A stretch of DNA of 64,000 nt from Dicyema japonicum (taxonomy: Eukaryota; Animalia; Dicyemida), in contig RDEW01000002.1 in the NCBI GenBank assembly GCA_011109175.1, forward strand, positions 136,299-200,298. The letters run 5' to 3'. Each line of letters begins with the position of its first letter. The stretch's first letter is position 1. This document shows positions 1-64,000 of the stretch, one piece after another. A program made the position numbers and the translations under genes. The notes below the pieces were generated by a model, which saw nothing but the letters and a program-made list of their open reading frames with translations, had not been told where the DNA came from and made no database searches.

Positions 1-424
1 GTATCTCCCATGTCATTTCGTGCATTTCTTTATTGCCGCTATTTTCTGACAAAATAGCGGAAATTTTCAATTCCATCAAGCAGATTGTAACCGGTAAATT
101 CATCGCGGTTAAATCAAGGGACCACGTGCCTGGGTTTCTAGATAGAAGAGGTCGAAATTTTGATTTTTATTATAGTTAAAATGCGATTTTTGAGACTAAT
201 TCGACAATAGGAGTCACATGATGAAAATGGGAGAGAGGACCTATTTCTCTACCTCTCTTTATAAGCGGAAGCCTCTCTTCAGTAGATGACGTAAGCCTCC
301 AATTCATTATTGAGGTTGCTTTTCTTGTCTTTTTAGCTGCCATCTGAAAATACACTATTGGCTAATTTTCAATGGTTTCTTTTAAAAAAATCATTATATG
401 TAATTGTGTTTTTTTTATTGAAAA

Positions 425-700
425 AGCATTTCCCCTGACGATTTGCAAGGAGATACGTTCAATGAGCCAGCTCTATTCGTTTTCTTCTTCGCGATGAGCA
501 AGCCGATCTTGTTTAGCAGGGTCAGTGACCTGCTTCCAATGATTCCTGTCGTTTCAACCGCCACTGGTTCGAATATGAATTGTCCTCCAAGACATTTGTA
601 TTTTTTATTTTAAGGTCTCAGCCTTCTCCGCAACAGAGCCTGGTCAGTTGCTGTAGTTGAAAGGTTGGAGGGAAAAAGGCTATCGACACATTTTAAAAAT
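425..700 (-). mobile_element. CRE-type (RLE) non-LTR retrotransposon 3' fragment
   Basis: Minus strand reads AEKAETLK*KKYKCLGGQFIFEPVAVETTGIIG...WLIERISLQIVRGNAFS, the RLE C-terminus of CRE-clade elements; contains stops and a frameshift. Confidence 0.75.
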
Positions 701-1399
701 GTAAATGCTATTATAAAATTAAATGTCAAGCCAGAGTACACACCAAGGGAGACATCATTTTTAAAAGTCAATGAGCACAATCATGCTGGTGGATCTTCTT
801 ATGTTAAATCTATGAGAATTACTCATGAGATAAAAAAGAGCTCTTGAATCACAAGAAAATCCGCATCTTATTACAACTGAAGTGTGTGTAGGTTTGCCAC
901 TGGAGGTTTCTGCCCGACTACCGGCAACTTCTTTTATTAAAAGGAACATTAGAATCTGAAACTATTTAGAAGCTCAAGCTCCTCCCAATCCACTTAACAG
1001 ACCAATCAAGAATACTCTTAGCATAGACTAGTTTGACCTTTAGTTTAATCGATAATACACAATTTTCTATCACTTTAACCAATACACACACCCACGAGGT
1101 GCATAACCTTGATTAGAACTTAACACTTGTGGAGAATTGAATTTTTCGATTTTTTTATCTTTGGGATTCGCACACGTGACTCATATCGTCGAATTAAACT
1201 CCAAAATCAAATTTTAACTACCAAAGGAAAATAAGCTCATGACCTTCATTCACAAACATGCAATAAACTCCACATCGTTTTCATCTGGAAACTAGGATAT
1301 TAAAATTATGACTTTCTGGGAAGCCACAAAAAGCATATGCTCGCAAAAGTGGGCAAGTCCTGGAATGTAATGTGGTTCGTAGAATGATCCTATAATTAA

Positions 1400-1946
1400 T
1401 GATAAGGTTACCAATGCCCACGGAACTTACTTCCATGGAAGAGAATGTTTACACACGTGTGAGTATTCAACAGTTGGAGGAGACATGGGAAATGATAATT
1501 GAGGCTTATCATGATAAAAGGACTAAGCTTTTGCGGGATTTGAGTGAACGGGAGAAGGATATTTAACTTATTATTATTGTAGACTCGCGGCTGAGATTTT
1601 CAACGATTTGTGTGATTAAATTGACACGTGGTTGGAGGAGAGTTCAAAGTGTGCAAAACTAATTTCGGAAATGGAGGATATTGATGAGCAGTTGTTGGCT
1701 GTGAGGGATTTTGTTAGCAAAGTAAACGGATTTGAGGACAAAATTGTGGAATCCGAGAATTCGCCGGAGTATGGGTTGTGTCACTTTCAGTGTACGAGTG
1801 AAAATGATAGGGGATATGACATCCAGAGGATGAGGATAGACTTTAATGGACTGAGGAATAGGATGGAGAAGCTGTACTGTCAAGTGGAGAACAATGTCAA
1901 GGCTAATGAGAAAAAAGAAGCAGTGACTGAGGAACAACGGAGTTAG
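1400..1946 (+). pseudogene. Spectrin-repeat-like (alpha-actinin/beta-spectrin-like) fragment, possibly disrupted
   Basis: SIQQLEETWEMIIEAYHDKRTKLLRDLSEREK / LAAEIFNDLCD*IDTWLEE resembles the first spectrin repeats; in-frame TAA at ~1618 and no usable GT donor near 1557. Confidence 0.35.
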
Positions 1947-3630
1947 TTTAATTTTCTTTGATTTGTGATTCTGTTGGTTTGTATCATATTTGTTTAATAT
2001 GATGTTAAACTAGTGAGTGCTATGTCGGATTGTTAGTAGGAATGGAGTATCAAAAACGAGAAGACGTTTCTTCCAATTTAGGGGTAACTTTAAGTCTACT
2101 CATTTGATTTATTAGTCTTGTAAGAATCTCTGCTCGTGTTATGGAAGGACTTCTGTGTGGTCTCAGAATGAACAAGATAGTATCGGCAGTCATGGGAATT
2201 AAAAATAAATTGTTAACCCTCCTTCATTAACACTTTGGAAGGTGGTGCCAAGGTCTCTCCTAAAAATTCTGCAAATTCATGTCACATCCTCAGAGATACC
2301 CCTGATCCGCTTATACTATTTGCACATCAGGTGGAGCTGGATGGGAATATTGAAGCATTTTTCTTATTCCAGGCTATCTTCGTTCGGACTTACACACAAG
2401 AGTTTCGTTTAACCGATGATCGAATGCGCTTGTGCGGTATTAATAGCCTCGCTCTCGCTTTCTCCGCAGAACATATTTTGATTAAGAACCGATGTCTCAG
2501 ATTCATTGTGATATCTTAAAGGGACAGATCACCTGACGGAGCATCAACTAGACTTCACTAAAATGATCGAGTTTCCGTACCATCCCCCTGGGACAGAAAT
2601 CAGTGGAATTCTATTCAAGATATAAGAAGTTCAGTTTTGGCAATCGATGGAACTTTTACAAAGAATGACTAATGGAATGAGGGAGAGAGTATAGTAGATG
2701 AACTGGATAAGAATCTCTGTAATCAGGAGTGGAAGAATAACGTTAATATGTTTTCCATAATAACTCAATTATACACGGATTAATTAAACTTTGTTAATTT
2801 TTAGATTTTTTTACTTATTTTTTCATAGATTTGATGGTCTCTGTTTTTTCCAACTAAAACATCTGTACCGAACCATGTCCAGATCTCAATTTCCCTTATT
2901 TCGGCGGTATCAAAGGTTTTTGAAAGAAACGAATTGAACCTAAATTTTCTGGCATTTTAACTTTCCGAATCATAACATGACTTTTGTCCCATCCACTTGA
3001 TAACTTCAAACCTCTTCACTTTGATGCAATTTTTTGTCGATAATTTAGAAAAATTCCTAATCCTCTGATGGCTCTAATTGACCTAACAAAAATATTTAAC
3101 CGCATTTCTCGTGTGATCCTTCCCAACAAAATTAAATCCTCCACTATTCTTCCCTTTTGGGAGCCCTGACAAACAACTTTTGGGAGACTTTCACCTATGT
3201 TACTTTGATGATTTAATATTTGAATTGAGGCTAAAATTATAAATATTCAATAATTTCAGATAATGCTAGAATCACATTAATCTTCTGCTTTTTGAAATAA
3301 CAAAGAAACCATCGGTCTCAAGGACAATCAGAGTGAGACTCGCACGTCTAGGTGCGGACATAATCCATCTATGTGTGGAAGAAATGTTCGAGATCTCTTT
3401 ACTTGTACTCAATGTGTGAAAGATCACTTTTGAAACCTGACATAGAGGTCCGTAGAGAATCTGGGGTCAACAATTTAATTATCATTTCACAAAGAGAGAT
3501 AGATCATATGACAACTTCAAGTAACCAATGGGGGATCGAATGTAAAATACTTGATTTTGTCTAACATAAGAAGATTACTATTTCTAATTAAAGGAATAAA
3601 AAAGTAACCCAAATTGCCCATAAATTAAAA

Positions 3631-4796
3631 TCAAAGTTCAGTGATACTAATCAGAGGTGGCCCTCTTCGTTTGCATCCAAGATAAAGAAGAATGCCAATA
3701 AAAGAAAGTATAACTATGGTGACAGTAACTGAAATTCCGATAACTCCAGATTGGCTTAAACCACTTTGAAATGTCTGGTAAAAACATCCATCATCTAAAT
3801 TTTAAATTAACCACTCTTACCTTCTCCATTCATTTTGTAGTCCTTATCATTTCTAAATAGTTGAATTTCAAACCCAGAAAATAGAACAGAAATATTATCA
3901 GTTAAAAAAATATGAGCAGAATGGCAACGAAAGTGATTTCTAACAGAGATAGATATCGTCTCATTAGGTTTCCAATAAAAATGCCTATGATTTTTTATAA
4001 TGCAAATTGAATCAATGGCATATTCATTTCCGTGTAAAATCGAAGTAATCATTAATTTAAAATCTTCCTCGATCAGAATTACACCAATTGCAGCGTCTCC
4101 AAATTTATTTCCTTGGATTATATTTCGTTCGGAAAGTTTATAAGATTTCGCCTAAAAATAAACTCTGTAATTTACGATATTATTGGTAGAAATTGTGACT
4201 TCGATATTTCCTTTTATTATTCCTAGCATTATTCCATCATCGGTAATGTAATACCAACGAAAACTCTTTGGATCAGCAGTTTGATCGCAGTCGTTGGCTT
4301 GATTACAGCATATTCAAACCATTTGAACTAAAATATTGAAGACTTCTTCCATCATGAAAAAACTGAATCTTGGCTGAAAGGTATACAAGAGAATATCCAT
4401 TTTCAAAATCGATCTTAATATTCGCACATCTGTAAAATTCCCCATTTTTGGTTTCCGCGAGGTTTACTGTTCCCTCATATTCTTGACCATCTTTAAAGTG
4501 AACGAAACAAAATTACCGACAGTAAAAAAAATATTCATTATTACTTCATATGACCCTTCCAGGAGAAAAACATCAAACTTATAAGTAAATGTTTGATTTA
4601 TTATGCTTGGATCGTAGAAAGAACGATATTTATTCGCTGGCATTGAAAGTTTCATGGTAACTAAACGCTCTGCTGTTTATTATTATAAAGTACTAGTTAA
4701 AGTTGTTGATAACTTAGAGAATAATGGCATTCCCTGAAATATTACCTTACCAGGCGATTTGATATTTGAAGACAATAACAAAATTAAAGGTATCAT
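3631..4796 (-). CDS. LAMP-family type I membrane glycoprotein (multi-exon)
   Basis: Signal-like MIPLILLL start; FRCHSAHIFLTDNISVLFSGFEIQLF...DDGC resembles the end of a LAMP luminal domain; then a TM helix (GVIGISVTVTIVILSFIGILLYLG) and short tail CKRRGPPLISITEL*. 5' exon structure uncertain. Confidence 0.5.
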
Positions 4797-5649
4797 AAAG
4801 TGTGCCAACTAGAACAAGTCAATATTTATAATATTAGGTTAATGTTTAAGAAATTGATAATTTTATTTTTAATTTATTAAATTTATAGAAAATCATATTT
4901 TTATCTTTTTTTAAATGATGTATAAAGATATATTTTCTTCAATAATATGGATCTTCCTACCTTTCTCCCTGACCAAATTCTCTGATAAAGAAGGCATTAT
5001 GAAAACTATTCCGCTAAAGAATGAAGTGATATCCGGGATGGTAGGACGTGGGACAAAAATTGAAGAGCGCGGACCTACTTCCCCACCTTTCTTCGGAAGC
5101 GGAAGCCTGTAATGAAGTATTGGAAGATGGATTTGGTCGGCACAACCAGATGTTCTCCCTTTGGTTCCTTCCTTGGATTAGTTAGTTATAACTGTTTGTG
5201 CTGGGCTTGCAATGGTAAGTCTGGGGTTAATAATAACAAGTTTTGAATACTCTCATTTCTGAATGTGATGTCATTTTCGACTAATTCGACCTTGAGTGAC
5301 TCATCGAGTCTTCATGTTTTGCAGTGGCGTCTCATTGACTCCAAAATACCGACTTTTCTAAACATATGAAACTGAAAAGATATTCAGTCATTAATGATCG
5401 TTCTCACTTCGTCCCAATCCCCGATCGTGAACCATGAATTAGTCACAAAGCATATCTTTGTTAATGTGAAAGTCGACACGTGTTTGATCATATTTTACTT
5501 GAGTAAACTTTATTTTTTATTAATTTCTCATTCAAAATAAAAATATGTCATCAAAAATTTAATTTATTTTAAGGTCAGAACAAATTTATTTTGTATGGAA
5601 AACAACTAAAGTCGTAGCTGAGGTGAATCAGAATCCTCTCTTCCAAGGG

Positions 5650-6480
5650 ACATCCGGGTTAACCTGGCGCGTCTATGATGTGGGCACCACCCCTCTCTAT
5701 CGACGTGCGTATGTAAACTGGATGATGTAAAAGACGTCATCTGTTCCTTTTGCAACCTCTATGAATTGATCACCCTTTGAATGTCCTTTATTAGTACGAT
5801 GTTCATCTAATATGGGAGTGACCGACATTTGTTGCGTCTTACTCAATAGCCACTGGTTTCTTACAAGTTATTGAGACCGAGATTCCTTAACTAACTAAGC
5901 TATGAGTCCAGGATTGATTAAGCGTTCCCTTTTATCGCCGGCATTTCGGGATTCTGTCTCAACCAAAGTCCATTGCGGGGTTCGCATATCTTCGAAGCGA
6001 TCTTCGTCCGATATTGGAAAGAAAGGGGTCTATCATCTCTCTCATGACTCCTGAAGTCTCCATCGCGATAGGAACGTAATGGTAGTTTTCCTTGAGTGAT
6101 TTTCTGCCACGTCTCTAGGTGATTGTCACCATTAGTGATCTATCCCAAGAAAAGGTGTCCCCACATATGATGCCCCAAACGAATTATTCATTTTCGAATC
6201 TTCATGAGTACGCTTAATTTTTTTCTAAGTTGCCAAAGTAAGACTCTGAAATTGAATTTTGTCGTAGTTTCTACCGACCACTTTGCCAAGTGGTTAAGGT
6301 AGCGATGTACCTCTATCACATTTAGCATCAACTTAGCTTCATGATGGATGAAAGCCTTTGTTTTTTTTGTGAGTATGAATGAGGTGATGGACTCAGGAGA
6401 CATTGGAAACCGAAGTTCTAAACAAAGGAGACGTCAGGCGCACAAAGGATCCTGGTGCTAATGTCGTCCAGCCCAAATGG
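5650..6480 (-). mobile_element. Highly degraded non-LTR RT remnant
   Basis: Weak LDDI, YVGTPF (YLG-like) and ERGGAHIID (GGLG-like) motifs in RT order, with many stops. Confidence 0.25.
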
Positions 6481-8179
6481 CTTTAATTTTAGGGGAAGAA
6501 AATTCAAGCCATAGAGTCCACATTAAGTTATGATCACTTTTTTCTCGGTGTTTTTTTATCATAGACAAGATCGACTGCTAGTAATCACCGTGATCTACTG
6601 ACAGCGGTAAACTTCAAGCATATTGGTTTTAATCGATGCAGATGCGTGTTCACTGAATTCCCTTATCGCTCTTCGTGATGAAGCGCAGCGGTGACCTTTT
6701 CCTTGTTATGACCGAATACAACACAGCAAGGCTGTAAATCGCTGCAAAAAAAAGCTCAGAGAAACAGAAGATGATGTCATGACAGGCTGTTTAGATGTGT
6801 GGGTGAAGAAGTAACAGATGGCAAACGATCAATCGGATTCTGACAATTTTGACCCGTGGTTATCATCCAAGAGGGCATCAGAAATCCAATGAACTCTACA
6901 CTAATCCAAATTCGTTACAAAAATTGATTCCAGTTTACGCTGATGATTTTAATTCTAATGCTGTCATTTTTAACAATAAAGCTGAAGGAAACAACAACGT
7001 TGGATTTTTTTGAATTATTTCGTGACCACGACTTTGGGCGTATAAGGAAACCGATTTACACATATTTGTTTAGTTCATCAAGGACCAGATAATTTCCAAC
7101 ACCAGGACGGTCCTTCTACTGAAAAAGAAGGAAAATTACTTTTAAGCATTGGTTTGAAACTTTGTCAAGCATTGGCGAGCGTTAGCAGAAAAAATATTCA
7201 CTTTGCAAACAAGTTGCCTTTTGCTTTGTTTTTTATTTTCAAGATGCAAATCAAGTTTTGTAACGAAGATGTATTTAGTTGCAGGAGAAAAAATTTTTTA
7301 TAATTAATGAACATGAAAAAGTTCTGATCACAGAAATGCAATGCGTGAATATTTTGATTTTACAGCAAGACTTGAATGATTAAAGAAATGGCGACTTATT
7401 TTTGAAAAAACTGTCGATGTTGTTTTTCTCTTTCCAGACAGAATATCGATTTTCAAGTTATAGAGACGAAGGAATTTCAAAGTTGGTGAACGATGATGCT
7501 TATGAAGCCAATTTTAACTTTTGGCGATAAGAAGCTGTGGTACAGACTTTAGTTGACAGAAAAGAGCGATGGACATGGAAGTGAGTGACTTTTTGTTTAC
7601 TGTTTAAACAAAATTGAATAATGATACACCTCACTCTTACTTGATTTTCTCGTGTATGACAACATCTATAATTCATTTAGTCACGATTGAGTTAGTCATA
7701 AGAGGCATCATTATCATACACTCCCTCCGGACAGTTGAAAGCTTTGGCACGTCCCTGCCAGCGGCTGATTGTTTCTTTATTTTATCGCAATCTCGATAAT
7801 TGGAATTATTTATTTTACGCTGATAATATCACACTGCAATTAATGATCGCTAAGAATCCTCGTGATGTCACAAGACGGATTATCCTAGTCTTAGTTCTTT
7901 AGACTTCAATCACCTTTAATGATTCGAACTGACTTTTAAAAAAACATAAAATTATTAGAATCAAAAAATTTGTTTAATTATGCTTGGAGAATCAGTCACG
8001 TTTTCTTAAGAACCAATAGATCACCGATAAAGAAAAACAGAAAGAACGTCAGACAATTAGGTATCCGAGTTCCTGTAATCGGCCGAGCCACCCAACGTAT
8101 GCGGTCTCTCATTTTCTCACTATCGTACAAAAGAGCCTTCTCTCATCCTTGCAGAGAAATCCAATTGGGTATTTGTTCT

Positions 8180-8512
8180 ATTATTATTATCCACGGATAC
8201 ACCGAGAAAAAAGTTAACAGTAAACAACTAGTTAAGTGTATCCAGTTTCCATTGATACAGAAACAGTCCTTCAACGACACATAAGTTTATCTGGAACCAG
8301 CATAAAAAATAAAAGACCTCCATTCCTTGCAGTTGTGGACACCCCACCAATAGAAAGGGGGAGAGCAAATGATTATTTTTCGTGCCAGCCTGGCACTGGG
8401 AGTCACCTAAGACAGGTGGATCACATAACGCCAATCTAGTAGGAAAGGGAAGGGGTGGAACAGACAAATTAAACATAAATCTTCAACCAACTAGCCACAT
8501 ACCACCACTAGG
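8180..8512 (-). mobile_element. ~330-bp non-autonomous retroelement (RIME-like), copy A
   Basis: Aligns with 15645-15985, 18405-18635 and 47250-47540; 3' GGATACAC..GTGTATCC stem and (TAA)n tail. Confidence 0.8.
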
Positions 8513-8534
8513 TCGAATGAAGTTTGTAATACAA

Positions 8535-9290
8535 TTATTATTATTATTTAAGCCAAAGAAACACCGTCTTAACCAATAACTAATATTCAGGTGATCCCGG
8601 CATCTCTCAATAATCGGGCCATTTTTTCTCGATGCTCCGACTGTGATCCCACGCATTTTCTATACGGACGGGGGTCTTTTTCCTTTCCTCTTCTGAAATT
8701 GCCTCCAGTTGACTCTATGATAGACTCGAGTGCTCTGGGGCAATTTCTTTATCTGTATATTTTTCTAGTAACTTTTTTGCTCTTGACTGGATATCTTGAA
8801 TTTTTGTTAGGTTCGTTGCCGACAGGTTAGATCCCCATGCAGCACATGCATAGCCTATTGTTGGCTCGACATACTGCTTCTAGAAAGTCCCGATACTTGG
8901 CGGATAAATTCCTCCACAGTTCCAAAGGAAGGCCTTTACAAAATTGATCTTCTTTGCACAGGTTGATATGATAGACTCCACATGGGCTGAGAAGCAGAGG
9001 AAAGTATCAAAAGTTACTCCCAGTATCTTCTGCGATTTCTTTTGTGGTATAGGTACTCTATTTAACGTGACATCAATTGTTTGCGTTCCCATCTTTCTAT
9101 TCTTAGTAAATAGAGTGACTGCTGACTTTTCGGAACATGCATTTAATCGATTCTCGCACAACCATCCAAATATGTTATTTAGTATTCCTTGTAGTCTTTC
9201 TTTAGCATGTTCGACGTTTACGTCTCTAGATGCGACAACTATGTCATCGGCATAGGAAAGTAGCATGTCATTATTATTCATTTAAAAGAA
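8535..9290 (-). mobile_element. Ingi/Vingi-like (I-group) LINE, RT to 3' end, 5'-truncated
   Basis: LLSYADDIVV...NRLNACSEKSAVTLFT...KILGVTFD; ORF ends DAGIT* followed by a stem-loop and (TAA)n tail. Confidence 0.8.
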
Positions 9291-9398
9291 CTAGCGCACG
9301 CTAAATTATTTTAAGTTATTAAATTAGATTATTTTAAAATTAATTTAAAAAACAATAAATATTTTTGAAATTAAGCGGTGATAATCGTTTATTATTTA

Positions 9399-12059
9399 AT
9401 GCTCAATCATTCGAAAGCTATTTTGCAATTTCGTTGTTGCGCGAGACCAAACTTATTTAGTTCTAGTATGATGAGACCTTCACCCTCAGTATTCGTCAGA
9501 ACTTCTCACGACGGATCCATCAAGCATGCAGAACATGAGATTTATTATCCCTCAAAATACGTGATGGACAAGAGCTACTTGACTTCAATGGAGGAATACA
9601 GGCAAATGTACGAAGAATCCGTAGCAGAACCGGCCAAATTCTGGTCAAAAATAGCCGACCAATTTTATTGGAACACATTCTATCCCAATAGCAAGGCTGA
9701 ATGGAATTTCGACGCCCAAAACGGCCCTATTTTAATAAGCTGGTTCAAAGGAGCCCAGACAAACATGACCTATAACTGCCTGGACAGGCACATTCTAAAA
9801 GGAAACGGTGATAAAACAGTATTTTACTGGTTTATAATAAAATTTGACTTAAGGGAAGGGAATGACCCCAAAGACTCCTCCAAGCTCTCGTATAGTGAGT
9901 TGCACACACGTGTTTGCAAGATGGCCAACGTTCTGAAATCAATGGGTGCGGTATTTTTGATTTTTCTGCGGTTTAACCGCATTTTTGAATGACTCAAACT
10001 TTTAGGGTTAAAGAAAGGAGATGTCGTTTCGCTCTACATGCCCATGATCCCAGAACTGATAGTGGCCATGTTGGCGTGTGCTAGAATTGGCGTTGTACAC
10101 TCAATAATTGTAAGTTTTACTGCTTTACTGTTAGTTTGCTGGGTTTTCGGCTAACTCCCTCTGCGTCAGATTTTTAAGTGCAAAACCAAAATTGGTTATA
10201 ATCGCAGGTTCGTCACACTATCGATAATTTATATATTTTATTGTTTAAACAAATTATAAATTAGTTAAAAGTTAATTTTCTATTATTTTTTAAATTTTCT
10301 AAATTATTTTCTCTAATAATTAATTATTTATTTTTATTATTACAAAATTAATTAATATTTTCTTAGACGGTTTTTGGCGGGGAAATAAAGTAATAAACTT
10401 AAAAAGCATATTAGACGAGGCTCTCCAGCTTTATAGTGAAAAGTTCCCTTTGAAGTGTTATTTTAGGGGATTTTCCGTTGATAAAGTCATTATCAAAGAA
10501 CATTTACAATCATCTGAGTCACGTGGTTCTAACTCTACTGTTTGTGGAATTTGTAATCCAGTACAAAATTAATCCGGGAACTGATGTCTTCTGGGAGGAT
10601 GCAATGTCCCAAGCTAACTCTGCATGTGACCCCGTTTGGCTTGATGCAGAAGATCCCCTCTTTATGCTACATACAAGGTACTCCACACATAAAGTGATCA
10701 TTAGTGGATCCACCGGCGTTCCTAAGGCGATTCTTCACACAATCGGTGGTTATATGCTGTATGTGGCCACTACGTTCAAATATGTCTTCGACTACCACCC
10801 AGATGATATTTACTGGTGCACTGCTGACCTTGGATGGGTTACAGGACACAGTTACATCTGTTATGGTCCTCTTCTTAACTGTGCTTCTCTGTTTTGGTGG
10901 ACTTTGTGATGATGTCATAGTTTGAGGGAGTGATGACGTACCCTGATCCCAGTAGGTTCTGGAAGATCTGCGACAAGTATAACGTGAATCAGTTCTACAC
11001 AGCTCCCACAGCCATTAGGTCCCTGATGGCCTACGGGGATGATTATGTTTTGAAGTAATTGACTATCTTATTGCCAGTAGTAGCACACGTGAGTCCCTCA
11101 GAGTGATCGGCACTGTTGGAGAGCCCATTAACCCAGACGTGTGGGAGTGGTATCATAAAACAGTGGGGAATTCACGCTGTGCTATTGTGGACACTTACTG
11201 GCAGACGGAAACTGTATTTTGGCAGACTGAACCTTAGGGGGGACACATTTTGACTCCTCTCCCCTGTTTCAACACAAAACCCGGCTCAGCTGTAACCCAC
11301 GTGTCAATATTGTAGACCTTACCATTTTTTGGTGTCGTCCCCGCTATTCTTAACGATGAAGGACAAGAATTGGAGGGAAAGGCCGACGGATATTTGGTAG
11401 AGTGATTCATTTGATCTTTAGGCCATAAAACAACCCTGGCCCGGAATGATGAGGAATATATTCGGGAACTATGAGCGATTCAAGAGTACCTATTTTGACC
11501 GGTTTCCTGGCTATTATATCACTGGGGACGGTTTGACACCATCAATAACGTCATAGGAGCTCATAGAGACGATGACGGATATTACTGGATAACAGGACGG
11601 ATAGACGATATGTTGAATGTCTCTGGGCATCTTCTAAGCACTGCAGAGATAGAGGCTGTCCTTGTGCAGCATTCCAGTGTCGTCGAAGCAGCAGCTGTGA
11701 CTGCCCCACACGACATAAAAGGGGAGTGTGTCTACTGTTTTGTTACTCTCCACCAGGTGACTTTTTAAGAGACCTTTAGAATGAAGAATTGACACCAGAG
11801 TTGGTCCAGGAGATCAAAGCGGAAGGTTGTGGGTGTTGATATGCTAGTTCGTAGTACTATTGGGCCTTTTGCTTGCCCTGAGTATGTTCAGATGGCTAAG
11901 TCGATGCCAAAGACCCGCTCTGGGAAGATTATTAGACGGGCTTTGAGGCAGATTGCTAAAGGAGCCACTGACTTTGGTGATTTGTCTTCACTTGCCGACT
12001 TTTCGGTTATTACTGATTTGCAAAATGGACGTGAAGAGCTTTTAAAGAGGATGAGATAA
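9399..12059 (+). CDS. ACSS2: Acetyl-CoA synthetase (ACSS2-like), about 14 exons
   Basis: Spliced motifs [61 protein letters not shown]; mostly 22-27 nt GT-AG introns restore the frame. Confidence 0.95.
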
Positions 12060-12169
12060 TTTGTTTAATTATTTACTAATTTTTATTTAATTTGGTTCAA
12101 ATTCTGGTTTTACGATTTAATTAATATTTATATAAAACATTTAAGGAACCGAACCTTTTAGGTAATCCC

Positions 12170-12480
12170 AGTTTTGTTAAAAGACGTCCACTTCGGTGCT
12201 ACGAAGAACACTAAACGTCCCCAATCGTGGAATACCTTACGGAACGTCACCGGGACTTTCTCAATATGGCAAAGTCCCCTGACCATTTCCTCTGGCCGCA
12301 CTATATTAAACTATATATGGACGCCTGCCCGAGATATGAGAAGAAACCTTCCTCGCTGTGGAGATTAATCCAGGACTCCAAATTTAACCGCAGGAAAAGA
12401 ACTGGTGTGGACACCGGGATCACTTAATTAAACGATAACTTTTATCCTCTTCTAGTGATTTCATGGTTAATAAATTAAAT
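12170..12480 (+). mobile_element. Ingi/Vingi-like LINE 3' end
   Basis: Roughly 85% match to 35520-35660 (minus); ends ACPRYEKKPSSLWRLIQD...VDTGIT*, then a GGATCAC..GTGATTT stem and AATAAA tail. Confidence 0.7.
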
Positions 12481-12569
12481 CCCAGTTTTCATTATCCCTT
12501 TGCAATTTTCGTTGTGCTCATTGAGTGACCCCACTTCTTATTAGAAGTTTTTTCGCTTGCGTCCGAATA

Positions 12570-12800
12570 GGAATAAGTTCGTATTACCCTCTTTCTCGGT
12601 GTTTTCTGGGGTTATGTAAATAAATAAATTTAAAAAACATGTAACCTGCCTGTCTAATGAAGAGTCTCCTCTCTACTCCACTGGAGGGGTTCCAAAAATG
12701 GCGAATATATATGGACGCGTTTCACTCAGAGCATGAGAACTGGATATACCTTAATTATACGTCAATTAACTCAGCCTTTTTTCTGTGCCTGTTTAGCCGA
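12570..12800 (+). mobile_element. Degenerate pieces of the ~330-bp element
   Basis: Contains ctccactggaggggttcc and aactggatatacctta, plus a preceding 3'-end piece (ttctcggtg...aataaataaa). Confidence 0.5.
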
Positions 12801-13129
12801 TGGAAACGTCGAAACATTGGTGTCGAAAGTATGCTGACCTCCCCAATTGTGTGACGTTTATTCCCTTTTCAGTGGAAACCTCCAGAGCCTTCATATATTC
12901 TTCTTCGCTATCCTCAAAAAACTTGGAAATCTAATCTCAGCCTCTCGGTGTACTCCTGACTATTCGAGCGTATCTAACTTGCAGTCTAGATGGGGGAATA
13001 ACCTTGAAATTAACTGAACTGTAGAACAAAATAAATGGAAAGTCTCTACTTCCCATGGTGCATAAAACCTGTGTTACTGTAAGAACCCGATAGTTAATTA
13101 TCAGGGCCGGACAAGATCCGAACTCGGAT

Positions 13130-14820
13130 CCTTCGTACGACACTATCTTTTAGGAACCTAGAATTTCTAATCTCTTACGAGTCTGTATTTCGTCCATTCT
13201 CACCAGAAAGGGGGATAACGGTTTTCATTCGTCATGAAGCTAATTAAACTTTTTTGCAATAAGCTTATCCCAATTATATCCGAGACTTCAGTTGTGGCCT
13301 AACCTGTCACCAGAAGTCTTCTCAGAGAAATTGAAAGTCCAATCTTGACAGGTTTGGGACCCTCTGAATCTGCTGATTTTGGGAACGTCTTTTCGTGGCA
13401 TCTTTCACTGTCTCTTGCCAGCTGGTGGCTGATCTGTTTTTTTTGTTTAAATATATTATTATCAGCCCTTCCACCGAGAAGTAGTAATGTTTCCATTACT
13501 TAAACCTCAGCTTAGGTAGAAATACACTTTATTTAAGAATAATTTACTTTAAATATTTCAAAGAGCATATTTGTCTACCGAAGGATCTCAACTCATAGAA
13601 GCAAATGATACGCTGACCACAGTTACCCAACATTCTCCAATTAAGACATATCTCCGTCCAGTCCGCTTAAATGAAATAACTGAAAATTCCCGACATGAAG
13701 AAGGTTTTTCTGAAAATTCAACATGAAAAGCCTCAGCAAACGACGTGTGGAGAAGAAAGGTTAAAATACCTAAGTCTTCAAGAAATACTGAAAAGTAGTT
13801 AAAACTGGCAGAAAATGAAAGAAAAATGAAGAAATGCGTTAAGTGCACTAGAGCTGGTTAAATAGTGTCACAGTATTTCTAAAGTGTGGGTAAAATATCA
13901 TAAACACGAACACCTCTTCAAACAACCTCTTCCAATGTTTGCTCAGCCGCTGGGAATGCCAAAAAATTTCCAAAACATTTATCAGTTGAAAATACGCTGA
14001 CCCTACAAGTGATGCTACATTTTTTCCTCTTGCTATGAAAACCTCTGTAACCCCAAATAATTTATTTAAAAAACTCAGAAACTCAGAAACTCAGGACGCT
14101 CAGTGGATCTTGGTGAACGATGCTTGCTCTCAATCCTGATGAGTAGCCACACGGTTATAGCGGCCTCTAACTCCGATTTTTATTGTTCCGTTCATCCGTT
14201 AATAATATGTCTCCTAAGCTAATTTCGTTTATCCAGTCCCAGATCTACAAGTTTTTCAAAACACATAGATCAATCCGGGACCACAACAGTGGACATAACT
14301 CCGAAGAATGATCCGATGTAGTGGGAAAAGCAAATAATCCTCTTTAATGCCATCCCCCACTAAACGTTTTATTGGAAGGTGGATTGTATGATGGCGTGCT
14401 AACAAGAAGGAACCTAGCAAAGTACAAGAAACTCTTCGACCCCATGGGGAATCGAATCACCGAGGCGTGATATTGTTAACTAAAAACTGCAATAACAAGG
14501 ACTTTCACTTGAGCCATAGTACTTAGCCTCGCAAGATAGTTGAAGAAACAATATTAAATGTCTCTCTTCCACAGTCCTCGTTTGTTAGCCAAAAAGTGGA
14601 TCTTAGAGTTTCACCAACTCCTAAACGACCTCAAAAGTATATCAATTATTAAAAATCCTACGTGAAAAAAATATGACTAATTTTCACAAAGTGGTACATT
14701 CAAAACCTTGAGGAACTTAGACAAGGAGGTAGAAGATTATTACTGAGTGCATAGATTCGCAAACAGTTCTCAAAAATTAACATTTTTTCTGTTCAGTTAA
14801 AGTCAATAATAGATTCAAGT
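13130..14820 (+). mobile_element. Heavily decayed LINE APE/RT remnant
   Basis: YDTIF*EPRI, ERGITVFIR and ADFGNVFSW (APE-like), later IFSVQLKSIIDS (FLD.KAFD-like); many stops. Confidence 0.25.
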
Positions 14821-14869
14821 ATATATTATTCCGGAGGCTTCTAGGGAATCGGATTTCTACACGAACAGA

Positions 14870-14990
14870 AGATCTTTGTGAACGTGCTGGCTATTTGAGC
14901 GAATCTCACTCGCCATCCTGAGAGATAATAGCCACCAGTCAGGGCGACGCTGTATGACCCTCGGCTGACTGTTTATTTTATTCTAAAAAG
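14870..14990 (+). mobile_element. CRE-type 3' tail (~110 bp)
   Basis: WLFERISLAILR.NS frame; near-identical to 39745, 47125 and 54975 copies. Confidence 0.75.
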
Positions 14991-15171
14991 AACGGAAAAA
15001 GAAGAACACGTCCAATCCATTTAGTCCTGGAAACCCCTTGAGGAATGATTCATTGAAATAGGGGAGAACACATGATGCTCTATCGTGCAACCATGGCACT
15101 GGAAGTATGCTATGAAAAAGTCTTTTTAGCAAAAAATTAAAGAAAAAAATATTAAGGCACAATTATTATTA

Positions 15172-15420
15172 TTGCTCAATTACCATTGGGCGAATAAGGA
15201 AAGAATGTCTCATCTAACTAAGAGGAGTATCTTTTTTGTTCCATTCGCGGTGGAAACGTCAGGAATCCTTGGCCCCCAAGCAGATGAGTTGGTTCGTAAG
15301 ATCGGCTCCATGATTCAAGCTGTGACCAAGGATCCGCGAAAGACTGGTTGGTTCCGAGAACGTATCTCGTTGGCTATTGTTAGGGGAAATAGCATGGCCA
15401 TTCAGATGCCTTAATTTAAT
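15172..15420 (+). mobile_element. CRE-type RLE 3' fragment
   Basis: FVPFAVETSGILGPQA...WFRERISLAIVRGNS. Confidence 0.8.
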
Positions 15421-15644
15421 TTTTACATTTAAAAGTGTTCTTCAAAAAAAAATCTAACTAAGTGATCCCAGACCGACAAGGATGAGATCGAAACCGAAGG
15501 GGACAAAAATCTTGAACCACATTTCATTTGGGGCCCGGGGTATTTCATTTCTAGGTTGATTTTTGAAGTATTTAATAGAGGTGTCTTAAAAGGGAATGTT
15601 TAGTTAGTTGGCCGCCCTCACGAAGTTCGTCGTTGGGGAACAAT

Positions 15645-15985
15645 TATTTAATTTATTACCCCCCGGATACACCGGAAAGAAGTTAATGGTAAACAATTAG
15701 TTAAGTGTATCCGGTTTCTACTGTACAGAAACAGAATCCTTCAACGTCACATAAATCCATCCGGAACCAACATAAAAGGTAAAAGATGTTCATTCCTTGC
15801 AGTTGTGGAAACCCCTAGAGTGGATGGGGAGAGAAAATGGTTCCTTTTCGTGCCAGGATGGCTCTGAGCGCCACCTGAGACAGGTGGATCACATGACACC
15901 ATTCTAATAGGAAAGGGAAAAGTAGAAAAAGACAAAATAAACAGGAAACTTTAACCAATTGGCAGCGTGGTGCTACGTGGCTAAA
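15645..15985 (-). mobile_element. ~330-bp non-autonomous retroelement, copy B
   Basis: Aligns with copies A, C and D; lies immediately upstream of the MFSD1 AT-rich tract. Confidence 0.8.
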
Positions 15986-16137
15986 ATTGAAATCATGAAG
16001 GGAACAAATATGAAATTTAAATATTTAAAAAATATTTTGAATAAAAAGTTAAACAATTTAATATAATTTTATTTATTTTATTAATTTCAATTTGAGTTTT
16101 ATTCAAATATAAAAAAGTCAATCATTAACCCCATTAA

Positions 16138-18286
16138 ATGTCTGGTGAATGTGAGATTGACAATAATAACTTTATATCGAGACACAAAACCCTCTTCCGG
16201 TATGCATTCATTCCCTTCCTTTGTCTTAGCAGCTTTGGTATATTTTAAACTAACAATTCCAGGCAGCTATTACTGCTACGACATACCCGCCTCCATTCAG
16301 TCTATAATGAAGCGAGACCTGATGATTAACTCTAAGACCTTCATGGGATTTTACACGTGGTATTCGATTCCAAACATTTTGCTTTGCTTCGTTGGCTCAT
16401 TTGTTGTGGACCGCTTCACTGGACTTCCAATCGGAGGAATCTCCTGCATTATGCTGCTTATTGTGGGCCAAGTGTTCTTTGCCACCGGTGGGTTCCTCCG
16501 CAGGATTTGGCTGATGAACCTGGGCAGAGTCATATTTGGGTAGCTTCTTTTTTATTTCAGAATTGGGGGAGAGACTCTGTCAAGTGTTCAGAACTCTTAT
16601 TCCGCCCTTTGGTTCAAGGGCGCTGAGCTAAACTTCGTTTTTGGCATCCAACTGAGCTTCGCACGTGTGGTAAGTCATTTTGCGTTAATCTATTGTTTTA
16701 TTATAAATTTAATTTTTATTGGTTTATTACTTTATTGTTAATTTTGCTGAGAATTAATTATCTGAGTTATTATTGCAGTTTTTTTGGTTCAATAAATTTA
16801 AAATTTTAATTTAAAACTTTAAATTATTAATGAAAGCTTATTGCTTGCAATGTGAATAGAGTCAGAGTACTTAATATTGTTGCCCTTAATAATGCTGAAT
16901 AAGTATTCTGGGAGTGGCGTTGAATTTATGGGAGGCTTTTAACATTTAATTATTATGTAGCCTTTATTTTTACCCCCACCCCCTCAAGTGAGTGAAGAGA
17001 CCGATAGATGACAGGGAAATAACTACTAAAGCGGACGCTCCCAGATATCAGCCAGGTGTATTTTCTGTGGCATAGAAACCCAATGTGATCAAGAGGTGAC
17101 CCGTCTTGTGGTCGTCTAGTAGACAAGGGATATAGCTAGCAATTTCTAATATAGCGTTTTTCGAGCGTCAGTAAGTATTTGTGCTGTCTTTTAGACATTA
17201 TTTAAATGCACTGTTTTTTGATAATTGCTAGTGCCGGGAGACCTTTGTTAGTGCTAAATCGCTTACATTTATTATTGGTTTATTGATAATTTATAGGGAG
17301 TACTGCAGTAATGAAATCCATGCATTACGTCTATCAGTTGGCTCACAGAATAAGCAACGGAAATCACCAGTTGGGGATAGCATTGTTTTTGGCGGCCTTT
17401 GTGTGCCTCATTTCTTTGACTACTTCAATCGTGATGGCCATAATGACTCGCCTGGCACGAAAAAATGGGGGTTTTAGTGTGCTGTGAGAATTCTAGTCAT
17501 CAACGTAGTCGAGGGCGTGGGGGAGACGTACCCGGTCTCGTTTAAGGATGTGCTCCATTTTGGGACTCCTTTTTGGCTTATAACGGTAATCTGCTGTACG
17601 TTTTATATCGCCATTATGCCGTTCATCGAATTGCCATGTTTCCGTGTTTTTCACTATTAAAGGTCCTTCTTCCAACTGAAATACAAGATGGGGTTTGATT
17701 ATGCAACGACAATTAACAGGTCGTTGACATTGTAACTTTTTAGCCTCATCTTTTTGGTCTCGGCGGCAATGTCTCCCATCATTGGATTAATTATCGACAA
17801 AACAGGGAGGAATCTCATTTGGATTACATCAGCCATCGTTTTGGCGATAATAGCCACTTTATGTTCACATTCTCCTTCATTCCTCCATGTCCCCTCGTGG
17901 TTGACTTGGTTTGTTAGGCTAGATCATGTTGGGGATCAGTTATACGATGTTGGCAGCCTCCCTGTGGCCGATCGTGGTATATATTGTCCAGCCAACTCAT
18001 TTGACCACAGCCTATGGATTGTAAGTCACGTGGGTAATACTAAAGACTGCAATCTGTGCAGAATCTAGGACTGGCTTTGGCTGCCTTTGGAGTTGGGGCT
18101 ATTGTGGATAAGTTTGGTACTTTGTAATGGAAGTGTTCTTCATAGCCTGTCTGTATTTGGCTTTTCTGTCTTCCATTGCTTTGTTCTTTTGTCTTAAGAG
18201 TATTAGTGTGGGTTTAAACATTCTTAGAGCATAAAATTCTTAATGCTAGTGCCAAGGAAATTAAAATATACTTAAATAATTCATGA
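16138..18286 (+). CDS. MFSD1: MFSD1-like lysosomal MFS transporter
   Basis: FGSYYCYDIPA, YTWYSIPN, GRVIFG/IGGETL, ELNFVFGIQLSFARV/GS, C-terminal LNASA; one 627-nt intron (16670-17296); one apparent 1-bp deletion near 17855. Confidence 0.9.
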
Positions 18287-18404
18287 TTTTAATTTAAATT
18301 CTAATAGAATTAATATTTTGTTTATTTTAATATTTAATTATTTAAAGTCTATATTGTCCGCTGCGTGGCAAATTTGTGAAGTTTTCTTGTTTGTTTGTTC
18401 CTTT

Positions 18405-18635
18405 TGTCTCTCCCCATTAGTCTAGGTGGCGCTTAGTCCCAGGTCGGCACGAAAAAGGATCATTTGCTCACACTCCACTGGAGGGGTTTCCACAACTACA
18501 AATAATGGACTCCTTTTTATGTTGATTCCGGATGGACTCTGTTTCTGTGGAAGTGGAAACTGGATACACTTAATTAGTTGTTTACTATAACTTTTTTCTG
18601 GGTGTATCCGGCCGGGGTTAATAAATAAAATAATT
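18405..18635 (+). mobile_element. ~330-bp element, copy C (5' part deleted); its 3' end starts the tandem unit
   Basis: ctaggtggcgct...ggatcatt...ctccactggaggggtttccac...ggatacac..gtgtatcc..aataaataaaataa. Confidence 0.8.
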
Positions 18636-18859
18636 AACGTCAGTTAAGAGGGTTTTTTAAACTCGAACAAGGTCACGGATAATCTTGCAATCATGAGAAG
18701 AGCCACATGGTTAGTTTTGCTTTAAATAGATAACACTTTTCTTGAATTTTAACTTTTTTTTATTTTTAGTTTCTTAAGTAATAATTATGTCTATAATTTA
18801 GGCTACTTGAATGGGTAGGTTGTTTTTACTTATTACGTTTGATATCGAAGTCATCCTGT

Positions 18860-18945
18860 TAATATCTGGTGACCTTTTGGATCATTGAATCGATCCGACT
18901 GACTTTGCCGTCAGCTTGTGGACCTATTATTCCCGATGTCTCCAC
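18860..18945 (-). mobile_element. Degenerate CRE RLE fragment in each tandem unit (also ~23030, ~27205, ~31360)
   Basis: VETSGIIGPQADGKVSRIDSMIQKVT matches VETSGILGPQADELVRKIGSMIQAVT at 15250. Confidence 0.7.
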
Positions 18946-19544
18946 ATATTTAATTTTTTTAACTTGCATTATGATGGATTTTATAGAATCAAAAGCGTAG
19001 CATGGTGCACTCCCGACATAAAGAAGATTTTCGTTGATTTCTTCACGTTATACCTATTTACAGTTAATTTAAGATTTCTAATAGTGCAGTAAAACGGTGC
19101 AGACATTAGTGCAATATAGATACGTCGTCACATCGAAATTTATACCAACAAAGTAGTATGCTAACTGATCTATCATGCTTGCTAATAAAAATTCTTTACA
19201 GTTTATGTATGAGCGTGGGAATTTCTACTACTTCTAATTTCAAGTACTTCTTATTAAACTGTGTCGATACTGTCCCACGTTATCACATCCACTTAAAATC
19301 AATGAACAATAAATAAACTATAAATTTGAATATAAAATGAACTGTCCCCATTAAACATAAAAGTAAAAAACTCAAAAAACTTTATTTTACCTAATCTTAG
19401 CACGTCTTAAGACAAAATTTCCTAAAATACACTTAATTCTCTTTAGAACCGAAGCAAATAAACAATATAAAAATAGAAATAATAATCATCGCGGTGTAGC
19501 ACCCAACTCTTCTTCTATAAAAGCAAACATCTCGTATTGCTCCA

Positions 19545-21225
19545 TTAACCTAACTCCATTGGTCGCCTAAAAACAATGTCATAAATTCTTACATTAAAAG
19601 AATGCCGAGCTTCTCTGTCTGATTTCTTCTGCCGATCCCACTCACGTCGCATTTCCGAAGTAACAAAACGTGAGTTCGGAAATACTTCCTTCTTAGGAGC
19701 TCCCAAAATAGATTCCAACAAGTCAGTTGGGTCCAACTTTGAAGTTACTGACGGTTTGAATTCCCTCCTTTCCACCTTACAGGCTTCACTGGAGCACGTG
19801 GTTTTACTTTCTGAAGGTTGTTAGTCTGACTGACAGTAGGAGGGGTGAGGACCATACCAGGCCACGAGATATTTTTGTTGACAGGGTGGTTCACAGGCTG
19901 AAACAAAGTTTCGATGTCATCCTCATCCTCCACAACCTTTTGAATTTCCCGGGTCTTCTTAGGTCGGGGCTCCTTAGGGGGCCTAACTGTGTTTTCCAGC
20001 ACACGTGGCCGAGGAGCACGCGGTCTCGGCTTGGTTTCTATGTATAACTGGTGTAGTCTTACCTTTGGGGTGTTCCTTGACGTAATCAGCCAAATGCTTC
20101 TCAATGACCCGGATTCCCCGTTCGTTCAAATTGTTAGATTTCCCCCCAGAATTCCTATTGCCTTCATCCTATCAATCTCTTCCCCTAAAAAATCAGCTAT
20201 TGGCCTACTTGGGACGTTCTTTAGCATTTTATTTATCAGCTTCTGCTTCCCAGCCGTAGATGGGACCCTCTTCCGCTTCTTGGGTGAGATTATATTGCAC
20301 ATAGCATCAACTCTTTCAGACACTTTAATGAGGGTTTCCTTTATTTGCTTGAATCTACAGTGCACGAGGTAGTGACTGTAGCCATATTTGTTCAGAAAGT
20401 GCTCAAACAAGGTCTATAGATTAAATGGATACTGAACCTGTAGCTTTCTCGCCTGTTCATAGCAATCTGATCCAGGAATGTTGTATGCGTAGCTGTTTGA
20501 GAACAGCAGCTTCATATCACGGACGAAGTCGTTCATATGTCCACAGCTTTCGCTCTATTCCTTATGATGGTGAGGTCTATGGGGGAACAGATGATGGTTG
20601 GGTAGTCAGGGTACTTCTCCAGGTCGACTGGTTTCATAAACGGACGAGTTATATTCTAAACTAAAAATGGCCACAAGACTCGATATTTTTTGTCCAAAAT
20701 CCCCGCCAGAATTTCGAATGGTTTATTTATAACGACTCTCTTGGCCAGTTGGGAGGACTTCTCAAGGACATTTTCCTGACCATATAAAAGACACAAACCT
20801 CGGTAGGCAGTTTGGCTGTCAAGGAGTCGAAATAGACTTTAATTGATCGAGCCAGCTTACAGACTCTCTAAAACTACAAAACTGATGAGAACATCAGTGC
20901 TGGGATTGTATTTCAGGCAATTATCGATCATCAAGTCAAAGTCACTTATGCAGGTAGCAGCGTCTTTATACCAACCATTGGTGAGTCGTTTGGTTATAGA
21001 AGACAAGTCCATTGGATGCTTTATAATGGTGGTGTAATCCTGAGATTAGTTAAGGAATTACTGGAATACACAAAAGAATAGGGTTGATTGTTGTCCTGAA
21101 TGGGTGCGAATGATTGTGATTGATAACAGAGGGAATTATTTCGGACATTAGTATCTTTAGCTTATTGGTGAGGGGTATCGCTTGTCTGGGTCAGGAATTG
21201 TGGAGATATGAATTGGATTATGCAT
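19545..21225 (-). CDS. BET-family bromodomain protein, copy 1 (several 1-bp indels)
   Basis: Same exons as copy 4; indels at ~21175, ~20555, ~20145 and ~19780 may be real or assembly errors. Confidence 0.7.
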
Positions 21226-23715
21226 AAAGTTCTAGTTTTAAATGTCGAAAGTAAACAACTTCACAACGCGTTAAGCTCAGCAAAATATAAATATTTAAAT
21301 TTAATTATAAATAATAAATATAAATTATATATTTTTATAATTTCTATTAAAAGTTGAGTTCTTATTTTCATCGATAAAATATTAGCGAACAAACTTTCCA
21401 CAGATTCTTCCTTGACTTTAAGTACCGTAATTAAGTTCTGATTTGTCTACAATAAGTCAGTATTCAGATTTAGCAGTGTCTTATAAACTAAATTGGCGGA
21501 CATTCCCAAAAGCTCTCTATAGCGGATTAGAATAATTCTGAAAGCTCGCTAAAGATTCATCTTGATGAAACGACTTTAACACCACTCTTATCTGTTTGAA
21601 ATGTAAACATAAACACTTATGCATCAGAGACGGAGATTAAAGAACTTCAACGGACAATTAACTGATAAGAGTGTAATGAGTTCAGGGCTATTAAAGAAAT
21701 CATCCGTAGCATTGTAAGACAAAAAGAAGAAAGATAAATCGCTAATTCAAATCTACGATTTATTGGTCTCCAAAAGCAAAATCCCGTTGGTGGTTCACCT
21801 TAGTTTGATGTAAACCAAACCATTCATCAGTCTTTTCTATCGATCGATCTCAATAATCCGTGCGGTTTTATGAGTGCTGGAGAAATTAGTTCTTGAACAA
21901 TCTACCACAGCTCACTTGATAAGATACTCGACCAAACTAATTCATTTCTGACGGCTCAAATAGTCTTAACCTACTTTCACGGAAAATTCTAACAACAAAA
22001 ATCTTCTTGACGTATATCCATTGTAATCTCAAGTTGTGACTAGTAGACTTTATCAGTGACCACAGAGAACATGTGATATTCAATGTCACCGGTTGAGAAT
22101 GAGATACGGTTGACCTTCATGCTCTAAATCCCCCAACAATACCCTTTGTCGTACATTGACGATAGTTGCATCAAGACAATTATTTTCCTTTATGCAAATT
22201 AATTTAGGATTCAAAGAGCTACCGTTAACTTAACAAGTTTATGATCATTAAGAATGTTCGAGAATTAATGATTCCCCCTATCAGAAACTGATCTTCAACA
22301 ACCAAAGTTCCTACCTTGATAATTTAAGAAACTCATTTAAAGTCAAATTCTTCCTCAAAATATATAATTTTAAGACAACCAACGTGTCTGTACTATTTTC
22401 GGATATTTTCTATTTTTAATTATTTACCCCTGAACCAGATGGCACGAAACTCAAATGCGGACCAAGTTAGTTAGTAAAATGACCCCAGCCTCGCTAACTT
22501 TTAGGAGACCAGCGACTATAAATTAGCACGCAGCAAACACTGGTCACTCCCATAGATCCGTCAGTCTTGGCCTTGTAGATGAGCAGTTTACTAATTACGG
22601 ATATTTAAAAATGTAATTTGGCTTCAACTCGAGAGGTTGAAAAAGAGACAGAGAACATTTTTACCTCATTTAATTTTTTAGGAATTAGCGTGGCGTCATG
22701 CGGTTTACCTATTGTTGGCGCTCAATGGATACACTTAATTAGTTGTTTACTACAACTTCTTTCTGGGTGTATCCGGCCGGGGTTAATAAATAAAATAATT
22801 AAAGTCAGTTAAGAGGGTTTTTTAAAGTCGAACAAGGTCACGGATAATCTTGCAATCATGAGAACAGCCACATGGTTAGTTTTGCTTTAAATAGATAACA
22901 CTTATTCTTGAATTTTAACTTTTTTTTATTTTAGTTTCTTAAGTAATAATTATGTCTATAATTTAGGCTACTTGAATGGGTAGGTAGTTTTTACCTATTA
23001 CGTTTGATATCGAAGTCATCCTGTTAAATATCTGGTGACCTCTTGGATCATTAAATCGATCCGACTGACTTTGCCGTCAGCTTGTGGACCTATTATTCCC
23101 GATGTCTCCACATATTTAATTTTTTTTAACTTGCATTATGATGGATTTTATGAGAATCAAAAGCGTAGCATGGTGCACTCCCGACATAAAAAAGATTTCC
23201 GTTGATTTCTTCACGTTAGACCTATTTACAGTTAATTTAAAATTTCTAATAGTGCAGTAAAACGGTGCAGACATTAGTGCAATATAGATACGTCGTCACA
23301 TCGAAATTTATACCAACAAAGTAGTATGCTAACTGATCTATCATGCTTGCTAATAAAAATTCTTTACCAGTTTATGTATGAGCGTGGGAATTTCTACTAC
23401 TTCTAATTTCTCAAGTACTTCATATTAAACTGTGTCGATACTGTCCCACGTTATCACATCCACTTAAAATCAATGAACAATAAATAAACTATAAATTTGA
23501 ATATAAAATGAACTATCCCCATTAAACATAAAAGTAAAAAACTCAAAAAACTTTATTTTACCTGATCTTAGCACGTCTTAAGACAAAATTTCCTAAAATA
23601 CACTTAATTCTCTTTAGAACCGAAGCAAATAAACAATATAAAAATAGAAATAATAATCATCGCGGTGTAGCACCCAACTCTTCTTCGATAAAAGCAAACA
23701 TCTCGTATTGCTCCA

Positions 23716-25399
23716 TTAACCTAACTCCATTGGTCGCCTAAAAACAATGTCATAATTCTTACATTAAAGGAATGCCGAGCTTCTCTGTCTGATTTCTTCT
23801 GCCGATCCCACTCACGTCGCATTTCCGAAGTAACAAAACGTGAGTTCGGAAATACTTCCTTCTTAGGAGCTCCCAAAATAGATTCCAACAAGTCAGTTGG
23901 GTCCAACTTTGAAGTTACTGACGGTTTGAATTCCCTCCTTTCCACCTTACAAGGCTTCACTGGAGCACGTGGTTTTTACTTTCTGAAGATTGTTGGTCTG
24001 ACTGACAGTAGGAGGGGTGAGGACCATACCAGGCCACGAGATATTTTTGTTAACAGGGTGGTTCACAGGCTGAAACAAAGTTTCGATGTCATCCTCATCC
24101 TCCACAACCTTTTGAATTTCCCGGGTCTTCTTAAGTCGGGGCTCCCTAGGGGGCCTAACTGTGTTCTCCAGCACACGTGGCCGAGGAGCACGCGGTCTCG
24201 GCTTGGTTTCTATGCATAACTGATGTAGTCTTACCTTTGGGGTGTTCCTTGACGTAATCAGCCAAATGTTTCTCAATGACCCGGATTCCCCGTTCGTTCA
24301 AATTGTTAGATTTCCCCCCCAGAATTCCTATTGCCTTCATCCTATCAATCTCTTCCCCTAAAAAATCAGCTATTGGCCTACTTGGGACGTTCTTTAGCAT
24401 TTTATTTATCAGCTTCTGCTTCCCAGCCGTAGATTGGACCCTCTTCCGCTTCTTGGGTGAGATTATATTGCACATAGCATCAACTCTTTCAGACACTTTA
24501 ATGAGGGTTTCCTTTATTTGCTTGAATCTACAGTGCACGAGGTAGTGACTGTAGCCATATTTGTTCAGAAAGTGCTCAAACAAGGTCTATAGATTAAATG
24601 GATACTGAACCTGTAGCTTTCTCGCCTGTTCATAGCAATCTGATCCAGGAATGTTGTATGCGTAGCTGTTTGAGAACAGCAGCTTCATATCACGGACGAA
24701 GTCGTTCATATGTCCACAGCTTTCGGCTCTATTTCCTTATGATGGTGAGGTCTATGGGGGAACAGATGATGGTTGGGTAATCAGGGTACTTCTCCAGGTC
24801 GACTGGTTTCATAAACGGACGAGTTATATTCTAAACTAAAAATGGCCACAAGACTCGATATTTTTGTCCAAAATGCCCGCCAGAATTTCGAATGGTTTAT
24901 TTATAACGACTCTCTTGGCCAGTTGGGAGGACTTTTCAAGGACATTTTCCTGACCATATAAAAGACACAAACCTCGGTAGGCAGTTTGGCCGTCAAGGAG
25001 TCGAAATAGACTTTAATTGATCGAGCCAGCTTACAGACTCTCTAAAACTACAAAACTGATGAGAACATCAGTGCTGGGATTGTATTTCAGACAATTATCG
25101 ATCATCAAATCAAAGTCACTTATGCAGGTAGCAGCGTCTTTATACCAACCATTGGTGAGTCGTTTGGTTATAGAAGACAAGTCCATTGGATGCTTTATAA
25201 TGGTGGTGTAATCCTGAGATTAGTTAAGGAATTACTGGAATACACAAAAGAATAGGGTTGATTGTGGTCCTGAATGGGTGCGAATGATTGTGATTGATAA
25301 CAGAGGGAATTATTTCGGACATTAGTATCTTTAGCTTATTGGTGAGGGGTATCGCTTGTCTGGGTCAGGAATTGTGGAGATATGAATTGGATTATGCAT
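23716..25399 (-). CDS. BET-family bromodomain protein, copy 2 (several 1-bp indels)
   Basis: Same exons as copy 4; indels at ~25349, ~24732, ~23975 and ~23755. Confidence 0.7.
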
Positions 25400-27874
25400 A
25401 AAGTTCTAGTTTTAAATGTCGAAAGTAAACAACTTCACAACGCGTTAAGCTCAGCAAAATATAAATATTTAAATTTAATTATTAATAATAAATATAAATT
25501 ATATATTTTTATAATTTCTATTAAAAGTTGAGTTCTTATTTTCATCGATCAAATATTAGCGAACAAACTTTCCACAGATTCTTCCTTGACTTTAAGTACC
25601 GTAATTAAGTTCTGATTTGTCTACAATAAGTCAGTATTCAGATTTAGCAGTGTCTTATAAACTAAATTGGCGGACATTCCCAAAAGCTCTCTATAGCGGA
25701 TTAGAATAATTCTGAAAGCTCGCTAAAGATTCATCTTGATGAAACGACTTTAACACCACTCTTATCTGTTTGACATGTAAACATAAACACTTATGCATCA
25801 GAGAAGGAGATTAAAGAACTTCAACAGACAATTAACTGATAAGAGTGTAATGAGCTCAGAGCTATTAAAGAAATCATCCGTAGCATTGTAAGACAAAAAG
25901 AAGAAAGATAAATCGCTAATTCAAATCTACGATTTATTGGTCTCCAAAAGCAAAATCCCGTCGGTGGTTCACCTTAGTTTGATGTAAACCAAACCATTCA
26001 TCAGTCTTTTCTATCGATCGATCTCAATAATCCGTGCGGTTTCATGAGTGCTGGAGAAATTAGTTCTTGGAACAATCTACCACAGCTCACTTGATAAGAT
26101 ACTCGACCAAACTAATTCATTTCTGAAGGCTCAAATAGTCTTAACCTACTTTCACGGAAAATTCTAACAACAAAAATCTTCTTGACGTCTATCCATTGTA
26201 ATCTCAAGTCGTGACTGGTAGACTTTATCAGTGACCACAGAGAACATGTGATATTCAATGTCACCGGTTGAGAATGAGATACGGTTGACCTTCATGCTCT
26301 AAATCCCCCAACAATACCCTTTGTCGTACATTGACGATAGTTGCATCAAGACAATTATTTTCCTTTATGCGAATTAATTTAGGATTCAAAGAGCTACCGT
26401 TAACTTAACAAGTTTATGATCATTAAGAATGTTCGAGAATTAATGATTCCCCCTATCAGAAACTGATCTTCAACAACCAAAGTTCCTACCTTGATAATTT
26501 AAGAAACTCATTTAAAGTCAAATTCTTCCTCAAAATATTTAATTTTAAGACAACCAACGTGTCTGTACTATTTTCGGATATTTTCTATTTTTAATTATTT
26601 ACCCCTGAACCAGGTGGCACGAAACTCAAATGCGGACCAAGTTAGTTAGTTAAGTAACTGCAGCCTCGCTAACTTTTAGGAGACCAGCGACTATAAAGTA
26701 GTACGCAGCAAACACTCGTCACTACCATAGATCCGTCAGTCTTGGCCTTGTAGACGAGCAGTTTACTAATTACGGATATTTAAAAATGTGATTTGGCTTC
26801 AACTCGAGAGGTTGAAAAAAAGACAGAGAACATCTTTTACCTAATTTAATTTTTTTAGGAATTAGCGTGGCGTCATGCGGTTCACCTATCGTTGGCGCTC
26901 AAATGGATACACTTAATTAGTTGTTTACTATAACTTCTTTCTGGGTGTATCCGGCCGGGGTTAATAAATAAAATAATTAAAGTCAGTTAAGAGGGTTTTT
27001 TAAAGTCGAACAAGGTCACGGATAATCTTGCAATCATGAGAACAGCCACATGGTTAGTTTTGCTTTAAATAGATAACACTTTTCTTGAATTTTAACTTTT
27101 TTTTATTTTTAGTTTCTTAAGTAATAATTATGTCTATAATTTAGGCTACTTGAATGGGTAGGTTGTTTTTACCTATTACGTTTGATATCGAAGTCATCCT
27201 GTTAATATCTGGTGACCTTTTGGATCATTGAATCGATCCGACTGACTTTGCCGTCAGCTTGTGGACCTATTATTCCCGATGTCTCCACATATTTAATTTT
27301 TTTCAACTTGCATTATGATGGATTTCATAAGAATCAAAAGCGTAGCATGGTGCACTCCCGACATAAAGAAGATTTCTGTTGATTTCTTCACGTTAGACCT
27401 ATTTACAGTTAATTTAAGATTTCTAATAGTGCAGTAAAACGGTGCAGACATTAGTGCAATATAGATACGTCGTCACATCGAAATTTATACCAACAAAGTA
27501 GTATGCTAACTGATCTATCATGCTTGCTAATAAAAATTCTTTATCAGTTTATGTATGAGCGTGGGAATTTCTACTACTTCTAAATTCTCAAGTACTTCTA
27601 TTAAACTGTGTCAATACTGTCCCACGTTATCACATCCACTTCAAATCAATGAACAATAAACTATAAAATGAACTGTCCCATTAAACATAAAAGTAAAAAA
27701 CTCAAAAAACTTTATTTTACCTAATCTTAGCACGTCTTAACACAAAATTTCCTAAAATACACTTAATTCTCTTTAGAACCGAAGCAAATAAACAATATAA
27801 AAATAGAAATAATAATCATCGCGGTGTAGCACCCAACTCTTCTTCGATAAAAGCAAACATCTCGTATTGCTCCA

Positions 27875-29557
27875 TTAACCTAACTCCATTGGTCGCCTAA
27901 AAACAATGTCATAAATTCTTACATTAAAGGAATGCCGAGCTTCTCTGTCTGATTTCTTCTGCCGATCCCACTCACGTCGCATTTCCGAAGTAACAAAACG
28001 TGAGTTCGGAAATACTTCCTTCTTAGGAGCTCCCAAAATAGATTCCAACAAGTCAGTTGGGTCCAACTTTGAAGTTACTGACGGTTTGAATTCCCTCCTT
28101 TCCACCTTACAAGGCTTCACTGGAGCACGTGGTTTTACTTTCTGAAGATTGTTGGTCTGACTGACAGTAGGAGGGGTGAGGACCATACCAGGCCACGAGA
28201 TATTTTTGTTGACAGGGTGGTTCACAGGCTGAAACAAAGTTTCGATGTCATCCTCATCCTCCACAACCTTTTGAATTTCCCGGGTCTTCTTAGGTCGGGG
28301 CTCCTTAGGGGGCCTAACTGTGTTCTCCAGCACACGTGGCCGAGGAGCACGAGGTCTCGGCTTGGTTTCTATGCATAACTGGTGTAGTCTTACCTTTGGG
28401 GTGTTCCTTGACGTAATCAGCCAAATGCTTCTCAATAACCCGGATTCCCCGTTCGTTCAAATTGTTAGATTTCCCCCCAGAATTCCTATTGCCTTCATCC
28501 TATCAATCTCTTCCCCTAAGAAATCAGCTATTGGCATACTTGGGACGTTCTTTAGCATTTTATTTATCAGCTTCTGCTTCCCAGCCGTAGATGGGACCCT
28601 CTTCCGCTTCTTGGGTGAGATTATATTGCACATAGCATCAACTCTTTCAGACACTTTAATGAGGTTTTCCTTTATTTGCTTGAATCTACAGTGCACGAGG
28701 TAGTGACTGTAGCCATATTTGTTCAGAAAGTGCTCAAACAAGGTCTATGGATTAAAAGGATACTGAACCTGTAGCTTTCTCGCCTGTTCATAGCAATCTG
28801 ATCCAGGAATGTTGTATGCGTAGCTGTTTGAGAACAGCAGCTTCATATCACGGACGAAGTCGTTCATATGTCCACAGCTTTCAGCTCTATTCCTTATGAT
28901 GGTGAGGTCTATGGGGGAACAGATGATGGTTGGGTAGTCAGGGTACTTCTCCAGGTCGACTGGTTTCATAAACGGACGAGTTATATTCTAAACTAAAAAT
29001 GGCCAAAAGACTCGATATTTTTTGTCCAAAATGCCCGCCAGAATTTCGAATGGTTTATTTATAACGACTCTCTTGGCCAGTTGGGAGGACTTTTCAAGGA
29101 CATTTTCCTGACCATATAAAAGACACAAACCTCGGTAGGCAGTTTGGCTGTCAAGGAGTCGAAATAGACTTTAATTGATCGAGCCAGCTTACAGACTCTC
29201 TAAAACTACAAAACTGATGAGAACATCAGTGCTGGGATTGTATTTCAGGCAATTATCGATCATCAAGTCAAAGTCACTTATGCAGGTAGCAGCGTCTTTA
29301 TACCAACCATTGGTGAGTCGTTTGGTTATAGAAGACAAGTCCATTGGATGCTTTATAATGGTGGTGTAATCCTGAGATTAGTTAAGGAATTACTGGAATA
29401 CACAAAAGAATAGGGTTGATTGTTGTCCTGAATGGGTGCGAATGATTGTGATTGATAACAGAGGGAATTATTTCGGACATTAGTATCTTTAGCTTATTGG
29501 TGAGGGGGTATCGCTTGTTGGGTCAGGAATTGTGGAGATATGAATTGGATTATGCAT
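27875..29557 (-). CDS. BET-family bromodomain protein, copy 3 (one homopolymer indel)
   Basis: Intact except C6 instead of C7 at ~28475. Confidence 0.8.
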
Positions 29558-32028
29558 AAAGTTCTAGTTTTAAATGTCGAAAGTAAACAACTTCACAACG
29601 CGTTAAGCTCAGCAAAATATAAATATTTAAATTTAATTATTAATAATAAATATAAATTATATATTTTTATAATTTCTATTAAAAGTTGAGTTCTTATTTT
29701 CATCGATAAAATATTAGCGAACAAACTTTCCACAGATTCTTCCTTGACTTTAAGTACCATAATTAAGTTCTGATTTGTCTACAATAAGTCAGTATTCAGA
29801 TTTAGCAGTTTGTTATGAACTAAATTGGCGGACATACCCAAAAGCTCTCTATAGCGGATTAGAATAATTCTGAAAGCTCGCTAAAAATTCATCTTGATGA
29901 AACGACTTTAACACCACTCCTATCTGTTTGACATGTAAACATAAACACTTATGCATCAGAGAAGGAGATTAAAGAACTTCAACAGACAATTAACTGATAA
30001 GAGTGTAATGAGTTCAGAGTTATTAAAGAAATCATCCGTAGCATTGTAAGAAAAAAAGAAGAAAGATAAATTGCTAATTCAAATCTACGATTTATTGGTC
30101 TCCAAAAGCAAAATCCCGTCGGTGGTTCACTTTAGTTTGATGTGAACCAAACCATTCATCAGTCTTTTCTATCGATCGATCTCAATAATCCGTGCGGTTT
30201 CATGAGTGCTGGAGAAATTAGTTCTTAGAACAATCTACCACAGCTCACTTGATAAGATACTCGACCAAACTAATTCATTTCTGACGGCTCAAATAGTCTT
30301 AACTTACTTTCACGGAAAATTCTAACAACAAAAATCTTCTTGACATCTATCCATTGTAATCTCAAGTCGTGACTGGTAGACTTTATCAGTGACCACAGAG
30401 AACATGTGATATTCAATGTCACCGGTTGAGAATGAGATACGGTTGACTTTCATGCGCTAAATCCACCAACAATACCCTTTGTCGTACATTGACGATAGTT
30501 GCATCAAGACAATTATTTTCCTTTATGCGAATTAATTTAGGATTCAAAGAGCTACCGTTAACTTAACAAGTTTATGATCATTAAGAATGTTCGAGAATTA
30601 ATGATTCCCCCTATCAGAAACTGATTTTCAACAACCAAAGTTCCTACCTTGATAATTTAAGAAACTCATTTAAAGTCAAATTCTTCCTCAAAATATATAA
30701 TTCTAAGACAACCAACGTGTCTGTACTATTTTCGGATATTTTCTATTTTTAATTATTTACCCCTGAACCAGGTGGCACGGAACTCAAATGCGGACCAAGT
30801 TAGTTAGTTAAGTAACCCCAGCCTCGCTAACTTTTAGGAGACCAGCGACTATAAAGTAGTACGCAGCAAACACTGGTCACTCCCATAGATCCGTCAGTCT
30901 TGGCCTTGTAGATGAGCAGTTTACTAATTACGGATATTTAAAAATGTAATTTGGCTTCAACTCGAGAGGTTGAAAAAGAGACAGAGAACATTTTTACCTC
31001 ATTTAATTTTTAGGAATTAGCGTGGCGTCATGCGGTTTACCTATTGTTGGCGCTCAATGGATACACTTAATTAGTTGTTTACTATAACTTCTTTCTGGGT
31101 GTATCCGGCCGGGGTTAATAAATAAAATAATTAAAGTCAGTTAAGAGGGTTTTTTAAAGTCGAACAAGGTCACGGATAATCTTGCAATCATGAGAACAGC
31201 CACATGGTTAGTTTTGCTTTAAATAGATAACACTTTTCTTGAATTTTAACTTTTTTTTATTTTTAGTTTCTTAAGTAATAATTATGTCTATAATTTAGGC
31301 TACTTGACTGAGTAGGTTGTTTCTGCCTATTACGTTTGATATCGAAGTCATCCTGTTAATATCTGGTGACCTCTTGGATCATTGAATCGATCCGACTGAC
31401 TTTGCCGTCAGCTTGTGGACTATTATTCCCGATGTCTCCACATATTTAATTTTTTTAACTTGCATTATGATGGATTTTATGAGAATCAAAAGCGTAGCAT
31501 GGTGCACTCCCGACATAAAGAAGATTTCCGTTGATTTCTTCACGTTAGACCTATTTACAGTTAATTTAAGATTTCTAATAGTGCAGTAAAACGGTGCAGA
31601 CATTAGTGCAATATAGATACGTCGTCACATCGAAATTTATACCAACAAAGTAGTATGCTAACTGATCTATCATGCTTGCTAATAAAAATTCTTTACCAGT
31701 TTATGTATGAGCGTGGCAATTTCTACTACTTCTAAATTTCTCAAGTACTTCTATTAAACTGTGTCAATACTGTCCCACGTTATCACATCCACTTCAAATC
31801 AATGAACAATAAACTATAAAATGAACTGTCCCCATTAAACATAAAAGTAAAAAACTCAAAAAACTTTATTTTACCTAATCTTAGCACGTCTTAAGACAAA
31901 ATTTCCTAAAATACACTTAATTCTCTTTAGAACCGAAGCAAATAAACAATATAAAAATAGAAATAATAATCATCGCGGTGTAGCACCCAACTCTTCTTCG
32001 ATAAAAGCAAACATCTCGTATTGCTCCA

Positions 32029-33713
32029 TTAACCTAACTCCATTGGTCGCCTAAAAACAATCTTATAAATTCTTACATTAAAGGAATGCCGAGCTTCTCT
32101 GTCTGATTTCTTCTGCCGATCCCACTCACGTCGCATTTCCGAAGTAACAAAACGTGAGTTCGGTAATACTTCCTTCTTAGGAGCTCCCAAAATAGATTCC
32201 AACAAGTCAGTTGGGTCCAACTTTGAAGTTACTGACGGTTTGAATTCCCTCTTTTCCACCTTACAAGGCTTCACTGGAGCACGTGGTTTTACTTTCTGAA
32301 GGTTGTTGGTCTGACTGACAGTAGGAGGGGTGAGGACCATACCAGGCCACGAGATATTTTTGTTAACAGGGTGGTTCACAGGCTGAAACAAAGTTTCGAT
32401 GTCATCCTCATCCTCCACAACCTTTTGAATTTCCCGGGTCTTCTTAGGTCGGGGCTCCTTAGGGGGCCTAACTGTGTTCTCCAGCACACGTGGCCGAGGA
32501 GCACGCGGTCTCGGCTTGGTTTCTATGCATAACTGGTGTAGTCTTACCTTTGGGGTGTTCCTTGACGTAATCAGCCAAATGCTTCTCAATAACCCGGATT
32601 CCCCGTTCGTTCAAATTGTTAGATTTCCCCCCCAGAATTCCTATTGCCTTCATCCTATCAATCTCTTCCCCTAAAAAATCAGCTATTGGCCTACTTGGGA
32701 CGTTCTTTAGCATTTTATTTATCAGCTTCTGCTTCCCAGCCGTAGATGGGACCCTCTTCCGCTTCTTGGGTGAGATTATATTGCACATAGTATCAACTCT
32801 TTCAGACACTTTAATAAGGGTTTCCTTTATTTGCTTGAATCTACAGTGCACGAGGTAGTGACTGTAGCCATATTTGTTCAGAAAGTGCTCAAACAAGGTC
32901 TATAGATTAAAAGGATACTGAACCTGTAGCTTTCTCGCCTGTTCATAGCAATCTGATCCAGGAATGTTGTATGCGTAGCTGTTTGAGAACAGCAGCTTCA
33001 TATCACGGACGAAGTCGTTCATATGTCCACAGCTTTCGGCTCTATTCCTTATGATGGTGAGGTCTATGGGGGAACAGATGATGGTTGGGTAGTCAGGGTA
33101 CTTCTCCAGGTCGACTGGTTTCATAAACGGACGAGTTATATTCTAAACTAAAAATGGCCACAAGACTCGATATTTTTTGTCCAAAATCCCCGCCAGAATT
33201 TCGAATGGTTTATTTATAACGACTCTCTTGGCCAGTTGGGAGGACTTTTCAAGGACATTTTCCTGACCATATAAAAGACACAAACCTCGGTAGGCAGTTT
33301 GGCTGTCAAGGAGTCGAAATAGACTTTAATTGATCGAGCCAGCTTACAGACTCTCTAAAACTACAAAACTGATGAGAACATCAGTGCTGGGATTGTATTT
33401 CAGACAATTATCGATCATCAAGTCAAAGTCACTTATGCAGGTAGCAGCGTCTTTATACCAACCATTGGTGAGTCGTTTGGTTATAGAAGACAAGTCCATT
33501 GGATGCTTTATAATGGTGGTGTAATCCTGAGATTAGTTAAGGAATTACTGGAATACACAAAAGAATAGGGTTGATTGTTGTCCTGAATGGGTGCGAATGA
33601 TTGTGATTGATAACAGAGGGAATTATTTCGGACATTAGTATCTTTAGCTTATTGGTGAGGGGGTATCGCTTGTCTGGGTCGGGAATTGTGGATATATGAA
33701 TTGGATTATGCAT
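32029..33713 (-). CDS. BET-family (BRD2/3/4, fsh-like) protein, copy 4, intact, ~513 aa, 7 exons
   Basis: BD1 TNKLKIL..HPF..LCIP/DYTTIIKHPMDL..NCLKYN..LPTE; BD2 RPFMKPVD..PDY..FSNSYAYN..ARKLQ/TLFE; ET-like helices; six 22-25 nt introns (143 nt total) leave 1542 nt in frame. Confidence 0.9.
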
Positions 33714-35499
33714 AAAGTTCTAGTTTTAAATGTCGAAAGTAAACAACTTCACAACGCGTTAAGCTCAGCAAAATATAAATATTTAAATTTAATTTTTAAT
33801 AATAAATATAAATTATATATTTTTATAATTTCTATTAAAAGTTGAGTTCTTATTTCCATCGATCAAATATTAGCGAACAAAATTTCCACAGATTCTTCCT
33901 TGACTTTAAGTACCGTAATTAAGTTCTGATTTGTCTACAATAAGTCAGTATTCAGATTTAGCAGTGTCTTATAAACTAAATTGGCGGACATTCCCAAAAG
34001 CTCTCTATAGCGGATTAGAATAATTCTGAAAGCTCGCTAAAGATTCATCTTGATGAAACGACTTTAACACCACTCTTATCTGTTTGACATGTAAACATAA
34101 ACACTTATGCATCAGAGAAGGAGATTAAAGAACTTCAACAGACAATTAACTGATAAGAGTGTAATGAGCTCAGAGCTATTAAAGAAATCATCCGTAACAT
34201 TGTAAGACAAAAAGAAGAAAGATGAATCGCTAATTCAAATCTACGATTTATTGGTCTCCAAAAGCAAAATCCCGTTGGTGGTTCACCTTAGTTTGATGTA
34301 AACCAAACCATTCATCAGTCTTTTCTATCGATCGATCTCAATAATCCGTGCGGTTTCATGAGTGCTGGAGAAATTAGTTCTTGGAACAATCTACCACAGC
34401 TCACTTGATAAGATACTCGACCAAACTAATTTATTTCTGACGGCTCAAATAGTCTTAACCTAATTTCACGGAAAATTCTAACAACAAAAATCTTTTTGAC
34501 GTCTATCCATTCTAATCTCAAGTCTGACTGGTAGACTTTATCAGTGACCACAGAGAACATGTGATATTCAATGTCACCGGTTGAGAATGAGATAGGGTTG
34601 ACCTTCATGCGCTAAATCCACCAACAATACCCTTTGTCGTACATTGACGATAGTTGCATCAAGACAATTATTTTCCTTTATGCGAATTAATTTAGGATTC
34701 AAAGAGCTACCGTTAACTTAACAAGTTTATGATCATTAAGAATGTTCGAGAATTAATGATTCCCCCTATCAGAAACTGATTTTCAACAACCAAAGTTCCT
34801 ACCTTGATAATTTAAGAAACTCATTTAAAGTCAAATTCTTCCTCAAAATATATAATTCTAAGACAACCAACGTGTCTGTACTATTTTCGGATATTTTCTA
34901 TTTTTAATTATTTACCCCTGAACCAGGTGGCACGAAACTCAAATGCGGACCAAGTTAGTTAGTTAAATAACCCCAGCCTCGCTAACTTTTAGGAGACCAG
35001 CGACTATAAAGTAGTACGCAGCAAACACTGGTCACTCCCATAGATCCGTCAGTCTTGGCCTTGTAGATGAGCAGTTTACTAATTACGGATATTTAAAAAT
35101 GTAATTTGGCTTCAACTCGAGAGGTTGAAAAAGAGACAGAGAACATTTTTTACCTCATTTAATTTTTTAGGAATTAGCGTGGCGTCATGCGGTTTACCTA
35201 TTGTTGGCGCTCAATGTAAGTTCTGCATGAAAAAGGACCGTTCTACATTCCCTACTCTTCTACGTCCTTCAGAGAAGTAGCCTACCGAGGTGTTATTATT
35301 GTTAACCCCAGCCTTACAATAGTAGCCCAGCACAAAAACTCATAACGAATTAATCATCGCCTCACGGGTGGGATCTGTATGATGAGAATTGACCTTCGCT
35401 GAAAACTCCACCTTTCGGATTCAAAGCAACGACCTTCAGATCCGATGTCATCAGACGTGAGGCAAAAGGCCTTGGATCAATAGAAAAGATTATCAGACG

Positions 35500-35860
35500 T
35501 TCAAGCAAAAGCCGTGGAAAAGAGATAAAAGTTATCGTCTAATTAAGTGATCCCAGTGTCCATACCAGTCTTTTTCTCGCGGTTAGTTTTGGGGTCCTGG
35601 ATTAATCTCCACAGCGGGGAAGGTTTCTTCTCATATCTCGGACAGGCGTCCATATATAGTCTGATGCCCGTATTTCTTTTCATGGTGAGGTATACGTCAC
35701 TACATGTGACTTTCCTGGTGATATATTCAGACGATTCTCCAGGAACTAAAGACCCATCAGGTTTAGTAGATCTTGCACTGACTGTGTAGCCTCCTCGATT
35801 CTTCGATGTTTCGAGATCATCCGCATACGATAAAAGAATTGTGTTTTTGGTGGTTGGGGA
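35500..35860 (-). mobile_element. Ingi/Vingi-like LINE fragment (RT fused to 3' end)
   Basis: LLSYADDL, NRLNISPGKS, then the same 3' end as 12300-12440. Confidence 0.7.
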
Positions 35861-35957
35861 TGTGAGGTCATACCTAATTCTAAAATATATATTCTATTGT
35901 TATTGATTTATTATTTATTAAAATAAATAGTTGTATTATTCGACTACGTCACGTTGA

Positions 35958-36912
35958 ATGCGGCATCTAGCAGTCCTTTCACGTATTCTCCACAACCGAA
36001 TATCAAATAATATAAAAGTAAAAATAATTAATTAGTAGAATTATAAATCAAATCAACCAACAAAAAGATATTTGGTATTTAAATATATGGTACTTAGAGT
36101 AAACGAAACACGACGGATGATGAAGCATTTGGGGTATCTAAATTTAAATATTTTAGCCCACTTGGCGTTCTGTAACAATTACGGGAATTGTGGGCCTTAC
36201 GGTCTTTGGGATATTTTATTATATCAACGAAAAAGAAAAAAAGGGTATAAATTGATTAATCTCTTAGAGAAGCTGAGAAATCGGTATAAAAGCCTAGGGA
36301 AGATGGCTTTGGGAGGCGACTATGAACTTATTAATCACAACAACGTGAAAGTCACAAATAAAGACTTTCTTGGACACTGGATTGTCCTTTATTTTGGATT
36401 CTGCCACTGTCCTGATATTTGCCACGAGGAATTGGAAAAATTGGTGGAAGGACTCAAAATTATTGGTCCCCCTTTTGATTAATCCAGACAACTCCCCAAG
36501 ACGGCTTATGAAGCTGCGAAGGACCAATTTAAAGAGACCAGTTGTATGGCCGGTCTTCATTTCTATTGACCCCGACCGAGACACCGTGGAAGTCGTCAAA
36601 GACTACGTCCAAGGTTATCTTGTGGTTTACCAGAGACTTTTCTTCCCATGGTTGGGTTGACGGGATCTCAGGAGCAGGTGGCTACGGCTGCTAAGGCCTT
36701 CCGTGTGTATTATAGTAAGGGACCAATGGATGAAGATGGAGACTATATAGTAACTGTGGTTTGATAATTTGTAGGTCGACCATTCTATTGTGATGTACTT
36801 GGTGGACCCAGATGGCAATTTTGTGGATTTTTATGGAAGAGAGAGAACGAGTAGTGACCTTGCTAGCGGCATTATTAAGCATATGGAGGAATACGACCAA
36901 CTTGAGGACTAG
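35958..36912 (+). CDS. SCO1: Cytochrome c oxidase assembly copper chaperone SCO1/SCO2
   Basis: Arg-rich presequence, TM ([13 protein letters not shown]), [15 protein letters not shown] (CxxxC), [30 protein letters not shown]. Confidence 0.92.
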
Positions 36913-37449
36913 TGTGCTCTTATTTGGTGGATGAGGTTCAATATTGTCTTTCTGAGTTTGATTGTTATTTATGAAATTAAAAATTTCTCCGACTATTAAT
37001 CACTGGGGGATATTAAATGGATTGTGATTTTGTCATATTCAGAAAACACGTGCTGAAGATGTGGGAATATTTTAAAGCTATCTTCGATCTAAATTATATC
37101 GATTTATATCCCATTTAGATCGGCTACCCCCATATTTTAGGTTTTAAATCTGAGTTATCAAGTTATTTTTGTGAGAAACGGTTTCGAGCCAAATCACTTA
37201 AAGGGTACTGAAGCTAATTGGAAGTTGATTTCACATCCCCTTTGTACTTAAAGGTCCTAAAAATAAGAGAGTCGTAACTCTACGTGTTTAATTTTAACTC
37301 TACTATACAGCCCACTGTGAGAAAGTGGATAATTGGTAGTAAGATTTAGGATGTGACGTACCTCTGTGCACGAAATGCTAACTTAGCTTAATGACGAGGT
37401 AAGTAAAACCATGACTTCCTTGTTCTTGAGTATGGACGAGGTAAAACCA

Positions 37450-38230
37450 TTGGACCACCGAATTATAATTTGACGGTCTCTTATTACTCACTACTATTCT
37501 AATCAAAAATTTCTTGGTGGTCGATCCAAGAGAAAACATCCATGCACGTGTCCGTCATCCTGGTCAGTAGAGAATTCTAGAAAGGAGAGTGAAATCTTCC
37601 TGACAAGGGTATTACGGACCATTAGTGACAAGAGGGGTGTGCAGGAAGAGAAATGTTTATAAAACGGAGAATTCTCAAACCGTCGAATCTAACCGGTATT
37701 TGGGCCTGCTTCCATGAAGCTTCCTCAAATTGGATATTGAAGATACTCTCCATTGCTTAGCGAATGATCCCGTTAATGTGTGCTAGTTGGCCATATTTGG
37801 TGAAATAGGGTCAGCCTTGAGGACATACTTCTGTATGGTGAGACTTTAGCTGGATAATGAGGTATATTTGTCAAGCAAAATAAATGATCCACAATTCCCT
37901 CCAGTAGTTGTCGTTTGTCACTTTAACTTTTCCAATTGCACATCCAGTAATCGGGGATCGAAGGAATATAAGGTCTTCGCAAAAAATAGAAACTTCTCAG
38001 GGAAGCAAAATTGAAAATTCCAGATCGGTGAACACACAATTGGAGATTTTACAATTTTCCGAATTAAGTTACAACCAGCTTCAGACAAGGCAGGAATCTT
38101 AACTTCCAACTCGGAAGAACGTCTCTGGAAGTTCTCAGTATGCATTGTTAAGGAATTGAATGTATAGATAGGAACTTTGACAATGTAGGCGTAGAACATC
38201 TGGAAAATTATTGGCAATTAGGCGACGTTA
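37450..38230 (-). mobile_element. CRE-type RT/thumb remnant
   Basis: IR*AMESIFNIQFEEASWKQAQIPVRFDGLRI resembles CRE W.QA.LPVR.GGLGI; upstream SPI motif; frameshifted. Confidence 0.6.
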
Positions 38231-38332
38231 TTGGATAAAATTAAAAAAAATTATTATTTTTAATATATGAATTATTTAAATAATATTTTTATGATTGGCG
38301 GGAGAAACTTGGGTCATTTCTGTGTAGCTTTA

Positions 38333-39256
38333 ATGTCTCATCAATCAAAACTGACTGCATTCATCACCAAGGTTTGCTGGCTTGTCAATTTTTTTCTAGA
38401 AAGAATACAATAAAGAAGCTCCCTCATTTGAGGATAATAAATTAGCTGGTGAGATGAAGCTCCTTGATAAACAGACATTTCAACTAATATCTCACATGGG
38501 TCCCACATGGTTTAAAGAACTAAAAGATGAATTTAAAAAGGATTACTTTGTTGCTGTAAATAATTATTTTTTATAATTAAAGTTATCAAAATTCGTATTC
38601 GAAGAGCGAAAAATTAATGTAATATATCCTACCCCTGAGAATGTGTTTTCGTTTAGTCGCCACAGTCCAATCGACAAGATCAAAGTCGTTATCCTTGGAC
38701 AAGATCCTTACCATGGTGAAGGCCAGGCCCACGGACTTTCATTTAGCGTAGGAAAATCTGTCTCGTTCCCCCCAAGGCAGTCTTTGGCTTGATTTTAGTC
38801 TTACAAACATATTCAAGGAACTCTCGTCCGATATTCCTGGATTTAAGACTCCTCGTCACGGCTGCCTTGAAAGATGGGCTACCCAAGGTTGAGAAGTCTT
38901 TCAAGGAACTTTACAGGTGTTTTACTGCTTAATGCCGTCCTTACTGTGCGGAAAGGTCAGCCAAATTCCCACAAAGATCATGGCTGGGAGTCATTCACGG
39001 ACGCCATAATAAAATGGTTAAATAAAAACAGGACTGGACTCGTATTTATGCTGTGGGGGAATTATGCTCAGAAGAAAGGATCGTCGATAGATAAAGTATT
39101 TTGAATCTCCCACGCTAGAATAAGCATTTAGTACTTCGATCAGCCCACCCTTCTCCCTTTTCTGCTACTAAATTTTTCGGCTGCAAACATTTTTCTAAGG
39201 CGAATGAATATCTGAAAAGTAACGGGAAGGTTGAAATTGACTGGTCCTTTGATTAA
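38333..39256 (+). CDS. UNG: Uracil-DNA glycosylase (family 1)
   Basis: N-terminal PIP-like QSKLTAF; GQDPYH, AHGLSFS, GVLLLN, LWG, AHPSPFS; five micro-introns. Confidence 0.96.
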
Positions 39257-39599
39257 CGTGATTTTTTGTAATTGTCTTATTTTTGCATGAATTTGATGGT
39301 TTTATTGGCTGAGTGAAATATTACATAATGGATTGGGTTATGAGTTGGAATTATTACAGGTACCTCCACCACGTGGTTGAATTTGAAAAAGAGCTCTTTT
39401 GAACCTAAAAGAGCGTTAGTATCTTTTCTAAATAGCTCACAAGTCAATCCGATCTTAGGTTGAATAGCTTGTCACTTGGTTTCCTGAGTGTCAAAATGAG
39501 ACAAAAAATTATTTGTTTTTTTACTTTATTGAGTGAAGGGTCCCAATGAGTCAAAGATTGAATGTTTTCTTCTCTAGCCGCTTGTTCTGGTCATGTGTG

Positions 39600-39690
39600 A
39601 TATCGGAAGACCTGTCTGCTTCTGGACCATGGAACTAGATTCACTTAATTAGTAGTAACTTCTTTCGGTGTATCTAGGAGTTAATAAAAC
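39600..39690 (+). mobile_element. Degenerate LINE/330-bp element 3' end
   Basis: ggaactagattcacttaattag..ttcggtgtatct..aataaa. Confidence 0.5.
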
Positions 39691-39744
39691 TTAAAAAATA
39701 ATCTATTTTTTCTGCTCTTCGTTTTTCAAATATGTTCAGAGTAT

Positions 39745-39840
39745 CTCGAAAGCTGACTATTTGAGCGCATCTCGCTCGCCATCCTGAGAGGAAATAGCCA
39801 CGCATGGCGTCCGCTGGTGAACCCTCAGCTCAATTTATTT
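39745..39840 (+). mobile_element. CRE-type 3' tail
   Basis: LFERISLAILRGNSHA. Confidence 0.75.
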
Positions 39841-40117
39841 TAATAAATATTGAATTCAGAGTATTTATAAGGAAAACTTCGACTCTATTCTTCACATACG
39901 TAGGTTGATCTTTATATGATTCTACGTTAGTTCAATTTCGAGTAAAAATTAGGAAATAATATTTTCAAAGAGATTTGTTAGATCATTTGGAGTTTCTGCT
40001 CATCTTCATAAAACGTATAACCTGTCTTATGCTTTAAATAATTGAATTCAAAAGAACGATGAAGATTTACTAAAACAGTGGAAAAAAAAATTTAGAAAGC
40101 CGGATCAATATTGGATG

Positions 40118-40223
40118 ACTATTCTCCCTGGATCCGAAGGAATTACGTAAGGAAAGCCACTATTCTCCTGGATCCGGAAGAATTACGTTTAGGAAAGATC
40201 CCGGAAGGAATTACGTTAGGAAA
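40118..40223 (+). repeat. Small tandem repeat (~41-bp unit, ~2.5 copies)
   Basis: actattctcc(c)tggatccg(g)aag(g)aattacgt(t)aggaaa repeated; third copy lacks the 5' half. Confidence 0.85.
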
Positions 40224-40299
40224 TCAACATTCAAGGAAGTCATTAAACTAAAAATATCTTTGTAAGCAACAATTCTTAAACGTCAAAATCAGGAAATAT

Positions 40300-41095
40300 G
40301 TGCCCCAATATTTCGTTGTCTTCAATGGCCATATGGCTAGGAATTAAGTCGTAAATTCTTCACAAAGGTTTTTTACGAAGTGGAATTTTTTAGAGGTCAG
40401 TGAGGTTCCTATAAATGTGCCTGTGGTTATTGAACATGTAAACATGTTTGTCTCAAAATGAGTTTGTGGAGAGGAATTTGGTCCACAGTGTTGACGAGTC
40501 AGGTTTATTTGGATGGCCCTAGGAAAAAAGGATTATGATTGGTCGATTAGAGTATGGGGTTGCAGAAAGATATAGACTTGTGGAAAGGGTAAGAACGCAA
40601 CCCACGTGTTTGAATTATGTCGTCAAAGTGGAAAAAGTTCGTTAAACTTAAGAAGGATGGATTTTTAGTTCCGTTTCCTGTAGGAGTGCGATGCCAATTT
40701 AGGGGTGGCAAGCAAGGCGGATTTGTGTGCAAGGCTGTTATGTTGAGTTGAATGATGTTCAGGAATTTAGCGTTATGTGGAGGCCGAGATTCTGCTCGAT
40801 GTCCCCAGTGAAGATTAGGAGAAGCCAATCCAATCTATGAAATGCGCTCGCAAATTACCCATAAGCATATGAATACTTAAGGTTCCGCTTGTGGTGTGCT
40901 CTCCACTATCCATTCTACTTGTTTTCTCCATGTAACTTTCATTCCCGCTCATCTCCGAGTTCACAGGGAAAATCCCTACATAAGGTCTCTGTTTAATGTT
41001 GGAATGCGTCCCTGAGGTTGAAAGTTGCAATAGTAAACGGGGTAGAATAGACAGATTGAGAGCACGACAAAGACATAGACATTATTAGACCAACA
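40300..41095 (-). mobile_element. Ingi/Vingi-like LINE 5' part (leader ORF, 2A-like motif, APE start)
   Basis: LLLIFTGDIEQNLG[P]PHNAKFLNIIQLNI: 2A-like motif directly before an APE LNILQLN-type start; 5' end resembles 43381-43500. Confidence 0.65.
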
Positions 41096-41164
41096 TACTT
41101 AGTTTTTGTAATTTTTATTTATTTATTATAAGGAAAAAGAATAGTTAATTTTAATTTTTTAATT

Positions 41165-41345
41165 ATTCAGCTGTTGGGAGATGCATAAGCTTTCCCACGG
41201 ACAACAGCCAACGAGAGCCTCTCCTTGAGCCATCTCGTCTTACGAAGATCACCAGTTTTGTCGGATTAGTGTTTTCCAAGATGATTCAGGAAACCTCAGC
41301 GTTTAGGGCCAAAGTTCCCCGAAGTTTCAATCGCGACAGGTGCGA
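41165..41345 (-). mobile_element. CRE-type 3' fragment
   Basis: ETSGNFGP...WLKERLSLAVVRGKAYA. Confidence 0.7.
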
Positions 41346-41369
41346 AAATGTATCTGTCGCTGATATCCG

Positions 41370-41550
41370 AATACTTAGCATTTTTCATTCCTCTGCTTGA
41401 GAAGAAGGTCTGCCCGGTGAATTATTTTTTTTGCTTGGGGCGAAAGAGCAGACACAGGTCACATCCCATACAAGGTTTCGCCCTCGCTCGAAAGGAAAGG
41501 AGGTCATGCCGTCAGGGCGTCTTCCGTTGTCAAATTTTTATTTATTTATG
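41370..41550 (+). mobile_element. Degenerate CRE-type 3' fragment, divergent from the previous one
   Basis: FFIPLL...KVSPSLERKGGHAVRA resembles RISLAILRGNSHAVRA. Confidence 0.45.
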
Positions 41551-41695
41551 TAGTTTGAACTTTTCAATCAATAAAATATAAATTATTTTTAAAAACTTTA
41601 AAACTTTATTTTAAATAATATTTGAGTCTCTGCGTATTTTAGAAAGGTCATGTTGGGTCTACAAATCTTGGTACTAGACTACGAAGATTTTGAAT

Positions 41696-42221
41696 CTAAA
41701 TGGATCCTAATAGTACCTCTTCTAACAGAGCTGGGACATCGTATTTTTCCAGATCCTGATTTATTTTGACAAGCCGGACTAATTTCATGGGAGACATCCC
41801 TAACTAAATGTTCCTTTACCATATCCTTGCATTTTGAACAACCAAGCAACCATTGCCTTCTCGATTCGTCGACTAATTGAACTCCTGCGTACTATCAGAG
41901 CTGTTAGACGGGATTTCTTGATTTGGAATACTTTCTATTACTGACGAATCCTGGCAATTTCGTTCGGATAAGACTTTGATAACCAAAATAAACGACCAAT
42001 TTTACTTCTTCGGCTGGCTTGTTGTATTCTGGAGGATCAAAATAGTCCACACATTTCCATCTCCCATAAGTTTGAGTTCTCAAAGTGATCACTGTAAACC
42101 GGTTAGAAAGAGGGTCTATTTGGAGAGGTTGTGGTTGAGAATCCGACTGAGTAGACGGCTGTATGTCCACAATTTTATAATAGATCGATTTTGCGGTCGA
42201 TTCCTTCTGTTCGGTATCCAT
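41696..42221 (-). CDS. Compact TSC22-domain (bunched-like) protein
   Basis: RFTVITL..YGRWKCVDYFD motif, then ISRRIEKAM/DMVKEHL across a 26-nt intron; one 1-bp shift before the zipper-like VRLVKINQDLE. Confidence 0.75.
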
Positions 42222-42299
42222 GTTAGCACATTTATTTTAAAGGTGCTATTTTAATAAATCTGATATAATCATTAAAACGCAATAATATTGATTCAACGT

Positions 42300-43500
42300 A
42301 ACGAACAATATGACATTTGCTGATCCTCCATGGTTACGAGAGGAAGATATCATGAACGAAGTGGACATTTAATGAATAGAGGTCACGACTTGGATCAATT
42401 AACCATTTGTCTATCAATCTTAGAATTGTTCAGTATTCTAGCCATTTATCAATTTCCTTAAAAAACCAAATTTAATAGTGAGAAAAGTAATCAGTTATTT
42501 TATTCCAGGAATGTGCGTGTTCTGTAACAGTGAACCGCTGCTGTGGAACTCTTATTAAAAATATCCACCACCTAATCTCCCATATCCATTTTTTATCAGC
42601 ATAAGAAAATGATCGACTTGGGAGACATCGAATAGACTGATAAACTAGAGAAGTTCCAGCAGCTACAATTTTTGGTTCAAAATCAAAATCTTGAAGGTGG
42701 GTGAACTGTCCGTTCATAGATCGTTTCTAATGATAATGTCCCTCACGTTGTAGGTGTGTCACATATAGAAAGCCTCTACTTTCTAGACACAGCAATCATG
42801 CTTTGTTCATAAACAACATTATATTATTGAACACAGAGCTTATTGCGAACAAGTCAGGTTCTAATTAAGGAATGATGAACCATGGAAGAGTTCACATCAT
42901 TCACGACGTCGTCCTTAATGTCCATACTTTTTAGACCTTTATGAACTCTCGGCCTCAACCAATTACCAGGGGGTATTCCAGCAGTCAATCAGCCATCCCA
43001 TCGACTTGCCATAGTAATGACAAAGCCCTTGCAACCAGAGAAACTAGCAACAAAGTCATCTTATAATTGCCCTTGTCATAAGCAAACTCACGTAGTCCAT
43101 CCAGATTCTTTTCTTCTCTGAGGCGTCTTCCAACCGTTTGAAATTCCCCGTCGAGAACCATCAGAATGGTGGTCTTAGTCGTCCACGGAATCGGGAAGAA
43201 TTCCTCCATGGCCAGTATCTCATTACTAAATAAACCCAAACTAACTAATTCCTTGATCCTGACACGCTCTGACAGAACCATCACCCAGGCACAGTAATCC
43301 AGTACGTTGTCCGGAGAACTGAGATCAATTCCAGAACTCATCGCCAGAGAGTGAACTTGTCTCCCGGGAGAATGAATAGATGGATCCTTTTGAATGTCGG
43401 CAGGCATTAGACGTCTCCTGAGTAAGTTGTATCCAATGACACTACCAGTAGGAAAGAAGAGAAATCTTGAATCAAGTACCCACATGGCACCACGTGGCCA
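42300..43500 (-). mobile_element. Ingi/Vingi-like LINE 5' part (leader ORF, decayed 2A, decayed APE)
   Basis: 166-codon ORF also seen at 55270-55560; D[V]ELFHGS (DVELNPGP-like) before FLN*NL..HDCCV*KVE (APE WN..QE-like); 5' end homologous to the 330-bp element. Confidence 0.55.
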
Positions 43501-43703
43501 TTCGAATTATTAAAATTGAGAATTTAAATTTAAACATCTTTATTATTTCCATATATTCTAGCATCATTAATAAATAATAATAATAATCATTATAAGATTA
43601 ATAAAATAAAAAAAATCATTATAAGATGAATGGCTGACTTTCGATACGCACATGAACTTTTCGAGACATGTCACTAACGTGCTGAACAAATGTGAAAGAA
43701 AAT

Positions 43704-44881
43704 TGGTACTTTTACAATACATGCTTCACGAAATAAGGCTCTAAATGAATTAATGAAAATTTTTTAATGAAAAAATTAAAAAATTGAACAATGCCGAATT
43801 TGTAAAGATTATTATAAATTTTTTTTAATAAATTGCTAAATCTTTACGACTTAGTGGTGTTAAAACGATACCGACAATATCAAAGCTGAACTATTAACGA
43901 CCCCCTACCTAAGAAGAAACCGTTATGGGCTTCATATAGATGCTTATAATCATTCCATTAGCGAAAAAAGTCATTATTACTTGTTTTTACGCAGCGTGAT
44001 GTTCGGTGGACAATATCTAACGATCGCATCTATTAATTAATCGAAGGAGTTTTCCAAATGGCTCACTTGCATGCTAAATAGTGATTATCTCCGAAGACAT
44101 AATGAAGTGGTGAAGTGCATCCATCTTCATCTTTGTCGAATTTATGGAATCAAAAGAAGCAGGAAATTGAAAGGACATTCTGTTCAGTCAATATTGACGA
44201 ATCAAATGTCGAAATTAGGGTTGACACGTCGATTTTGACAGAAACAAAAGTCAAATACAATAAACCTGATATTTTTGTGTATGACAAAACAAAGTAGGAA
44301 GTAACTTTAATTGAAGTGGGGATTAACTCACAAGACTGACTAAAGCAAGTTGAAGTTGAGAAACTTCACAAATATGACTTGCTAGCAAATGAACTTTCGC
44401 TGCTCTATGAATGCTAAGTGAAGATTATTCCAGTGGTTTTGACATGATGGAGTTGTCTCAAGATGCTTCAAGAATCATATGGATAAATTATCTATTGAAG
44501 AATCAACGAGGACTTACATCCAATCGGTTGTGCTGAAGAGAACGCTCGAAAGTATGCTCATTGAACATAAGCATGGGATGAGGGTATACGATGAAGAGTA
44601 CGCCTCTGCTACCTCCCAACTTGTGGAACTGGCATGCCGTGAGGACAGCCCACTGGACTCTAACGGAGATATTTTGACTGAATCTGATGTGGAGATGCGG
44701 AGTAACAGGGAGGTTATGGCACACTTTTCTTCTTAGAGAAGAAGAGGAATTACCAACAATCTGGATCAAAATACGCTTAATTAGTTAATTTACGAGTTAT
44801 TATTATTTTACAAATTATTATTATTTTACGAGTTATTATTTTAGAGCCTTATTTCGTGAAGCATGTATTGAAAAAGAACCA
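43704..44881. mobile_element. Non-autonomous TIR element, 42-bp TIRs, 6-bp TSD GAAAAT
   Basis: 43704-43745 is the reverse complement of 44840-44881 (2 mismatches); GAAAAT at 43698-43703 and 44882-44887; termini TGGT..ACCA. Confidence 0.85.
44040..44770 (+). mobile_element. R4/Dong-like RLE retrotransposon 3' fragment inside the TIR element
   Basis: YLRRHNEVVKCIH, NKPDIFVYDK, LIEVG, EKLHKYDLLANEL, IIPVV; in-frame stops. Confidence 0.85.
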
Positions 44882-45029
44882 GAAAATCAACCTTCTGAAA
44901 TGCCTAACAGGTCTATGGAAAATTGGACAAAACCCTATACTTAAAACGCTCTACTCACAGTACTTTGAACCATGCATTTCATATACGTGTACTTCATGGG
45001 GACCACTGGCTTTTTATACGAACATGTGA

Positions 45030-45470
45030 ATGGTAATATCCCTGACTATGTTTGGGGGTATCAGGTATATACTCCCATAAATTTAGTATTGTACGGAAAT
45101 GAGCATGCACATATGCTCGGATGACACCAATGATAATATGTTCCTTGTTAGGCCGAATGACAAGAGTGCTAATAGGTGATATTTTAAAAATGAGTACGGA
45201 GTAACCCCCGATCTTTCTTAGATTCCGAGGGAGTTCAATGTTGTGGACATGTCTTCCTTCAGCAATATTATTCAGTAATGGACAGTTTTACCCGTGGATG
45301 TCGGGCGGAGTCCTCGAGGACATAAATAAGAGTGTGGCATCGATCTTTATTAACGGTGGAGCTAATCATTCTGATTTGAGGACTAGTTCTAAATATGATC
45401 CACCAATTTTAATTGAAGCAAGAAAATTATAAGTCTTGATAATCAGAAAATGGCTAAAAGATTTAAATTA
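45030..45470 (+). pseudogene. 3' fragment of S28 serine peptidase (PRCP/DPP7-like), pseudogenised
   Basis: WGYQ/YCTEM, FSNG.F.PW.GGV, GGANHSDLR, IRKWL; retains a 22-nt intron; three substitution stops; catalytic Asp/His motifs altered. Confidence 0.75.
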
Positions 45471-46511
45471 ACTCAATTAACAAAAATCACATTCCTTCTT
45501 GGCTCTCTAAAATTTGAATTAACAAAATTTATTTTATTTTGTAGCGATGTGGGATAATCACATTAACATTAGCTTTCTGTTCATATTTGGACTATTTGCT
45601 GTTAGGTTGAGCTTATAGCAGATGTCTTAGTTGTCTTAATCTTTCCCAATGTACATGGACTTTGTTACGACTGAAAGAACTATCAGAGACTCACTCACTA
45701 GCATTAACTCTGTCAGTCATATTAAACCGATTCGCTGTTAGTTAAGCTTAAAGCACTTCTCGTACAGATGTCTTTATTGCTATACATCACCTGTCCTTAG
45801 ATTCTTCAGTGTACATAGACTTGGTTGCAATCGAAAGAACTAGCAGAAACACGAAATTTTCTAATTCTGTTCCGCTTGAACTTTCCTCCAGAGCACGTGT
45901 TAACGAATTTAATTGAGAATTTCATATTTTATCTTATTACTAGCCTCGCCAACAAAATTAAATGATGCTGAAAATGTGAAATTTGACCGAGTTTCTGTGG
46001 AGCGTGTGGGAATCACGTGATTAATTAGTTTGGCGTTACTATGCATTTTTCGAATTTTAATTTTCAATTCTTACTGCCAACTTTATTGAAGCGGTACAAT
46101 TTTCAATGCCTCTCACGTTATCCATAGAAACAAAACCGACCACCGCCTTTCCTGTATTGGTTCTCTTTGAGTTCTGTACAATACCAGACATAACTGGCGG
46201 ATATTCTGTAGCGTCTACTTTGGAAGTTACTTTCTTGCTAACCACTAGTTTCTTTTACTTGAGGCGAAATGTGCTAATTAATATCTATAGAGGTCAACTG
46301 ATGGCGCAAAAAAGTCGCGAATGTCATGGCTTCCAATGCGGTCAGGTGTCCTTATTTTTTGAAGCAGGTCAAAGATTTCCTAATTACCGCTTCACGTGTC
46401 TCAACAAATTTCTGAATTTTAGGCAAATTAAATTTATTTTCTTAATTCTTTAGTTTACTAAGGCAGCCACAAAAAAACATAATTTAAATAATTAATTAGT
46501 AAGGGGGATAG

Positions 46512-47017
46512 TCAATCTTCATCCTATTTATTACAAAGCAAGTAAACCCCCATATATGTGTCGTGTTCTATAACGCGATCAACAACATCACGAATAGAAG
46601 GATCGTACACTTGTCCTCCGAGAATAAACTCGTCCATTAAGTAATGAACTTTATGGAGATTATAGATCATATCTATCTCACACACCTGAGTTACACGTGA
46701 GTCTTACCGAGCCAAAATAATGGTCCAAAATCTCGACAAATCTGTGAAGTACATCCAAAGTCATCATTCCGTTGTCTTCAGAATCAATAAGGGCGCAGAA
46801 ATATAGGCCTGCATATCTCTAGTAGATTTTGTAAGAACTACTTTCGGAAAGCGATTGTATACTCGCCGAATTCTATGAAATTCCAGTCTGGATTGACTTC
46901 CAATGTGAGTTTAACGATTTCTTTTATGAGTCGTTGTTTCTCAGAATGTGAATACGGAAAATAACACTTTTGGAGACGGATATGTCCCTGACGATTAAAT
47001 AGCACAACAAGACGCAT
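46512..47017 (-). CDS. AP1S: AP-1 adaptor complex sigma subunit
   Basis: [45 protein letters not shown]; three micro-introns. Confidence 0.9.
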
Positions 47018-47124
47018 CCTACTTTTTTAAATTATTTGAATAGTCTATTTAAGGTATTAAAAATTTGGTAATTTTAATATAGATTTTTAAATTTTTTTTA
47101 TTTTAGTAAAAGTAAAAGAAAAGA

Positions 47125-47210
47125 GAGGTTATATAGCGGCTGCCCTGACTGCGTGGCTATTCCCTCTCAGGATGGAGCGAGATTCGCTCAAATAACCAGC
47201 AGCGCTCACA
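47125..47210 (-). mobile_element. CRE-type 3' tail
   Basis: WLFERISLAILRGNSHAVRAAAI* intact frame. Confidence 0.8.
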
Positions 47211-47249
47211 GGACGCAGTCCATTTTTAAATTATAATTTAATTTAATTA

Positions 47250-47540
47250 AATAATTTATTAACCACGGATACACCGAGAAAAAATTTAAAGTAAACAACT
47301 AATTAAGTGTATCCAGTTTCCACTTCTACAGATACAGAGTACATCCGGAATCAGCATAAAGGGTAAGACGTCCATACTTGCAGTTGTGGAAACCCCTCCA
47401 GTGGAGTGGGGGAGAGCAATTGATCCTTTTTTATGTCAGCCAGGCACTGGGCGCCACCTAGACAGGTGGATCACATGACGCCACTCTAATAGGAAGAAAG
47501 AGGAGGAACAGAAAACTTCAACCAATTAGCCACGTGGCTC
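47250..47540 (-). mobile_element. ~330-bp non-autonomous retroelement, copy D
   Basis: Aligns with copies A-C. Confidence 0.8.
47421..47482 (-). ncRNA. Candidate HDV-like double-pseudoknot RNA motif
   Basis: GGCGTC-ATG-TGATCC-ACC-TGTCTA-GGT-GGCGCC-(P4 region)-AAAAA-GGATCA; pairing covaries across copies; L3/P1.1 non-canonical. Confidence 0.4.
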
Positions 47541-50279
47541 CAAACAGAATTTATCCAGATTTGATTTTAATTAATTTAATAATGGTTTCCGCAATATACC
47601 GACAGATTATCCGACTAATTGATCTTACTATAAAAAATTGTACAGTAGAGAAGACGGTCAAGATTCTGTCTGCTATCATTTTGAAAGCTAATAAAGTATT
47701 TATACCTGTCGCCTTTTACAAGAAGTTCAATCCAAGATTATCATATTAGATTCCCTTTTTACGTTCATTATGTCGATGTGGACTATTTTACTGATTGTCT
47801 AAAGCTCAATTGTATTTAAGAAAGTTCTTCTGACTTAAAAGATCAAATACGTTCATTTTAGCAAGAAAATGGGATGTCTGGATACAGTCAAAAGCCATAA
47901 CGTACATGAGAACCAATGATTTCTCAGTTGATCTCCTCTGTATCGTATAGGCAACACTACGTGTTAGGTCGACAAGACCATTTGACTAATTATTTAAAGA
48001 TCTTTTAGTAAAGATTTCGATTTTAACTAAAAAATTTCTTATTTAAAAAAAACTACCACCATTTGGCTGATTATTATGCTAAGGTTTCTGCGCTACGTCG
48101 ATTGACTGATAATTTAAAAATTAGTTGTGTTATTTAAAATAAAATTTTTGTGAGATTAAAAAAACTAAATAATTAATTTAAGAATTAATTAAATTATTAT
48201 CTAACGCATTCATTAATTAAATTTTCTAATTTTTCAGACTTATAAATATCTCCAGATTTCAGCATGGACAGTGTTTTCGTGACACAGTGTACTTGATGTA
48301 CAATATCTTTATCCTTCAAAGTTTTTTCAGATGAACTAACTTTCGCCAAGACAAATAAGAATCCTTCAAATTTAGATTAAAATAAACCCAAAAAGACCAA
48401 CAACATCTTGCATCGATCGAAGCAGTTCATTATATATTTTTGAATATTAAATTGCATATAATTTTCAACTTAAATTTCTAATTTATTGGGATGGCTCACA
48501 TTCAGTGTTATTGTTGTTGAGAAACTGGAAGGATAAGCGGGAAATTGTTTTTTTCTAACGAAACTGGGACTTTTAGCTTCATTCAAAAACATGAATTTCG
48601 TGGCTTCCCAGTTGACGTCTGTTGCTATCAAGAGGCAACGCTATATCAAATTATCAGTGAAGATCAATGGATAGATTAAATTTACTATGTAAATTGAAAT
48701 ATTAAATTTAATTCATTAGAATAAATAAAATATTTTTGAACAACCAAAATTTTCACAGAATATATTAAGATTTTTTCTTGGATCAATATTTTTGAAAAAA
48801 CCATTGCTTAGTCCATAGGTTTTAAAGAAATTGGAAAACCCAATCGGCTAGTAAACTAAGTTTTTTGAATTTTTGGTAGATGCTATTTTTATGTAAGTAA
48901 ATTATTTGTTAATATGTAGTTTTTTATTATTATTTTGCAAAACGCAACTGTAAGAAAATCATCTCTGTCGCGGCTGTAACACCATGGACACTCATCAGTG
49001 TCAGATTCCAACGCTCTCCTTTTCATAAGAAATCCATGTCTTGTGCTTAGATTAATTTGTAGATTATTTGTTAAGATTAATTTCAAAAAATTATTGAAAT
49101 TTAATATTGTAATTTAATTTCTAAAATATTTTCAAATATTTAAAAACTTTCAGAAATTTATAATATTCTTTAAATGTATATTTCAACAGACGAAACAAAA
49201 GATAAAGTCTCCCCGGGACTTTCGGTGAACATCGAAGACCTGTGGAGGTCAATGACGATCAGCCTCCCAAAAAAATCGAGATCTGAGTTAATAAACTAAC
49301 TAAATAAATTAGAGATTTAATGCGTGTATATTCCCACTCGGTATTGTAAAGGAAATTCATTTCCATAGACAAAGGAATAGACAGCATCGTTTCTAATATA
49401 TGATTCTCAAAAAGTATTTAGTAGATTTAACTGAAAAGTTCGAAAACACAATAATAATTTTTTTATAAGAGTCGGTTTAACGCTTAATTTCTTATCTGCA
49501 AGGATTATCAAACAACAAATTACATTGTCTCCAGGTAGCTTGGTTTTACATGCGATTATCTTGGATGTTACCCTAAAGCTGTTTCCGCTTTTCTACAATT
49601 CGATTTACTGCGGAAATTTATTTCTGACGAAAATTAAATAAAAAAATAATTCTTTTAGCAATCTCCAATTCTATCCTTGGTCAATCAGTCAGAATGTTGA
49701 AATTGAAAATAACATATATTAAAGTAATACTTCATCGTTTTATGAAAGAGCAAGCTCACTTTCTTCTCGTGAGCATGTTCGAGGTTACTGACTCGGGAGA
49801 AGTTTGAACTAAGGAAACGTTGAGTGTGCGAAACATAATTTAAATGTACTGTTGGAAATGACAGAATTGCTATAGACATCGGTGGATACTTCATTCGGAA
49901 CCGGATCATCTAAAAGGACTCACACGCAACAAGTCGAAGAACATTCATTGGTTTTCTCCATTTCTACGATTAATTACACAATTGTTCTTTACTATAATAA
50001 AGTGTGGCCCTACCCACGTGGAGTTATAAATATTACGGCTCTCATGAAATTTGTTTGTTTGCTGTACACGATTATATGGAGTAATAAATAGTAACGTTTA
50101 GCTTCTTGCACATGTTCTAATGGGCAGAGTGAAAAGAAGCCCATTTAGCGCAGGCATGTTATATTCAAAAGGCTCCAGGACGCAAGATAATTTGAGTATA
50201 CAAGCGGGCCGCACTAACACGGTAATTTTATCTGAAAATCACCGTAATTTTATTTAAATATATTTAATAATTTGTAAGC

Positions 50280-51060
50280 CTACTAAAACGGCTATATTAC
50301 GATAAAGCTTCACAACGCCAAAAATAAGCCTGCTAGGAGCTGATTGAATTGCCGATGGTTGAGAGTATTGCCTTTGATAAAGTTCAGTGATTTGTGACCA
50401 CTGTAAGTACGTGATTAAAATTTGTAGTCTTTAAACCCAAATTTTTATGATTAATAATGCAGTGAAAACACGAAAATGATGAAACTAGATAAGAGTTCCC
50501 AATTTTTGTCTGTAACTTTGCAAAAAACCATTGTTTTGTAAGCCATCTTTGCAGCAGCATCATTAGTCTTCTCAAATTAATCATGGTCATGCAGAATCTG
50601 TTCGACTTATTAAAAGATGCATTCGCTCGTTGTAGTGTCATTCATTAGAGTCAGTTCAATGAGTTCTTCTAAAATATTAAATTCACCGTCACAGGCCCTG
50701 AAAAACTAAAAACTGTGCTATTTCATTGATGTCAACGGTCTCATCAATAGAAATAGAAAAATCTTTAAATCTAGATGATGCAGCTCTCAGCTGTAGTTTC
50801 AAATCATCCTTCCATTTCATCAATCCGTCCAGTATCACTGTGATTTCTGCGGACACAATATCAGCTGTTTTGAACATTCAATGCTTTATGAAATCTTCAT
50901 GGTAAGATTTCCCACCTATGGCGATCATTCAGCTTAGTTCATAGCTTGCATTAACAGAAGTGATATTAACATGCTCGTTGCTGTTCAAATTAGGCTTAAA
51001 TTCTTTGAATCCGAAACTCTCATTATTCCCTCGTATTATCGCAAGATCGGTTAATTTCAT
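50280..51060 (-). mobile_element. hAT transposase remnant (GTF2IRD2/SPIN/Charlie-like)
   Basis: FSISIDETVDINEIAQFLVF, HCII, LNHRQF motifs; frameshifts and stops. Confidence 0.8.
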
Positions 51061-51129
51061 AATTTCTTTTCAGTTGTACTATTTTTGGTAATCAATGGTG
51101 AAGATGTACGCTGCTGAATAACGATTACT

Positions 51130-51265
51130 CACGAATTGGCGGTCAACTCAAAACTGAGACGATTTGAGGATATTCGTAAACGCGCGAGAACAGAGCTAGA
51201 TGGAAAGGGCTGACTGGGAGGATAGTCGAGTGTACGGCACGAGCGAAACCCTAAGTATTCTATGT
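51130..51265 (+). mobile_element. RTE-type LINE 3' end
   Basis: NRARWKGL (A.DR..W-like terminus). Confidence 0.4.
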
Positions 51266-52869
51266 GCATATGGCAACGCGGGAGTTCTATTAGCTAACTA
51301 ACTCTTTTTGGTGTTGCAAAATTTGCATTATTAGGATTATCTTGACTTGGGAGTGAATTGTGATTAGATTTTCAAGAAATCTGTGAAGGATCAAATATGG
51401 AATTATTTAGAAGGCTAACCACTCTAGGGAATATAAGTTGTCATTCGAACAGCTTTCGAGGATGGACTTGTCTATAACACGGGTAGCTTTTGAGTTACAA
51501 TTATGAGTGTACATTATGAGAGATCTTAGAAATCATTGCTTTGTTTCGACACAATTCTGTTTGGGTGAAACGTCCTCATTCAATGTTTATTTTTTTTTTC
51601 AAAAAATGCAATAAAATTTCAAAATAATAAGAAGAATAAATTTTTTAATTTCTTTAGTTTTATAAGAAGACCTTCATTCGTTAGAAAAACTCAAAATTGG
51701 TGAATTTTTGCACCATTTCGTGTTCGGACTGTAATAACATGTACATTTATCAGGTGATGACCAGAAATTAGTGAATCTACTTTGGACGATACAGCGATTC
51801 CAAGAAATATAAAACATCACCAATTAATCAAGTGTCCAGACAATTTTGGTCTATTTTAGTATGAAACAAAGTAGCGTCTAAATAAAAATTAATTTGACTA
51901 TTCAAAGCTATTAAAAGAATTCAATTTCTATTGTTATAAATTAAACCTTCATATTCCCTAACATAGCGAACATATTAATTAAAATTAAATTGCCATATAT
52001 TCAGATGAATTTATATGCCTTAGAAATTTGATTACAACTCCAAAGATTCCAATAATAATGAGTACTACCACAATGAGGGTAATTTCTATTATTTTAGAAT
52101 TTTTATGAGATATAAGACTTATCGCTTCCTTGAATTATTTTAGAATTTTGTGAAAGAGTGAACAATTTTTTTCTTTTAGCTGCATCACTTTCAAAACACT
52201 CAGAATCTAAATTTACCACAAATCAAATTACCATTTCTTATGAAATTTAAATTCGAATCATTCCTAAAAAATGAGCTTTTAATAAAGAGAATTTAGCGCG
52301 AATTTTAGGAAGATTAATTTTAAACATTTGACAATAAAAGTAATCTCCAACATCAACATAATTCGGATTATTATTATAACATGTTCCAATATTTTTGTTT
52401 TTGAAAATAAAAGTTATTTCCGAAATATAATATTTAATTTGTTTCAAATTAAAAATGAAAAATATTTTAATATCGTCTTGATTTAGATGTACCTAAATTC
52501 TATTGTTTTCAAAATCAATTTTTTGAGTTTGACCTTGAATTAAAAAATTTATATATGTCATCTATAATTAAATTTTAAATTTTACAGATTCACTAATGTC
52601 AATATTGATTTCAATATTCCCACTTAATATAGCCAAGAGTCGATTTCCATTCATAAAATACCACATTGGGGTATTTGGGTCGTTAGATGGATTACAGTCA
52701 TTAGATAGATTAAATTATGTAAAAACCTTTTCCATCTGATAGAAAACTTGATCAAAAGCGATATATATGATCTATATAATCATAACTAATTCCATTATGA
52801 AGTATTGCCTATAAAGAAAAACGGTAGATCAAGACAGGTCAACTTTTTTTGGAAAAACCGAAGAGGGAC

Positions 52870-54270
52870 CGCTTATCTTTTTATTTTTCAGAAACGGATG
52901 TAAAAAAAGCACTGATCAAAACAAAGACTACTTATTGCCACGGCCCAGGTGGAATTCCTGTTATCTTACTGAAAAATCTTGGACCAGAGAGGATCAGGAC
53001 ACTTATAAAAATCTATAATTGATCTTTAAGGGAAAATACGATCCCCTCACTATGGAAACTCGCCTACATCCGCCCGATATTAAAGATAGAAAAACCAAAA
53101 AACGACCCAGCATCATTCAGACCGGTATTGTTGGTATCTTCAATGTTGAAAATTCTGGAAAAACTAGTTCTTTAGAAGATCAGAGGAACAATCCCAGAGA
53201 AACCATTCCAACACAGACGGATACCCATTAACAATCTCTGAGTGATTATATTCGCTCAGGGTTCACCAGCAAACTCAGGGACAAAAAGACAATTCTATGT
53301 TCTGTAGACATTCCCAAGGCATTCGACTCCATCCCAAGAAAAAGACTCACCAGGAAAATCTATCAGACGGATATACCTGGGAATTTCAAACTCTAGTCGG
53401 TGAATTTTCTCAGTGGACAAAGAAAACAAGTATGTTTGGGATACCTACAGTCGAGCTCCCGTTTAATTCCAAATGGAATACCCCAAGGATCTCCTCTGTA
53501 CCTTATACTCTTCAATCTTTTCTTGAAAGATATCCCGACTCCGGAGCATGAGGATGACCTTTTACTGGCTTATGTAGATGACATTGTTATTGCATCCAGG
53601 GATCAAGACGTTCAAGTCGCCTCGGAGAGATTAAAATTTATGTAAACTGCTTAATCTACTGGTTAAATAAAAAAAGTATGTCGATCAGCCCGGAAAAATC
53701 GGTTACGTCTCTCCTTACCTCTGATAAGAGAATATCTAACAAAACAGTGGATATAGAAGCAGATGGAAGCAAGTTGCCAATCCAAAAATGGCAGAAGATC
53801 CTGGGAGTAGTATTAGACACCCATATGACTTTTTCACGCCACGTGAAAAATTTTTTAAACAAATTTGAAAAGAAAATAAACCTCTTGAAAGGGATCTTTA
53901 GTTAATGGAAGATCGGAAGTCATCCAGTTATGAAATCACTATACAGCCAGTACGTCGAGCCATCCATATCTAATGCATGTGCATCATAGGGCCCTCAATT
54001 TCTTGGACGAGTGCCCAGAGAATTGAGGCAACAAAAAAAAGAGCGTTTTCGGTGATAGAAAACTGGATCAAAGGCAATCTAAATTTTATACCTTGAAAGG
54101 CCTAATAAGAAAAAAAGAAGGCCAAACTCAACGATGCCAGAGGATTACTCGTCCAATGCGTGCTTGTGTTTAATCGAGGGAGGATCACCGGGCCAAGCTG
54201 AGAGCCCTATCACAATTCGCTAGGATCACATAATTTCTTGTTTTGTCTTTAACTGTGGTCTTTTGGAAAT
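52870..54270 (+). mobile_element. Ingi/Vingi-like LINE RT to 3' end, decayed
   Basis: GPGGIP, DIPKAFDSI, GIPQGSPLYLILFN, LAYVDDIV, SPEKSVTSLLT, KILGVVLD; ends GIT*. Confidence 0.85.
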
Positions 54271-54974
54271 AAATTTTAATTTCGACAAGATCCACATTAT
54301 GGCTTTTAGGCAATGGAAGTAACCTCTCATTATCGCGTTTTATTAAAAAAACTCATACGTTTTCGGGCTAACAACCCTGATGTCTCAAAAGATATCAGCT
54401 GGAAACCGAACAGGTTCCCAATGCCTCGTTACTTCTTGGGTCATCAGGCCTATTGACCGGAACTTGTTACACTGCGCCACCTCTCGCTAAAGTCAATTAT
54501 ATCAAAAAAAGTAATTTTATTTATTAACCAAAAAAATCGACAACTATAAGTGTATTTGAATCTATGCCTTCTTAAATATCAAACAATTTGTAATTCAGAC
54601 TAATGATCCTCCAAGTTCTTTTAATGTTGAGCTGCACTCAAATTGGTCCTGGATACTTTATGAACCTACACTTCCTTGTTCACAACCTCTGGTTCCGATG
54701 TTTTCAGAGTTCGTTACCTCCTCCATTGGCTTTCATCCATCATAAAGTTAATAGATATCTAATGAATAGAAGTAACAACTATGACTTCGATCAATCTACC
54801 GCTTGTCTAATAGAACTTAGACATTTCTGTAATATTAATTTCTTTAAAAATCAAGTTTAATAATCATTTATTTTAATTATTCATTTGAGGTCGTTTTACT
54901 CAAAAAACAGAATATTTCGCTAATTTGCATACATTATTTTCGTCGCCATTCTACACGAACATGAGATTCCAATG

Positions 54975-55060
54975 AGCGCTGCTTGCTATTTGAGCGAATC
55001 TCGCTCGCCATCCTGAGAAAAATGGCCACGCAGCCAGGCTGACTGCTGTATGACCATTTG
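54975..55060 (+). mobile_element. CRE-type 3' tail
   Basis: LFERISLAILR..SHA. Confidence 0.75.
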
Positions 55061-55269
55061 GTTATTCCAACTGATTATTTTATTGTTTTTTTCGTTGATA
55101 TTTGAACTGTCAACCAAAATATTCTTTTACCTTATATCGCTGTCAGTAAGCCAACCTTAATGTTATTATGAAGCTTGCAAATTTTCGATTATGACAAGGG
55201 AAATAACATTACCTAAACGACTGATTCGTAGTTTCCTTTGCTGAGAGTTCTATAAAGTATTTCTAATTT

Positions 55270-55560
55270 TTTCTCAGAGGTCTAATAGCAACAAAGTCAG
55301 TTCCTGCACTTGCCCCTGTCATAAGCAAACTTTCGTGTTCCATCCAGATCTTCTCTTTCTCTTAGGCGTCTTCCGCTGCATGTTTGACAAGAAGGCAAGA
55401 GAGCCTGTGAAGTCCTTTGCAGTTCACAACAGGTCTACAACGTCATGGATATGGCTGGCACAGGTCGATCACGAAACGGGTGGATATCCCAGTTCGGAAG
55501 GCGGACTGTTCCAGAAGGTAACCAATTGACGATGACACTGACCATAAAGTATAATTGTAA
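55270..55560 (-). mobile_element. Second copy of the LINE leader ORF
   Basis: GRRLREREDLDGTRKFAYDRG matches GRRLREEKNLDGLREFAYDKG at 43060-43135. Confidence 0.6.
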
Positions 55561-55722
55561 ACGTTGAAATTTGTGAGAAAATAAATTTTATTAAATTTGA
55601 AAACAATTTTAATATTAAAATTCAAATAAAATTTAATAAAATAAAATTGCACAATAAATTATATAATGTGGCCTAACAAAGTGGATAAAATAATAATAAA
55701 TAAAAATTCAAGTAACAAGTAA

Positions 55723-56744
55723 ATGTACTATATAGACACATTCCTTACAATATCGGATGAAACTAAACTAGCAATATTTAACATTACCCCCCTTGACCTC
55801 CACATTTGTTGGGGTAAGTTCACTCCTTATTGCAGATCTGACCATTAGGGGCAAAATTTTAACAGCAGATCTACTCCGCAGAACCAACATAATTGCGGTA
55901 CTTTTCAGAACCCCACAGTGGATTTTCGAAGTCCAGGTTTTCGCCTTGAAGACTTCACGTTTGAAAGACACTGAGACCATCCTGAGAGTTCAGTATGAAA
56001 TTTCCCCCAAATCGATCAAGTTACTCTCAGACAGGTAATTTGTGGTGGAAATCTCAGACTTATAGTCATATTTCGCCAAAGAGTTCGAATTCACAGCCTC
56101 ACGACGGGATTTAAGCTCCTCTATTCGCAGGAGACCGAAGACAATGCATTGAGTGAGTAAAATATATAATAACTCAGATTCCTACACCCTCCAGACACGT
56201 GGGGATACCTCACTATTCGCCTTTCCTCAGAATGGGAAACTATTAGTGCTGGTATGAGATTGGTTGGAATTGAAAGGATGTGAGTGTGGGGACCGAAATT
56301 AGAACAAAATTGTGTTTTATCGCCCACAAACACCCAGTCGTGAATACCTGCATAAACGACAAGCTCACCCTCATTGCCACCAGTGCTGTCCACGTGGGTA
56401 ATCTAGTAAAACTTAGTCGTCCGTAATCCGTGTATTTTCCCTGGACAATTCCAAGATTATCCACTCTTACAGAATGTACACTCAAGTCAACGATTTGTGC
56501 TTCAATCCTTCGGTCTCTGAGCTTGTGGTGGTTTGTGATAAATCGACTATCAATTTTTTGCCTAAAAGCTACTCTAAGTCATTCGAAAGCATTGCTCATG
56601 CGTTTTATGTGTCCCCCAGCACAGTCTGTGGTATGATTTGTGGTAATCTTAGTGATTTGTTCGGATGGTAATATTTACGAGTGCACTAGCAATTCTGTTA
56701 AGTCGGCGAACTTTATCAATCTCCCGCTGGACCAGTTTTACTAG
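55723..56744 (+). CDS. Divergent PROPPIN (WIPI3/WIPI4, WDR45-like)
   Basis: LLRRTNIIA, IKLLSDR/LIVI, FAFP, AHKHPV..INDKLTLIATSA..SVIRVF, VICSDG; about seven micro-introns; true first exon may lie upstream. Confidence 0.75.
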
Positions 56745-57950
56745 TAAATTTATTTTCTCTAAATTTGTATTCTTATTTAACCCAGTGATCATCAACAAGT
56801 AAGGATTATTAAGATGACAGTGAATTTGTAATGATTTTCTTGTTCCTCCTTCACTGTCCAAGTTCGGAATTGACAGAGTTCGAACCCTAACTCTTCCTTT
56901 GTCAGGAAATTTCGTGGATTCAATTTCTTATGAGTCGGTTATTCATGCCATGCAAACTAATGGGTCTTACCTGTAATATGGCCATGAAACTTTTTACGCC
57001 CACAGTTGTGTTATCGGAAACTGCTAGGAGAGTCAACCGTCTACTTCTCCTTTTCCTAATATTGATACTAACTATGTGTTCGGTCTATGATGAGAAAGTC
57101 ATTTTCTGCGTTCTTTCGAATGTAATTCAGACCTAAAGCCTTTTGCCAATTCTTAATTTCTTCATCCACACGTTAAGAATCAATACCAATGTGATAAACT
57201 TGTGCAAGGGAGAGATTTTCCAAGAGAACTATTCCACCTTGAACGTAAATTAATAAGCAAATAACATTGTTTAGTTATTATCGGGTTGTCCAGATAGAAA
57301 GACGGTCAATCCTAATAATAGACTCAAAAAATCACAGAGTTAGGGCCTTTGGTGATTCTTAAGTCAATCGGGAGACGATGTTTCTAACCCAGTTATGCTT
57401 AAAATCACCAATGTTTCGGCTAAAACTCTGAGTAACCTGGAAGAGGATCATCTATATAAATAATGAATATATATTTGTAACTAATAAACATAATGGGAAC
57501 GTCGATATTGTTTTGAAGGTTAAGGTATTTGACTTTTGTAGATTTCAGTCTACCGATGTATCCTTTCGGTAATTTTGTTAAATCCAGCTTCTTACTCTTA
57601 TTCCGTCTCAAAGTACTTGCTTATCTGTAAGATCACTGAAAAATATAAAAGTTGCCATCTCCAGATTGTTTTTTACTTAAGAGATTATGTCCATGGTGAC
57701 TTCCATCCGTAACCATTAGTAACCAATTAACATTTCGACTGTCATAAGATTGACAATTTGTTCCAAGGATAAAAAATTACTGAAAAAAACTAACCTAAAA
57801 GAACTCCAAAAAAGCCTCAGAATACTAAAAACATAGCCCTCGCATTCTCTCAAACAGATTACTTGTGGCGGGACAGAATAAATTGAATTCACTGTATAAA
57901 TCGAGACATGCGACAAGGAAAACAAAAAACAGAATTTCTACTCAAAAAAG

Positions 57951-59388
57951 TTAAGCCAAATTAAAATCAGTATCTCTTTCAATCTGATGTACCACACCAT
58001 CAACAGTCCTCATCACATTCAAAGTAATCGAAGAAAGGCGGTTGAGCTTGGCCTCGTAACTCTCCTTCGGTTTAAAGTCCACAATCGAGTTCATCCTATC
58101 AATCCTTGCCCACGTGGTCCTATCTATAACCAGCCTAGTCAAATGTTCCTCAGTCTCCTCCTCAGTCAGCTGCAAGATCTCGGCCGCCCGAGAGATTGTG
58201 ATCCGATTGTACCACGTGGCTATGACGGAGATATTCTAAAATCACTAACCAACAAACGTGCTCAATAATTCTCAATCTGATTTTATTTCCCGCTATTCCC
58301 TGACAACCGTTATCAACTTCAAATCGGTGCAGCAGATCTCCAAAGGTGGACGTGAATTCCCTAAAGTCAATAATCTCGAGTTGCAAGAAAATGTCCACAA
58401 TTTGCCTGCAATGAGTCAATCGTTACTTGAATTTAATGAGCGACTCTAATTTTCTTATCTGGTTGATCCTGTTAAGCATGGCCCGCTGTCCACAGTCACG
58501 TGGAGAATGGATAGCGTAGAAGACTGCATTTCGAAGACACTGATGGTCATATTAGACATTACCTTCACCTGATCGACAGGCTCAACAATTTCGAATAAAT
58601 TCAGGTAGAATTCTGCCACTTTTAGGAAGTCTTCCCGCCTCGCTTCAATGTCAGCCATCAGTTTGAAGTATCTGAGCTTCAAATCCTAAAATAAGCCAAG
58701 AAACTTACAATTTCGTCCTTGATGAGTTTGAGGTTCACTTTTTTGCCTGTAATAGCAGCTCTATTGAGGTCGTTGCATTCTATACAGAGCTGGATTTGCT
58801 CGAGAAGGTACTCAGTCATTTCCCTGACATCAATAGAGCAGTAAGTCTCCACTTGGACCTCTATCAGCGTTTTACAAGCCCCTTCGATGTCTCCCATGGA
58901 TCGTTTGATATCAGACAACATTTTCGTGAGCCTCGCCCTCTCAATTTCAACAATGATCTATAAATTTCCCAATCTCACTAACTTTTCCCTCACTGACCGT
59001 AAGAAGGGTCTCAATCAGCTTAATTTTAACCCCAATGGAGTCAATTGACTCCACATAGCTAAATCCCTCCTTTATTAGTGCGTGGATGGCGTGCTTAGAC
59101 TGGCCACGTTTGCGACAAGAGTAGGGATTTGTTGGCATAATTCGTCAAAGTTTCCAGCTTCTTTGAGTAGACGTAGTATTTCTATGATAACACGTGCAGT
59201 TGATTCATTGTCGTTAACAATACGCGTTTTCTTCTCTAGTGCTAGGAGAAGTGCAATCGCCTCGTTGAATTTGCCGTTCTACGATGAATTGGTTCGAATA
59301 CTTGAATTAGAGCTTTAGCTTCGTTTATATTGGTTGTAACTTGATCAGAGTAATCCTCTTTCTTTACATCAGCATCGAGTAGGTCCAT
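57951..59388 (-). CDS. PSMD12: 26S proteasome regulatory subunit RPN5
   Basis: LLALEKKTR, TVSEGK/IIVEIERARLT, VQVETY, RIIEH/NISVIA, ARIDR; one 1-bp deletion near 59115. Confidence 0.93.
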
Positions 59389-60239
59389 TCCAGCTATACT
59401 TTTTTTTAAATTAATAATTATTTTAATAATTTTGAATTATTATTATTTTAATTACTAATTATATTTATCTGAATCGTTACTTTTTTTATTGAGAGGTTTT
59501 TTTATGTATGACATTTGAGAACCTCAAGATCACCAAGAAAAACCACCAATTTAGTGATCTCAGCACGATTAATTCCCCGATCCTCTTTGCGTGATTTTCC
59601 AATGTCCTAGCTGTAGAACGGTATAACCTATGCGTATGCCTACAAAGGAACTTCAATCGAAGTGTTTTTGGACCGATCGATGTTGTCTCATGCATGTGGA
59701 GAAAACTACCTACATTTGTACCCAGCAGATCTAACGTCTTAACATTACTAAGTAACTACCAAATAGTTCGCTTGATAGTCGTCACGAGGCAAAAAAATAA
59801 ATTGTCGTTTTCAGATTTTTTCTGTCAACTTTTTTGTTGAAAGATTTGGCGGTAAAATGCTATGATTTAGTGGTGTTGTCATTGGTTCAACAATGCATGG
59901 TAACTGGTTGAAGTTCTCTTGACGTCTATTATAAGAATTTGTCTAGGAGACCGTTCAATACCAGGATGAAAAGATAAGAGGATTTTTCGCCTTGGTGGGC
60001 TCATAACTTCTTCATATTGGTATTTTAAGGTTTTCGCATCGCCTGGGCAAAGCTGTCGTTCGCGACAATGCTCAGTGTCTCTTGGCATTTGTAACATTAT
60101 TCATTAGAAATGTTTGGTTCTGTTTCCGAATAAAAATACTAGAATATTTCCCTTCCTGAACAAGTATATTCTTGGGATTTTTATGTAAATAATTTTTTAA
60201 GTAAATTTTATCCGCAATCAAACTCAAAATAATAATTAA

Positions 60240-60430
60240 ATACGGTTCCGATTTACTCCTGTTCCGGTCGAGTATCGGGAGCCGTTTGTCCAATGACGGC
60301 TGAGTTCTTGCGCGAACTCGGAGGAATGCTTACCAGAAAGAAAAGGGATCAACGAGAAGGGTTATGGCTGAGATAAAAGATTGGAATGGCCATACTCCGA
60401 GGGAACTCATTCGCAATCCACGCATCTGGC
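60240..60430 (+). mobile_element. CRE-type 3' fragment
   Basis: FTPVPVE..FLRELG...KIGMAILRGNS. Confidence 0.7.
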
Positions 60431-60530
60431 TATTTCAACTAACATTTGTTTTTTTGTTAAATAATTCTCTTTAATAAAAATAATTTAATACCAATTAAAG
60501 ATCTAATTTATGGAAAATATACCATGTGAC

Positions 60531-61008
60531 GCTGGTACCTGGGCCTGCTCAAGAAATGAACTAAAGAGGCTTAATGCGTTTCATAGAGACCAACTACGGC
60601 ATATGATGTTCGAAAGAAGTGATGCGAGGATGTCATCTAATCTTCTCTATAAGAGGACGAAGACCTCAGAAATTTCTAATGAGATTCTGGATACACGATG
60701 GAGGCTTTTCGGCCATATTCTGCGACTGGACCTAGATGCCCCGCGAACGTAGCCATGGAGGATTACTCCATGTTGGAGGCCCCCGTTTCCGTGGTCGCCC
60801 AAGGACGACACTGGCAGTCGTTCTCGACGAGGACCTCAGAGAAATGGGACGGCATCTTGGAAGTGGAGAGGATCTGGACTGGTTGCGCGCTGCGGCTTTG
60901 AATAGGAGGAAGTGGATGAAACTAACCAGTGATTTGCTAACTCGTGTTGCACATGCTTTGTCAAGTCCTATGACATAGCGATAAGTGCTTATAATAATAA
61001 TAATAATA
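60531..61008 (+). mobile_element. Young 5'-truncated RTE-type LINE with (TAA)n tail and 12-bp TSD
   Basis: RWRLFGHILRL, RGRPRTT, ALNRRKW; TSD ATACCATGTGAC at 60519-60530 and 61009-61020. Confidence 0.9.
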
Positions 61009-61039
61009 ATACCATGTGACTCCAACGTTAGTGTTGTAC

Positions 61040-61200
61040 TATGTGGCTACTTGAATTGAAGATTCTTTGTTCTTCTGTTCCTCCTCTTCCCTTTTTGCTT
61101 CAGGGAGCTTGAATTCTTAGCGTCCGTCATGTGGTTCACCATCTCTGGTGGCGGCAGATATAATCCTAAATTATTAATCAACAACCATCAAAAAGGACCA
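61040..61200 (+). mobile_element. Further copy of the LINE/330-bp element 5' end
   Basis: gtggctacttgaattgaag..ttctgttcctcctc..gtcatgtggttcacc..ggtggcgg..aaaaggacca aligns with 47421-47540 (minus). Confidence 0.65.
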
Positions 61201-61444
61201 TTAGTTAACAACCATTCAAAGGAATTCCCCCTGTACGGCACTTCCTTCAAGTCCGAGCATGCGAAGACTGCTGAAGGAGGTCGAGACCACCTTGATTTTT
61301 TTATTCTGACTATGACGATGGTTTTCTGATTCAATAAATATAATTTATCATAGTGAGCTTGAATGGCTACAATAGCCATCGAGATACGCTCTCGAACCCA
61401 ATTTTGGTTGACCGTAAAAATTTGACTTTTAACCTAAAAACTTG

Positions 61445-61560
61445 TGGACAGTTTTTGAACCAGTCGTGGTGGAAATGTCAGAAATCATATGTTTCAATGA
61501 TCCTGCTAAACTGAAAAAATAGAAGAGAAAGAAGTTAAGAAATGCTACCGAGTTAACTAA
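61445..61560 (+). mobile_element. Degenerate CRE RLE fragment
   Basis: FEPVVVEMSEII resembles FEPVAVETTGII at ~560. Confidence 0.4.
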
Positions 61561-62892
61561 GATCTGTATTAGAATAAAAAATATATGACACAGAACTTTG
61601 CCCAAATCCCGCTTTTCACGAAATCAAATCAATCAATCAAAAGAAATCATTTCATGAAATAAGAAAGAAAACTCATTTCCATACCCAAAAATAAAGAAGT
61701 ACAATTTAAGTGATTGGTTTTAGTCTTGCAATATGTAAAAATTAGCTGGTATAAAGCCGCCTAGCTATTTTCAAAACTTTAACAGCTACAAGCAACTCCC
61801 AATTGGTTAGGGTTACATTGGGGATTATCGATTTCGAGAATTTATCTCTTCTTGATATTTTACTGATAGTTGCTCTTGCTGATGATTCCTATGACTATTC
61901 GATCAAATGAGTTTCCCGTTATCTAAAATATCGATATAATGTTATAGCAAGAATTCCACGAATGCTACTTGTGAAAATTCGCTAAACTGAGTCATCAGTC
62001 TCATAGGTGAATAATAAAAAGTGAGTCACAAGTCATTCTCTTTACATGTTGTAGCCACACATGCATACACTCACATATTTTTAAATCATTCGGAACCTGA
62101 CAGATGATCAGTTCTTCATTTTTACAAAAACGTTATTGATCCCGATATTGGGTGTATCTGACAGATTGTATGCACAGAACATCTGGGTTTCTATGTCTCC
62201 TAAATCAGCTTTAACTAAGAATGCATTTAACTAACTTTCATGGGATGAGTTCAGGTCGTCAGCGGATTTCAATTTTTTACGCTTTTCAAGTCCTTTTGTA
62301 GGATGACTGCCAAGGTTATCCAGGCCTTCCACGGAAACTGCCCTCTTAGCAAACATAGTAGTATTCCATATATATGTTCGGCGCGGTTGCCAACTCCATC
62401 ATCAGGATGCCCACGAATAGTCTCTCAGCGAGACTCCATTATCTCCAGAATATTGGCTTACAACCGTATTTCTAGTAAAATCCTTTGCATGATATACTGA
62501 GGATGACAAAAAGCGGCAAAATAAAAATAATTAAATATAAAATATTTAATTTTATATGAATTTAAAAATAATTTAAATAATAAAATAATTTATTTGTAAT
62601 TGATTATCACTTTGGTTTGGCATTTCCACTTTAAAAAAATATTTTTCACATATTTTGCAATAAATAGTTATTTTTATTTATTTTTTAATAAATAGTTTTT
62701 ATTAAATAATTTTTAGCCAAAAATTAATAAAAAGAATAAATTTTAACCTAAAAACAAATCAGGTTAAAGTATTTATTTATTTTAGTTTTGCCGCCCAAAG
62801 TGACAAAATTAACAAAAAGCGTATCAAACTGTTTTTTCAAACGTTTCCGCATAATTAAATTACTATCAATTTGAAATTCAAATTAGTAGTTA

Positions 62893-64000
62893 ATGAAATC
62901 AATATCTGATGCCATTGATGACGCCATCAAGGAATCAAATGAAGACTACCTGACAGGATCGGTCGTCATTTACGCCCAAAAGTCATTAAGGCCTGGTTTG
63001 ACCTAATTAATGGAATTTAGACAAAATGATGAGATTGTCTCTTTCAGGAAGAGCATTAACTCCTTAGGGGACCTATCCCGTCTGAGTAAAATCGAACACA
63101 TCAGAGAATTAGATTTAAGTGGAAACCACGTGGAGACATGGGCTGATGTCTTGTTCTAGAATCATTCGTAGATCTCCCTGATTCTTGGCAAGCTTCATAA
63201 ACTCAAATTTTTGGACCTGAGCTTCAATCCTCTACATTCTGCTAAGGACGTCGATCATATCCGGCAAATGGACTCCCACTTTTGCCTTACTGAGCTTGTA
63301 TTGAACAAAACCTATGTCCCCACCGTTTTGGTAGTTCAGGAACTTCTCGAAAAACTCCCAAAGTAACTTGGAAGGTAATTTCAGCTTAGCGAAATTATGG
63401 CTTGTTTGAATGACTACAAATGCCTAATCGAGAATGAAAAGAAGGCCAAACTCTTCCCTTCAATAAAAGAGCTCCACATGGCGGGAAATAACATAAAGGA
63501 CTCCGAGGACTTGAACAAGTTTTGCTCTCTTTTTCCGGATCTTCAATATCTGTCAATACGAGAAAATCCTGTGAGTGAACTGAAGGGGTTAAAGGCTACC
63601 TCCCAAAGCTTCAAGGAATCAACCTTTGTGACACATTTATAACTGATTGGAGCCAATTGACCCACTTGACAGATTCCCTCGTTTATCGGAGTTCCAATTA
63701 CTCAGGATTCCTTTTATCGAGGTTCGTGGTGTTAAGATTTCAGAAATTGCATGATAAAGATCGTCGGAACCTGCTGATTTCTTACCTTCCGGGTCTCAAA
63801 GTCCTCAACAAAACCCCAGTCACTGCTAAGGAACGGGAGAGAGCTGAAAGAGCTTTTATCAGATTTTATATGAACTCCAATGATAAGCCTTCTAGATTTT
63901 ACGAACTGAAAAAAGTTCATGGAGAGTTGAGTCCGCTAGTGGACGTTGATCTTACTCCCCCAAAAGTTGTTTCCGTGGAGTTGCAATGTGACGGATTCAC
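62893..64000 (+). CDS. TBCEL: Tubulin-specific chaperone cofactor E-like protein (3' end outside window)
   Basis: LRRs ELDLSGN, FLDLSFNPL, CLNDY; ERERAERAFIRFY, GELSPLVDVDLTP. Confidence 0.88.

Follow-up and report, generated by a model that had tools for sequence, protein, structure and literature searches.

The four-unit array and its junctions

Within the window, i.e. the whole 64,000-nucleotide stretch of DNA from Dicyema japonicum, a parasite of octopuses, analysed here, self-BLAST and a repeat search identified four head-to-tail units of 4154-4178 bp each at positions 18561-35216, with a spacing between unit starts of 4152-4178 bp in the four-copy repeat families. The array and its left breakpoint comprise the following features (no strand is assigned to the array or its units):

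18561..35216: tandem array, four complete units followed by the first 2 bp (TG) of another (self-BLAST, four-copy families)
18561..22725: unit 1, 4165 bp (alignment of units)
22726..26903: unit 2, 4178 bp (alignment of units)
26904..31057: unit 3, 4154 bp, with a 16-bp deletion common to units 3 and 4 (alignment of units)
31058..35216: unit 4, 4159 bp, the final TG of which represents microhomology with the unit start (junction and end sequences)
18420..18646, minus strand: LINE-derived short repeat across the left breakpoint, of which only the last 86 bp lie within each unit

A MAFFT alignment of the units revealed pairwise identities of 98.2-98.5% over ungapped columns, and comparison of the array with itself, shifted by one unit, yielded a 12.5 kb match at 97.9% identity (self-BLAST). 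All three internal junctions were identical, joining gcgctcaa to tggatac, and neither an N nor a gap, as would mark the boundary of a false assembly duplication, was observed at the junctions, in the array or in the window as a whole. The DNA on both sides of the array was shown by self-BLAST to be unique. At the sequence level the array is genuine, and the four head-to-tail units of ~4.16 kb proposed in the original prediction were borne out by self-BLAST, the repeat search, the MAFFT alignment and the three identical junctions. Tandem Repeats Finder missed the array because its longest period was 500.

The array is flanked by MFS on one side and SCO1 on the other. Additional copies of the LINE-derived short repeat were found in the window at 8184-8474, 15642-15913 and 47234-47540. 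A search of metagenome contigs with a 26-mer spanning the junction returned no matches.

Gene structure and predicted product of the repeated segment

Every unit contains one minus-strand gene with introns of 22-28 nt, all exons and splice sites of which are retained in all four units. The repeated segment consists of ~1.5 kb of upstream DNA, the 1.74-kb gene and ~0.9 kb of downstream DNA, with the following features, all on the minus strand:

31970..33713: gene copy 4, intact (read-through frame; Pfam Bromodomain in exons 2 and 5)
33713-33549, 33526-33352 and 33323-33286: exons 1-3 of copy 4
33262-33149 (or -33167) and 33121 (or 33142)-32924: exons 4-5 of copy 4
32899-32548 and 32522-32077: exons 6-7 of copy 4, with an optional eighth exon at 32050-31970
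33286..33713: coding part of bromodomain 1 (BD1), exons 1-3 of copy 4 (PDB sequence search, exon 1 alignment)
32924..33262: coding part of bromodomain 2 (BD2), exons 4-5 of copy 4 (Pfam, 56-63 bits)
33714..35216: upstream region of 1.5 kb, amplified along with each gene copy, where the substitution density of the unit is highest
27816..29557: gene copy 3, all splice sites kept, with two one-base frameshifts, in exon 1 at ~29519 (one-base loss, not in a homopolymer) and exon 6 at ~28472 (G7>G6)
23657..25399: gene copy 2, with four one-base frameshifts, in exon 1 at ~25345 (C5>C4), exon 4 at ~24861 (A6>A5), exon 5 at ~24733 (+A) and exon 7 at ~23973 (+A)
19486..21225: gene copy 1, with four one-base deletions, in exon 1 at ~21171 (C5>C4), exon 5 at ~20551, exon 6 at ~20141 (G7>G6) and exon 7 at ~19781

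The deduced product of copy 4 comprises 511 aa when seven exons are used or about 522 aa when eight are used (511-523 aa overall), with the stop at 32029 if the last intron is left unspliced. A GT..TG intron 4 in the initial gene model was dropped, as a canonical GT..AG alternative is present. Of the ten frameshifts in copies 1-3, eight are deletions, and all but one lengthen or shorten a stretch of a single repeated base. The complete BET-like gene in each unit, the intact copy 4 (open for 511 or 522 aa) and the several indels in copies 1 and 2 (four frameshifts each) agree with the original prediction; copy 3, to which a single homopolymer indel had been ascribed, carries two frameshifts, one of which (~29519) lies outside any homopolymer.

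The upstream DNA at 33714..35216 presumably holds the promoter. No long ORF, Rfam family or constraint indicative of a second gene or RNA was found in the 2.4 kb of non-genic DNA of the unit. Database comparisons returned no matches for exon 6 among 1.84 billion representative proteins or for the exon-7 ORF and the BD2 exon in a set of 5.8 billion protein clusters, and exact-protein look-ups of two window ORFs found no record.

Two tandem bromodomains were identified in the N-terminal half of the deduced protein, with Pfam PF00439 matches in exon 2 (53.6 bits, 2.2e-14) and exon 5 (56-63 bits, 4.1e-15). The top single-domain PDB matches of BD1 were the first bromodomains of BRDT, BRD3 and BRD4 (E 4e-13 to 5e-11). 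BD1 exhibits an N-terminal TNxLxxL helix, corresponding to the start of helix Z, with HPF in place of WPF. Exon 1 was aligned weakly to PDB entries (E 0.3-1), with BET bromodomain entries representing 33 of the 34 among the matches listed; the BRD4 and BRD2 alignments were colinear with the BD1 N-termini of these proteins, and the second-ranked match was a TAF1 chain. Based on sequence, BD1 is classified as BET BD1-type. For BD2, E-values of the PDB matches to TAF1 BD2, BRDT and BRD2 were alike. The Tyr and Asn positions that anchor acetyl-lysine are present in the sequences of both bromodomains, and BD2 is followed by a basic, PKKRKRV-like patch that resembles a nuclear-localisation signal.

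BET proteins such as BRD4, fs(1)h and Bdf1 possess a long linker between BD1 and BD2. In the array gene, the DY..II..P.DL motifs of the two bromodomains are 118 residues apart, leaving a linker of ~10 residues; the bromodomain spacing of TAF1 is closer to this value, that of BET proteins being wider. No ET domain (Pfam PF17035) was detected in exons 6 and 7 at E<=1, and no BET chain was present among PDB sequence matches past BD2 at E<=10. An AlphaFold model of exon 6, predicted from the single sequence, had a pLDDT of 46.6 and was unusable. An ET remnant could be hidden by fast evolution. As the ET domain was undetected, the gene is referred to here as BET-like rather than as a proven BET member: the proposed BET identity stands as regards the double bromodomain and the BET-type BD1, but not as regards the ET domain and the spacing of the almost adjacent bromodomains. 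The product is predicted to be a compact nuclear acetyl-lysine reader with two nearly adjacent bromodomains.

Selection on substitutions and the nature of the frameshifts

The four units differ at 125 substitution sites, comprising 106 private and 19 shared sites, with a transition to transversion ratio of 79:46, a spectrum that is biological. Coding DNA contained 18.5 substitutions per kb, about half the non-coding figure of 37.1 per kb (Fisher p 5e-4). Among the coding changes, 22 of 29 were located at third positions, and 20 were synonymous compared with nine non-synonymous (binomial p 7.5e-8). Substitution counts per copy are small, with pairwise dN/dS values between copies of 0.06-0.16, i.e. 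not displaying the relaxed constraint of a pseudogene array, and with any two of the proteins differing at three to six amino acids. The substitutions represent genuine biological changes shaped by selection, and purifying selection has acted on all four copies since their separation. Pairwise divergence was 1.7-2.2% in non-coding DNA, with a dS of 0.03-0.04, and the recent amplification that had been proposed is thereby upheld as a young tandem amplification of a complete unit.

The frameshifts in copies 1-3 may nevertheless be real, in which case copy 4 alone would make protein and the array would represent a decaying remnant without dosage effect. The distribution of the lesions (four, four and two in copies 1, 2 and 3, and none in copy 4) is consistent with this reading, as is the exon 1 lesion of copy 3 outside any homopolymer, which also speaks against an interpretation of the frameshifts as errors. 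The flanking single-copy genes SCO1 and UNG and the inspected parts of ACS, examined by hand for frameshifts, were shown to read cleanly through their mini-introns, which indicates that the assembly is reliable, at any rate where the sequence is unique. However, the bias towards synonymous changes persists among those private to frameshifted copies (12 synonymous and six non-synonymous, p 0.0014), and dN/dS values against copy 1, the most damaged copy, were only 0.06-0.08. Moreover, the non-coding indel to substitution ratio of ~1:5 implies that ten neutral frameshifts should be accompanied by some 50 neutral coding substitutions, mostly non-synonymous, whereas only six private non-synonymous changes were observed. 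Decay of three copies is considered rather unlikely.

Coding and non-coding DNA had the same indel density, the pattern that technical error would produce. The eight coding indel sites (compared with 20 non-coding sites) exceed the 2.4 predicted for indels subject to the same selection as non-synonymous changes (P about 0.004, hand arithmetic); a first tally of nine coding sites, against 2.3 expected (P 6e-4), had included one site in intron 7. Since the indels ignore the selection evident in the substitutions, the ten frameshifts are most likely long-read consensus errors for the most part, and the original view of one intact copy accompanied by progressively decayed copies is probably wrong. 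As the flanking genes are clean and the assembly is not error-prone everywhere, this reading needs a cause specific to the repeat, and short reads would be unable to polish the array because its sequence is repeated. The published D. japonicum assembly combines two others, one from Illumina reads (Platanus) and one from PacBio RS II reads (Falcon); no polishing step is named in its description (PMC6736024).

Origin of the array and comparison with known systems

The assembler may also have inflated the copy number, such that the true locus holds two or three units and the extra units are alleles of a pooled heterozygous sample threaded through a repeat loop of the assembly graph. All pairs of units are about equidistant, and their divergence of ~2% is close to the heterozygosity of 1.24% reported for D. 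japonicum, for which DNA was derived from pooled animals (PMC6736024), so that some copies could be alleles; alleles of a functional gene would likewise be biased towards synonymous changes, and the published pipeline involved both a merger of two assemblies and the use of HaploMerger. Conversely, the three identical novel junctions, free of N, occur between unique flanks on a single contig, haplotype stacking usually produces two copies at a contig join rather than a regular array, and the 16.6 kb concerned are within reach of the PacBio reads, which extend up to 65 kb (PMC6736024). The units also show no allelic pairing, the 13/24 and 14/23 site patterns being in the minority. Such inflation is judged unlikely.

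The event belongs to a known kind, the recent tandem duplication of a gene, in this case one encoding a chromatin reader. The probable interpretation is that of a young duplication in which all copies are under selection, the frameshifts are mostly consensus errors and dosage is raised. In the proposed first step, the 4.16-kb segment was duplicated by non-homologous joining at 2 bp of microhomology (TG); the left breakpoint falls inside the LINE-derived short repeat. Homologous exchange between flanking repeats was rejected as the origin, as this repeat is present at the left breakpoint only. Rapid expansion to about four copies may then have followed, probably through unequal exchange or replication slippage between units; a burst rather than stepwise growth is suggested by the near star-like variation. 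The variation pattern gave no sign of later homogenisation of the units by gene conversion. With their near-identical proteins, all four copies would be functional now or would have been so until very recently, and the outcome would be raised dosage rather than new function. The strong purifying selection fits a retained, possibly dosage-raising array.

The near-star variation and the single reused junction also allow, but do not require, a simultaneous origin of the four units, for example if a 4.16-kb circle had been copied by a rolling-circle mechanism and then re-inserted, within a wider amplification of chromatin readers in the dicyemid genome that is perhaps tied to chromatin diminution or polyploid cells; this scenario is considered very improbable. 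It is scarcely credible that the whole array is an artefact of a single-copy locus, for example read-through of an extrachromosomal circle of the segment: extrachromosomal circular DNAs are reported from Dicyema, and a circular contig can have the appearance of a direct repeat, but most of the reported circles are smaller than 2 kb and lack coding sequence (PMC6543705), the array sits between unique flanks, and the 125 sites with their signature of selection distinguish the units and therefore imply at least four distinct templates.

Should the copy number be correct, a genome of only some 5,000 genes would be maintaining four copies of an acetyl-lysine reader gene under selection; this would indicate a requirement for the reader at high dosage and provide an entry point to dicyemid chromatin biology. 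In practical terms, the array mainly carries a warning for annotation, as repeated genes in this assembly can look broken when their substitution pattern says that they are alive; the comparison of selected substitutions with unselected indels represents a read-free test for such false gene damage.

Compared with false assembly duplications, such as those caused by haplotype stacking or unpolished long-read repeats, the array shares near-identical neighbours, a divergence near heterozygosity and one-base indels blind to coding constraint, but differs in its joins, which are three identical junctions without gap or N, and in its four distinguishable sequences. Its similarity to young tandem segmental duplications of Drosophila, nematodes and vertebrates, in which unequal exchange follows an initial microhomology-mediated step, extends to the head-to-tail units, one reused junction, 2-bp microhomology, a breakpoint in a transposon relic, a whole gene with upstream DNA per unit and ~2% divergence, whereas the near star-like variation and the lack of visible homogenisation by gene conversion set it apart. 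With the BET family (BRD2/3/4/T, Drosophila fs(1)h, C. elegans bet-1 and yeast Bdf1/2), the array gene shares a pair of N-terminal bromodomains and their order, the BD1 structure matches, TNxLxxL, the Tyr/Asn anchors and the basic patch past BD2; it differs in that no ET domain was found, in its tight spacing, in HPF instead of WPF and in its length of only 511-523 aa, while its BD2 is equally near TAF1 BD2 and BET domains. The HP1 paralogues of Drosophila similarly represent DNA-level duplication of a small chromatin-reader gene under protein-level selection, but the Dicyema bromodomain genes were duplicated much more recently and have hardly diverged, so that dosage rather than diversification is the likely effect.

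Organisation of the array and its surroundings

Self-comparison of the window matched positions 22726-35216 to 18561-31059 with 97.9% identity over 12.5 kb, the second and third offsets being as expected, and a repeat search of the window returned four copies of every 300-nt probe at a spacing of 4152-4178 bp. Together with the three internal joins, all of which are identical (..gcgctcaa joined to tggatac..), these results bear out the original prediction of a head-to-tail array of four units (U1 to U4).

Units of the array and neighbouring features (window coordinates)
18420-18646: short LINE-derived repeat at the left breakpoint, which falls inside it
18561-22725: unit U1
22726-26903: unit U2
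26904-31057: unit U3
31058-35216: unit U4
36117-36912, plus strand: SCO1, right of the array
38454-39256, plus strand: uracil-DNA glycosylase (UNG), right of the array

Aligned units were 98.2-98.5% identical in pairwise comparison (ungapped columns), the alignment containing 125 substitution columns and 28 indel events, and the window contains no N. Tandem Repeats Finder did not detect the array, solely because its period limit is 500. The array ends two bases (TG) into a fifth unit, and the founding junction therefore carries 2 bp of microhomology.

An acetyl-CoA synthetase (ACS) gene and an MFS-type transporter gene, both on the plus strand, precede the array on its left side. Further copies of the short LINE-derived element are present at 8184-8474, 15642-15913 and 47234-47540, the four copies being 77-83% identical, and 86 bp of this repeat, and no more, is included in each unit. 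As no counterpart was found at the right array end, exchange between flanking repeats was rejected as the source of the first duplication. A 143-bp inverted repeat pair (12310-12451 and 35520-35660, 91.6% identical), probably a small mobile element present twice, has one arm 300 bp beyond the right end of the array.

Two introns of the flanking genes are of separate note: UNG requires a 22-nt GC..AG intron at 38777-38798, joining ..SFPP to SLTNIFKEL, with no fitting GT donor, and ACS contains an AT-rich intron of ~170 nt (10207-10377, between ..KLVIIA and DGFWRGNK..), its other introns being ~24 nt in length.

Gene model and domain content

The reading frame of U4 was traced on the minus strand from an ATG at 33713 across seven or eight exons with intervening introns of 22-28 nt, specifying a product of 511 aa with the last intron (32076-32051) retained or 522 aa if it is spliced; the gene copy in U4 is intact, as had been predicted. 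All splice sites are retained in the four units. Intron 4 (33122-33166) can be placed in frame in two ways that exclude each other, and every unit preserves both: a GT..AG intron of 24 nt (33166-33143), taken as the canonical default, which places RPF in the second bromodomain (..KKYR-NITRPFM-KPVD), and a GT..TG intron of 27 nt (33148-33122), which yields WPF (..KKYRVLWPFL-KPVD). Either option supplies the xPFx-KPVD motif, and the pair could either allow WPF and RPF to be exchanged by alternative splicing or be left over from intron sliding. Two CACGTG palindromes occur per unit, both in exon 7 (32280 and 32487 in U4, with equivalents in U1 to U3), and the 2.4 kb of each unit outside the gene contains none.

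Pfam searches identified two bromodomains, one each in exons 2 and 5, and no other domain. When exon 2 was compared with solved structures, the top single-domain hits were the first bromodomains (BD1) of BRDT, BRD3 and BRD4. Exon 1 aligned weakly but colinearly with the BRD4 and BRD2 BD1 N-termini, an alignment that takes in the TNxLxxL motif opening the first helix. Exon 5 matched TAF1 BD2, BRDT and BRD2 about equally. The two bromodomains start ~118 residues apart, a tight, TAF1-type spacing unlike the long BET linker. Exon 6 had no BET chain among its PDB hits (E<=10) and no match among 1.84 billion representative proteins, and its AlphaFold model was unusable. The BET-type first domain and the overall domain order fit the original assignment to the BET family; the family's defining ET domain, however, was undetected by Pfam at E<=1, and for this reason the predicted gene is termed BET-like rather than BET. 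No bromodomain gene was found in the window outside the array, and neither the gene nor the junction had a match in the searched public protein, contig and metagenome collections.

Substitutions and one-base length changes

Substitution density was 18.5 per kb in coding DNA versus 37.1 per kb in non-coding DNA. Third codon positions hold 22 of the 29 coding changes, 20 of which are synonymous and nine non-synonymous (pN/pS 0.13). Pairwise dS was 0.030-0.043 and dN/dS 0.06-0.16, with the lowest dN/dS values in pairs involving U1, which carries the heaviest damage; of the changes private to the frameshifted copies (U1 to U3), 12 are synonymous and six non-synonymous (p 0.0014). Transitions exceed transversions (79:46), an excess which is biological. 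The low coding density, synonymous bias, low dN/dS and transition excess therefore identify the substitutions as genuine differences among distinct DNA copies under protein-level selection.

Frameshifts in the gene copies
U1: four one-base deletions (exons 1, 5, 6 and 7)
U2: two deletions and two insertions (exons 1, 4, 5 and 7)
U3: two deletions (exons 1 and 6)

The single homopolymer indel previously attributed to U3 was an undercount, the exon 1 lesion being a non-homopolymer loss at codon 14, a stretch taken as coding because it aligned to the BET BD1 N-terminus.

Indel density in coding DNA equals that in non-coding DNA. By hand arithmetic on corrected counts, eight indel sites are coding and 20 non-coding, with 2.4 coding sites expected if indels were selected like non-synonymous changes (P ~0.004); the computed test had counted nine versus 2.3 expected (P 6e-4), one of the nine actually lying in intron 7. 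Non-coding array DNA holds ~one indel per five substitutions, a ratio at which ten neutral frameshifts predict ~fifty neutral coding substitutions, whereas the broken copies carry six private non-synonymous changes. Most simply, the indels are read as mainly technical in origin.

A technical origin agrees with the probable source of the sequence, the published D. japonicum assembly, which combines an Illumina (Platanus) and a PacBio RS II (Falcon) assembly of pooled animals, with no polishing step named (PMC6736024). The 36.7% GC and very short introns of that species are matched here by a window GC content of 37.0% and 22-28-nt introns. An array 16.6 kb long whose units are 98% identical could have come only from the long-read side. 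The single-copy genes SCO1 and UNG, and those parts of ACS that were inspected, have clean frames once mini-introns are placed, so that sequence error would plausibly be repeat-specific.

Copy number, history and meaning

Variants private to a single unit, 23-29 in each, account for 106 of the 125 variable sites; the other 19 are shared two-and-two: ten separate U1+U2 from U3+U4, five U1+U3 from U2+U4, and four U1+U4 from U2+U3. The ten cluster, along with a 16-bp indel, at 31736-31814 and 34611-34858. The predominance of private sites and the about equal distances between all unit pairs suggest that expansion to four units would have been quick, the units thereafter drifting independently with gene conversion playing little part. 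Less probably, the true array consists of two or three units, its copy number inflated by alleles threaded through the repeat, the ~2% pairwise divergence being close to the 1.24% heterozygosity reported (PMC6736024). A single-copy locus is very unlikely, as unique flanks enclose three novel junctions of identical sequence and four sequences that are distinguishable and under selection.

The same 1.5 kb precedes the start codon in each unit, and each copy should therefore be transcribed alike. With predicted proteins differing by only 3-6 residues per pair, the effect of additional copies would be one of dosage. The main value of the locus is methodological, in that a repeated gene may appear decayed in this assembly though its substitution pattern shows maintenance. 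The locus itself, a chromatin-reader gene in a young tandem segmental duplication, represents a familiar kind of event.
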